Shown here: in pieces, positions 1 to 37,865 of the stretch | How positions within the stretch are numbered: the first letter of the stretch is position 1 | Layout of the letters: every line of letters starts with the position of its first letter | Source of the DNA: Desulfobacterium sp. | GTDB lineage: Bacteria > Desulfobacterota > Desulfobacteria > Desulfobacterales > SURF-7 | Reading direction: 5' to 3' | Length of the DNA: 37,865 bases | NCBI GenBank assembly: GCA_013824585.1 | Contig: PNOB01000002.1 | Span: 1-37,865 of the forward strand | The notes under the pieces: generated by a model | The model's input: only the letters and a program-made list of their open reading frames with translations | Told to the model about the DNA's origin: nothing | Databases searched by the model: none | Program-made: the position numbers and the translations under genes

Positions 1-827
1 TTGGAAATCCATTCCAGCGCTCCGCTATCAAGAGAACCATCTTCCGGATCGGTTCCGGTACCGTTAAATGTAATAGACTCCCCTTCAAAAATCGACACAT
101 CTGCAGCTGGAACAATTATGGTTGCCGTGGGCGCTGTATTACCGATTGTTATTGTGACAGATGCGACACCCATGGTATCCGCACTGTCAATGGCTTGAAG
201 CTGAATGATATGACTGCCTGCTGACAGGGTGTTAGCCGAGAAGGCATTTCCAATTCCAATCTGGCCATCCAGATTGGAATTCCAGATCAATGAAAAATCT
301 TTGAGAGATCCGTCTTCCGGATCGGTTCCTGAACCACTGAAGGTTATGTAATCTCCTTGGCTGAAACTGCTCGCAGTAACCGGAGAAGCAATCGTGGCCG
401 TCGGAATCGTGTTGCCTATTGGGTTCACAATTACATTTATGGCCGTACTGCCGGTTCCACCACTGGTATCCGTCACAGTGAGAGTGATCACATGGGTACC
501 GTTTGATAGGGAAACATTCCGTATGGACGTACCGATGCCAAGCATGCCATCCTTGCTCGAATGCCATTCCAAGGCTCCTCCGGTCAGTGTTCCGTTTTCT
601 GAATCGGTTCCGGACCCGGAAAAAGTAACTTTATCATTTTCACTGAATGCTGCATTATCTTCCGGAGTCCTGATCGTTGCTGTGGGTAATGTGTTGAGTC
701 CCTGTGGTGTGATGGGTTCCTCCATTTCATCGCCACTAGTACCGATAATGCTGACCAGTCCGATTATGATTGCTGACCCCAACAGGAAACTGCGAAAAAC
801 AGTATAGACAATTTTTTTGATTTTCAT
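1..827 (-). CDS. Secreted protein with tandem ~91-94 aa Ig/PKD-like repeats (partial; C-terminus lies beyond window start)
   Basis: Absent from the supplied ORF track because it has no in-window stop. Manual minus-strand translation from ATG at 827-825 (AGGAG about 11 nt upstream) stays open to position 1. It starts MKIKKIVYTVFRSFLLGSAIIIGLVSIIGTSGDE (signal-peptide-like). About 2.5 repeats follow, each with PTATI...(V/I)TF(S/N)G(S/T)GTD(S/P)E(N/D)G(T/S)L...W.S..DG..GIG...LS.G.H.I.L...D. Track ORFs 232..567(-) and 394..807(+) are off-frame shadows of this gene. Confidence 0.7.
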   Translation of the reverse strand, partial: MKIKKIVYTVFRSFLLGSAIIIGLVSIIGTSGDEMEEPITPQGLNTLPTATIRTPEDNAAFSENDKVTFSGSGTDSENGTLTGGALEWHSSKDGMLGIGTSIRNVSLSNGTHVITLTVTDTSGGTGSTAINVIVNPIGNTIPTATIASPVTASSFSQGDYITFSGSGTDPEDGSLKDFSLIWNSNLDGQIGIGNAFSANTLSAGSHIIQLQAIDSADTMGVASVTITIGNTAPTATIIVPAADVSIFEGESITFNGTGTDPEDGSLDSGALEWIS

Positions 828-885
828 GATTTTGAAAACTCCTGTGTCTGTGTTTTAAGCGCACAAAAATCAAGATGAAGAATAG

Positions 886-1557
886 CTACTCTTCGGCAAG
901 GGCTGACCCTGCCAGAGATCCTGCAGTTGCGCCAATGGCCATGGCACCGGGAGTTCCGCCCAAAGCATCAAGAGTGACGGAGCTCTGACCGAGTGCCGTT
1001 CCAGTAGCTGATCCTGCTGCTGCTCCGGCAGTACCACCACCCAGTGAACCCAAAAGACCTCGTGAAAAAATTGAACCATCGTAAAACTTGAACTCTCGAG
1101 GCGCCATATATATTTTTACAGTTGCATTTGCCACTCCGTCTTTAAAACTGACAAAATTCACCTGTGCTCCGCGGAGATAAGCGTTCGTTTCACTTGTTAC
1201 CTGGTCAACAGAAATGTTGTTATAACCCGCAGCAGAATAGGCATTGATGATCATCCCGGCCACTCGTTCTGAAATTTTTCGATACCCGTCGATTACAGCG
1301 GCTCTTTCGGCCATCAATTTTTTCTGCTGGGGTGACCCGGTTTCAGGCTCGATTCCCTGTCCCCGGACACTGATCAAAATCTTTTGCGAAGCTTCTTCCG
1401 GTTCCAGTCCTGGAATCAGATTTAACGCACTGTTGTTCATCGTGGTTTGATATTTTATAATTTCATGGTTGCTTGAACATCCAGTAAAAAACAGGAGTAA
1501 GGGTACCATAAAAACAAACATCCATTTACGTTTTGATACACCACATTCCATTTGCAT
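886..1557 (-). CDS. LPP20/FlgP-like outer-membrane lipoprotein with Gly/Ala/Ser-rich C-terminal tail
   Basis: 223 aa. AAGGAG sits 7 nt upstream of the ATG at 1557. Lipobox LLLFFTGC. The core (VRGQGIEPETGSPQQKKLMAERAAVIDGYRKISERVAGMII...YLRGAQV...DGVANATVKIY) resembles the LPP20/FlgP family pattern. C-terminal ~55 aa is glycine-zipper-like (GSLGGGTAGAAAGSATGTALG...GAMAIGATAGSLAGSA). A sigma-54 promoter lies upstream. Confidence 0.6.
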   Translation of the reverse strand: MQMECGVSKRKWMFVFMVPLLLFFTGCSSNHEIIKYQTTMNNSALNLIPGLEPEEASQKILISVRGQGIEPETGSPQQKKLMAERAAVIDGYRKISERVAGMIINAYSAAGYNNISVDQVTSETNAYLRGAQVNFVSFKDGVANATVKIYMAPREFKFYDGSIFSRGLLGSLGGGTAGAAAGSATGTALGQSSVTLDALGGTPGAMAIGATAGSLAGSALAEE

Positions 1558-1620
1558 AGTCTGTTCTCCTTAAGAGATACGGGTGATCCTTCAGTCAAAT
1601 CAGGGCTTACAGCAAAGGTT

Positions 1621-1636
1621 AGCAAAGGCTGTGCCA
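1621..1636 (-). promoter_or_regulatory. Sigma-54 (-24/-12) promoter for the FlgP-like lipoprotein gene
   Basis: Minus strand reads TGGCACAGCCTTTGCT, against consensus TGGCACG-N4-TTGCW, with exact GG/GC spacing. It lies about 65-80 nt upstream of the ATG at 1557. Confidence 0.7.
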
Positions 1637-1763
1637 TACCGAATAACATCAATTTTTAATATTATTTTAATTTGTTATATAAATTGCCCCGAATAATCGT
1701 CCTTTCAGAATGCGGAAATTCATTCCAGGAACAGCAAGATTTTCCGGGATAGCATGATCATCC

Positions 1764-1906
1764 GAGCCAATTTCAAAAGTCTGTTGTTGTAGTTCCGGCG
1801 AAAGCCGGACACGCAGTGGAGCGTAGCGCTATCCAGTATTTTCAGTTCTTTTCTGGAAATCGGCTTTCGCCGGTGTGATGGTTTTTAATCGTTTTGAAAT
1901 TGGCTC
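1764..1906. repeat. 143-bp element bounded by perfect 15-bp inverted repeats, with a nested 13-bp inverted repeat (MITE-like, or mirrored upstream activator sites)
   Basis: Outer arms: GAGCCAATTTCAAAA (1764-1778) and TTTTGAAATTGGCTC (1892-1906). Inner arms: CCGGCGAAAGCCG (1795-1807) and CGGCTTTCGCCGG (1861-1873); each can also fold as a CCGGC-tetraloop-GCCGG hairpin. ATCC directly flanks both ends (1760-1763 and 1907-1910). Sequence between the blocks is not complementary. Confidence 0.6.
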
Positions 1907-2086
1907 ATCCAATGTATCGGGCCAGCTACCAGCAAAGAAAATTGAATTTCTAGTTTCGTCATTATCTTGACATTACACAAACAGGATTGACATGATTCCT
2001 CCTGCCCATGGATTAAAATCTTTCCCAGAGTATAACAACTGACTGAAAATGAATGACTTTTATACTTGCAACAAGCTGCGTGGGCT

Positions 2087-2102
2087 TGGCATGGAGATTG
2101 CT
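2087..2102 (+). promoter_or_regulatory. Sigma-54 (-24/-12) promoter upstream of motA
   Basis: TGGCATGGAGATTGCT has exact -24 GG / -12 GC spacing. It lies about 90 nt upstream of the motA ATG (2191) and is divergent from the sigma-54 promoter at 1621-1636. Confidence 0.65.
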
Positions 2103-2190
2103 TTTTGGTGATAGACAATAGACATCGATCATGAAACAATTTTATTAACCTGCATATGAACTTCCCAAACATAATCGTAAGAGAAAAAAA

Positions 2191-2955
2191 ATGGATATTG
2201 CAACACTGCTCGGAACCATCTCCGCATTTGGTCTGGTAATCCTGGCTATTTATATGGGCGGTGGTATCTTACTGTTCATCGATGCACCTTCACTCATGAT
2301 CGTAGTTGGAGGAACATTAGGGGCAACAATGATCAACTATCCGATCCGGGATGTCCTCGGTGCTTTAGGAGTGGTAAAAAACGTCTTTTTCACAAACCCG
2401 CTGCCCATTGGAGAGGTTGCTGGAAAATTTGTAACCTTTGCCGGAAAAGCCAGACGGGAAGGAATATTGTCACTGGAATCCGATCTCCAATTCATCCCGG
2501 ATGATTTCTTTAAAAAAGGGTTGCAGCTTTCTGTTGATGGAATTGAACCACAATCCATACAGGAAATTATGGAAACCGAAATCGATTTTTTGCGTGAGCG
2601 GCATCAGCTTGGAGCCGAAATATTCACAACCATGGGATCATTTGCACCAGCTCTTGGTATGGTCGGCACCCTGATCGGACTGGTTCAGATGCTTCAATCC
2701 ATGGATGATCCAAATTCAATCGGGCCGGCCATGGCAGTAGCCTTATTAACCACGTTCTACGGATCAATACTTGCAAATCTTGTATTTATGCCGGTTGCCG
2801 GCAAATTACGAACCAGAAGCAAAGAAGAAATTCTGATAAAGGAAATGATTGTTCAAGGCGTTATCTCTCTTTCCCGTGGAGACAATCCACGACTGCTTGA
2901 ACAAAAACTGCTTTCATTCTTAGCACCAAAATTCCGAGAAAGTGCATTTAAATAA
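2191..2955 (+). CDS. motA: Flagellar stator protein MotA/PomA
   Basis: 254 aa with the MotA/TolQ/ExbB-type membrane topology. C-terminal channel region: GPAMAVALLTTFYGSILANLVFMPVAGKL. MotB-type genes follow directly. Confidence 0.9.
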   Translation: MDIATLLGTISAFGLVILAIYMGGGILLFIDAPSLMIVVGGTLGATMINYPIRDVLGALGVVKNVFFTNPLPIGEVAGKFVTFAGKARREGILSLESDLQFIPDDFFKKGLQLSVDGIEPQSIQEIMETEIDFLRERHQLGAEIFTTMGSFAPALGMVGTLIGLVQMLQSMDDPNSIGPAMAVALLTTFYGSILANLVFMPVAGKLRTRSKEEILIKEMIVQGVISLSRGDNPRLLEQKLLSFLAPKFRESAFK

Positions 2956-3010
2956 ACGTAAATCTTTCACAATGAATATTGTGACACTATCCCGGACAGG
3001 AAGTCAATAC

Positions 3011-3766
3011 ATGAAATCGAAACAAAAAATGGAAAATAGCCATTCCTTTTCAGATGGTAAACTGCTTCAGTTGATGACGATTTCTCTTTTTATCATTTTG
3101 CTTGTTTTTTTTATTCTGCTGAATTCAATCGCTGTTAGAAATGAAAAAAAAGTGGTTGCTGCCATTGGATCACTTCTCGGGAGTTTTGGTCAAAAAACCG
3201 GTGGATATTCGGATATTGACGGAACCGGTGAAAAAAATCTGATCCTCTCCATAAACACCTACACCGGAGGAATTGACTTCTCCGACATCCTTGTTAACGA
3301 CCCAATGCTTTCGCAACAAATAAAAATTCTTTCTGCCCCGGGAGGCAGTCTTGTCCGGATATCGGCAGACACCTTGTTTACCAATTTTGAAACAACCATC
3401 AACCCTTCCGGGTATCGGTTCCTGGATCGGATCATCAGGGCGATACAGAATAATAATTATCCAGTCGAGATTTCAAGCCATACCGATAACATTCCGATCA
3501 TCAGAAACGAAGAAAAATCAAATCAGGAAGTCTCTGCCATGCGTGCACTCCATATTTTTCAATATGTAACGGAAACCAAAAACATTTCAATTGATCGAAT
3601 CACTGCTTTTGGCTGGGGAGAATACCAGCCCGCTTATTCGAATCGAACACTGGAAACCAGAAAATTGAACAACAGGATCGATATCCTTTTTGTTCACAAA
3701 CCAAAGAAGCAAAAGCCAAAAAGCGGATTTATTTTTAAAGATTTCTTTTTTCGGTCATTTGAGTAA
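3011..3766 (+). CDS. MotB-like stator/OmpA-domain paralog lacking the canonical channel Asp
   Basis: 251 aa from ATG 3011 (GGAAG upstream). The track ORF starts at GTG 2942, overlapping the motA stop, so the start is uncertain. One TM (LLQLMTISLFIILLVFFILL) where Gln sits at the position of the MotB Asp. OmpA-like C-terminus: EISSHTDN...SNQEVSAMRALH...NNRIDILF. Confidence 0.7.
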   Translation: MKSKQKMENSHSFSDGKLLQLMTISLFIILLVFFILLNSIAVRNEKKVVAAIGSLLGSFGQKTGGYSDIDGTGEKNLILSINTYTGGIDFSDILVNDPMLSQQIKILSAPGGSLVRISADTLFTNFETTINPSGYRFLDRIIRAIQNNNYPVEISSHTDNIPIIRNEEKSNQEVSAMRALHIFQYVTETKNISIDRITAFGWGEYQPAYSNRTLETRKLNNRIDILFVHKPKKQKPKSGFIFKDFFFRSFE

Positions 3767-3781
3767 GGAAACACAATAATC

Positions 3782-4528
3782 ATGCCATCATCGAAAACAC
3801 CAAAAAGAATTGACTCTCCAAAAATAAATTCGGATTTATGGATGCTCACCTTTGGTGACCTGGTTATGCTTCTCCTTACCTTTTTTGTTTTGCTTTTGAG
3901 CATGAAATCCATGGACAAAAAAGATCTGAGAGAATTATTTCCAAATCCTTCTCTCTGGGGCGGTCCCCTGAAATATTCGGAAAACGGGTTAACCGGAAAT
4001 ACCACGGATTTTTATGGTGACAATAAAAGCTCAATTTTGGTGGAAAACAAAGATGCCCTGAAACAAATCTTTACGATGATGAAAGAGATTCAAACATCTC
4101 TTCCGGAAAAAGATGTGGTTAATCGTTTTGAAAAATCGATCCTCATTGAGGATGATCCCAAAGGAGTCGTGATATCATTCCAGACAGAACAATTATTCGA
4201 ACCGGGTGAAGCGACCATCAACCCATCCAAAATCGATTTCCTTACTGCTGCAGGAGAATTGTTGAAGAAGACATCAAACAACATTCTGATAATGGGACAT
4301 GCAAGCAGCATTCAACCTCAAAAAGCTGCATTGAAATCAAGTTGGGATCTCTCCCTCTATCGGGCACTGCACGTTCTGTATTATTTAACCGCAAACTTTG
4401 AAATGTTGGAAAATAGACTCGCCGTGGGAGGATTTGGAGATAAAAAACCCAAATTTCCTGTTACGGAAGTAGAGAACCAAAAAACAAATGATCGGATTGA
4501 ATTTATTCTCATGAAAGCAACAGAATGA
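3782..4528 (+). CDS. motB: Flagellar stator protein MotB
   Basis: 248 aa. Canonical WMLTFGDLVMLLLTFFVLLL TM motif with the conserved Asp. OmpA-like C-terminus (SWDLSLYRALHV...NDRIEFIL), but GHASS where OmpA-like domains usually have GHTD. AAGGAA Shine-Dalgarno upstream. Confidence 0.85.
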   Translation: MPSSKTPKRIDSPKINSDLWMLTFGDLVMLLLTFFVLLLSMKSMDKKDLRELFPNPSLWGGPLKYSENGLTGNTTDFYGDNKSSILVENKDALKQIFTMMKEIQTSLPEKDVVNRFEKSILIEDDPKGVVISFQTEQLFEPGEATINPSKIDFLTAAGELLKKTSNNILIMGHASSIQPQKAALKSSWDLSLYRALHVLYYLTANFEMLENRLAVGGFGDKKPKFPVTEVENQKTNDRIEFILMKATE

Positions 4529-4624
4529 ATGGAGACATATTCATAATTTTACAACAGGATGTATCCCGTAAAGCACAATTGCGATAATAATGATATTTGA
4601 TCCGCAGATATTTCCGGAGGAATC

Positions 4625-5134
4625 ATGGCTGAAAAAGAAATCAAGATCGAAGAGAAATCGGGAAAAAAAAGGTTGCCCCCACTGAAATGGATCATTGCGG
4701 GAATTGTCGGGGTGGCAATCCTGTCCGGAGGAATACTCGGCTATGTTTTACTGAAAAAGCCGACACACGAAACTCCTCCAAAAACACCTACCCATGAAAG
4801 TGTCAGCAAGGGCGATACCTCTAAAAACGATTTGTCTCAAACTTTTCCATTGGAAAAATTTGTGGTAAACCTGAATGACCCGGGAGGGAAACAATATCTG
4901 CATATAACCATTGAACTGGAGTCAACAGTCAATGGTTTTGCAGAAGAGCTCAACTCAAAAATGCCTCAAATCAAGGATGCGATCCTGATCATCCTCAGCA
5001 GCAAATCACTTTCAGACGTCCAGGGTATGGAAGGAAAAATAACATTACGAAAAGAGCTGATTATTGAAATCAATAAAATTATGAGTATGACCAAAATCCG
5101 CAATCTATATTTTACGGAATTTGTCATCCAGTAA
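4625..5134 (+). CDS. fliL: Flagellar basal-body-associated protein FliL
   Basis: 169 aa with GGAGG Shine-Dalgarno and a single N-terminal TM. FliL core: FVVNLNDPGGKQYLHITIELE...PQIKDAILIILSS...IRNLYFTEFVIQ. Confidence 0.85.
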   Translation: MAEKEIKIEEKSGKKRLPPLKWIIAGIVGVAILSGGILGYVLLKKPTHETPPKTPTHESVSKGDTSKNDLSQTFPLEKFVVNLNDPGGKQYLHITIELESTVNGFAEELNSKMPQIKDAILIILSSKSLSDVQGMEGKITLRKELIIEINKIMSMTKIRNLYFTEFVIQ

Positions 5135-5225
5135 ACCTGATTCTACTGCTTTGATGAGGAGATTTCATGGAAAATGCTCGAAGATCGAATTGCATTTTGT
5201 ATCGCATAAAGGATTATAAAACCGT

Positions 5226-6203
5226 ATGAGTGAAATCCTATCGCAAGAAGAGGTGGACAGTCTATTATCTGGTTTAAGCGCCGGAAAAATCGAGACTGAA
5301 TCAGATAAAGCCTCGAAGGAGAAGAAAACCGACCTGTATGATTTTGCCAGTCAGGAAAGGGTTATCCGTGGAAGAATGCCTACCTTTGAGGTGATCAACG
5401 AGCGATTTGCCCGTGAAATCAGGACAACCATGTCATCCATGCTTCATAAAACCGTGGATATCAGTGCAGAAGCAATGGAAACAATGAAATTTGCCGATTT
5501 CATCCGATCGCTCCCCGTCCCAACCAGTCTTCACCTTTTCCGGATGGATCCGCTTCGGGGACATGCCCTGATGGTCCTCGAAACCCAACTGGTCTTTAAT
5601 CTGATCGATACTTTCTTCGGAGGAAGGGCAACCGGACAAGCAAAAATTGAAGGCAGAGATTTTACGACCATCGAAGAGACCATGGTAAAAAAAGTTGTAA
5701 TCGCTTGTTTAAAGGACCTTGAAGAAGCCTGGGAACCGGTTGAGCCGATTAAAGCCGTTTTTGTAAAATCAGAGGTGAACCCGCAATTTGCAGCCATTGT
5801 TCTGCCTTCTGATTTGGTTATTGTCACGAAGTTCGAAATCGAACTGGAACAATCTGCCGGAATGTTTATTGTTTGTCTCCCCTATGCCATGCTGGAACCG
5901 CTCCGAAGTACTCTCACTGCAGGATTTCAGGCTGAAACTCTGGATATCGATCATGCCTGGCAGAAACGGTTACGAGAAATCATTCTGGATTCAAAAGTAG
6001 ACGTCAGTGTGCAACTTGGAACCGTCCAGATCAATGGAGAACGGCTTATCCATATGAAGAAAGGGGATATCATTCAGCTAGACCAGGATGCTGACAGCCC
6101 ACTGATCGGAATCGTGGAAGGCTTCCCCAAACTGGAAGGATATGCCGGCATCCAGAGAGGATTTCAGGCATTTCGAGTTGTAAAACAGATACCTTTAGAA
6201 TGA
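5226..6203 (+). CDS. fliM: Flagellar motor switch protein FliM
   Basis: 325 aa. N-terminal MSEILSQEEVDSLL is the CheY-P docking (EIDAL-type) motif. FliM middle domain and C-terminal SpoA-like domain are present. Sits in the fliL-fliM-fliN order. Confidence 0.92.
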   Translation: MSEILSQEEVDSLLSGLSAGKIETESDKASKEKKTDLYDFASQERVIRGRMPTFEVINERFAREIRTTMSSMLHKTVDISAEAMETMKFADFIRSLPVPTSLHLFRMDPLRGHALMVLETQLVFNLIDTFFGGRATGQAKIEGRDFTTIEETMVKKVVIACLKDLEEAWEPVEPIKAVFVKSEVNPQFAAIVLPSDLVIVTKFEIELEQSAGMFIVCLPYAMLEPLRSTLTAGFQAETLDIDHAWQKRLREIILDSKVDVSVQLGTVQINGERLIHMKKGDIIQLDQDADSPLIGIVEGFPKLEGYAGIQRGFQAFRVVKQIPLE

Positions 6204-6210
6204 GGTTAAC

Positions 6211-6543
6211 ATGAAAGAAGAAAACAAAACAACAGCCGCCCAGTCTGAAGACAAGCCGGCTACTGAAAAAGCTTCTGAAAGCACGGATCTCGACTTTATC
6301 CTGGATATTCCGCTTGAACTTTCCGTTGAACTGGGAAAAACCAAAATGCTGATTAATGACCTTCTTCAATTGGGTCAAGGCTCGGTTATCGAACTCAATA
6401 AATTGGCTGGCGAGCCTCTTGAAATTTTCATTAACCGAAAACTTGTTGCCAGAGGAGAGGTCGTGGTTGTCAATGAAAAATTCGGTGTCCGGCTGACCGA
6501 TATTATCAGTCCGCTCGAACGGGTAAGGAGTCTAGGTCAATGA
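6211..6543 (+). CDS. fliN: Flagellar motor switch protein FliN
   Basis: 110 aa. SpoA/FliN domain: LDIPLELSVELGKTKMLINDLLQLGQGSVIELNKLAGEPLEIFINRKLVARGEVVVVNEKFGVRLTDI. Confidence 0.92.
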   Translation: MKEENKTTAAQSEDKPATEKASESTDLDFILDIPLELSVELGKTKMLINDLLQLGQGSVIELNKLAGEPLEIFINRKLVARGEVVVVNEKFGVRLTDIISPLERVRSLGQ

Positions 6544-6944
6544 ATCCAATCGATACTTCCGCACCCACTGCTGTCATGCCTGATCTTTGGATCACCATGC
6601 TGAAAAGCGGTATTATGCTCTGTATCGTTCTTGCCGTTCTTTTCATCGTTCTTTACTGGATCAAGCGAATCCTCGAAGGAAAAAGCCGTTTTCGAGGTCA
6701 AGGAGTCATCAAACAGATTGCCGCTCATCATTTTGCGCCCAAGGAAAAAGTTGTATTGCTGGATGTTCTTGGTCAGAAAATTCTCATTGGAATCACTGCT
6801 CATTCCATCAATTGCCTGGCAACAATTGAACCGGAAGTCGATATCCATTTTTCTGAACCGAATGAAGCCAAGGGATTTTTCAAAGGACTTTTAAAAGCTT
6901 CTACAGAAAAAAATAACACAAAAAAGGAAAAGCATTCGGTGTAA
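6540..6944 (+). CDS. fliO: Flagellar export apparatus protein FliO
   Basis: 134 aa with a single TM (IMLCIVLAVLFIVLYWI). ATGA overlap with the fliN stop. Conserved position between fliN and fliP. Confidence 0.65.
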   Translation: MNPIDTSAPTAVMPDLWITMLKSGIMLCIVLAVLFIVLYWIKRILEGKSRFRGQGVIKQIAAHHFAPKEKVVLLDVLGQKILIGITAHSINCLATIEPEVDIHFSEPNEAKGFFKGLLKASTEKNNTKKEKHSV

Positions 6945-6970
6945 GCAGAATATCCGGAGAATTGAATTTC

Positions 6971-7807
6971 ATGAAAGAAAAGAAAAATACAATCATCAAT
7001 TTGTTTCGATTCCGCATGCATCTCGTGAATCCGCTCAGAAACCGACCCGTTCGATTGATTCTCTTTCTATTGATTACCATTCTGCTCGTGAGTCCTGGTA
7101 TTGGAAGCAGCGCCGGCCTTACGATACCCTCACTGAACCTGAGTGTGGAAAAAACAGATGACCCGGGAAAGGTTGCTGTTGTTCTTGAAATCGTTGCGTT
7201 GTTGACAATCCTTTCGCTAGCACCGGCCATCCTGGTTCTCATGACGTCATTTACAAGAATTGTGATCGTTTTTCACTTTCTCCGTCAGGCGATCGGTACC
7301 CAGCAAAGTCCTCCCAACCAGATTTTAATCGGTCTTTCCCTTTTCCTGACCTTTTTCATCATGACTCCTGTATGGCAAAATATTTATCAAAACGCCCTCC
7401 GTCCATACCTGGAGGAAAAAATGACCTATCAGGAAGCCTTCACCAAAGCACAAGCTCCCTTGCGGAAATTCATGCTGAAAAATACCCGTGAAAAAGACCT
7501 GGCGCTCTTTGTCAAAGCCTCCAAGGTAAAACGCCCTCAGACACCGGATGATCTCTCTTTGCTCACGCTGACACCGGCTTTTGTGATCAGTGAACTGAAA
7601 ACCGCTTTTATTATCGGGTTTGTACTGTATATACCTTTTTTAATAATCGATATGGTTGTGGCTAGCGTTCTCCTGTCCATGGGTATGATGATGCTGCCTC
7701 CGATTATGATATCACTCCCGTTCAAACTGATGCTGTTTGTCCTTGTAGACGGATGGCACATGGTTGTCGGGTCCATGCTGAACAGTTTTGGAATGTTTAT
7801 GATATGA
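6971..7807 (+). CDS. fliP: Flagellar export gate protein FliP
   Basis: Conserved FliP core: LTILSLAPAILVLMTSFTRIVIVFHFLRQAIGTQQSPPNQILIGLSLFLTFFIMTPV. ATG 6971 is preferred over the track start TTG 6962 on GGAGA spacing. Confidence 0.9.
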   Translation: MKEKKNTIINLFRFRMHLVNPLRNRPVRLILFLLITILLVSPGIGSSAGLTIPSLNLSVEKTDDPGKVAVVLEIVALLTILSLAPAILVLMTSFTRIVIVFHFLRQAIGTQQSPPNQILIGLSLFLTFFIMTPVWQNIYQNALRPYLEEKMTYQEAFTKAQAPLRKFMLKNTREKDLALFVKASKVKRPQTPDDLSLLTLTPAFVISELKTAFIIGFVLYIPFLIIDMVVASVLLSMGMMMLPPIMISLPFKLMLFVLVDGWHMVVGSMLNSFGMFMI

Positions 7808-8073
7808 CTCCTGAATTTGTTGTCAATCTTGCAAAAGAAGCCATCATCCTTACCATTATCGTTTCTATGCCGATGCTCGGGCTGGGACTTATTGTCGGGA
7901 TAGCGGTAAGTGTTTTCCAGGCTGTGACATCCATTCAGGAAATGACCCTCTCCTTTATTCCGAAAATTCTTGCTGTTTTTCTTGGTCTTCTCTTTTTTGC
8001 ACCATGGATGCTGGAAAAGCTGACAACATTCACACAAAAGCTTATTGCTAATATTCCCATGTACATCCGGTAG
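7804..8073 (+). CDS. fliQ: Flagellar export gate protein FliQ
   Basis: 89 aa from ATG 7804 (MTPEFVVNLAKEAI...), overlapping the fliP stop (7805-7807) by 4 nt. The track ORF start at 7753 lies inside fliP. Confidence 0.88.
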   Translation: MTPEFVVNLAKEAIILTIIVSMPMLGLGLIVGIAVSVFQAVTSIQEMTLSFIPKILAVFLGLLFFAPWMLEKLTTFTQKLIANIPMYIR

Positions 8074-8110
8074 CTTTCGAACAGGCTCTGTTTGAGCTGA
8101 CAAAATTAAC

Positions 8111-8899
8111 ATGACTGAAATTATAGACATTTCGCCTGATCAGTTTAAAATCTTTCTGCTTGTACTGACACGGGTCAGTGTGATCCTGTTCCTGTTCCCG
8201 ATTTTCGGAACCCAGGTACTTCCGGGACTTGTGAAAGCCGGTCTTTCACTTGTGATCTCATTGGGATTATATACTGTGGTAACCGTGGATCCTCAGTACT
8301 TTCCAGATTCCATTGTCGGTTTTACCATTTTTATGGTTTCCGAACTGATCATCGGAGCAATCCTGGGACTGAGCGTTCGCATGTTCTTATCATCTGTTCA
8401 GCTTGCAGGACAACTCATCAGCTTTCAAATGGGATTTGCCATGATCAATGTTATTGACCCGCAGACCGGAGGTCAGGTATCGATCCTTGACGAAATCGGA
8501 TACTGGATGGTGCTTCTTGTTTTTCTACTTCTTGGCGGTCATCATATCATGATTTATGCTCTTGCTGAAAGTTTTCAACTTATTGATATGGGAACGATTT
8601 CCTTAAAAAAAGATCTGCTGCTGAAGTTCGTGACACTTTCGTCGGATATCTTTATCATTTCCTTGAAAATCGGAGCTCCCGCAATTGTTGCACTGCTTTT
8701 TGTCAGCACCGCCTTTGGTCTGAGTGCAAAATTTTCACCTCAGATGAATATCCTCATTGCTGCTTTTCCTATACAGATCGTTGTCGGTCTTATCTTTTTC
8801 GGAATTACACTCCAGATTATCGTCATTGTATCCCGGTCCTACCTTTTGCAGCTCCCACATCTATTTATCACCATTTTAACATTATTGGGTTCTAAGTAG
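8111..8899 (+). CDS. fliR: Flagellar export gate protein FliR
   Basis: 262 aa polytopic membrane protein in the fliPQR-flhB order, with a FliR-like sequence pattern. Confidence 0.88.
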   Translation: MTEIIDISPDQFKIFLLVLTRVSVILFLFPIFGTQVLPGLVKAGLSLVISLGLYTVVTVDPQYFPDSIVGFTIFMVSELIIGAILGLSVRMFLSSVQLAGQLISFQMGFAMINVIDPQTGGQVSILDEIGYWMVLLVFLLLGGHHIMIYALAESFQLIDMGTISLKKDLLLKFVTLSSDIFIISLKIGAPAIVALLFVSTAFGLSAKFSPQMNILIAAFPIQIVVGLIFFGITLQIIVIVSRSYLLQLPHLFITILTLLGSK

Positions 8900-8910
8900 C
8901 AGGATAAAAA

Positions 8911-9978
8911 ATGGCAGAAGATAGTTTTCAGGAAAAAACCGAACAGGCCACCCCGCGAAAACTCCAAAAGAGCAGAGAAGAGGGGCAGGTCGTAAAAAGC
9001 GTTGAGATTCAGTCGGTTCTTGTTCTGCTTTCCGGATTACTTGCGCTGTACGGATTCGGCTTTTTCTATTACAAAGAATTCCTTTCCGTCATGCGGCACA
9101 GTTTTACATTTCACCATATACCGGAAATGAACCTCAGCCAGTGTGTAACATTGATCCACAAATTCGGATTTCAAACTCTTATTATTCTATCTCCGATTTT
9201 TACCGCCGTCTTTATCATGGCCCTCTTGAGTGGATTTGTCCAGGTCGGTTTTGTGGTCGCCCTGAAAGCAATTGAACCCAATTGGAGCAAACTGAGCATG
9301 ATTAAAGGCTTCGAAAGATTGTTTTCATCAAGATCATTTTTCGAGGCCATCAAGTCCATTTTCAAGCTGACAATCATTGGACTGATTTCTTGGTATATTG
9401 TCAAAGGTGAAACATCCAAAATCAAAATGCTATACAGCACAAGTATTGATCATATCCTTTTATACACCCTTCGAGTCGCTTTCAAAATTTTTTTCTGGGT
9501 CATCATTGTAATGATCTTTCTGGCGATTCTCGATTATCTGTTTCAACGATGGCAATTCATGAAACAGATGAAAATGACCAAGCAGGAGATAAAAGAAGAA
9601 TCCAAACAGAGTGAAGGGGATCCTCAGGTTAAATCACGGATCAAAACGCTCCAGTACCAGGCTGCAAGAAAAAGAATGATGCAGGAAGTCCCGAAATCCG
9701 ATGTTGTTGTCACAAACCCGACTCATCTGGCAATCGCCATCAGATATGATGCCTCTAAAATGAATGTGCCAAAGGTTGTCGCAAAAGGTGCCGGCTTGAT
9801 TGCAGAGAGAATAAAGACAGTTGCATATGAACACGATGTTCCTGTGGTTGAAAACAAAGAGTTGGCTCAAAATTTGTATAAGTTAATCGATATCGGGGAT
9901 GAAATCCCGGCGCAATTCTTTCAGGCTGTCGCAGAACTGCTCGCATATGTTTATAAACTTAAAGGAAAAACCTCATGA
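8911..9978 (+). CDS. flhB: Flagellar export switch protein FlhB
   Basis: 355 aa. N-terminus QEKTEQATPRKLQKSREEGQV, four TM segments, and the NPTH autocleavage site (VVVTNPTHLAIAIRY). Confidence 0.93.
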   Translation: MAEDSFQEKTEQATPRKLQKSREEGQVVKSVEIQSVLVLLSGLLALYGFGFFYYKEFLSVMRHSFTFHHIPEMNLSQCVTLIHKFGFQTLIILSPIFTAVFIMALLSGFVQVGFVVALKAIEPNWSKLSMIKGFERLFSSRSFFEAIKSIFKLTIIGLISWYIVKGETSKIKMLYSTSIDHILLYTLRVAFKIFFWVIIVMIFLAILDYLFQRWQFMKQMKMTKQEIKEESKQSEGDPQVKSRIKTLQYQAARKRMMQEVPKSDVVVTNPTHLAIAIRYDASKMNVPKVVAKGAGLIAERIKTVAYEHDVPVVENKELAQNLYKLIDIGDEIPAQFFQAVAELLAYVYKLKGKTS

Positions 9979-10125
9979 CACTTTTTATTCTGACCATGGA
10001 CAATCTCCACAGCATGGAATGATACGTCATTCTTTTAACATGGATGTCAAAATATGGTCGACCCAGGCCGGAATTTTTTTTCAAATAGACCTTGATCTGT
10101 ATTGCGCTGAAAGCAGGAGTATTGG

Positions 10126-12225
10126 ATGAAAAACGAAATCATCAAAACACTGAAGGACCTCGTAAAAGACTCATCAGACATGGCAATGGTGGCTGCCGTG
10201 ATTGGTATCCTCTGCGCAATGCTGTTACCACTCCATCCGGTAATACTGGATCTTTTATTGGCGCTGAACATAACCATCGCGATCATTATCCTCATCACAA
10301 CCATGTATACGATTTCACCATTGGAATTTTCAATTTTTCCATCTGTCCTGCTGGTGATCACCCTGTTCCGCCTTGCACTGAATGTTGCCTCAACCCGTCT
10401 GATTCTTCTGCATGGCAGTGAAGGAGAACTGGCGGCAGGAGCCATTATCAAATCCTTTGGCAGTTTTGTTGTCGGAGGCAATTATGTCATCGGAATGATC
10501 ATCTTTGTCATTCTGGTCTTGATTAATTTTATTGTTATCACCAAAGGTTCCGGCCGGATCGCTGAAGTTGCCGCCCGGTTTACCCTGGATGGAATGCCCG
10601 GCAAACAAATGGCCATTGACGCGGATTTAAATGCCGGCATTATTGATGAAAACGAAGCCCGTGAACGGAGAAAAATGATTGCAAAAGAGTCGGAATTCCA
10701 CGGTGCAATGGATGGTGCTAGCAAGTTTGTGCGCGGGGATGCCATTGCCGGAATCATTATCACTGCAATCAATATTATCGGCGGATTTATAATTGGTGTG
10801 TTTCAACAAGACATGAGCATGATTGATGCAGCAAAAAACTACACCCTGCTTACGGTTGGTGATGGTCTTGTTACCCAGATCCCGGCGCTCATTATCTCCA
10901 CCTCTGCCGGTCTCCTCGTATCCCGGGCAGCATCAGAAGATCGAATGGGAAAAGAATTTTTAAAACATATTTTTTCCACCCCAAATCCAATATACATTGG
11001 AGCGATTATCGTCTTCATGCTCGGAATGGTTCCCGGATTACCGGCCTTTCCCTTTATGACTCTCTCAATGATCCTCATTGGAACGGTTTACTATTATCAC
11101 AATGTATCAGGGAAAAAGAAGAAAGAAGCGCTGCCTGAAGAGGCTGGAAAAGAAAAAACCACACCTACTGGACCCGAAGAGGTTGAACACTTATTAACCC
11201 TTGATGCAATGGAACTGGAGGTTGGTTATGGATTGATACCTCTGGTTGACAGTGAACAGACCGGTGATCTTTTGGGTAGAATTCGAGCCATTCGAAGACA
11301 GTTTGCAACCGAGATTGGAATCATCATTCCGCCGATTCATATCCGTGATAACCTCAAATTAAAGCCTTCTGAATATCGCCTGCTGATTAAAGGTGTCCAG
11401 ATGGCAGGTGCTGAACTTATGGTAAATCATCTCCTGGCCATGGACCCCGGTAATGTTACCCGGAAGATAGAAGGAATTCCCACAACAGAACCTGCATTCA
11501 ACCTTCCTGCATTATGGATTCCGCCGGAAAGGGAGGAGGATGCCAAATTTAATGGATATACCGTTGTTGACAACTCTACGGTTATTGCTACCCATCTTAC
11601 GGAAGTAATCCGGAATAATGCATCAGAACTTCTGGGAAGGCAGGAAGTTCAACATCTTCTTGATAACCTGGCCAAAACGTATCCAAAAGCGGTTGAGGAG
11701 CTGGTTCCGGCTCAACTTCCCCTTGGCATTCTTCAAAAAGTATTACAGAACCTTTTACGAGAAAGAGTATCCGTCCGGGACTTGTTAACGATTGTCGAAG
11801 TGCTGGCGGATTATGCTCCAAAGAGCAAGGATCCGGATCTGCTGACAGAATATGTAAGGCAAAAATTGGCCAGATCCATGCTGAGCCCCTATGTTCAGGA
11901 TGAAGGTGTGCTTCCTGTTATCACTGTTGATCAGGAAGTGGAAAATGTCCTTTCTAAGTCCATACAGCATACGGAACATGGATCATACCTTGCTGCAGAA
12001 CCCAAAATCGTGGATTCAATTGTAAGTTCCATTAAAGAGGAGATCGAAAAAATTATGGCGATCAGCATTCAGCCGATCATTCTCTGTTCTCCTGTATTGA
12101 GGCGTCACCTGAGAAAACTTGTAGAACAATTTGCGCCATCTGTATTTGTTTTTTCGCATGCTGAAATTCAGCAGAACATTCATGTTAAATCAACCGGTAA
12201 GGTAATGTTACGACATGGTCGTTAG
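10126..12225 (+). CDS. flhA: Flagellar export gate protein FlhA
   Basis: 699 aa FHIPEP-family protein with AGGAG Shine-Dalgarno. Conserved motifs: GGNYVIGMIIF, RFTLDGMPGKQMAIDADL, VRGDAIAGIIIT. Large cytoplasmic C-domain. Confidence 0.95.
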   Translation: MKNEIIKTLKDLVKDSSDMAMVAAVIGILCAMLLPLHPVILDLLLALNITIAIIILITTMYTISPLEFSIFPSVLLVITLFRLALNVASTRLILLHGSEGELAAGAIIKSFGSFVVGGNYVIGMIIFVILVLINFIVITKGSGRIAEVAARFTLDGMPGKQMAIDADLNAGIIDENEARERRKMIAKESEFHGAMDGASKFVRGDAIAGIIITAINIIGGFIIGVFQQDMSMIDAAKNYTLLTVGDGLVTQIPALIISTSAGLLVSRAASEDRMGKEFLKHIFSTPNPIYIGAIIVFMLGMVPGLPAFPFMTLSMILIGTVYYYHNVSGKKKKEALPEEAGKEKTTPTGPEEVEHLLTLDAMELEVGYGLIPLVDSEQTGDLLGRIRAIRRQFATEIGIIIPPIHIRDNLKLKPSEYRLLIKGVQMAGAELMVNHLLAMDPGNVTRKIEGIPTTEPAFNLPALWIPPEREEDAKFNGYTVVDNSTVIATHLTEVIRNNASELLGRQEVQHLLDNLAKTYPKAVEELVPAQLPLGILQKVLQNLLRERVSVRDLLTIVEVLADYAPKSKDPDLLTEYVRQKLARSMLSPYVQDEGVLPVITVDQEVENVLSKSIQHTEHGSYLAAEPKIVDSIVSSIKEEIEKIMAISIQPIILCSPVLRRHLRKLVEQFAPSVFVFSHAEIQQNIHVKSTGKVMLRHGR

Positions 12226-13306
12226 AAAATATCAAACAAAAAGTATCCAGGAAGGGGTCAGTAAAATCAAAAAAGAACTGGGCCCGGATGCGATGATATT
12301 GTCTACAAAATGTATTCGAAAAAACACCGTTGATCCTTACGGAAATGATCGATTTGAAATTACCGCGATTCCAGGTCAGTCTGCGGAGGAAAGTTATCCA
12401 AAAAATACAAAAACCATCCGTGAGGAAATTGCAAGCATAAAAGAAGTGCTGTTTCTGCTTGCTCAGCCAAATGGTCTCCCTGAAGCATTTCAAATCTGCC
12501 CGGACAGTTTCAAGATATATTCCAGCCTAATCCGATCCGGAATCTCTGAGAAACGGGTCAACCATTTTTTCCACAAAGTGTTCCAAAATCCGGCCAATCA
12601 AAATCCGGAGAATGTTGAAATTGCCAAACAGATTTACAAATCTGTTTTTGATTCCATTACAGTATCCAACCCATTTCAAACAAATGATGATCCAAAACCT
12701 TCCGGAACGCCAAAATTTGCCGTTCTTATCGGTCCGACCGGTGTTGGTAAAACCACTACCATTGCCAAACTCGCTGCCGATCTTTGTTTACAACAAAGAA
12801 AAAAGGTTGGACTCATTTCTGTTGATAATTATCGGATTGGTGCGGTTGAACAACTGAAAACTTACGCATCCATCATCGGGATTCCCTGTCTGACTGCATT
12901 TTCCAGAGAAGATATAACGGCTGCAATTCACAAACTCAAAACCAGGGATTTTGTTCTGGTGGATACAGCAGGGCATAGCCATCTGGATAAGGAAAGAATG
13001 GCCGAACTTGTCTCTCTTCTTGGTGAAAAATTTTCAGGCTCCTGCCATCTGGTTTTAAGTGCAACAACCAAACAACCGGATATGAAAGATGCTGTTAAAT
13101 ACTTTTCCAGCTTGAACCCGCAAACATACATATTTACAAAAATCGATGAAACCAGACAGCGGGGTGGAATCCTTGACCAGGTTCTTGATTATGCGCTTCC
13201 GATCTCCTTTGTGACAACCGGCCAGAAAGTACCGGAAGACATTATCGTTGCAACAAAAAGAAATATTTCCAGGCTGATATTAAACCGCAGCCGGTATTTA
13301 TCTTAG
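12215..13306 (+). CDS. flhF: Flagellar SRP-type GTPase FlhF
   Basis: 363 aa with an 11-nt overlap with flhA. N-terminus MVVRKYQTKSIQEGVSKIKKELGPDAMILS. G1 motif GPTGVGKTTTIAKLA; DTAGHS; TKIDET. Confidence 0.92.
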   Translation: MVVRKYQTKSIQEGVSKIKKELGPDAMILSTKCIRKNTVDPYGNDRFEITAIPGQSAEESYPKNTKTIREEIASIKEVLFLLAQPNGLPEAFQICPDSFKIYSSLIRSGISEKRVNHFFHKVFQNPANQNPENVEIAKQIYKSVFDSITVSNPFQTNDDPKPSGTPKFAVLIGPTGVGKTTTIAKLAADLCLQQRKKVGLISVDNYRIGAVEQLKTYASIIGIPCLTAFSREDITAAIHKLKTRDFVLVDTAGHSHLDKERMAELVSLLGEKFSGSCHLVLSATTKQPDMKDAVKYFSSLNPQTYIFTKIDETRQRGGILDQVLDYALPISFVTTGQKVPEDIIVATKRNISRLILNRSRYLS

Positions 13307-13330
13307 AATAAAGAAATAGGGAGATAAAAA

Positions 13331-14257
13331 TTGGATCAGGCAAACCGTTTACGTGAAATCATAAAAACCGAAATTCACCAGCAAGAAAAAAAAGCAAGTT
13401 TAAAACCACATCCGCTATCCCAAGGGCTCACCTTTCCAAGGGTTATCGCTGTGACCAGCGGGAAGGGAGGGGTAGGAAAAACCAATATCGTTGGCAACCT
13501 TGCCATTGCCTTTGCCCGATTAGGCAAAAAAGTTATTGTGCTGGATGCAGATCTCGGGCTTGCCAATATTGACATATTATTCAGGATTCATCCCCGTTAC
13601 CATATGGGACACGTGATCAACGGTGAAAAAGAACTATCCGAAGTCATGGCAGACGGACCTGAGGGAATCCGAATCATTCCGGCTGGATCGGGCTTGACAG
13701 ACTTTACTCATCTTACCGAAGGACAGAAACTGAACATCCTGAGCGAATTTGAATCGCTGGACGAATTGGTTGATATCTTTCTCATCGACACAGGGGCCGG
13801 GATCTCTTCCAACGTAATCTATTTTAATTTAGCTGCTGATGAATGTATTATTGTGGCAACCGACGAACCAACCTCTATTACGGATGCCTATGCAATGATT
13901 AAAGTATTGGCTACCCAACATGGAATGAATTATTTCAAAATATTGATCAACATGGTCAAGAATGAAATGCAGGCCAAGATGGTTTATCATACGCTCAGCA
14001 AATCTGTCGAACGTTTCATCAATGATGTGGTTCTTGAGTATATCGGCTTCCTGCCGACAGATCACCTGCTGAAACAGGCACTGATGAACCGCAGTACCGT
14101 TATTGAAATGTACCCGTCTGCTCCATCCAGCACCTGTTTCCAAAATCTTGCCGATGACCTTCTGAAATCTCCGGCCAGATTAAGTGCGGAAGGAAATATA
14201 AAATTCTTTTTAAAACGTTTTATTGATTACAAAACAGCATCTGGAATGGCCCTCTGA
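13331..14257 (+). CDS. flhG: MinD/ParA-like flagellar number regulator FlhG (FleN/YlxH)
   Basis: 308 aa with a TTG start. The N-terminal M-DQANRLR matches the DQAxxLR FlhF-activating motif, which supports this start. Deviant Walker A SGKGGVGKTN. C-terminal amphipathic helix GNIKFFLKRFIDY. Confidence 0.9.
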   Translation: MDQANRLREIIKTEIHQQEKKASLKPHPLSQGLTFPRVIAVTSGKGGVGKTNIVGNLAIAFARLGKKVIVLDADLGLANIDILFRIHPRYHMGHVINGEKELSEVMADGPEGIRIIPAGSGLTDFTHLTEGQKLNILSEFESLDELVDIFLIDTGAGISSNVIYFNLAADECIIVATDEPTSITDAYAMIKVLATQHGMNYFKILINMVKNEMQAKMVYHTLSKSVERFINDVVLEYIGFLPTDHLLKQALMNRSTVIEMYPSAPSSTCFQNLADDLLKSPARLSAEGNIKFFLKRFIDYKTASGMAL

Positions 14258-14276
14258 TCCAATAATAAATTGAACA

Positions 14277-15044
14277 ATGATCGAACACTATTCAAAAATA
14301 GTCTCTACAGACAAAAATCAAAGGCTTACCCCTAAAGAACGGGAAGAACTGATTATCAGACATGCGCCTTTGGTGAAACGTATTGCTGCCAAAATGGCCG
14401 CGAGGCTGCCGTCTTCGGTTGTTTTTGATGAACTGATCAGCGCCGGGTGTCTTGGATTAATCGATGCGATTGATAAATTTGACCCTGAACGGGATGTCAG
14501 CCTGGAAACCTATGCTGAATTCCGGATCAGGGGTTCAATACTGGATGAACTCAGAAGTCTGGACTGGTATTCCAGATCCATGAGAAAAAAAATTCGGGAT
14601 ATTGAAAAAGCAGTCACTTCTGTTGAAACCCGTGAAGGCCATCTGGCAGAAGATTGGGAAATCGCCCAAGAACTCGGGATTGATCTGGAATCATATTTTA
14701 AACAGCTTTCCAATATTCATGGCGCTGCGCTGCTCAGCATGGATGAGTTTATTAAAAATAAAAACAATCAATCCTCTACCCAGAATACATTTCAAGAAAA
14801 AATCAAAAGCAAGGATGATCCATCCCGAAGACTATTCCGGGAAGAGTTAAAACTGGAAGTGGCGAAAGCAATCCAGACCCTTTCGGAAAAAGAACAGCTC
14901 GTGATATCTTTGTATTATCAGGATGAATTGACACTGAACGAAATCGGTACGATACTGAAATTGACCGAATCAAGGATCTGCCAAATCCACACAAGCGCCT
15001 TGATCAAGTTAAAAAACAGGCTTCGACTGTATTATCAGGAGTAA
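14277..15044 (+). CDS. fliA: Flagellar sigma factor FliA (sigma-28)
   Basis: 255 aa with sigma-70 regions 2-4 (LISAGCLGLIDAIDKFDPERDVSLETYAEFRIRGSILDELR; LSEKEQLVISLYYQDELTLNEIGTILKLTESRICQIH). Sits after flhF-flhG. Confidence 0.9.
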   Translation: MIEHYSKIVSTDKNQRLTPKEREELIIRHAPLVKRIAAKMAARLPSSVVFDELISAGCLGLIDAIDKFDPERDVSLETYAEFRIRGSILDELRSLDWYSRSMRKKIRDIEKAVTSVETREGHLAEDWEIAQELGIDLESYFKQLSNIHGAALLSMDEFIKNKNNQSSTQNTFQEKIKSKDDPSRRLFREELKLEVAKAIQTLSEKEQLVISLYYQDELTLNEIGTILKLTESRICQIHTSALIKLKNRLRLYYQE

Positions 15045-15094
15045 CTCGTATTGATTGTTCCACGTCATAACAAATAGTTGTCAGAGCGATAACG

Positions 15095-17005
15095 ATGGCT
15101 GAAACCAAAAATCAACAAGTTGAGTCAGACTCTATCTCAGAGAATGATATTGACCAATTACTCCAATCGTATAGCAGCCAAGAAACAGAAGGAAAGGAGG
15201 AAATCGACAGCTTACTGAGAAATATTTCCCGTGAAGAGAGCGCCATTAATCAGGATGATGCGGAAGAGAATAACAATCTGATCGATGAAATATCTCCAAG
15301 TGATATCCGTAATCTTTTAAATATATCTCTTGACGATATTTCCGTGGATGATCTGGAAGCGGAATTGCTTCAAGCCCAAAACCCGCGTGATTCTGATGAT
15401 TCTCTTTTTGAAGATCAAAAATCCAATACCCATCTTTTTGAAAAAAATTCACAGATTTTTGCCGTAGAAAAGGATCAAGATGAAGCAAAACCTGAACCTG
15501 CAAACGAATCCAATGACACTGGTATAATTTCCCAGGACGATATTGAAAAACTCCTGACCGGTGAAATATCTGTCGATTCAAAATCAACAGAAATCAAATC
15601 AAAACCTGAAACCGAATCCAATGACTCAGGCGTAATTTCCCAGGACGATATTGAAAAACTCCTGACCGGTGAAATATCTGTCGATTCAAAATCAACAGAA
15701 ATCAAATCAAAACCTGAAACCGAATCCAATGACTCAGGCGTAATTTCCCAGGACGATATTGAAAAACTCCTGGCCGGTGAAATCGGCGCTGATGATTCAA
15801 TTCCCATTGAAAATAAAATTCAAGGCTCTGATGAACAGCCTCAAGAAGAGGAGCGATCTCTTTTCATTTCTCAGAATGAACTGAACCTGCTTTTGGAGGA
15901 ATATGACAATAAAACTTCGAATACAAATGCGAAAACAGAAAAAGAAATCATGGCTTCATTGCCTGAAGAATCAGGGATAGAGGATCCAAATAATTTTGTT
16001 TCACAGAGTGACCTTGATATGCTTTTAGCTGAAGATTCCGATAAGAAGAATGAGGATATTGCAGATCCTGACGAAGGACTCATTTCCCAGGAAGACATTG
16101 ATAAGCTGTTACAAGGCAAGGATGACAATCCGGAAGAAGTGGAAGATGACACATCCAGCCTGATTTCACAACAAGACATCGATACCCTGTTAAAAGGAGC
16201 CGCTGAAAATGATTCTTCAGATGAACTGGCTGAAACAGGGCCGGTAGATAAAGACGATAATGAATCCGGACTTGTCTCTCAGGAAGATATTGATTCGCTT
16301 TTGCGGGATGCAACCGATCAGGACGATGAAGAAAATCATACCGAACCCCAGATTGAGCTTGACCGGGTTGTCTTAGAGGAAGCCGATGATTCAAAAATTA
16401 TTCCGGATGAACCTCCCCCACCGGAAGTCAAAACAACTGAAAGAAAAAAATGGTATCGATCCAGACTTGTTATCGCCTGTTCTGCCGGGGCAATCGTTTT
16501 GCTGATTTCTTCTGTTGCACTCTATTTCTTTTTATCCAGCGATCATGCAGGAACAGGGAAGCCGGAAATCGCATCCATTGAGTCTGAATCAAAAAAAACA
16601 GATCCGGCTGTGGAAGAAGCCATCCCGTCCGGTCTATCGATTGATTTTAATGGATTTGTTGTTCTTGATCCGCGCAACAGAGGTGATATTGCTTACCTTA
16701 AGGCAGATATCCAGATTAACTGTAACAGCAATGCTACCGTAAATACAATTGCCTCTCGAAAACCATTTTTCCGATTCTTGATCTATGACATTTTTCAAAA
16801 AAACCTGGAAAAACTGGAGTTGCCTGAAAAAGAAAAAAATCCTCCTTCTGAAAAGAAAAAGGAGGATTCATCCCAATCGGAAAATCACAATGTCCCTTTG
16901 CTTGATAAAACAAAATTACAAATTGCGATTCGGCAGTCTTTGGAAAATGCATTATCGGAAAAAGGCATAAAGGAGATTATTCTGAAAAATATCGATCTGT
17001 TTTAA
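15095..17005 (+). CDS. Acidic multi-EIDAL-motif protein with one TM and a C-terminal FliL-like domain
   Basis: 636 aa. About 11-12 copies of [ILV]SQx[DE][IL][DN]x[LM]L lie in the first ~440 aa. Then RKKWYRSR plus a TM (LVIACSAGAIVLLISSVALYFFL, about nt 16466-16537). The C-terminal ~150 aa align by eye with the FliL encoded at 4625 (FVVLDPRNRGDIAYLKADIQIN vs FVVNLNDPGGKQYLHITIELE; IKEIILKNIDLF vs IRNLYFTEFVIQ). Confidence 0.8.
   Translation: MAETKNQQVESDSISENDIDQLLQSYSSQETEGKEEIDSLLRNISREESAINQDDAEENNNLIDEISPSDIRNLLNISLDDISVDDLEAELLQAQNPRDSDDSLFEDQKSNTHLFEKNSQIFAVEKDQDEAKPEPANESNDTGIISQDDIEKLLTGEISVDSKSTEIKSKPETESNDSGVISQDDIEKLLTGEISVDSKSTEIKSKPETESNDSGVISQDDIEKLLAGEIGADDSIPIENKIQGSDEQPQEEERSLFISQNELNLLLEEYDNKTSNTNAKTEKEIMASLPEESGIEDPNNFVSQSDLDMLLAEDSDKKNEDIADPDEGLISQEDIDKLLQGKDDNPEEVEDDTSSLISQQDIDTLLKGAAENDSSDELAETGPVDKDDNESGLVSQEDIDSLLRDATDQDDEENHTEPQIELDRVVLEEADDSKIIPDEPPPPEVKTTERKKWYRSRLVIACSAGAIVLLISSVALYFFLSSDHAGTGKPEIASIESESKKTDPAVEEAIPSGLSIDFNGFVVLDPRNRGDIAYLKADIQINCNSNATVNTIASRKPFFRFLIYDIFQKNLEKLELPEKEKNPPSEKKKEDSSQSENHNVPLLDKTKLQIAIRQSLENALSEKGIKEIILKNIDLF
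15506..15800 (+). repeat. 108-bp in-frame tandem repeat, about 2.6 copies
   Basis: Copies start at 15506, 15614 and 15722 (GAATCCAATGAC...). Copies 1 and 2 are identical apart from about 5 nt near the start. Copy 3 is identical to copy 2 for about 55 nt and then diverges. Each encodes ESND(T/S)G(I/V)ISQDDIEKLLTGEISVDSKSTEIKSKPET. Confidence 0.9.
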
Positions 17006-17027
17006 TTTACCATTTCACAGGCCTTTT

Positions 17028-17339
17028 ATGACCACTATATCAAATGTCAATATTGTTGTTCAGCAAGGCGATATGGCCAGAGATGCTTCTCAGCAAGCCA
17101 GGCCCCAATCCATGGACACCAGCCAATTGACGCCCGCCGAGCAGCAGGAAAAAGACCGGACCGCACGCTCCTCTGTTCCTGGATCAGAGGAATCGGGTGC
17201 CATTGTTCCGGATAAAGAGCAGCGTGAAAAAGAAAAAAAGAAAAAAAGGGAATCCTTAAACAAGGAAAAAAAAGTGACTGAAAAAGTAACGAAAAAAGAT
17301 CCGGATTCTCCTGGCAGACTGCTGGATACAATCGCATAG
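17028..17339 (+). CDS. Hypothetical small Lys/Glu-rich protein
   Basis: 103 aa (MTTISNVNIVVQQGDMARDASQQ...EKEKKKKRESLNKEKKVTEKVTKKD...), co-directional in a tight gene array. No family recognised. The low-complexity charged C-half makes coding status less certain. Confidence 0.45.
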   Translation: MTTISNVNIVVQQGDMARDASQQARPQSMDTSQLTPAEQQEKDRTARSSVPGSEESGAIVPDKEQREKEKKKKRESLNKEKKVTEKVTKKDPDSPGRLLDTIA

Positions 17340-17373
17340 CTTTTTAACAACCTGTTTTTAAGAAAGTCATTCA

Positions 17374-17862
17374 ATGGTTTTTGAAGATATGAAAATTGAA
17401 CTATGGGTTATCTTCCAGATTGCTGTTGATTTTATCCTGGTTGTTCTGATTTTCTGGCTACTGAAAAATATGAAAATCCGTTTGCAACAGGACATATCCA
17501 AGGATACCTCTGAAAAAGTGATGGGGATGATCGAGCCTCTTCTTACACAAGCGAATTATATTGCAACCACTTTCGGAAAACAGCTCAGGAAAAAAAATCA
17601 TCTCATCAACAAGTTGAATGAAAAACTGGATTCCCGAATCATCAGCCTCAATCTACTGCTGAACCGGACAGAATCTCTGATTGGAAAAGGAAATGCAGAT
17701 TCCGAATCCCAATCCATCCATGTATATGATCAACAGGAGTCCATTATCCAGCTATATATTGCCGGAAAAAGTCCATCCGAAATTGCAAAAACCTTATCCC
17801 TTCCCAAGGGAGAAGTGGATCTGGTTCTTGACCTGAAAAAAAAACTGCTCAACATTCAATAA
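17374..17862 (+). CDS. Hypothetical membrane-anchored coiled-coil protein with C-terminal HTH-like segment (possibly DUF2802-like)
   Basis: 162 aa with an N-terminal TM (LWVIFQIAVDFILVVLIFWLL) and a central helical region. C-terminus ESIIQLYIAGKSPSEIAKTLSLPKGEVDLVLDLKK resembles a LuxR/sigma region-4-type helix-turn-helix. The DUF2802 resemblance is from memory only. Confidence 0.55.
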   Translation: MVFEDMKIELWVIFQIAVDFILVVLIFWLLKNMKIRLQQDISKDTSEKVMGMIEPLLTQANYIATTFGKQLRKKNHLINKLNEKLDSRIISLNLLLNRTESLIGKGNADSESQSIHVYDQQESIIQLYIAGKSPSEIAKTLSLPKGEVDLVLDLKKKLLNIQ

Positions 17863-17893
17863 CCATGTTATGTTTTAAAAAACTGATACTTTT

Positions 17894-18994
17894 ATGGTTT
17901 CTGACATATCCAAAATTTTTCTTTCCTCTTCAAAGCTTTCCATTGTAAAAGATAACCAGTCTCTCCATACCCTTCCTCCTCTTCAAAAAGGCCAGCTCAT
18001 TCATGCAAAGGTTGTCAAAACACTTTCCGGTCGCCAATCACAACTTGTCATACTTGGGAAGACCCTCCTTGCACAAACCCATACCCCATTGAAAACCGGA
18101 GAAACAATTCTTCTGCGGGTTGTTCAATCCGCCCCTACACCCGTTTTTAAAATCGAACAATCAGAGTCTCCTCCGATAAAAGTACTCTATGACGCTGTGA
18201 AGTCTCTGGGTCGAACCGGCCCTTTCAAGCATATTGAAAGCCTTATCAGGCAAAACATGGCTTCCGACACTTCTGGAAGTTCTGCAACATCTTCTAAAGC
18301 AATCAGCCATTTTGTCCGTCTGATACAAAACACGGCTTTACAATCCGAACAAACCGACCCGGGCCTGTTAAATCGTTTTATTGAAAACAGTGGACTGAAA
18401 TGGGAAAACAAACTGCGTTCCTTTTTTTCCAATCCTGAATCGGTCTTGTTTGAAAAAGCGCAGGATCTTATCAACCATGATATGAAAGCCCTGGCTTTGA
18501 TTCCCGACCCGGAACACATCACACATCAATCCCTGCATTCTTTTTCCCAAGATATTGAAAACCTTCAGTTGCTTAACCAGAATTTATTTGAAGAGTCCGG
18601 CCGGCTTATATTTCATCTGCCGATATTGTTTGACGGAACCCTCACGTTTGGGCAGATTTTCATTGATCTGAATCATGCACAAGACTCTAAACCCCATGAT
18701 GAACGAACGCTTCGCGTATCTTTTTTACTGGAAATGACCCGACTGGGTGAATTTCTTGCTGATTTCTCGATCTTGAACAAACAAATCAATGGATCATTTG
18801 GTGTGGCAACTCATGAAATTCAAATGATGATCCAAGAAAACCTTCCTGAACTGGAAACAAAATTAAAATCTCACGGATTTATTGTTTATCCGATAGCCTG
18901 TCGCCTTCTCACCCCGGAAACCATAGCCGGAACCTCTTTGATCGAAAAATCCATAACCAGCTCTGAACAAGGCATGGTGAATATCCTGATATGA
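17894..18994 (+). CDS. FliK-like flagellar hook-length control protein
   Basis: 366 aa. The C-terminal segment LRVSFLLEMTRLGEFLADFSILNKQINGSFGVATHEIQMMIQENLPELETKLKSHGFIV fits the FliK C-terminal (Flg_hook) pattern. ATGA-coupled to the FlhB C-domain paralog. Confidence 0.55.
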   Translation: MVSDISKIFLSSSKLSIVKDNQSLHTLPPLQKGQLIHAKVVKTLSGRQSQLVILGKTLLAQTHTPLKTGETILLRVVQSAPTPVFKIEQSESPPIKVLYDAVKSLGRTGPFKHIESLIRQNMASDTSGSSATSSKAISHFVRLIQNTALQSEQTDPGLLNRFIENSGLKWENKLRSFFSNPESVLFEKAQDLINHDMKALALIPDPEHITHQSLHSFSQDIENLQLLNQNLFEESGRLIFHLPILFDGTLTFGQIFIDLNHAQDSKPHDERTLRVSFLLEMTRLGEFLADFSILNKQINGSFGVATHEIQMMIQENLPELETKLKSHGFIVYPIACRLLTPETIAGTSLIEKSITSSEQGMVNILI

Positions 18995-19263
18995 AAAAAA
19001 AACTAAAAAAAGCCGTTGCCCTTAAATATGATCCTCTGAAGAGCAAGGCACCCAAGGTGACCGCAAAAGGAAAAGGCGTTGTTGCCGATAAAATCATTCA
19101 ATTGGCAAAAGAACACGGGATACCGGTTAAAGATGATCCGGATCTGGTTGAGGTGTTATCCGGTCTGGAACTGGAAGCTGAAATACCGCCAAGCATTTAT
19201 ATCGTCGTTGCAGAGCTTCTTGCTTTCGCCTATTCCATGAATGGGAAAAAACGACCGGCGTAG
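18991..19263 (+). CDS. FlhB C-terminal-domain paralog (stand-alone, soluble)
   Basis: 90 aa. KKAVALKYDPLKSKAPKVTAKGKGVVADKIIQLAKEHGIPVKDDPDLVEVL...VVAELLAFAYSM aligns with FlhB residues directly after NPTH (HLAIAIRYDASKMNVPKVVAKGAGLIAERIK...AVAELLAYVYKL). It has no TM domain and no NPTH. Confidence 0.85.
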   Translation: MKKKLKKAVALKYDPLKSKAPKVTAKGKGVVADKIIQLAKEHGIPVKDDPDLVEVLSGLELEAEIPPSIYIVVAELLAFAYSMNGKKRPA

Positions 19264-19397
19264 GTATTTTTTTCCTTCCTGCTTTCCCGCATCAGACGAT
19301 TCCTATCCAACCTTTTTTCAAGGCCAATTCAAGCAAATACAGGCCAAATCATAACGGACAGACAAGTATCTCTGCGAATGCAGTTAGGACAATCAAC

Positions 19398-19413
19398 TGG
19401 CATTCATATTGCA
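19398..19413 (+). promoter_or_regulatory. Sigma-54 (-24/-12) promoter upstream of flgF
   Basis: TGGCATTCATATTGCA has exact GG/GC spacing and lies 26 nt upstream of the flgF ATG at 19439. The track TTG start (19409) falls inside this element. Confidence 0.65.
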
Positions 19414-19438
19414 CCACCATACGGAAAAGGAGAATCCA

Positions 19439-20119
19439 ATGATATTACAAATGACCCGAGCCGTACAAGGCGGCCTTCGACAGGAAAGAAAACTGGATAT
19501 CATTGCCAATCACCTGGCCAATTCGGACACCAATGGATTTAAAGGCGATATACTGGCTTTTGATGACATGTTTAAAGCAAACCTTGTGACCGATCACAGT
19601 CAAGGGGATTTGAAAGTCACCGACAACAAACTGGATCTGGCCATCAACGGCAACGGCTTCTTTAAAGTTCAAACCCAGCTGGGAATACAATACACCCGGG
19701 ACGGTAACCTAACCGTGGATCAAAATGGAACCCTGGTCACCCAAAACGGAGATCCGGTTCTTGGGAATAATGCTCCCATTGTTATTCAGGGAACGGAAAT
19801 CCACATCTCCCAGGCAGGAGAAGTGATTGTGGATGGAGATGCAATCGGAAACCTGGACGTCGTAACCTTCGAAGACCTGACACGCCTCAAAAAAACCGAT
19901 AAGTCCATGTTTCGCTATGAAGGAGATGCCGGAGCAGATGAACAGATTCCGCAAAATGTTTCTGTAGAACAGGGCTCTCTTGAAAAACCCAATATTTCCA
20001 CTACGATTGAAATGGTGGAAATGATTCAGACACACAGAATGTATGAGGCATATCAGAAAATGATCATGACTTTTGATGAAATCGATTCAAAAGCCATTCT
20101 TGAACTGGGAAGACCGTAA
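19439..20119 (+). CDS. flgF: Flagellar basal-body rod protein FlgF
   Basis: 226 aa from ATG 19439 (AAGGAG 7 nt upstream). N-terminal rod motif IIANHLANSDTNGFK; C-terminal HRMYEAYQKMIMTFDE. Confidence 0.88.
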   Translation: MILQMTRAVQGGLRQERKLDIIANHLANSDTNGFKGDILAFDDMFKANLVTDHSQGDLKVTDNKLDLAINGNGFFKVQTQLGIQYTRDGNLTVDQNGTLVTQNGDPVLGNNAPIVIQGTEIHISQAGEVIVDGDAIGNLDVVTFEDLTRLKKTDKSMFRYEGDAGADEQIPQNVSVEQGSLEKPNISTTIEMVEMIQTHRMYEAYQKMIMTFDEIDSKAILELGRP

Positions 20120-20158
20120 AAAAATCAATCCCATCTTACATGAAAACGGAGGATGAAA

Positions 20159-20941
20159 ATGATTCGATCTCTTTGGACAGCCGCATCTGGAATGAATGCC
20201 CAGCAAATGACCGTGGATGTGATCTCCAACAACCTTGCCAACGCCAACACAACCGGTTTTAAAAAAAGCCGTGCCAACTTTCAGGACCTGATGTACCAGA
20301 CCCAATTGATTGCCGGCGCTTCAACTCCCGGGGGAGGGCAGATTCCGTCAGGTATCCAGGTCGGAATGGGAACCAAACCATCCAGTGTACAAAAAATTTT
20401 TACCCAGGGTGACTATGTTCAAACCGGAAATGATCTGGATATGGCGATTGAAGGACGCGGATTTTTCAGGGTTATCAATGGAGATGAAGAACTGTACACA
20501 CGGGCTGGCAACTTTACTCTTGATAGCGAAGGTTTTCTGACAACCCCAGCCGGAGGACGGCTGCAACCGGAAATCGGTCTCCCCGCGGAAACCGTACTTG
20601 TATCCGTGCAATCAAACGGTCAACTCACTGCCTATGGTGCGGGTGATACTGTGCTTCTTACAGAACAGATCAACCTCTACACCTTTGTCAATCCATCCGG
20701 TCTTTTTGCCGTCGGTCAAAACCTGCTGCGGCCGACAGAAGGTTCCGGAGATCCCATTGAAGGAATTCCCGGTAGCGACGGTGTGGGAACCATTTCCAAC
20801 ACCTTTCTGGAAATGTCCAATGTCAGTGTTGTTGAAGAAATGGTGGCCATGATCGTCGGCCAGAGGGCATATGAGGCAAATTCTAAAACAGTCCAGACCG
20901 CGGACAGTATGCTCGGAATTGCCAACAGTGTGAAACGATAA
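20159..20941 (+). CDS. flgG: Flagellar distal rod protein FlgG
   Basis: 260 aa from ATG 20159 (MIRSLWTAASGMNAQQ...). GGAGG at 20148-20152 favours this start over ATG 20153. Motifs SNNLANANTTGFK and QRAYEANSK. Confidence 0.92.
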   Translation: MIRSLWTAASGMNAQQMTVDVISNNLANANTTGFKKSRANFQDLMYQTQLIAGASTPGGGQIPSGIQVGMGTKPSSVQKIFTQGDYVQTGNDLDMAIEGRGFFRVINGDEELYTRAGNFTLDSEGFLTTPAGGRLQPEIGLPAETVLVSVQSNGQLTAYGAGDTVLLTEQINLYTFVNPSGLFAVGQNLLRPTEGSGDPIEGIPGSDGVGTISNTFLEMSNVSVVEEMVAMIVGQRAYEANSKTVQTADSMLGIANSVKR

Positions 20942-21990
20942 TGCCGTGGAACATAAATATGAGATTCTTGAATCATCCACAAATTGACCGATTATCCATC
21001 TGGTTAGCCGGTTTTTTCGCACGGATCTGTCTCGGGCTCTTTTGTATCGGTGCAGCCAGAAGCTGGGCTTTGCCTGAGTTGCAAAGCAACAACGAACAAC
21101 CGGCCATCATCATTAAACTGCAACCATCCGCGGAGATCATTGGTTCGGAAATTTTTTTACGCGACATCGCTGTTGTTCTGGCACCCCAAGCCAATTCTGA
21201 AAAATTCCTCTCTTTGAGAATTGAAAAAGCCCCCGGCCCTGGAATGAAGCAACTGCTGTCCAGGGCAAAAATTTCCGCAGCCCTCTCTTCCCTGAACAAC
21301 ATCCAAACCGAGACAATTCTCAAAGGACCTGAATTTATTCAAATCTATCGTGCCTGTCAAACCCTTCAAGAAGAATATATTCGACTGGTTCTGCATAACT
21401 ATCTTGATGAGCAACTCAAAAACTCCGAATTCAAAATTGGAGCGATTAAGTTTCATGGGAAAAACCGGTTTCCGGCAGGCTATCTTACAGCCGCTGTCAC
21501 CCGTCATACCTCTGACAAGCTTCTTGGAAATGTAAAATTTATATTATCCATACAGATTGATAATGAACCCAATGATCCTGTTTCCGTTTCCGCTTGGATC
21601 AACCGGTATGAGGAGGTTGTTTTTACAAAACATGAATTATCAAGGGGTACTCTGGTCGCGGGACAGGATCTTTGTATGCGGAAACTGAATATATCCAAGG
21701 CCCCGGAAAATGTCTGCATGCACGTTGACGATGCCATTGGAAAAAGAATCAAACAGAATATGCGAGCCGAGACCTTTCTCCGCAGCAGCATGCTGGAAAC
21801 CCCTCCAATGATCTACAAAGGAGACCGGGTAAAAATTATTGCCGGAAATGGATTGCTCCTTGTTTCAGCAAAAGGTCTGGCCCAGACCGATGGTCATATG
21901 AACCAGCCGATCAAGGTACAAAACATTAATTCAAAACGGAATATTATCGGAAGAGTCGTGGATCACTCGACCGTGGAGGTTGCTTTTTAG
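20941..21990 (+). CDS. flgA: Flagellar P-ring assembly chaperone FlgA
   Basis: 349 aa with TAATG overlap with the flgG stop and a signal-like N-terminus. C-terminal SAF/FlgA pattern: IYKGDRVKIIAGNGLLLVSAKGLAQTDGHMNQPIKVQNINSKRNIIGRVVDHSTVEV. The start codon is uncertain. Confidence 0.8.
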   Translation: MPWNINMRFLNHPQIDRLSIWLAGFFARICLGLFCIGAARSWALPELQSNNEQPAIIIKLQPSAEIIGSEIFLRDIAVVLAPQANSEKFLSLRIEKAPGPGMKQLLSRAKISAALSSLNNIQTETILKGPEFIQIYRACQTLQEEYIRLVLHNYLDEQLKNSEFKIGAIKFHGKNRFPAGYLTAAVTRHTSDKLLGNVKFILSIQIDNEPNDPVSVSAWINRYEEVVFTKHELSRGTLVAGQDLCMRKLNISKAPENVCMHVDDAIGKRIKQNMRAETFLRSSMLETPPMIYKGDRVKIIAGNGLLLVSAKGLAQTDGHMNQPIKVQNINSKRNIIGRVVDHSTVEVAF

Positions 21991-22036
21991 CTCCCATGAA
22001 AACCCTTGAAACATTGAATGCGGAGTCTGGAAAAAA

Positions 22037-22738
22037 ATGAATAATACAAAAGATTTGATCATGAGATGGATGCTGATGTTTTTTCTTCTGATCCTATCCG
22101 GCTGTTCAACCCTGATGGGGGACGATGGCCCACGGGTTATTCACTCAGAGGGCCAGGACAGACTCAATCAGTTCTATGCCTCCATACCGCCATCCGAAGG
22201 ATCTTTATGGACCGATTCGGGAGAAATGCTGTTCATGGACAACCGGGCCAGGCGAGTTGGGGATACGGTCATTGTTGATATTGTCGAAAACGCTTCCTCA
22301 AAAATGGATGCCAACACCTCCACGAAAGGCGAATCCACCTTGAATTATGATGTGGACGGCATGACCGGGGCAGCCAATATCAATAAAAATCTGGGAGCCA
22401 GCCAGTTATTCAAAGTCGGCGCCGCCTCGGAATGGAAAGGCGCCGGTAAAAGTGACCGAAGCGGCCAGCTCACGGCGTCGGTCGGCTCGATCGTTACCCA
22501 GGTTCTCCCCAATGGAAACATAGTCGTCAATGGACAACGGGAGATGACTGTGGACAATGAAACCCAGACGATAAAGGTATCCGGAATCATCCGGCCGGAA
22601 GATATCACCCAGGACAACCGGGTAACATCCACTTTTCTGGCGGAAGCCAAAATTGAATATATTGGAAACGGAGTGCTTGCGGATAAACAATCCCCTGGCT
22701 GGGGAGTCCGTATCCTGGATAAAATCTGGCCGTTTTAA
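22037..22738 (+). CDS. flgH: Flagellar L-ring lipoprotein FlgH
   Basis: 233 aa with lipobox LILSGC. FlgH motifs: GSLWTD...LFMDNRARRVGDTVIVDIVENASS; GNIVVNGQREMTVDNETQTIKVSGIIRPEDI. Confidence 0.92.
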   Translation: MNNTKDLIMRWMLMFFLLILSGCSTLMGDDGPRVIHSEGQDRLNQFYASIPPSEGSLWTDSGEMLFMDNRARRVGDTVIVDIVENASSKMDANTSTKGESTLNYDVDGMTGAANINKNLGASQLFKVGAASEWKGAGKSDRSGQLTASVGSIVTQVLPNGNIVVNGQREMTVDNETQTIKVSGIIRPEDITQDNRVTSTFLAEAKIEYIGNGVLADKQSPGWGVRILDKIWPF

Positions 22739-22764
22739 CCCAAGATTCAGTAAAGGGGGATGGA

Positions 22765-23880
22765 ATGCAAAAAAGAACAACCGGAAAGCCAATCGGGAAA
22801 TACATATGTCCTGTCATCGCGTTTTTCGTTTTTTTGGGTAGTTTTTCAAGTGCATACGCTGTCCGGATCAAGGAGCTTATCGCCATCAAGGGGATACGGG
22901 AAAACCAGTTGATCGGCTATGGCCTGGTTGTGGGTTTAAACGGAACAGGTGATAAATCCGGATCTGAATTCACGGTTCAGTCTCTTGCCAATATGATGGA
23001 ACGGATGGGAATTCATGTAACCAAAAATCAACTGAAAGTTAAAAACGTCGCTGCTGTCATGGTTACGGCAAAACTCCCTCCTTTTGCACGGGTCGGGAAC
23101 CGGATTGATATCATGGTTTCCTCGGTAGGAGATGCAAAAAGCCTTGCCGGTGGTACTTTGCTGCTTACGCCTCTTAGCGGAGTGGATAGCAAGGTATATG
23201 CTCTGGCCCAGGGAGCGCTGGCTCTGGGTGGAGCCGGAGCCGATGGGGCCACCAAAAATCACCTGTTGGCAGCCAGAATTGCCGGAGGTGCCAGTATTGA
23301 AAAAGAAGTCCCCATGCAGTTGAACGGGAAAAAGGAATTGATTTTTACCCTGTTTAACCCGGATTTTACAACCGCACTTCGAATCACCGAAACCATCAAC
23401 CAGACCCTTGAAAAAAAATTGGCCCAGGCTCTGGATTCCGGAACCATATCCCTGACAGTCCCGAAAGAGATGGGAAAAGATGTCGCATCCTATGTCGGTA
23501 AGATTGAAAACCTTGAGGTTGTGCCGGATACGGTCGCTACAATTGTGGTGAATGAAAAAACCGGAACCATCGTGATCGGAGAAAATGTCAGAATCTCCAC
23601 CGTTGCCGTATCTCACGGAAATTTGAGTATCACCATAAAAGATCATGAAGAGGTTTCTCAGCCGAACCCACTTGCTCAGGGTCAAACCGTCACCTTAAAA
23701 GAAACCAGTATTGAAATTAAGGAAGATGATAGCAAGGTTATTCTTGTTCCGGAAGCATCCACCATCGGAGAGCTTGTCAGGGCATTGAATGCAATCGGGG
23801 TTACGCCGCGCGATCTGATCAGTATCTTTCAGAGTATAAAAGCTTCTGGAGCGCTCCAGGCCAATCTGGTGATCATATAA
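22765..23880 (+). CDS. flgI: Flagellar P-ring protein FlgI
   Basis: 371 aa with a signal peptide. RIKELIAIKGIRENQLIGYGLVVGLNGTGDK; C-terminal ELVRALNAIGVTPRDLISIFQSIKASGALQANL. Confidence 0.95.
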   Translation: MQKRTTGKPIGKYICPVIAFFVFLGSFSSAYAVRIKELIAIKGIRENQLIGYGLVVGLNGTGDKSGSEFTVQSLANMMERMGIHVTKNQLKVKNVAAVMVTAKLPPFARVGNRIDIMVSSVGDAKSLAGGTLLLTPLSGVDSKVYALAQGALALGGAGADGATKNHLLAARIAGGASIEKEVPMQLNGKKELIFTLFNPDFTTALRITETINQTLEKKLAQALDSGTISLTVPKEMGKDVASYVGKIENLEVVPDTVATIVVNEKTGTIVIGENVRISTVAVSHGNLSITIKDHEEVSQPNPLAQGQTVTLKETSIEIKEDDSKVILVPEASTIGELVRALNAIGVTPRDLISIFQSIKASGALQANLVII

Positions 23881-23898
23881 ACAGGAGAAAGATCATTC

Positions 23899-24315
23899 AT
23901 GGAAATTCAATCACACAAAAACAATACATCCGTAACCAAAACAGACAATCCTTCGGAAAACACCAAATTGAAACAGGCTTGTGCGGATTTTGAAGCGATC
24001 CTTCTGGATTCCATGTTTCAGTCCATGAGGAAAACCCTTTCCGGGGATGATATTTTTGGAAAAAGTCTGGGCCGGGATATCTATGAATCCATGTATTACA
24101 CTCAAATCTCAAAAGAACTTGCCACAGAAGGCAATGGTCTTGGTTTGGAACAAATTCTGTATCAGCAGTTGAGCAGCCGCATGGGAAAGAAACCGGATCA
24201 TGGCTCTATCCCCGGATTAAGTCGAAACGATCCACTTCAGAAATACGGAAAAACCTCCGATAAAGGTATAGGTGCATTAAAAAAGGAGATTCGCAATGGA
24301 GACTTCAATCAATGA
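23899..24315 (+). CDS. flgJ: Rod-binding protein (FlgJ N-terminal domain only, no muramidase domain)
   Basis: 138 aa. KQACADFEAILLDSMFQSMRKT...GRDIYESMYYTQISKELA matches the rod-binding domain pattern. Sits after flgI. Confidence 0.75.
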   Translation: MEIQSHKNNTSVTKTDNPSENTKLKQACADFEAILLDSMFQSMRKTLSGDDIFGKSLGRDIYESMYYTQISKELATEGNGLGLEQILYQQLSSRMGKKPDHGSIPGLSRNDPLQKYGKTSDKGIGALKKEIRNGDFNQ

Positions 24316-24796
24316 TATTGAAACCTTATTTTATCAAAAAATAGAAACCTATGAACAACTGGTTGATCTTTTTACCCAGGAAAGAAAGAGCCTGGAAAGT
24401 GCAGATATTGAAGCCATGTGGAGATATTCCGACCAGAAGCAAAAAATTTCAAACCGAATTGTTGAAATCCGTATGTGCATCCTTACTATTCTGAACAAAT
24501 TCGGTATTCTTCATGACATGAATGCAACCACGTTTCACACACCAAAAATAATCTCCCTGGTGCCTAAAAAACAAGGGCGAAACCTTCAGAAAATCTATGT
24601 CTCCCTGATTACGATAAAAAATAAAGTTCGGGCTCTGTCTGAAGAAAACAAAAAATTCGTGGAAGACTACCTGGGGATACTGGATGAACTTATTGGAATC
24701 ATAACCAATGCTGGAAAACCCAAACCCGTGTATGACAGTATGCGCAACTGCAATGCCGGGAAAAAAACCAATCTGTTGCTGCACAAAGAGGTATAG
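24296..24796 (+). CDS. FlgN-like export chaperone (putative, for FlgK/FlgL)
   Basis: 166 aa helical protein (IETLFYQKIETYEQLVDLFTQERKSLESADIEAMWRYSDQKQKISNRI...). Overlaps flgJ by 20 nt and sits directly upstream of flgK. The assignment rests mainly on position and general pattern. Confidence 0.45.
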   Translation: METSINDIETLFYQKIETYEQLVDLFTQERKSLESADIEAMWRYSDQKQKISNRIVEIRMCILTILNKFGILHDMNATTFHTPKIISLVPKKQGRNLQKIYVSLITIKNKVRALSEENKKFVEDYLGILDELIGIITNAGKPKPVYDSMRNCNAGKKTNLLLHKEV

Positions 24797-24798
24797 CC

Positions 24799-27700
24799 AT
24801 GTCAGGCTTGTCATCCGTACTCAATACGGCAAAGCTTGCATTGAACGCACAGCAGCTTGGCCTGGCTGTTGCCGGCCATAATATTGCCAATGTCAATACT
24901 ACTGCTTACAGCCGTCAGAATATTGAATTTTCAGCTACCGATCCGGTGAAATTTGGTGGACAGCTTCTGGGCAGCGGTGTTCAAATTGAAACCATTCAGA
25001 GAATAAACAACAGATTCATTGAAGAGCGTCTCATTAATTTGAAATCAGACCTGGCTGCAAATGAAGAAAGCGCTGCCTATATTCAAATCCTGGAAAGCAA
25101 TTTCAGTGAAAATTCCGAAACCAGTATCAGCCATATCATCTCTGAATTCTGGAACTCATGGCACGATTTGTCAAACAACCCTATTGGAGCTTCAGAGCGT
25201 AAACTGGTTTATGAAACCGGTGTACTGGCAGCGGATCGGATTAACACGTTACATGAAGATCTGACACAAATGGAAATCGATTTAAGCCGAGAAGTATCAA
25301 GCGCTCTTCCGGAAATAAACCGGTTATCCGCTGATCTTGCAGCGCTGAATTCCGATATTGTCGAAAGTGAAGCAGTCGATACGGCAAACGACTTGAGGGA
25401 CCGGAGAAATTCCCTGGTAACCGATTTGTCCAAACTCATCGGGATCAAAACATTTGAACAACCCAATGGATCACTGGTTATTACAACCGGGACCGGGTAT
25501 ACACTCGTAAATGGTATTGATTCCTTTGATCTGACATCATCAGAGGGTGAAATACAATATGAGACTCCCTATGGAGGAACCATTGCCATCACCGATCAAA
25601 TTACCGGAGGGTCCATCGGAGGCTGGCTTACGATACAAAAGGAAGTGATTCCGAAATTTCAAACAGAACTGGATGTCATGGCACACGAATTGATCTGGGC
25701 CGTCAACCTGCAGCACAGCCAGGGTGTCGGAGAGGAATATTTTGCAATGCCGGTTACCGGTACATATGCAACCGATGATAGCGGTCTTTTATCCACCCTG
25801 AGCTTTGGCAACAAGATTGATTATTCCAAAAACTTTGAGATGTGGATTAAGGACAGCAGCGCTTTGACACCCACTTACACCAATCTGGAGGTCGATATGG
25901 GAATATCGACAGCGTCGATCTCCAACTGGACAGGTGTAAATCCAGATCAAGACAGTGTTACCTATGACTTCACGGTTACCAGCAGCGGCACTGTAAATGC
26001 GGATGCAAACTTTGCCATTACTGACGGTCCTGGAATAGGTGTCATTCAAACAGGGACGAATGTAGGAACAGCGCTGAATGGGGCGATCGCAGCCCAGACC
26101 CTTACTATTTCCAATGCCAGCGGAAACCAGACAATCCAAATCGCTGACGGAGGTGATGCCGAGCGCTCCGCAGCCTCCATTGCCGAAGCTTTGACGAATC
26201 TTACCGGCATAAACGCAACTGCTGGAAAAAACACAGCAACCATCGATATCACCAATATCCTTCCTCCTGCTGCCACAAGTGCACATGAACACGATACTGT
26301 CCGTTTTACACTTTACACCGGAAACGATTCCGAGGTTGTTTCGTTCGAGGTTGGTGCGACTGCTGACACCACACGAAACAACTTTCTGAGTGCACTGAAC
26401 ACCTCAATACTGGCTTTAAACAGTGCGACCTCGGATCTTTCCATCGACTCCAGCCGGCTGATGTCCGATAATGTCATTATGTTTACCAGTGACAGCGGCG
26501 ATAACATCGGAATTGAAAATTTTAACGTTCTGGATCTGCCTATTGCAACACTGGATAACTTTCAGAACCTTGGGGTGAATACGGTCATTGCCGCAAGCAA
26601 TTTCACGAATCTATCCAATGGTGAAACCCTGACCTTTTCAATTACAACCGCGCAGGGCAGTGTAAACGTCAGCTATGTCATTACCGATGATACGAATCAG
26701 ACAACCCTTGCCGCTGATTTACAGGCTGCGCTTGCCGGGGCAGGTCTTGGCGCAATCGGGGTAGCGAGTCTTCAGGTTGGCGCCACCGTTCAGATCACCG
26801 GAAATGCCTCTGCCGGGTTTGTCGACTTTCAAGCCATTTCCACAGGATCGGGAACAGACGAATCATTCGACATCACCCCGGCAGCAGGCACAAGCAGATA
26901 TCCATCTCTGGGCGACAACACCCTCCTGTTTAATGGAACCGGTGATCGGTCACAATATGCAGGAAATAATGCTGTAAACATGACCATCAACGGTACAGAC
27001 AACATCACGATCGATCTCAGGCGGGTGGATACCACCAGTCAAAGTGAAGTGGCTAAGGCTTTTTATCGGGGTCTGGATACTCATGTGACCAATGCGGTTG
27101 TTACAAATACGGGAACGGCAGTAACCATAAGGTCTCTTGCCGAATCTGCTTCTGACTTTGCTTTTACTGCCGGAACGGAAACATCCGGAGTGAATGGATC
27201 TTTTGATATCTCAGTACCCAATGCACTGCCGCTTGCCGCAGACACCTTTACACTTGATGGTGCGGATACAGCTACATTTACAAGTGTTACGGAAACCGAT
27301 ACCATTATTTTTGATGGAGCGGTATTAACCGAGAGTGGTGGTGTTGGAGTGGACAGCGCTGTAAAAACCGGATTGGTGACCATCAATCTGGAGGATGGCT
27401 ACTCCATTCGATCCAGCGTAGCAGGTGCGGCCGGTGGATTGTTCAATATGGCAGCCGGAATTGATATAACCACTTCCGATGCGATTATAACTCTCGGAGG
27501 AGATGGAGGTTTTGAAAACTTCAATTCGGGCGATCTGATTGCCTTTCGTCTGGATGGAAATTATGTCAGTTTTCTTGTCGGAGCAACCTCGGATACGGAT
27601 ACGGAATTTGCCACCATTCTGGAAGGAGGGTTGATTGCAGCCGGATTGCCGGCCAGTATTTATTCCATCGTACGAACAGGATCAAGCGTAAGCATTTTAA

Positions 27701-29298
27701 AATCGGATGGTACTCCTATTGAAATCACGGAGTTCAATGATGATCGAAGCGGAGGCGGTTCCTTTGCCCATCTTGCTGTTTCTTCGGGTCAGGTCCTCAG
27801 CAGTGAGAATCGGTCTGCAACATCGAGCATGATCGGCCCCGGAGGCGTAATCACATGGCAAAAATTTGATTCTACCGGTTCCTACACCGGAACCAATGGT
27901 ACGATTGAAATTGGTGATGCAGGAACCTATCTGGTTGAAGGCGCCATAACTTTTGACATTGCAGCCGGAACACTTGTTGCTGGCAATACATTTTCATTGA
28001 ACACCGATACAGATGGAACCCCTGAACCTTTGCAGCTCCGATTATCCGGACAGGCAAACAGCATCCTGGATACCTACAAATTCGAAGTCGTGGAAAATGG
28101 TGCCGGTCAAATCGGTTCAGACGATGTGGAAATACAATGGTCAAACAGTGTTACATACGGATCGTTTATACTTGAAGGAAGTACTCCGGCCTTTACACCG
28201 GTAATCGCTAAAGTTGACGGAATGACCATAAAATTTGACGCAGGTACCCTGTTTGATGGAGATACCTTTACCATTGCTACGGATAGAAACGGGGCTCCAA
28301 CAGCGGAATTGCCCTTAAACTACCACTGGACAATCGATTCTTTTGCCGATCAGTTCAATCGTCAGGCCACGGGTATTGAAGCAACCGTAACCGAAACCCA
28401 TAAACTCATATTTGCCCAGGAATCAGATGGATTTCAATTGGAGAATTTCAGGTACACGGGTTCCGATGGGTTCAGTCCGGAGAACCTTTCCGTAACCGTA
28501 AACAACTATGACGTTCTAAATGAGGGCTGGACAGGGATGGAAATCATACGGGATGACCAGACCTATTTTTCCTCCAACGGATGGGGATTATCAAATCTAA
28601 ACAATCCGGGATATACGGTTTCTTTGGTCCCGATTGACGGATTTGACATGGATAATGGATTTTTTGTCAACCTGGATGGTGTTCGAGCCCTTACCGTAAC
28701 CTTTGACCTGCCGATATCGGACAACGGTTCTTTCACATTCGATATTGCTGAGGCAGATGGGGAATACAGCTTTGCCTTTTCCGACAGCGATGCGGAGGAT
28801 TCCGGGTTGATGGCTGCACTGGGTATCAACACCTTTTTTACAGGCGACGATGCCATGACCATCCAGGCAAATGATCTGGTTTCCAATGCCCGATATCTTG
28901 CAGCATCTGTAATTGATCCTGAAAACGGTACGATTCACATCGGTAATAATGAAAATGCGCTCGCCATTGCGGATCTTCAATATGCCTCTACCGATATGGT
29001 AAACTGGGAATTTCAACTTGGCGAAGACGCAACTTCTCAGGTTCTGACAACAACTATTGAAGATTTCTATCATGTCATGGTGGGTTCTCTGGGTTTAAAG
29101 ACACAGAGCATTGAGCGATCACTCGCTTACAGCGAGACAATGGTCAGTAAAATAGGGGAACTTAGGGATGCCATTTCCGCTGTTTCCCTGGATGAAGAGA
29201 TGATCAAAATGATTCAATTTCAACATGCCTATTCCGTTGCAGCAAAACTGTTTTCCATTACCGACGAGATGATGAACTCATTGATCAATTCTTATTAA
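24799..29298 (+). CDS. flgK: Giant flagellar hook-associated protein 1 (FlgK)
   Basis: 1499 aa. N-terminus MSGLSSVLNTAKLALNAQQLGLAVAGHNIANVNTTAYSRQ; C-terminus SLDEEMIKMIQFQHAYSVAAKLFSITDEMMNSLI. About 1000 aa of Thr/Ser/Gly/Asn/Asp-rich, Cys-free sequence lies between the conserved ends. Confidence 0.9.
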   Translation: MSGLSSVLNTAKLALNAQQLGLAVAGHNIANVNTTAYSRQNIEFSATDPVKFGGQLLGSGVQIETIQRINNRFIEERLINLKSDLAANEESAAYIQILESNFSENSETSISHIISEFWNSWHDLSNNPIGASERKLVYETGVLAADRINTLHEDLTQMEIDLSREVSSALPEINRLSADLAALNSDIVESEAVDTANDLRDRRNSLVTDLSKLIGIKTFEQPNGSLVITTGTGYTLVNGIDSFDLTSSEGEIQYETPYGGTIAITDQITGGSIGGWLTIQKEVIPKFQTELDVMAHELIWAVNLQHSQGVGEEYFAMPVTGTYATDDSGLLSTLSFGNKIDYSKNFEMWIKDSSALTPTYTNLEVDMGISTASISNWTGVNPDQDSVTYDFTVTSSGTVNADANFAITDGPGIGVIQTGTNVGTALNGAIAAQTLTISNASGNQTIQIADGGDAERSAASIAEALTNLTGINATAGKNTATIDITNILPPAATSAHEHDTVRFTLYTGNDSEVVSFEVGATADTTRNNFLSALNTSILALNSATSDLSIDSSRLMSDNVIMFTSDSGDNIGIENFNVLDLPIATLDNFQNLGVNTVIAASNFTNLSNGETLTFSITTAQGSVNVSYVITDDTNQTTLAADLQAALAGAGLGAIGVASLQVGATVQITGNASAGFVDFQAISTGSGTDESFDITPAAGTSRYPSLGDNTLLFNGTGDRSQYAGNNAVNMTINGTDNITIDLRRVDTTSQSEVAKAFYRGLDTHVTNAVVTNTGTAVTIRSLAESASDFAFTAGTETSGVNGSFDISVPNALPLAADTFTLDGADTATFTSVTETDTIIFDGAVLTESGGVGVDSAVKTGLVTINLEDGYSIRSSVAGAAGGLFNMAAGIDITTSDAIITLGGDGGFENFNSGDLIAFRLDGNYVSFLVGATSDTDTEFATILEGGLIAAGLPASIYSIVRTGSSVSILKSDGTPIEITEFNDDRSGGGSFAHLAVSSGQVLSSENRSATSSMIGPGGVITWQKFDSTGSYTGTNGTIEIGDAGTYLVEGAITFDIAAGTLVAGNTFSLNTDTDGTPEPLQLRLSGQANSILDTYKFEVVENGAGQIGSDDVEIQWSNSVTYGSFILEGSTPAFTPVIAKVDGMTIKFDAGTLFDGDTFTIATDRNGAPTAELPLNYHWTIDSFADQFNRQATGIEATVTETHKLIFAQESDGFQLENFRYTGSDGFSPENLSVTVNNYDVLNEGWTGMEIIRDDQTYFSSNGWGLSNLNNPGYTVSLVPIDGFDMDNGFFVNLDGVRALTVTFDLPISDNGSFTFDIAEADGEYSFAFSDSDAEDSGLMAALGINTFFTGDDAMTIQANDLVSNARYLAASVIDPENGTIHIGNNENALAIADLQYASTDMVNWEFQLGEDATSQVLTTTIEDFYHVMVGSLGLKTQSIERSLAYSETMVSKIGELRDAISAVSLDEEMIKMIQFQHAYSVAAKLFSITDEMMNSLINSY

Positions 29299-29351
29299 GT
29301 AGACACTTCCAAAACGATTTGGGGTCGTCAAAAAGAAAGGTCATCAGCAAT

Positions 29352-32300
29352 ATGAGGGTACCCAATATTACACTATACAATACCATGAAGCTTCGATTGG
29401 GAGATCTGACGGAGCAACTGAAAATTATCAATGAAGTCGTCACGACCGGCAAACAGATCAACAGGCTTTCGGATGACCCCATTGGTCTTGCCCAGGTTCT
29501 TGATCTTAAATCTTCCCTAAGCAACATCGGTCAACTGGAAAAAAATATCGATGTAGGTAAAACCTGGCTTACAGGCGGAGAATCGGCACTTTCAAGCGTG
29601 AATGAACAGATCCTCTATGTGAAAAAAATGGGGCTGCAACTGGTCAATGCATCCGCCAACACCGCACAGAGAAAGGATGCTGTGGAAATTGTAGACGGCG
29701 TTCTGCGCCAATTGGTGACCCTTGCGAACACCAAGGTGAACGGAAGCTCTATATTCTCCGGTATTGAAACCGATATATCTCCGTTTTATTTTGACGATGA
29801 AGACAATCCCACAAAAGTTCTTTATCAGGGAAATGAAATTCCATTTGAAATCAAATCGGATTCCACTGCCAATCTCGCGGTCGGAAGAAATGGTGCGGCT
29901 GTTTTCTGGGAGGATTATCTGAATGTTAATGAAACCAACAACCGAATCGACTTTATTGAAAAAGACCGCTATGGCCAAAACAATTATAAAATCGGTATGG
30001 TTGACGCCGGAGGAACCCTGTCCGCCTCAGACATCAGTATTACAGTGAATCGACCTGATTCATTACAGTTTGCTACCCCATTTCCGGAAGGAACAAAGCC
30101 TTTGCAGTTTAGGTGGAATGGAAACGGAAGCTGGGACGTAATCAACAACACAGATTACGACCTGCCGGCAACCATCCCCGGGTCCAGCAGCAGTCTGGAA
30201 CTGGATCTGAACGATGACGGAATTACGGATGTCACGGTCAGTCTGGCAACTCCGGCTTCGACGTCCGGAGATTATGTGGAGTTTGATATCGTACCTGATG
30301 AAAGAATACTCACAGCCATTATTCCGGATGGAAAGTACACCCCCGAAGGACTTGCGGATATTGCCGAAAGCGCCATGAGCCAGGCATCTTCTGAATACGG
30401 GTTTGATGTCACCTACAGAATAAATTATGATTCATCAACCAGACAATACACCATTCAGGAAGATGGCGCAGCTTCCGGATACTATGGGTTGGAGCTGTTA
30501 TGGGAACCTCAAAACGCACAGGGTATTCCTAAAGTCAGAGGCATCAACAGCGGTAAGGGTATCGCCCTCGGAGATGTGAATATCACGGTATTGAACAGTG
30601 ATGCCCTGCTTCATTCAACACCCTATCCTCCCGGAACCGAACCGCTAAGACTGACCTGGAATGGAAACAATGCCTGGTCGGTTTCCGGTGACCCGGGCTA
30701 TTCACTTCCGGCCAGCTTATCCGGTACAGCAGACAGGATCGAATTTGACATGGCCGGTAATTCTGAAACCGATATCTCTATCCAACTGGCCAACCCTGCG
30801 CCAGCAGCGGGTGCTTACATTGAATTTGACATTATCGCAGATATCGGGAAAAACAGTATTGGTCCGGATATGGGGTTTACATCCATTCAGAGCTACTCGC
30901 CGATAACCAGTGATACGGCTTTCAATTCCATCAACAACATCACGATCGACCATACCAACAACCGGATCAATTTTCAGGAGGTGGATCTCTATCTTGGTGC
31001 AGGTTCCGAACTCAGAGCCACCATTCCGGACGGTGATTACTCCGACCCGGATGCCCTTGCCACTGCCATTGAAACCGCTATGGAAACGGAGTCTTCCGAC
31101 TATGGATACAATTTCGATTATACTGTTTCCTATGACGCGGAAACCAGCCGATTTATTTTCAAGTCCGATGAATCCCGTCTGGAAGAACTCCGGCTCCTCT
31201 GGAACAGCGGTGTCAATTCAGACATCAGCGCTGCATCGATTCTTGGATTTGACAATACGGACGATATTTCCGGCAGCGTTGGCGGCAATCTGACTGCAAA
31301 CGGCTGGAATACAGGAGATACCATCAGCATCACATTTGCCAGCGGAGAAGATACATCAACCTTTACCCGAACCATACTGGCCGGGGATACAACCACCAGC
31401 CTGCTGACCCTCATTGAAGCGCAGCTCACAACCGATCTCGGTACAAACGGCAGCTTTGCGGTAAATGGAAATAATATCAACTTTACGATGAACAACAGCA
31501 GTCTGAGCATTACCTCCATCACCGATGACAATGGATCAGGCTCCGGGAACAGCGCAACCGTAGCGGTGTCCGGAAACACCGGAACCACACTGCGGCCTTC
31601 CGGAACCACTTCTCTTACGGTTGGAGACACGGTACGATTTTTTGCTCCCCATGATGATATTATCACGTTTCCAATGAGTGATGTTTACCTGCGGCCCATC
31701 ACAATCAACAATTCCAATAACACAATCGATTTTATGGAGGACACGGGTGCAGGAACCATTGGCCCTCTCGCGGCAATTATTCCATCCGGAAACTACACGG
31801 AATATGAACTCGCCGCAGCAATTGAAACCGCCATGGAAACAGTTTCCGCAGCCCTGGGCAATACCATCAACTATGATGTGTCCTACAATGGATCAAGATA
31901 TACCATTCAGGAAGACACGGGAGCACCTGCATTGAATGAACTTTACCTGCTCTGGAATACCGGTCCGAATTCATCCACAAGTGCTGCAGGCACCCTGGGA
32001 TATGACAACTCCGGCAATACAACCGGCAGTTTCGGCGGAGACCTGATGACCCTGAACTGGGATGCCGGGGATACCATTGGAATTTCATTCTCAACCACAG
32101 GCAGCTCATTGAACTACTCTCATCTGGTTGCTGCAGGAGATACGACAACATCCATTCTGACCGATCTCCGGGAACAATTGGCCAGCACATTTGGCTCAGA
32201 AGGCACCTTTACCCTGAACGGAAGCAACATAGAGTTCACCATGCAGAATGAAACCCTTCAAATAAGCGGGATGACGGATAACAACGGCTCCGGAAGCGGC

Positions 32301-33530
32301 AACAATGCCCAAATGGCCGTTTCCGGAAGCGGCGGAAGCACAATCATGCCCACACCAGGTGCAACCATAACCATTGGTGATACCGCCATCTTCTATGCAC
32401 AGGATGATGATGTAACTCCGCTGACAACCTCCTTTTCCAGCGATAATGATGTTGTGCTCTTCACCATGGATAACACAAACAATACCATTGATTTCGAAGA
32501 ATTCAATTCATCCGGCATCTCCATGGGTCAGCTTCATGCCACCATTGCAAACGGAAATTATACCAGCATTTCGTCCTTTGCTACGGCTGTGGAGACCGCC
32601 CTCGAAACCGCGTCTTCCGCATCCGGTCATGGAATTGATTACCGTGTGAGTTTTGACATCGTAGACAGGCGCTTTCTCTTTCAGGAAAATGGAACAGAGC
32701 TGAATGAGCTGTCCCTGCTGTGGAACAGCGGAGACAATGCAAGAACAAGCGCAGCTGCTGTTATGGGGTTTGATACAACTGCTGATGACCAGATGGTTTT
32801 TCCCGGAAGCGACAGCGAGGTTGTCCGGATCACCATCGATGAAACAAACAACCATATCGATTTCAAGGAGCTGATCGACGGCCATGAAGCAGAGGATGCC
32901 GAAGAGCTGAACGCAATCATTGAAAGCGGCGACTATACAAGCACCGCTGCCCTGGCTTCGGCCATTGAGACGGCTATGGAAAGCGAATCCGCGGCTTCCG
33001 GACACGGAATCGATTATGATGTGACCTATGATTCAGCCACGAAACGGTTTACAATCAAGGAAAGCAATGCTACCCTGGATGAACTTCAGATTCTCTGGAA
33101 TTCCGGAACCAATACATCCATTAACGCGGCAGAAACCTTTGGTTTCACATCAGATGATGATATGGCAAGACCCATCAAAAGCGCACAGGAGGCTGAATGG
33201 GGAATTTTCAAAACCCTGATCGATCTGAAAAACTATTTACTTGCAGATGATGTGGATGGTATTACACGATCCATATCCCGTCTGGATACCGATTATGAGT
33301 ATATAAAATCAACCATCACTGACACGGGAATCAAATTCAACCGGCTTACGATAAAAGAAAACATCATGGACGATATCGATCTCAGCCTTACGGAAAGACG
33401 GACCAATCTGGAAGAAGCCGATATTGTTGAGGCCATAATGAAACTGAAGTCCCAGCAGTTTGCTTATCAGGCAGCGCTTCAATCCACTGCCCAGATACTG
33501 CAGCTCAGTCTCATGGATTACCTGAAATAA
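29352..33530 (+). CDS. flgL: Giant flagellar hook-associated protein 3 (FlgL) with modular internal repeats
   Basis: About 1392 aa from ATG 29352 (MRVPNITLYNTMKLRLGDLTEQL...GKQINRLSDDPIG); the track ORF starts at TTG 29319. C-terminus EEADIVEAIMKLKSQQFAYQAALQSTAQILQLSLMDYL is flagellin-like. The interior holds 5 + 2 + 2 copies of three module types. Confidence 0.88.
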   Translation: MRVPNITLYNTMKLRLGDLTEQLKIINEVVTTGKQINRLSDDPIGLAQVLDLKSSLSNIGQLEKNIDVGKTWLTGGESALSSVNEQILYVKKMGLQLVNASANTAQRKDAVEIVDGVLRQLVTLANTKVNGSSIFSGIETDISPFYFDDEDNPTKVLYQGNEIPFEIKSDSTANLAVGRNGAAVFWEDYLNVNETNNRIDFIEKDRYGQNNYKIGMVDAGGTLSASDISITVNRPDSLQFATPFPEGTKPLQFRWNGNGSWDVINNTDYDLPATIPGSSSSLELDLNDDGITDVTVSLATPASTSGDYVEFDIVPDERILTAIIPDGKYTPEGLADIAESAMSQASSEYGFDVTYRINYDSSTRQYTIQEDGAASGYYGLELLWEPQNAQGIPKVRGINSGKGIALGDVNITVLNSDALLHSTPYPPGTEPLRLTWNGNNAWSVSGDPGYSLPASLSGTADRIEFDMAGNSETDISIQLANPAPAAGAYIEFDIIADIGKNSIGPDMGFTSIQSYSPITSDTAFNSINNITIDHTNNRINFQEVDLYLGAGSELRATIPDGDYSDPDALATAIETAMETESSDYGYNFDYTVSYDAETSRFIFKSDESRLEELRLLWNSGVNSDISAASILGFDNTDDISGSVGGNLTANGWNTGDTISITFASGEDTSTFTRTILAGDTTTSLLTLIEAQLTTDLGTNGSFAVNGNNINFTMNNSSLSITSITDDNGSGSGNSATVAVSGNTGTTLRPSGTTSLTVGDTVRFFAPHDDIITFPMSDVYLRPITINNSNNTIDFMEDTGAGTIGPLAAIIPSGNYTEYELAAAIETAMETVSAALGNTINYDVSYNGSRYTIQEDTGAPALNELYLLWNTGPNSSTSAAGTLGYDNSGNTTGSFGGDLMTLNWDAGDTIGISFSTTGSSLNYSHLVAAGDTTTSILTDLREQLASTFGSEGTFTLNGSNIEFTMQNETLQISGMTDNNGSGSGNNAQMAVSGSGGSTIMPTPGATITIGDTAIFYAQDDDVTPLTTSFSSDNDVVLFTMDNTNNTIDFEEFNSSGISMGQLHATIANGNYTSISSFATAVETALETASSASGHGIDYRVSFDIVDRRFLFQENGTELNELSLLWNSGDNARTSAAAVMGFDTTADDQMVFPGSDSEVVRITIDETNNHIDFKELIDGHEAEDAEELNAIIESGDYTSTAALASAIETAMESESAASGHGIDYDVTYDSATKRFTIKESNATLDELQILWNSGTNTSINAAETFGFTSDDDMARPIKSAQEAEWGIFKTLIDLKNYLLADDVDGITRSISRLDTDYEYIKSTITDTGIKFNRLTIKENIMDDIDLSLTERRTNLEEADIVEAIMKLKSQQFAYQAALQSTAQILQLSLMDYLK

Positions 33531-33566
33531 AAAGAGATCCCGGTAAAACTATGCCATGGAGGGCAA

Positions 33567-33809
33567 ATGCTTGTTTTGACAAGGAAGATCGGGGAGAGAA
33601 TCAAAATCGGTGAGGAAATCACCATCCGCATTTTGGAAGTCAGTAAAGGAACCGTTCGAATCGGAATCGAAGCTCCCCAGGATGTGAAAATCTATCGTTA
33701 TGAAATTTATGAAAAAATCCTGGAGGAAAACCTGAAAGCCTCCATGGGTGCATTTTCCGATATCGAAGAGGCAGCAAGTTTGTGGCGTCAAAAAGAAGAT
33801 AAGGAGTAG
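33567..33809 (+). CDS. csrA: Carbon storage regulator CsrA
   Basis: 80 aa: [51 protein letters not shown]. Confidence 0.95.
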
Positions 33810-33813
33810 ACCC

Positions 33814-34284
33814 TTGAAATTCAATACCAGAAAGTTTGGTGAAATCGATATACCGGATGATAAAATCATTGCAATGCCTCTGGGTCTTCCCGGATTTCAG
33901 GGAAAAAATCGATTTGTGCTTCTGGAGAGGAAGGAAACAAGACCGTTCTGCTGGTACCAGAGTGTGGATGATCCGAACCTGGCCCTGGTGATCATGAATC
34001 CTTTTTTATTCAATGCAGACTATTCCGTGGATATCGAACCTGCACTCAAGGAGATGGCATGGAAGGGGGACGCTCTTGAAAAAATGGCGGTCTATGTTGT
34101 TTTAACCTTTCATGATGAAGGGCCATACAGGATTACGGCCAACCTGATCGGACCGATTATCATCAATACTCTAAAATGCGAGGCTGTCCAGTTGGTTATC
34201 CATGACTCTCCATACTCTCACCAGCACCCGGTTATGGAGCATCAAAAGGTGACCTCTCATCCTGAAAATGCCGTTGGACGGTAA
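33814..34284 (+). CDS. fliW: Flagellar assembly factor FliW (CsrA antagonist)
   Basis: 156 aa from TTG 33814 (AAGGAG 7 nt upstream, just after the csrA stop). (M)KFNTRKFGEIDIPDDKIIAMPLGLPGFQGKNRFVLLE fits the FliW N-terminus. The track ATG at 33748 would overlap csrA by 62 nt. Confidence 0.85.
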   Translation: MKFNTRKFGEIDIPDDKIIAMPLGLPGFQGKNRFVLLERKETRPFCWYQSVDDPNLALVIMNPFLFNADYSVDIEPALKEMAWKGDALEKMAVYVVLTFHDEGPYRITANLIGPIIINTLKCEAVQLVIHDSPYSHQHPVMEHQKVTSHPENAVGR

Positions 34285-34316
34285 TCTGCTTTCCTGTTCC
34301 AGTCCAGCCAGCCTCT

Positions 34317-35753
34317 TTATACGGCTTTCAACAAATGGGACAGGATACCGGGAACCCTGGATGTAGATCCGTTCATTTTTGCCTGAACAAACGCAACCAC
34401 CGCCATTACCCGGTTCCTTGGAATAAAATTGATCGGATTGACCTTCATGAGATGAAACATGGCCTCGGCAGTGGAGCAGAGGTCATTGCATTCCCCGCTG
34501 AGATACACATTTTTTCTCCCGAGCCTCTGGATCAGACGATCCGATACCTCTTCAATGGCGCAGTGCCCGGCAATCAGGACCTTGCCTTTTATGACGTCAA
34601 TCTCTTTTGGATCAAACCCCTTTCCCAACACAAGCGTCCAGCCTGTTTTTCCCTGATGATCATTGTACAGCACCTGAAGCAATGTCATGGGGTTGTTCAC
34701 ACATCCTTCCCTGCAGGCCATTTCACTGCCTTTGATGATCGTCACATCATCCGGAAACGAATCATACAGATCGGTTGAATATGCCCCGGATTCCGGAATA
34801 TCCCCGATCAGATCCATTCCATTGAGACTGGGAATGTCTCCTGTCAGATGAATATCACCAAGATCCTGAACCCCTCCGCCATAACCCCTCTCAATGGCCA
34901 GTTTCAGATGCGGCACATCTTTTTTTTCAAGACCGAACATTCTGGCTCCCACAAGGTCGGCAGCCACAACATTTCCGCTTGCGATCAGGACACGAAACGG
35001 CTTGACGCAGGCATCCGCCAGCGTAGTCGCAGGATAATGACCGTGAATCGTACCCTCTACACCCTCTATCAGCGTAACATCTGGTTTTACATAAGATAGA
35101 ACATCTACCAGTTTATAATGAAGATTATGATTGTGATCGATTCCCCGGCTTTTATGGACTGGAAATCCCCACTGGCCTTTTATTCCCAATGTAACCCCGG
35201 ACATGGAATGGGTTTTCAGTTTCGGCAGACTGACATACAGATTCTCCTCTCCTCTATCGATCAGCTTTTCAACCACCGTAACCGGCATTTCAACCTGTTT
35301 CAGATCGTATCCAACGCCTGTGAAGCCGGCAGCACCCTCTTTTCCCTGGAATGCAAAGCTTTTTGTCTTTTCTTCATCCAGATAGATGGGAATGGCGCCG
35401 GTTTCACGGCAGACCTTCCGATATCCATTCACCTCGAACACCACCCGGGTATAATTGGCCTGTGTGGAATTTTCCAGAAGAAACACACGATTGGCCCCTT
35501 GGTCAAACCAGTACTCAATTACCGCTCTGACCACCTCCGGCCGCGTATAGCAATAGGGTTTGGCATCAATACCATTGGGTTTGACATACACATCCTTGCT
35601 GGATTTGATCAGGGTTTTTCCACCCAGCTCATTAAAGATATCGGTTACCCGGTCTTTCACCTCCAGCGCCAGTTCTGGGTACAGCGGCATGAATTTCGTA
35701 AAGCTTTCCGACTGGTGAGGCGCTTGCAGCTTTCGAATGATAACAGTATTCAT
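34317..35753 (-). CDS. DUF362-like domain protein
   Basis: 478 aa, convergent with fliW. DVYVKPNGIDAKPYCYTRPEVVRAVIEY and SLPKLKTHSMSGVTLGIKGQWGF resemble the DUF362 pattern; this is recalled from memory, not searched. AGGAGA Shine-Dalgarno upstream. Confidence 0.55.
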   Translation of the reverse strand: MNTVIIRKLQAPHQSESFTKFMPLYPELALEVKDRVTDIFNELGGKTLIKSSKDVYVKPNGIDAKPYCYTRPEVVRAVIEYWFDQGANRVFLLENSTQANYTRVVFEVNGYRKVCRETGAIPIYLDEEKTKSFAFQGKEGAAGFTGVGYDLKQVEMPVTVVEKLIDRGEENLYVSLPKLKTHSMSGVTLGIKGQWGFPVHKSRGIDHNHNLHYKLVDVLSYVKPDVTLIEGVEGTIHGHYPATTLADACVKPFRVLIASGNVVAADLVGARMFGLEKKDVPHLKLAIERGYGGGVQDLGDIHLTGDIPSLNGMDLIGDIPESGAYSTDLYDSFPDDVTIIKGSEMACREGCVNNPMTLLQVLYNDHQGKTGWTLVLGKGFDPKEIDVIKGKVLIAGHCAIEEVSDRLIQRLGRKNVYLSGECNDLCSTAEAMFHLMKVNPINFIPRNRVMAVVAFVQAKMNGSTSRVPGILSHLLKAV

Positions 35754-35802
35754 GGTTGGTTTGATTTCTCCTTTCCCCTTTTGAAGAAAAAAGTTTCTTC
35801 TG

Positions 35803-35831
35803 ATTGTAGCGATCAGGCATCAACCCGTCAA
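35803..35831 (-). promoter_or_regulatory. Sigma-70-type promoter for the DUF362-like gene
   Basis: Minus strand reads TTGACG-N17-TACAAT (-35 at 35831-35826, -10 at 35808-35803). It lies about 50 nt upstream of the ATG at 35753. Confidence 0.55.
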
Positions 35832-35840
35832 GACCTGGGT

Positions 35841-35877
35841 AAAAAAAGACCTGGCCTTGTTTCAGGCCAGGTCTTTG
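35841..35877 (-). terminator. Rho-independent terminator after the lipoprotein gene
   Basis: Perfect 10-bp stem AGACCTGGCC / GGCCAGGTCT (35847-35856 and 35865-35874) with an 8-nt loop. An A7 run on the plus strand gives a T7 tail on the minus-strand transcript. It lies about 50 nt downstream of the stop at 35928. Confidence 0.7.
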
Positions 35878-35927
35878 AAAACAGAATCAAACGGGAAATG
35901 ATTTCCAAAGGGTCCGGATGCGGATGT

Positions 35928-36308
35928 TTACTCTTCTTTTTTCATACACGGTGCAATTGCATACGCGCACTGCTCTCCCTCTGAGAAGTATCCGCCTGTG
36001 TTGCCGGAATAGCTGACTTTTTTCACAGCATTGTTTTGCAAGGTAAAGGTAACCTCGCAATACCGGCCGCCCTGACAAAAGAATCCCCCGGTACCGCCGC
36101 TTGTGTATGTGAGAAATTCAAGATCATCCACTTTTTCCGAACGTACTGGCACACCCGCACACGACAGCAAATCCGTTTTGGATACCCCGACCAGTTCAGA
36201 TGTCCCTTTTTCCGCCATTTTCATCCGTTTATGCACCGCGCATCCAGTTGTACCAAAACACAAAACCAGACCTGCAATCAAACCTGCCATCCATCCAATT
36301 TTTCTCAT
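35928..36308 (-). CDS. Hypothetical Cys-rich lipoprotein
   Basis: 126 aa with GGAGGA Shine-Dalgarno and lipobox LCFGTTGC. The mature part has 6 further Cys and GGTGGFF / GNTGGYF motifs. No family recognised. Confidence 0.6.
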   Translation of the reverse strand: MRKIGWMAGLIAGLVLCFGTTGCAVHKRMKMAEKGTSELVGVSKTDLLSCAGVPVRSEKVDDLEFLTYTSGGTGGFFCQGGRYCEVTFTLQNNAVKKVSYSGNTGGYFSEGEQCAYAIAPCMKKEE

Positions 36309-36400
36309 GGTTCCTCCTTTTGGGATACACTATTTATTCCATTGCTCTCATTCTTTCGATAATGAATCTTACCCATTATTTTTATAGAAAGCATCTCTGA

Positions 36401-36430
36401 ATCGTAACAAATTGTATCCAATTGTAACAC
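36401..36430 (-). promoter_or_regulatory. Three 10-bp-phased repeats containing -10-like hexamers (possible promoter/operator of the lipoprotein gene)
   Basis: Minus strand reads GTTACAATTG GATACAATTT GTTACGATTC. GTTACA-N17-TACGAT can be read as a weak sigma-70 promoter about 95 nt upstream of the ATG at 36308. Confidence 0.3.
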
Positions 36431-36518
36431 TCTCCGGATATGGATTTTTGCCTTATCAAAACCTTTTTCAAATTATTATCTTCGAAAAACTTTTCTTAGC
36501 TGTTTTTCATAATAAATC

Positions 36519-36544
36519 AAGCCTTCATACAGACCTGAAGGCTT
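36519..36544 (-). terminator. Hairpin, possible terminator downstream of the LRR gene
   Basis: Perfect 9-bp stem AAGCCTTCA / TGAAGGCTT with an 8-nt loop. On the minus strand it is followed by GATTTATTATG (T-rich but interrupted). It lies about 140 nt downstream of the stop at 36686. Confidence 0.4.
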
Positions 36545-36685
36545 AATTTATCCAAACAATTCATTTTCAGAAGATCTGGTAATGGGACAATCACCCCATC
36601 TGTTTCAAACACCCAACCGGCGAGATCTTCAATCTTTCTATTTTATTTTTCCTGCTATTCCATGAGAAATTATAAATTTGACTCC

Positions 36686-37865
36686 TTAACAGTCTTTATT
36701 TCCCGGATAGTCGGAAGGGGAAAATGATAAAGGCATAATAAATCCAAAAGGATCTTGAATTGTTATTCCGTGGCCAATCAGATTCGAAATCAAGCTTAAA
36801 CAAAGACATGGATTGTATGATATGTTCATATAGCCGCTCACATGTCGCAATGCATCAAGGTCCAAGCTGGTTAATGAATTGTTGTACGATATCTCCAGTC
36901 GATAAACACTCTCAATATTAAGATGGAGGCTGGTTAAACTGGAATTATTAGTTATATTAATAGAACTACCGATTGTCAGACTATCCATTGATATAGCAGT
37001 CAGATTGTTATTATTCGCAATTCCAACACTGCTTGCAGTAACAAGATTATTCAGTCCTGCCAAGGTCGTAAGGCTATTATTTTCAGTGATAGTCAACTCT
37101 GTACCGACAGAAGTTAAATTACCTATGGATGAGATGCTGGTAAGAGATTCATTGTTTGCGATTTTACACCACAATGTCGTCGATCTCAAATTTTCCAATC
37201 CATGAAGATTGATCAACAATGGATTGTTTTCAATTTGAAGCGAAGCAAGTGTTTCAATGTGGTTAAGGCCGTAAATACTATTCAAAGACTGATTGTCCTG
37301 TATCCTTAGTTGGAGTTGTGGAATTATCGTTGATAAATTGGCAAGTGCTGCAATATTGGTTAAATTAGGGTTGCCCAATACTGTCAAGTTAGGAGCCCCA
37401 GTCCAAGGATCATAATCCTTATAATTTATCGTTGTTAGCCCATTGAGACCGTTTAATGATATCAGTTCAATATTATTATAAATATGCAGCCCATATGCAA
37501 TATCTGTCACGCTTTCCAATCCATGGAGATTTGTCAGGTTTGTATTCTGGACAGTTAGTGAACCATTCACAACTTTCAGGTTTAATGTTTCAGAAGAATC
37601 CGTTAATTGGGACAACTGATAATCTTGAATGGTTAGATCCCCATCGATCTCTGTGTATTCTGCCAAAGCATCTACATCCCCTGCATCATTGATTACATAA
37701 TCACCTGGCCTGACAAGACCTTGCACCTCACCCGGTATCGGTGATGCAAGAAAATCAACGAGTACAGGATCACCGGTTTCATCTACGTTCTGTGGTGTGT
37801 ATGTCCATCCGCCGATTGAAGGGGTAATTGTATATGTCATTGTATTGGAAGGAAGCTTATAAAAT
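36686..37865 (-). CDS. Leucine-rich-repeat (BspA/receptor-L-domain-like) protein, N-terminus possibly outside the window
   Basis: The track ORF is 36686..37840 (384 aa). The frame stays open for the 8 codons upstream to the window edge, and no Shine-Dalgarno precedes ATG 37840. More than 10 repeats of ~22-24 aa fit L.I..N..L..L.GL..L..I (e.g. LQIENNPLLINLHGLENL, LTITENNSLTTLAGLNNL, INITNNSSLTSLHLNIESV). Confidence 0.7.
   Translation of the reverse strand, partial: FYKLPSNTMTYTITPSIGGWTYTPQNVDETGDPVLVDFLASPIPGEVQGLVRPGDYVINDAGDVDALAEYTEIDGDLTIQDYQLSQLTDSSETLNLKVVNGSLTVQNTNLTNLHGLESVTDIAYGLHIYNNIELISLNGLNGLTTINYKDYDPWTGAPNLTVLGNPNLTNIAALANLSTIIPQLQLRIQDNQSLNSIYGLNHIETLASLQIENNPLLINLHGLENLRSTTLWCKIANNESLTSISSIGNLTSVGTELTITENNSLTTLAGLNNLVTASSVGIANNNNLTAISMDSLTIGSSINITNNSSLTSLHLNIESVYRLEISYNNSLTSLDLDALRHVSGYMNISYNPCLCLSLISNLIGHGITIQDPFGFIMPLSFSPSDYPGNKDC

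Follow-up and report, generated by a model that had tools for sequence, protein, structure and literature searches.

In the textbook model of the flagellar switch, each FliM subunit offers one docking peptide to phosphorylated CheY (CheY-P). The peptide, named the EIDAL motif and found at the N-terminus of FliM and FliY, is the high-affinity site for CheY-P (bioRxiv 10.1101/2022.04.21.489128; PMC6946799; PMC12327844), and it is also necessary and sufficient for the binding of FlhG (bioRxiv 10.1101/2022.04.21.489128; PMC12327844). In the FliY of Firmicutes this peptide is combined with a CheC-like phosphatase and a FliN domain. FliL (PF03748), whose structure is represented by 7sgn from H. pylori, 6ahq from V. 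alginolyticus and 9hmf_O from C. jejuni, is a motor membrane protein whose canonical form has about 170 aa and only a short tail in the cytoplasm. HubP and FimV bring FlhG, among other ParA/MinD-like ATPases, to the vicinity of the polar flagellum; their LysM domain is N-terminal and periplasmic, while the C-terminal region is cytoplasmic, and they also have a FimV TPR domain (PMC12918733). FliL paralogues with separate motor roles exist as well, for example MotF of Sinorhizobium meliloti (PMC9541039). ZomB of Vibrio and Shewanella is a single-TM switching factor required for CheY-dependent reversal and defined by its C-terminal KKKW motif.

We compared with these systems a 636-aa protein that is encoded, from an ATG start, by an ORF called on the window, which is the whole stretch of 37,865 nucleotides analysed here (Table 1); the ORF belongs to the flagellar genes of a sulfate-reducing bacterium. 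With FliL it shares a single TM helix of predicted N-in topology, an SPFH-like domain predicted to be periplasmic and a gene in a flagellar cluster. However, its cytoplasmic part is a 450-aa acidic arm with 10–12 motifs, it coexists with a canonical FliL, its gene lies after fliA and not before fliM, and its subclade has a 35-aa insertion in the domain. The motifs resemble the FliM/FliY peptide in their consensus ([LIV]SQ[DE][DE]ID.LL.G after a hydrophobic residue), disordered tether, predicted helix and a first copy at the extreme N-terminus, but model organisms have one copy per C-ring subunit while the family described here has 4–18, the carrier of the array is a membrane protein instead of a C-ring component, and the "A" position varies in the arrays (A, S, K, R, Q, T). 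HubP and FimV likewise span the membrane once, and their cytoplasmic region is also very long, acidic and rich in repeats, but the 636-aa protein is reversed in orientation, has a FliL-like periplasmic domain, and its repeats are a defined FliM_N motif; a Pfam scan found no LysM, TPR or FimV domain in it. Like FliY, it joins the EIDAL peptide to another motor-associated module, but FliY is a soluble C-ring/phosphatase protein, whereas the 636-aa protein is membrane-anchored and gave no FliM, SPOA or CheC domain in the Pfam scan. MotF and ZomB, compared by description only, are also accessory single-pass motor membrane proteins besides FliL, and neither is reported to have EIDAL motifs or an acidic repeat arm.

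Table 1. Positions in the window of the gene for the 636-aa protein, its parts and the flagellar genes discussed in the text.
Feature	Position	Strand	Residues and remarks
Canonical FliL	4625-5134	+	169 aa
FliM	5226-6203	+	
flhF	12215-13306	+	upstream of gene
flhG (MinD/FleN-like)	13331-14257	+	upstream of gene
fliA	14277-15044	+	directly upstream of gene
Whole gene: acidic motif arm, TM helix, FliL-like domain	15095..17005	+	636 aa + stop
Acidic arm, predicted cytoplasmic and disordered	15095..16441	+	1-449; from composition and AF2
Motif 1, ISENDIDQLL	15134..15163	+	14-23; near-N-terminal as in FliM
Degenerate half-motif EEIDSLL	15197..15217	+	35-41
Motif ISPSDIRNLL	15290..15319	+	66-75
Degenerate motif ISVDDLEAELL	15338..15370	+	82-92
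108-bp tandem DNA repeat	15495..15783	+	2.7 copies, 96% identity; holds the three identical ISQDDIEKLL copies
ISQDDIEKLL, repeat copy 1	15527..15556	+	145-154
ISQDDIEKLL, repeat copy 2	15635..15664	+	181-190
ISQDDIEKLL, repeat copy 3	15743..15772	+	217-226
Variant motif ISQNELNLLL	15866..15895	+	258-267; preceded by EERSLF
Motif VSQSDLDMLL	15998..16027	+	302-311
Motif ISQEDIDKLL	16082..16111	+	330-339
Motif ISQQDIDTLL	16163..16192	+	357-366
Motif VSQEDIDSLL	16274..16303	+	394-403
Second conserved linear motif DRVVLEE (family pattern xQV[IV]LE)	16361..16381	+	about 30 aa N-terminal of TM helix
Basic juxtamembrane patch RKKWYRSR	16442..16465	+	450-457
One predicted transmembrane helix	16466..16534	+	458-480; hydrophobic
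FliL-like (SPFH-type) domain, predicted periplasmic	16631..17002	+	513-636
Insertion of about 35 aa within FliL-like domain, K/E/S-rich	16811..16915	+	low pLDDT; subclade-specific
Downstream conserved genes: orf103 (no family match), orf162 (TM, coil, DUF6115)	17028..17862	+	

The gene product is shown by these features to be an inner-membrane FliL paralogue in which the short cytoplasmic N-tail is exchanged for a disordered polyanionic arm of about 450 residues. Because both the canonical FliL and a FliM with its own motif are present in the window, the protein is an extra paralogue and not a replacement. By composition, residues 1–450 have a net charge of −95 with D+E at 29%, in line with the strongly acidic arm of the original prediction, and the basic patch followed by one TM helix was also found as predicted. 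The arm contains 10 canonical and 2 degenerate [LIV]SQ[DE][DE]ID.LL motifs, spaced by about 27–80 residues, and every motif peptide named beforehand was located in the ORF. With a loose regular expression, 10 copies were counted in residues 1–450, while 5000 composition-preserving shuffles gave a mean of 0.05 and a maximum of 3.

The three identical ISQDDIEKLL motifs result from the 108-bp tandem repeat, which is a recent amplification of one motif-plus-linker unit and has 3 or 4 units in close relatives. The variant ISQNELNLLL is position-specific and is kept in distant orthologues. In the AF2 model of the full-length protein a short helix lies on each motif (pLDDT 55–83), and the linkers have a pLDDT below 50. 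The helices of the arm span residues 16–49, 68–75, 84–95, 147–154, 183–191, 219–226, 260–274, 304–311, 332–340, 359–367 and 396–408. The motif region is thereby predicted to be flexible, with each motif able to form a short helix. The gene also overlaps ORFs on the minus strand (e.g. 15475-15807 and 15871-16179), which were rejected as repeat shadows because no family supports them, whereas more than 250 homologues are known for the plus-strand protein.

We then compared the motif with the FliM N-terminus. The family logo, made from 882 instances in 114 proteins, reads acidic-L-[I/V/L]-S-Q-D/E-D-I-D-x-L-L/M-x-G, with frequencies of S 85%, Q 87%, D/E 88%, D 92%, I 93%, D 81%, L 95% and L/M 92%. 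Conservation reaches 80–95% at 8 of the 10 motif positions while the linkers are free to vary, so the motifs are conserved in orthologues and are not low-complexity noise. The FliM in the window starts with MSEILSQEEVDSLLSG, as the original prediction had stated, and has a single N-terminal motif, MSEILSQEEVDSLL; the array logo agrees with this resident N-terminus, ILSQEEVDSLLSG. The E. coli FliM peptide SILSQAEIDALLNG fits the logo too, also at the hydrophobic and Asp residues through which it touches CheY. An Ile of the arrays is replaced by Val in the resident FliM (DID versus EVD), so that the arrays do not reproduce the resident peptide exactly. Across the family, the first motif starts at a median residue of 12 and lies within the first 25 residues in 86% of members. 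At the level of sequence, the arm motif is the FliM_N/FliY_N "EIDAL" docking-peptide consensus (LSQxEIDALL).

The relationship of the C-terminal domain to FliL, proposed from alignment by eye, stood at the level of family profile and fold and failed in pairwise comparison. BLASTP of the C-terminal 201 aa against the FliL in the window gave no significant match (E=12), and the Pfam FliL model (PF03748, gathering threshold 24.6 bits) did not match the 636-aa protein, which is attributed to the insertion of about 35 aa. The best curated model for the protein is the FliL entry PRK05696 of NCBIfam, with 19.2 bits against a cut-off of 179. The lack of a significant FliL-model match, which had been named as an argument against the domain, was thus literally observed for this protein, but it was overturned at the family level, where 14 of 29 diverse C-termini pass PF03748 individually (best 4.9e-8; 26.8–29.6 bits for members P0012, P0016 and P0117). 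Moreover, a profile from an alignment of diverse C-terminal regions of the family (A1) matched C. jejuni FliL in the PDB (9hmf_O, E=9.3e-8, profile positions 10–167, including the TM helix) and H. pylori FliL (7sgn_A, E=1.2e-6), and hhalign of A1 with the FliL in the window gave a probability of 94.9% (E=4.3e-8, 158 columns). The AF2 model of the domain (pLDDT 80.6) had FliL structures as its best Foldseek PDB matches (7sgn, 9hmf_O and 6ahq; probability 1.00, TM-score on target 0.62–0.80), and stomatin SPFH domains came next. These profile and model comparisons support a FliL-like C-terminal domain that is visible at profile and fold level only. Across 111 family members, the 12 aa that precede the TM helix have a net charge of +3.9, compared with −0.8 on its other side; by the positive-inside rule this bias indicates an N-in topology, so that the N-terminus is predicted to be cytoplasmic and the C-terminal domain periplasmic, as in the FliL topology originally predicted.

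Related loci were found with the subfamily alignments A2 and A3; a single-protein query gave only two close relatives. The family has about 130 clusters at 50% identity across Desulfobacterales, and its cultured members include Desulfobacter vibrioformis, Desulfospira joergensenii, Desulfoluna butyratoxydans, Desulfatiferula olefinivorans and Desulfocicer vacuolatum. As a survey proposed with the original prediction was meant to establish, copy number does vary, from 4 to 18 motifs per member with a median of 8. Independent recent tandem duplications, of which the 108-bp repeat is an example, are present in 32 of 172 members, and the linkers are unrelated between lineages. The varied copy number and the repeated duplication are counted in support of multivalency being under selection. 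The pattern xQV[IV]LE was found in 67% of 111 complete members. In the databases, members are named as hypothetical, FliL family or FimV; the FimV labels given to some homologues by JGI pipelines have no supporting domain matches and presumably come from the acidic repeats. Our literature searches found no description of tandem EIDAL motifs or of a FliL protein with such an arm. The motif-arm FliL architecture looks undescribed, which agrees with the earlier statement that it was no recognised family.

The gene lies right behind flhF-flhG-fliA (12215..15044) on the same strand, as had been noted, and this position is kept in 65 of 68 loci. A TM-coil-DUF6115 gene follows within 2.6 kb in 71 of 72 loci; in the window this is orf162, whose predicted architecture is FipA-like. 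In a scan of 12000-19500, promoter-like sites were fewer than in shuffles and no plus-strand terminator was found between fliA and the gene, which is compatible with their co-transcription. MotA and two MotB-like proteins are encoded in the window, and no CheY is.

Motif arrays were also found on other proteins. A genuine FliM (Pfam FliM, 2.8e-31) has 5 tandem copies, a FliN-domain protein has 3 tandem copies, and a CheC-domain protein encoded directly after fliM has 5 copies; among such CheC/FliY-type carriers is P0210 (locus L132), FliY-like with 5 tandem motifs. Similar arrays occur in proteins of Clostridia and Verrucomicrobia without flagellar context, and clients other than those at the motor are therefore conceivable. 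One protein, P0204, which consists of a Zn-ribbon, about 14 motifs, a TM helix and a C-terminal domain, was considered as a candidate for a second FliL-anchored lineage; hhalign gave a probability of only 60% over 39 columns, and its neighbourhood is non-flagellar.

Our best reading, which we consider slightly better supported than an even chance, is that the protein would serve as a motor-anchored multivalent scaffold on which proteins that bind the FliM N-terminus can dock. The tandem motifs on genuine FliM, FliN and CheC/FliY-type proteins lend this indirect support. Its FliL-like domain, together with the TM helix, would position it next to the stators of the flagellar motor, as is the case for FliL, although a FliL fold does not oblige a protein to be there. 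In that position the arm would extend over the outer side of the C-ring, near the N-terminal tethers of FliM, and would be a multivalent platform for proteins that recognise the FliM N-terminus. The sequence cannot tell CheY-P from FlhG as the client, because both bind the same peptide. CheY-P is our first-choice candidate, at somewhat under even confidence; with this client the array would be a motor-proximal antenna or buffer that concentrates CheY-P near the switch or competitively sequesters it, and such capture would reshape the sensitivity and kinetics of switching. FlhG, the MinD-like ATPase encoded two genes upstream, is a possible second candidate, to be regarded with more reserve, and is compatible with CheY-P as co-client.

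A stricter proposal, which we find rather unlikely, makes the array a hub for FlhG only: many FlhG monomers or dimers would be recruited to the finished motor, and the local FlhG would shut off FlhF and/or flagellar transcription to give a single polar flagellum, an assembly-coupled counting like that of HubP/FimV and FliM_N in Vibrio and Shewanella. The sufficiency of the EIDAL motif for FlhG binding favours it, as does the recruitment of FlhG by HubP and FimV, which likewise combine a TM helix with a long region of acidic repeats. The FlhG in the window proved orthologous to FleN/FlhG (E=4e-68 with FleN of P. aeruginosa), and of the residues K177, R207 and F215, reported as essential for FliY_N binding by G. 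thermodenitrificans FlhG (PMC12327844), it keeps the equivalents of K177 and F215, but it has Thr in place of R207. The place of the gene behind flhF-flhG-fliA and before the FipA-like gene also fits such a hub, but adjacency within a 35-kb superoperon that is all flagellar is weak evidence of a specific partnership. Furthermore, the array on the CheC-domain protein, a member of the CheY-P phosphatase family, points to CheY-P as the client, and direct binding of FliM to FlhG of V. alginolyticus was not detected in vitro (bioRxiv 10.1101/2022.04.21.489128).

We consider it very unlikely that the arm has no specific client and is a generic polyanionic disordered spacer, brush or condensate former, which might exclude or organise material round the motor or self-associate, with amphipathic helices for self-interaction or membrane contact and a likeness to FliM_N by convergence. 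The extreme acidity (about −0.28 net charge per residue), the long linkers of low pLDDT, the FimV labels from JGI and the arrays without flagellar context would all suit a spacer, but they leave aside that the motif positions are conserved while the linkers vary, that the motif is the FliM_N consensus at each position through the following x-G, that its count far exceeds that of the shuffles, and that the same array is joined to real FliM, FliN and CheC-type proteins. Least probable of all is a specialised FliL or MotF-type stator modulator whose arm contacts motor parts (the MotA cytoplasmic domain, FliG, or the FliM middle or FliN domains) and not soluble regulators, since, for all that MotF, the xQV[IV]LE motif about 32 aa before the TM helix and the MotA and MotB-like proteins of the window speak for it, no motor component is known to bind the EIDAL peptide, and 4–18 interchangeable, often duplicated copies are more easily understood as a means to catch a ligand that diffuses than as a rigid contact within a structure.

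Returning to the motor-anchored docking scaffold, we put forward, tentatively and with clearly less than even confidence, that the motors of Desulfobacterales have a membrane-anchored CheY-P antenna or sponge, in which a FliL paralogue would add tens to hundreds of FliM_N sites round the switch and so act on the signal, by enriching it locally, by buffering or by competition, on its way from the chemoreceptor array to the C-ring. As part of the same proposal, tandem EIDAL arrays would be a portable multivalent module for CheY/FlhG capture that has been put on FliM, FliN, FliY, FliL-like and uncharacterised proteins in several phyla. Since Planctomycetota, Verrucomicrobia and Clostridia have arrays on FliM, FliN, FliY-like and unknown proteins, this short linear motif may be in broader use than has been recognised, and FliL-type anchors could display cytoplasmic signalling modules. 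Since there are cultured carriers and the arm is usable in heterologous hosts, the hypothesis is directly testable. If the protein is motor-associated, 4–18 extra copies per molecule would alter how many sites for CheY-P (or FlhG) are effectively present at the motor and how they are arranged, and would challenge the textbook model of the switch. This bears on two open questions, the tuning of ultrasensitivity and adaptation by motors and the counting of flagella by polar flagellates. If true, the proposal would add a new signal-processing layer between the chemoreceptor array and the C-ring.

All of the peptides listed in the original prediction are present in the target ORF. A loose regular expression for FliM_N-type motifs matched its protein 10 times (residues 14, 66, 145, 181, 217, 258, 302, 330, 357 and 394), and two further degenerate copies are located at residues 35 and 82; on 5,000 composition-preserving shuffles of the arm (residues 1–450), the same expression gave a mean of 0.05 and a maximum of 3 matches. 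The N-terminus of the window FliM is MSEILSQEEVDSLLSG. The arm carries a net charge of -95, with Asp and Glu making up 29% of its residues, and its three identical ISQDDIEKLL copies are due to a 108-bp tandem repeat. The sole strongly hydrophobic segment (residues 458–480) comes just after RKKWYRSR (450–457). In the AF2 model of the full-length protein, a short helix lies on each motif (pLDDT 55–83) and pLDDT is below 50 between motifs, a picture in which the arm would resemble beads on a string.

The resemblance of the C-terminal domain to the window FliL (169 aa; Pfam FliL, 5e-26), proposed by eye in the original prediction, was not recovered from the target sequence alone: Pfam FliL gave no match, the best curated-model score was 19 bits across the TM region, and BLASTP of its C-terminal part against the window FliL was empty. 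It did hold for the profile and fold of the family. We aligned 29 diverse family C-terminal regions (alignment A1), 14 of which individually passed Pfam FliL, with P0012, P0016 and P0117 passing across profile positions 8–100 of 103. The only significant PDB matches of the A1 profile were the FliL chain 9hmf_O of the C. jejuni motor (E=9.3e-8, from the TM helix to the end) and H. pylori FliL 7sgn (E=1.2e-6), and in hhalign A1 matched the window FliL with 94.9% probability (E=4.3e-8, 158 columns). The AF2 model of the C-terminal 191 aa (pLDDT 80.6) came closest in the PDB to the FliL structures 7sgn, 9hmf_O and 6ahq, with stomatin SPFH domains next. The Pfam miss of the target is explained by a K/E/S-rich insertion of about 35 aa (residues 573–607), which in A1 is confined to the window's subclade and has low pLDDT. 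In profile and fold the target is a FliL superfamily member, though its own sequence falls under the Pfam threshold. Across 111 family members, the net charge is +3.9 before the TM helix versus -0.8 after it, and the predicted topology agrees with the positive-inside rule.

A word-indexed search collected 261 homologues, and the arm, one TM helix and a C-terminal domain of 130–160 aa are found in 114 of the best 120 of them. When 1.84 billion representatives were scanned exhaustively with phmmer, 128 clusters reached E<=1e-3, of which 66 reached E<=1e-10. The copy number varies among homologues (4 to 18 per member, median 7–8) and the motif is kept, its logo from 882 instances being an acidic stretch and then L(50%)-[I54/V23/L18]-S85-Q87-[D63/E25]-D92-I93-D81-x-L95-[L69/M23]-x-G. 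This logo is that of the FliM_N consensus (E. coli SILSQAEIDALLNG), down to the hydrophobic and Asp residues in contact with CheY. The median spacing is 33 residues, and the first motif lies inside the first 25 residues in 86% of members, as in FliM. The linkers between motifs show no conservation. Motif-plus-linker units are at least 80% mutually identical in 32 of 172 members, and the unit tripled in the target is present in 3 or 4 copies in its close relatives; since linker sequences are unrelated between lineages, the units have been amplified repeatedly and independently. A second linear motif, distinct from EIDAL, is present in 67% of members some 32 residues ahead of the TM helix; its pattern is xQV[IV]LE, and it reads DRVVLEE in the target.

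Arm-only matches also revealed arrays on proteins of other architectures (see table), including FliM, a FliN-domain protein and a CheC-domain protein. Uncharacterised non-FliL proteins, P0200 among them, have arrays of 3 to 17 or more EIDAL-type motifs; they include large, soluble Verrucomicrobia proteins (L101, L115 and P0189, with 9 to 17 or more copies), the TPR protein P0134, the Zn-ribbon/TM protein P0204, whose comparison with the FliL-like domain by hhalign reached 60% probability over 39 columns, and a Clostridia family (P0063, P0034, P0084, P0088, P0115, P0118 and P0153) composed of a 140-aa N-terminal domain and 7–9 GGKMSQEDIEKLLA units. The Clostridia gene adjoins a GGDEF gene and spoVA genes and lacks flagellar neighbours. 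Through the arrays on FliM, FliN and a protein of the CheY-P phosphatase family, the tandem EIDAL form is linked to the switch and the CheY system.

The taxa in which genome scans found the target gene are all Desulfobacterales: Desulfobacula, Desulfobacter (D. vibrioformis DSM 8776 and D. postgatei), Desulfospira joergensenii DSM 10085, Desulfotignum, Desulfamplus, Desulforapulum autotrophicum, Desulfoluna butyratoxydans, Desulfocicer vacuolatum, Desulfosudis oleivorans and Desulforegulaceae; Desulfatiferula olefinivorans came from a look-up of encoding contigs. The nearest relatives of the window protein, at 70–75% identity, are in Desulfosudis and Desulfocicer. We then considered 75 distinct family genes with flanks. 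The placement after flhG and fliA noted in the original prediction recurred, with fliA ending directly upstream in 65 of 68 loci and flhG upstream in all 68, counts that tell the place of the gene and not that each fliA precedes one, because the loci were located via the target gene itself. An orf162-like gene follows in 71 of 72 loci, and orf103 was detected by tblastn in 37 of 72, in every case lying between target and FipA-like gene. A canonical fliL is found upstream too in the two loci that extend far enough to show it, and thus the target is an additional paralogue.

The window is one long forward-strand flagellar cluster, in the order motA, two MotB/OmpA-like genes, fliL, fliM, fliN, fliOPQR, flhB, flhA, flhF, flhG, fliA, target, orf103, orf162, a FliK-like protein, flgF, flgG, flgA, flgH, flgI, a rod-binding protein, flgN, FlgK, a flagellin-fold protein and fliW; no CheY gene lies within it. 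The gaps between fliA, target, orf103 and orf162 are 50, 22 and 34 bp, respectively, and no forward-strand terminator-like site was found among these four genes. No Pfam or NCBIfam match was obtained for orf103. The product of orf162 scored 35.3 bits for DUF6115 (above cut-off) and weakly for DUF2802 (E=0.011); it shares its size, architecture and place downstream of flhF-flhG-fliA with FipA, an FlhF-interaction partner in gammaproteobacteria (PMC11620751). The hook-filament junction proteins are of unusual length: FlgK has 1499 aa (FlgK_D1 and rod C-terminal domain; 1408 aa in the related locus L001), and the other, presumably FlgL, has 1403 aa and both flagellin domains, N and C.

Coordinates of features in the window and of motif arrays at related loci
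Feature	Sequence	Coordinates	Strand	Description
motA and two MotB-like genes	window	2191-4528	+	
First MotB-like gene	window	2942-3766	+	GTG start; OmpA domain only, no MotB plug match
Second MotB-like gene	window	3782-4528	+	MotB_plug and OmpA
Target	window	15095-17005	+	ATG start, 636 aa
Tandem repeat	window	15495-15783		108-bp unit, 2.7 copies, 96% identity
DRVVLEE motif	window	16361-16381	+	
orf103	window	17028-17339	+	103 aa, K/E-rich, C-terminal end conserved
orf162	window	17374-17862	+	162 aa; N-terminal TM helix, coiled region, C-terminal DUF6115
Hook-filament junction proteins	window	24799-33530	+	
384-aa ORF	window	36686-37840	-	At window edge, beyond flagellar cluster; Receptor L domain PF01030 (1.3e-10) and LRR_EndoS
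FliM with array	L117	from 4989	+	Genuine FliM (Pfam FliM 2.8e-31), 5 N-terminal copies
FliN-domain protein	L124	from 566	+	Planctomycetota, 3 copies
P0210	L132	8001-9168		CheC-domain protein, probably FliY; 5 copies; directly after fliM in Firmicute-type operon; gene cut by contig end
P0204	L131	8001-10616		Zn-ribbon/TM protein with array
P0063	L008	8001-9509		Clostridia array family
Verrucomicrobia protein	L101	from 4260		

The established parts are a membrane anchor of FliL type, an acidic arm predicted to be disordered and cytoplasmic, with 10–12 conserved FliM_N-type motifs predicted to be helical, rapid change of motif copy number and a fixed place in the flhF-flhG-fliA-X-orf103-orf162 block. 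Because FliL rings or arcs surround MotB in Borrelia, H. pylori and C. jejuni (9hmf being one such in-situ structure), the FliL-like module would place the target beside the stators, and the arm would come out next to the C-ring, offering many docking sites to FliM_N binders.

Among these binders, CheY-P is tentatively ranked as the first client, since arrays sit on FliM, FliN and CheC-type proteins and since many weak, interchangeable, often duplicated sites suit the capture of a diffusible signal. FlhG, a possible client that we place second and that may coexist with CheY-P, is favoured by the gene neighbourhood, the FipA-like neighbour and an analogy with HubP. The EIDAL motif of the FliM N-terminus is the high-affinity CheY-P site, and in S. 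putrefaciens it is both necessary and sufficient for the binding of FlhG (bioRxiv 10.1101/2022.04.21.489128; PMC6946799; PMC12327844). In G. thermodenitrificans, the N-terminal 36 residues of FliY are enough for nucleotide-independent FlhG binding, for which K177, R207 and F215 of GtFlhG were reported essential (PMC12327844). In the window FlhG, which is orthologous to FleN (E=4e-68), the equivalents of K177 and F215 are kept and Thr stands in place of R207; these residues are compatible with such binding and are not decisive. That the arm is a generic acidic spacer or makes a direct contact with the motor is improbable, as the conservation is position-specific and equal to that of FliM_N.

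The target was ruled out as a HubP/FimV protein, having no LysM or FimV domain and a reversed orientation, and was also rejected as a C-ring protein. Family members are named 'hypothetical protein', 'FliL family protein' or 'FimV' in databases, and our literature search found no description of tandem EIDAL arrays or of such an arm on a FliL-like protein, in line with the suggestion that this architecture is absent from described families. The arm itself is built from the already known EIDAL short linear motif. Its combination with a FliL-like module would surprise motor specialists, and the role of the protein is open to testing because cultured strains carry the gene.

Follow-up and report, generated by a model that had tools for sequence, protein, structure and literature searches.

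A 1392-residue hook-filament junction protein FlgL with a nested multi-domain array in a Desulfobacterales bacterium

The window, a stretch of 37,865 nucleotides from the Desulfobacterium sp. contig PNOB01000002.1, carried genes around flgL in the order flgH-I-J-N-K-L-csrA-fliW (Table 1), of which flgN-flgK-flgL-csrA-fliW was also the order in L001, a more distant relative. The flgL reading frame was open from ATG 29352 to the stop codon at 33528-33530 and encoded a product of 1392 aa. This ATG was favoured over an upstream TTG (29319) because all FlgL orthologues begin with MRVPN or MRVAN. The FlgL equivalog model TIGR02550 scored 176.3 bits (cutoff 127.2) in two matching stretches at the termini. 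PF00669 (Flagellin_N) was placed at aa 9-140 and PF00700 (Flagellin_C) at aa 1312-1391, and the Pfam scan gave nothing above threshold between them. Models for flagellin itself (FliC/FlaA) were rejected, with 25.8 bits against a cutoff of 627 for NF006469 and 22.9 against 347 for NF009449. Since TIGR02550 is above its cutoff, the flagellin models are far below theirs and the gene order is flagellar, the product is a genuine hook-filament junction protein FlgL (HAP3), whose polymerising termini are ordinary and conserved. A scan for sigma-70 promoters and terminators around flgL gave signals no better than shuffled sequence.

A preliminary description of this DNA, made from the letters only, had proposed a giant FlgL of about 1392 aa with flagellin-like ends and no Cys, adjoining a giant FlgK that follows a FlgN-like chaperone gene. 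All of this was borne out; the Cys count was 0 in FlgL and also in FlgK.

Table 1. Genes and FlgL domains in the window (positions counted from its first letter)
Feature	Position	Strand	Remarks
flgN-like export chaperone gene	24296..24796	+	PF05130, E 4e-11
flgK, partner junction protein	24799..29298	+	1499 aa; three weak C-like stretches
flgL, complete ORF	29352..33530	+	1392 aa plus stop; TIGR02550 and Flagellin_N/Flagellin_C at ends
N-terminal conserved core, aa 1-185	29352..29906	+	D0/D1 helices, hairpin; ends ...VGRNGAAVF; colinear with 301-aa module-free FlgL P0227
B1 piece a, aa 186-204	29907..29963	+	strands with TNNRIDFIE motif; spliced alignment, module HMMs, model
Module A1, aa 205-317	29964..30302	+	all-beta, in first hairpin loop of B1; exactly missing from 87%-identical orthologue P0003/L004
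B1 piece b, aa 318-389	30303..30518	+	strand, helix, three strands; spliced alignment, module HMMs, model
Module A2, aa 390-498	30519..30845	+	before last B1 segment; self-comparison, module HMMs, model
B1 piece c, aa 499-523	30846..30920	+	SIGPDMGF tail, plus linker; spliced alignment
Module B2, aa 524-638	30921..31265	+	self-comparison, module HMMs; AF2 pLDDT 91.7
Module C1, aa 639-775	31266..31676	+	missing from 81%-identical P0006
Module B3, aa 776-886	31677..32009	+	self-comparison, module HMMs
Module C2, aa 887-1030	32010..32441	+	self-comparison, module HMMs
Module B4, aa 1031-1146	32442..32789	+	self-comparison, module HMMs
Module B5 plus linker, aa 1147-1277	32790..33182	+	self-comparison, module HMMs
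C-terminal conserved core, aa 1278-1392	33183..33527	+	starts ...EWGIFKTLIDLK; Pfam, colinearity with short FlgLs
csrA	33567..33809	+	protein sequence; same position in relative L001
fliW	33748..34284	+	listed ORF; true start probably further downstream

The array between the two conserved cores was rich in Ser, Thr, Asp and Asn, like other exposed flagellar domains. When FlgL was compared with itself in 80-aa windows, off-diagonal matches appeared at E values between 1e-10 and 1e-27, which confirmed repeated modules of three types. Module HMMs placed A at aa 213-315 and 393-496, B at aa 188-232 plus 307-390 (split), 528-635, 782-886, 1035-1142 and 1158-1267, and C at aa 638-770 and 889-1021. 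These placements matched every module foreseen in the preliminary description: five B starts (near nt 29928, 30940, 31700, 32466 and 32835), two A modules (about 30040-30300 and 30580-30850) and two C modules (about 31271-31650 and 32026-32410). The B peptide quoted there as an example corresponds to aa 558-638. A2 is the copy of A that most members of the family have.

The picture of B as a repeat of about 100 aa held for the number of copies, five, but not for the first copy, which is discontinuous and split by A1 and A2. When the B1 pieces (aa 186-204, 318-389 and 499-520) were spliced, they aligned end to end with B2-B5, and in the AF2 model B1 had the same order of secondary structure as B2, broken by two all-beta blocks. 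From both lines A1 and A2 appear to be nested in loops of B1, domain within domain. So the repeats between the flagellin-like ends do belong to three types, but they form a nested architecture and not a simple string.

The whole array (aa 186-1277, about 1,090 residues) occupies a single surface loop that relatives of about 300 aa have as a 6-residue turn; outside it the core is colinear with these short FlgLs, as aligned with the 301-aa P0227. For module B the predicted structure was confident (AF2 pLDDT 91.7, pTM 0.85), with strands, one helix and three strands. Module A was predicted as all-beta, and C as three strands followed by a helix and at least three further strands. Modelled together, aa 186-780 (pLDDT 80.9, pTM 0.52) showed confident domains with uncertain mutual arrangement. 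According to these models the nine small domains of the array fold independently.

A survey of module number in relatives gave a graded series of FlgL sizes: about 300 aa (no module), about 420 (one B), about 540 (two B), 771, 1130, 1392 and 1809 aa. Close orthologues differed by single modules, as the absences of A1 and C1 in Table 1 show. In P0007-9 both C modules were missing and B2-B5 were still positionally orthologous (56-69%). The closest assemblies bore the labels Desulfocicer and Desulfosudis; the protein of the window, looked up exactly, was not recorded among public contigs. The 1392-aa FlgL counts as an extreme case within the FlgL size series of sulfate-reducing Desulfobacterales and not as a new kind of system, and its array was enlarged through cassette duplication and insertion and maintained by purifying selection.

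Other flagellar proteins of L001 were also large. Its FlgK had 1414 aa, its two flagellins 962 and 956 aa and its FlgL 773 aa, and its FliD (696 aa) contained one B domain. The flagellin genes, which carry Flagellin_IN motifs, are separate and adjoin fliD and fliS.

We did not find a named family for the modules, in agreement with the preliminary description. No Pfam entry was above the gathering threshold for A, B or C; single modules searched at E up to 10 gave only noise, the sub-threshold hits being DUF3383 (E 0.04), TrkA_C (E 0.008) and FG-GAP_3 (E 0.29). Sequence-profile searches of the PDB with the three alignments found nothing below E 0.1. The modules could have been a known hypervariable domain family of flagellin, but Flagellin_IN (PF07196) matched neither FlgL nor any single module, and in Foldseek against the PDB no flagellar chain reached E <=1e-3 with the predicted modules. 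The flagellin-filament chains that were listed (6x80_A, 9n8a_A1 and 9atl_A) had E >1 and TM of about 0.1-0.3. The predicted modules therefore have no clear match among the flagellar outer domains of solved structure (FlgL D2, FlgK D2/D3, FliD D2/D3, flagellin D2/D3). Assignment of B or C to the FliD-FlgK/L beta-grasp (Burroughs et al. 2007) was rejected by hhalign against a partly rebuilt alignment (probability <1%), and A gave the same result (<1%). A relationship between B and C was not detectable (hhalign probability 4%).

Judged by sequence, this FlgL is one of many proteins that contain module B. The module is widespread (1622 clusters of proteins) and was seen in FlgL, FlgK, FliD, phage tail-tube proteins and a hook protein. 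Throughout one FlgL clade it forms the usual outer domain, and the FlgLs of about 420 aa in this clade have one copy. B domains were also present in large non-flagellar proteins, where they accompany adhesive domains of Ig, cadherin, Fn3-associated and pectate-lyase-like type; no Pfam family was shared by all 42 of the non-flagellar proteins that contain B. A search for homologous proteins from the B alignment brought up only one fragment and was uninformative. We consider it possible, with more doubt than belief, that B represents an unrecognised and widespread superfamily of insertable and nestable decoration cassettes, which would move between loops exposed on large assemblies with symmetry, namely the flagellar proteins FlgL, FlgK, FliD and FlgE, the tail tubes and sheaths of phages, and giant-virus pentons. 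Its amplification in FlgL and FlgK of Desulfobacterales might then give the junction a collar of megadalton mass, which would have its own function without counterpart in model flagella, perhaps as a bearing, bundling or attachment device.

The hook-filament junction consists of 11 FlgK and 11 FlgL, a stoichiometry known from Salmonella (PMC12221982), and the D2 domain of FlgL is outward-exposed and has been suggested to strengthen the junction (PMC6155364). In the Desulfobacterales protein the conserved terminal helices would polymerise as elsewhere, with 11 subunits between FlgK and flagellin. Because the insertion point faces outwards, the nine-domain arrays would project from the insertion loop and be displayed as a collar, which by rough calculation would comprise about 99 domains and 1.3 MDa, and FlgK with its 1499 aa would add similar mass. 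A remodelled hook-filament junction, to which the preliminary description had pointed, is plausible from the sequence. We think it likely, with a probability of roughly 60%, that the array is a mechanical collar, which would most likely prolong and buttress the thick layer of outer domains on an enlarged flagellum. The match with a thick filament rests on L001, in which flagellins of about 960 aa accompany a FlgL of only 773 aa; the window itself has no flagellin genes.

It is hardly credible that the long ORF arose as an assembly artefact or that its repeats are a decaying expansion without function. Repetitive genes can suffer mis-assembly, and flgL lies 2-3 kb before the end of two related MAG contigs. 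But intact orthologues, 87-92% identical and with the same architecture, were present in three independent assemblies. The modules of FlgL are at most 54% identical to one another in protein, and the gene has no DNA repeat >21 nt. Moreover, dN/dS was 0.15-0.19 in every module, as in the termini, so artefact and pseudogene were rejected; the frame is neither truncated nor shifted, and it is under purifying selection. Almost as improbable is a giant filament-forming flagellin mislabelled as FlgL. Flagellin_N and Flagellin_C are present, and flagellins >1000 aa are known (PMC6248924), but the model scores given above speak clearly for FlgL, the gene lies directly after flgN-flgK, the core is colinear with FlgLs of about 300 aa, and L001 has flagellin genes of its own.

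Two readings give the array itself another role. It might mainly display adhesins or ligand-binding domains, so that the collar would bind surfaces, polymers, cells or other flagella. The company of B in adhesive non-flagellar proteins and its use as a phage tail-tube add-on agree with this, as do the best fold matches, which were to decoration domains that lie exposed on viral pentons and phage sheaths, and the fast shift of module number among close relatives. However, 11 copies per flagellum at a cell-proximal site are poorly placed compared with the filament or the cap, a conserved pocket or binding motif was not identified, and the uniformly low dN/dS reveals no rapidly adapting interface; we regard a mainly adhesive role as unlikely. 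Still less probable is that the variable array serves as decoy or shield of the junction core against flagellotropic phages, proteases or grazers, with module turnover providing the variation. The presence of A1 and C1 does vary among orthologues of 81-92% identity, and the array has the composition of exposed flagellar domains, but sequence evolution within the modules is conservative, and beside the filament the junction offers only a tiny target.

Work on flagellar diversity has centred on the outer domains of flagellin and on motor accessories, and the junction is mostly regarded as an adaptor that is small and does not vary. In this clade a junction protein has been enlarged stepwise, from about 300 to about 1800 aa, at one loop. 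The natural single-module variants among close relatives are ready-made deletion experiments, and the clade is a good system for the role of outer domains at the junction and for domain-in-domain insertion that leaves passage through the type III flagellar export channel intact. Module B, with a confident predicted fold and more than 1600 clusters and without a Pfam entry or a clear counterpart among solved structures, is worth family definition and structure determination.

Among known systems, the closest are FlgLs with an outer D2 domain, such as that of Xanthomonas campestris (PMC6155364), and the large FlgLs of Campylobacter and Helicobacter, for which NCBIfam has models of 749 and 827 positions. 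They have the same terminal core, the same gene neighbourhood and likewise an outward accessory domain inserted in the D1 region. The D2 of Xanthomonas is a single beta-sandwich, whereas the array described here comprises nine domains in about 1090 aa, which belong to three other types and two of which are nested. The epsilonproteobacterial FlgL models match the protein at its termini only. Giant flagellins and the outer domains of flagellin (PMC6248924; PMC11532411) share the principle of a polymerising core with a hypervariable outward insert and tandem domain duplication. But a giant flagellin is a filament protein with thousands of copies and FlgL a junction protein with 11 per flagellum, and neither a Pfam family nor the Flagellin_IN motif matched the FlgL modules.

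The FliD-FlgK/L beta-grasp, equivalent to a Flagellin_IN-type motif, is a small strand-helix-strand domain of flagellar axial and phage tail proteins; its order of secondary structure resembles that of B and C, but the profile comparison above did not support membership. The 595-aa multi-domain model, as a whole-model query in which no module was assigned, weakly matched tail-sheath proteins of phages in Foldseek (probability 0.95-1.0, E 0.03-0.3), and phage tail-tube proteins contain B by sequence, as an add-on. The best fold matches to B were the insertion domains of giant-virus pentons, namely the EhV-201 penton (PDB 8rbs_K, itself a fitted AlphaFold model) and the DUF5901 protein of PBCV-1, with TM 0.55-0.69, 19-26% identity and Foldseek probability 1.0, but modest E-values (best 3.8e-5). 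In an entirely different host assembly, the EhV penton likewise strings five small globular domains in one insertion.

The giant protein of the window is FlgL, the hook-filament junction protein (HAP3), by both its sequence and its gene context, and its polymerising termini are conventional. Pfam assigned aa 9-140 to Flagellin_N and aa 1312-1391 to Flagellin_C; nothing in between passed the threshold. The FlgL equivalog model of NCBIfam (TIGR02550) reached 176 bits, above its cutoff of 127. A flagellin identity was rejected, as flagellin models scored 23-26 bits where their cutoffs are 347-627. An upstream TTG at 29319 lengthens the mechanical open reading frame, and the ATG was taken as the start because all orthologues begin with MRVPN or MRVAN.

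Taken as a whole, the window forms a large cluster of flagellar genes, containing motA/B, fliLMNOP, fliR, flhB, flhA, flhF, flhG, fliA, a fliK-like gene, flgF, flgG, flgA, flgH, flgI, flgJ, flgN, flgK, flgL, csrA and fliW. As the preliminary description had stated, FlgK is also giant and adjoins flgL, with flgN in the same cluster. About 1150 aa separate FlgK_D1 from the C-terminal rod motif in FlgK; no strong internal repeats were found in it, only three stretches weakly resembling module C (aa 499-576, 604-648 and 898-1002). The true start of fliW is probably downstream of 33748, because the listed reading frame overlaps csrA. The flgJ-like gene (23899-24315, +) encodes only 138 aa, with a rod-binding domain and no muramidase domain. 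Between fliA and the fliK-like gene lies a 636-aa reading frame (15095-17005, +) that belongs to no Pfam family; its only match, a FliL-like stretch at aa 450-520, stays below threshold. The motA gene is followed by two consecutive OmpA-domain genes, one with the OmpA domain only (2942-3766, +) and one with MotB_plug and OmpA (3782-4528, +); the former may encode an additional protein that is stator-associated or MotB-like. Genes for a Receptor-L/LRR-domain protein (36686-37840, -) and a DUF362 protein (34317-35753, -) mark the downstream end of the flagellar genes.

Positions of flagellar genes and FlgL modules (window, unless the Desulfobacula MAG locus L001 is named)
Feature	Position	Strand	Remark
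flgL	ATG 29352 to stop 33528-33530	+	open reading frame, 1392 aa
flgK	24799-29298	+	giant, 1499 aa
csrA	33567-33809	+	immediately follows flgL, also in the Desulfobacula relative
fliW (listed ORF)	33748-34284	+	after flgL and csrA, as in the Desulfobacula relative
Module A	aa 213-315, 393-496		window FlgL, HMM
Module B	aa 188-232 plus 307-390 (split), 528-635, 782-886, 1035-1142, 1158-1267		window FlgL, HMM
Module C	aa 638-770, 889-1021		window FlgL, HMM
Flagellins, 962 and 956 aa	L001 13059-15947 and 16268-16819	-	Desulfobacula MAG
FliD, 696 aa	L001 10829-12919	-	module-B domain at aa 347-443, E 4e-24

Searching 80-aa windows of FlgL against the whole protein gave off-diagonal matches at E 1e-10 to 1e-27, in agreement with the repeats proposed earlier. 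HMMs derived from the copies, then iterated over homologues, reproduced all the module coordinates of the preliminary description. Its five copies of a ~100-aa module B were all placed, except that the first (B1) is discontinuous, split by A1 and A2. The reported lack of cysteine was confirmed, with zero counted in FlgL and also in FlgK. The copies are 32-54% identical to each other in protein, and at the DNA level they share only one element, 21 nt long, which codes for the TNNxIDF motif; therefore repeat-driven mis-assembly is no concern.

B1 lies in three pieces (aa 186-204, 318-389 and 499-520) which, when spliced, match B2-B5 end to end. Homologues provided natural controls for this nesting. 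Most family members have only A2, and their first two B1 pieces are contiguous. The orthologue P0003 (locus L004, 87% identical) lacks exactly A1, with the junction running from ...RYGENNY to ERILTAIIP. Homologues P0039-41 carry an A module at still other sites within B domains, and P0012 carries a C module within a B. In an AlphaFold2 model of aa 186-780 (mean pLDDT 80.9, pTM 0.52), B1 has the strand and helix order of B2, broken by a pair of all-beta blocks matching A1 and A2. Sequence and the secondary-structure order of the model together indicate that A1 and A2 are nested inside B1.

Alignment with the 301-aa FlgL of a Desulfatiglandaceae MAG in the same clade (P0227) located the insertion site: the whole stretch of aa 186-1277 stands in for a turn of 6 residues that separates ...VGxxGxAVF from GIFxTLIxxK. 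The survey of relatives suggested earlier gave a graded series of module numbers: none at ~290-310 aa, 1 B at ~410-430 aa, 2 B at ~536-544 aa, 3 B + 1 A at 771-774 aa, 5-6 B + 1 A at 1026-1156 aa, 5 B + 2 A at 1128-1130 aa, the window architecture minus C1 at 1268 aa or minus A1 at 1287 aa, the window architecture itself at 1390-1394 aa, and many C modules at 1423-1809 aa. The length gap to the 1130-aa form (262 aa) is about two C modules. B2-B5 are positionally orthologous to those of the 1130-aa form (69, 66, 56 and 57% identity), which identifies the two C modules as cassettes that were added at linkers between B modules.

The possibility that the gene is a frameshift or assembly artefact was not borne out, since intact orthologues, 92, 91 and 87% identical, were found in three independent assemblies: an uncultured Desulfocicer sp. 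(L002), a genome labelled Desulfosudis oleivorans (L003) and a Desulfocicer vacuolatum MAG (L004). Nei-Gojobori dN/dS of flgL is 0.15-0.19 overall and 0.08 to 0.32 per module, no different from the termini. Purifying selection acts on every module. What has been inserted, on one loop, is a single array of domains that fold autonomously; selection maintains it, but its makeup shifts by whole modules among close relatives. The L002 and L003 MAG contigs, which carry the closest orthologues, stop 2-3 kb downstream of flgL, which may be coincidence or a hard-to-assemble region nearby in these genomes.

An AlphaFold2 model of module B from 73 non-redundant copies (pLDDT 91.7, pTM 0.85) runs from a short strand through a long hairpin and another short strand to an 18-residue helix, which three more strands follow. 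Foldseek found nothing in the PDB at E <= 1e-3; the only notable match was the EhV-201 giant-virus penton (8rbs chain K; E 3.6e-3, TM 0.61, 24% identity), itself an AlphaFold model fitted into the map (PMC11006232). Among predicted viral structures the best matches were again giant-virus proteins (top E 3.8e-5, TM 0.69), including a PBCV-1 DUF5901 protein. In its predicted fold, module B (window 30921-31265) is closest to the small globular domains inserted in penton and DUF5901 proteins of Nucleocytoviricota (8rbs_K and BFVD A0A1V0CPH4, Q98583 and D2TFD8; TM 0.55-0.69, 19-26% identity), and may be a decoration domain common to flagella and giant viruses. Its profile matched 1622 proteins at E <= 1e-3 and 367 at E <= 1e-10 among 1.84 billion cluster representatives. 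By their termini, the best 150 matches include ~59 FlgL-like, 10 FliD-like, 8 FlgK-like and 66 other proteins. No Pfam family unites a set of 42 of the "other" kind; four of these are tail-tube or minor tail proteins of phages, another is a FlgE hook protein, and several more are large surface proteins of the Ig/cadherin type.

No sequence relative of A or C was found in the PDB. In the aa 186-780 model, module A is all-beta and module C has three strands before its helix and at least three after it. This multi-domain model weakly matched outer domains of phage tail-sheath proteins (Milano, A-1(L), PhiTE; probability 0.95-1.0, E 0.03-0.3), in an output that does not tell which module aligned.

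The Salmonella hook-filament junction has 11 FlgK and 11 FlgL subunits (PMC12221982), and the accessory D2 domain of Xanthomonas FlgL faces outside and was proposed by its authors to reinforce the junction (PMC6155364). Eleven subunits of the giant FlgL would present ~99 domains as a collar, and FlgK would contribute comparable mass. An adhesive role of this array is possible, as is a shielding or decoy role. In L001, a FlgK of 1414 aa occurs together with flagellins of 962 and 956 aa and with a FliD that bears a B domain. On the simplest reading, the outer layer of the junction would keep pace with, and buttress, a thick layer of outer domains that covers the flagellum over its whole extracellular length. 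The L001 FlgK has a partial A module, and its flagellins show faint left-handed beta-helix (Hexapep/LbH) matches. The link to filament thickness is indirect and would come from this relative, as the 37,865-nt window has no flagellin gene.

The beta-grasp domain that Burroughs et al. 2007 reported as common to FliD, FlgL, FlgK and Mu-like phage tail proteins is, by their alignment, the Flagellin_IN-type motif (NGV.I ... AIN..TGV.A ... L.L.S..GR.I). Although its predicted secondary-structure order is like that of B and C, the modules were not assigned to this family, because in profile-profile comparison of 21 Burroughs sequences with A, B and C all probabilities were < 1%; B against C gave 4%. 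Our literature search found no paper on giant modular FlgLs or on the module-B domain. Public MAGs already carry these genes under the annotation FlgL, and larger-than-usual FlgLs and giant flagellins are known. The former include the epsilonproteobacterial FlgL models of NCBIfam (749 and 827 positions), which match only the termini of the window FlgL. The novelty lies in how far the protein has expanded, in the stepwise size series, in the nesting of insertions and in a domain that is widespread but uncharacterised.
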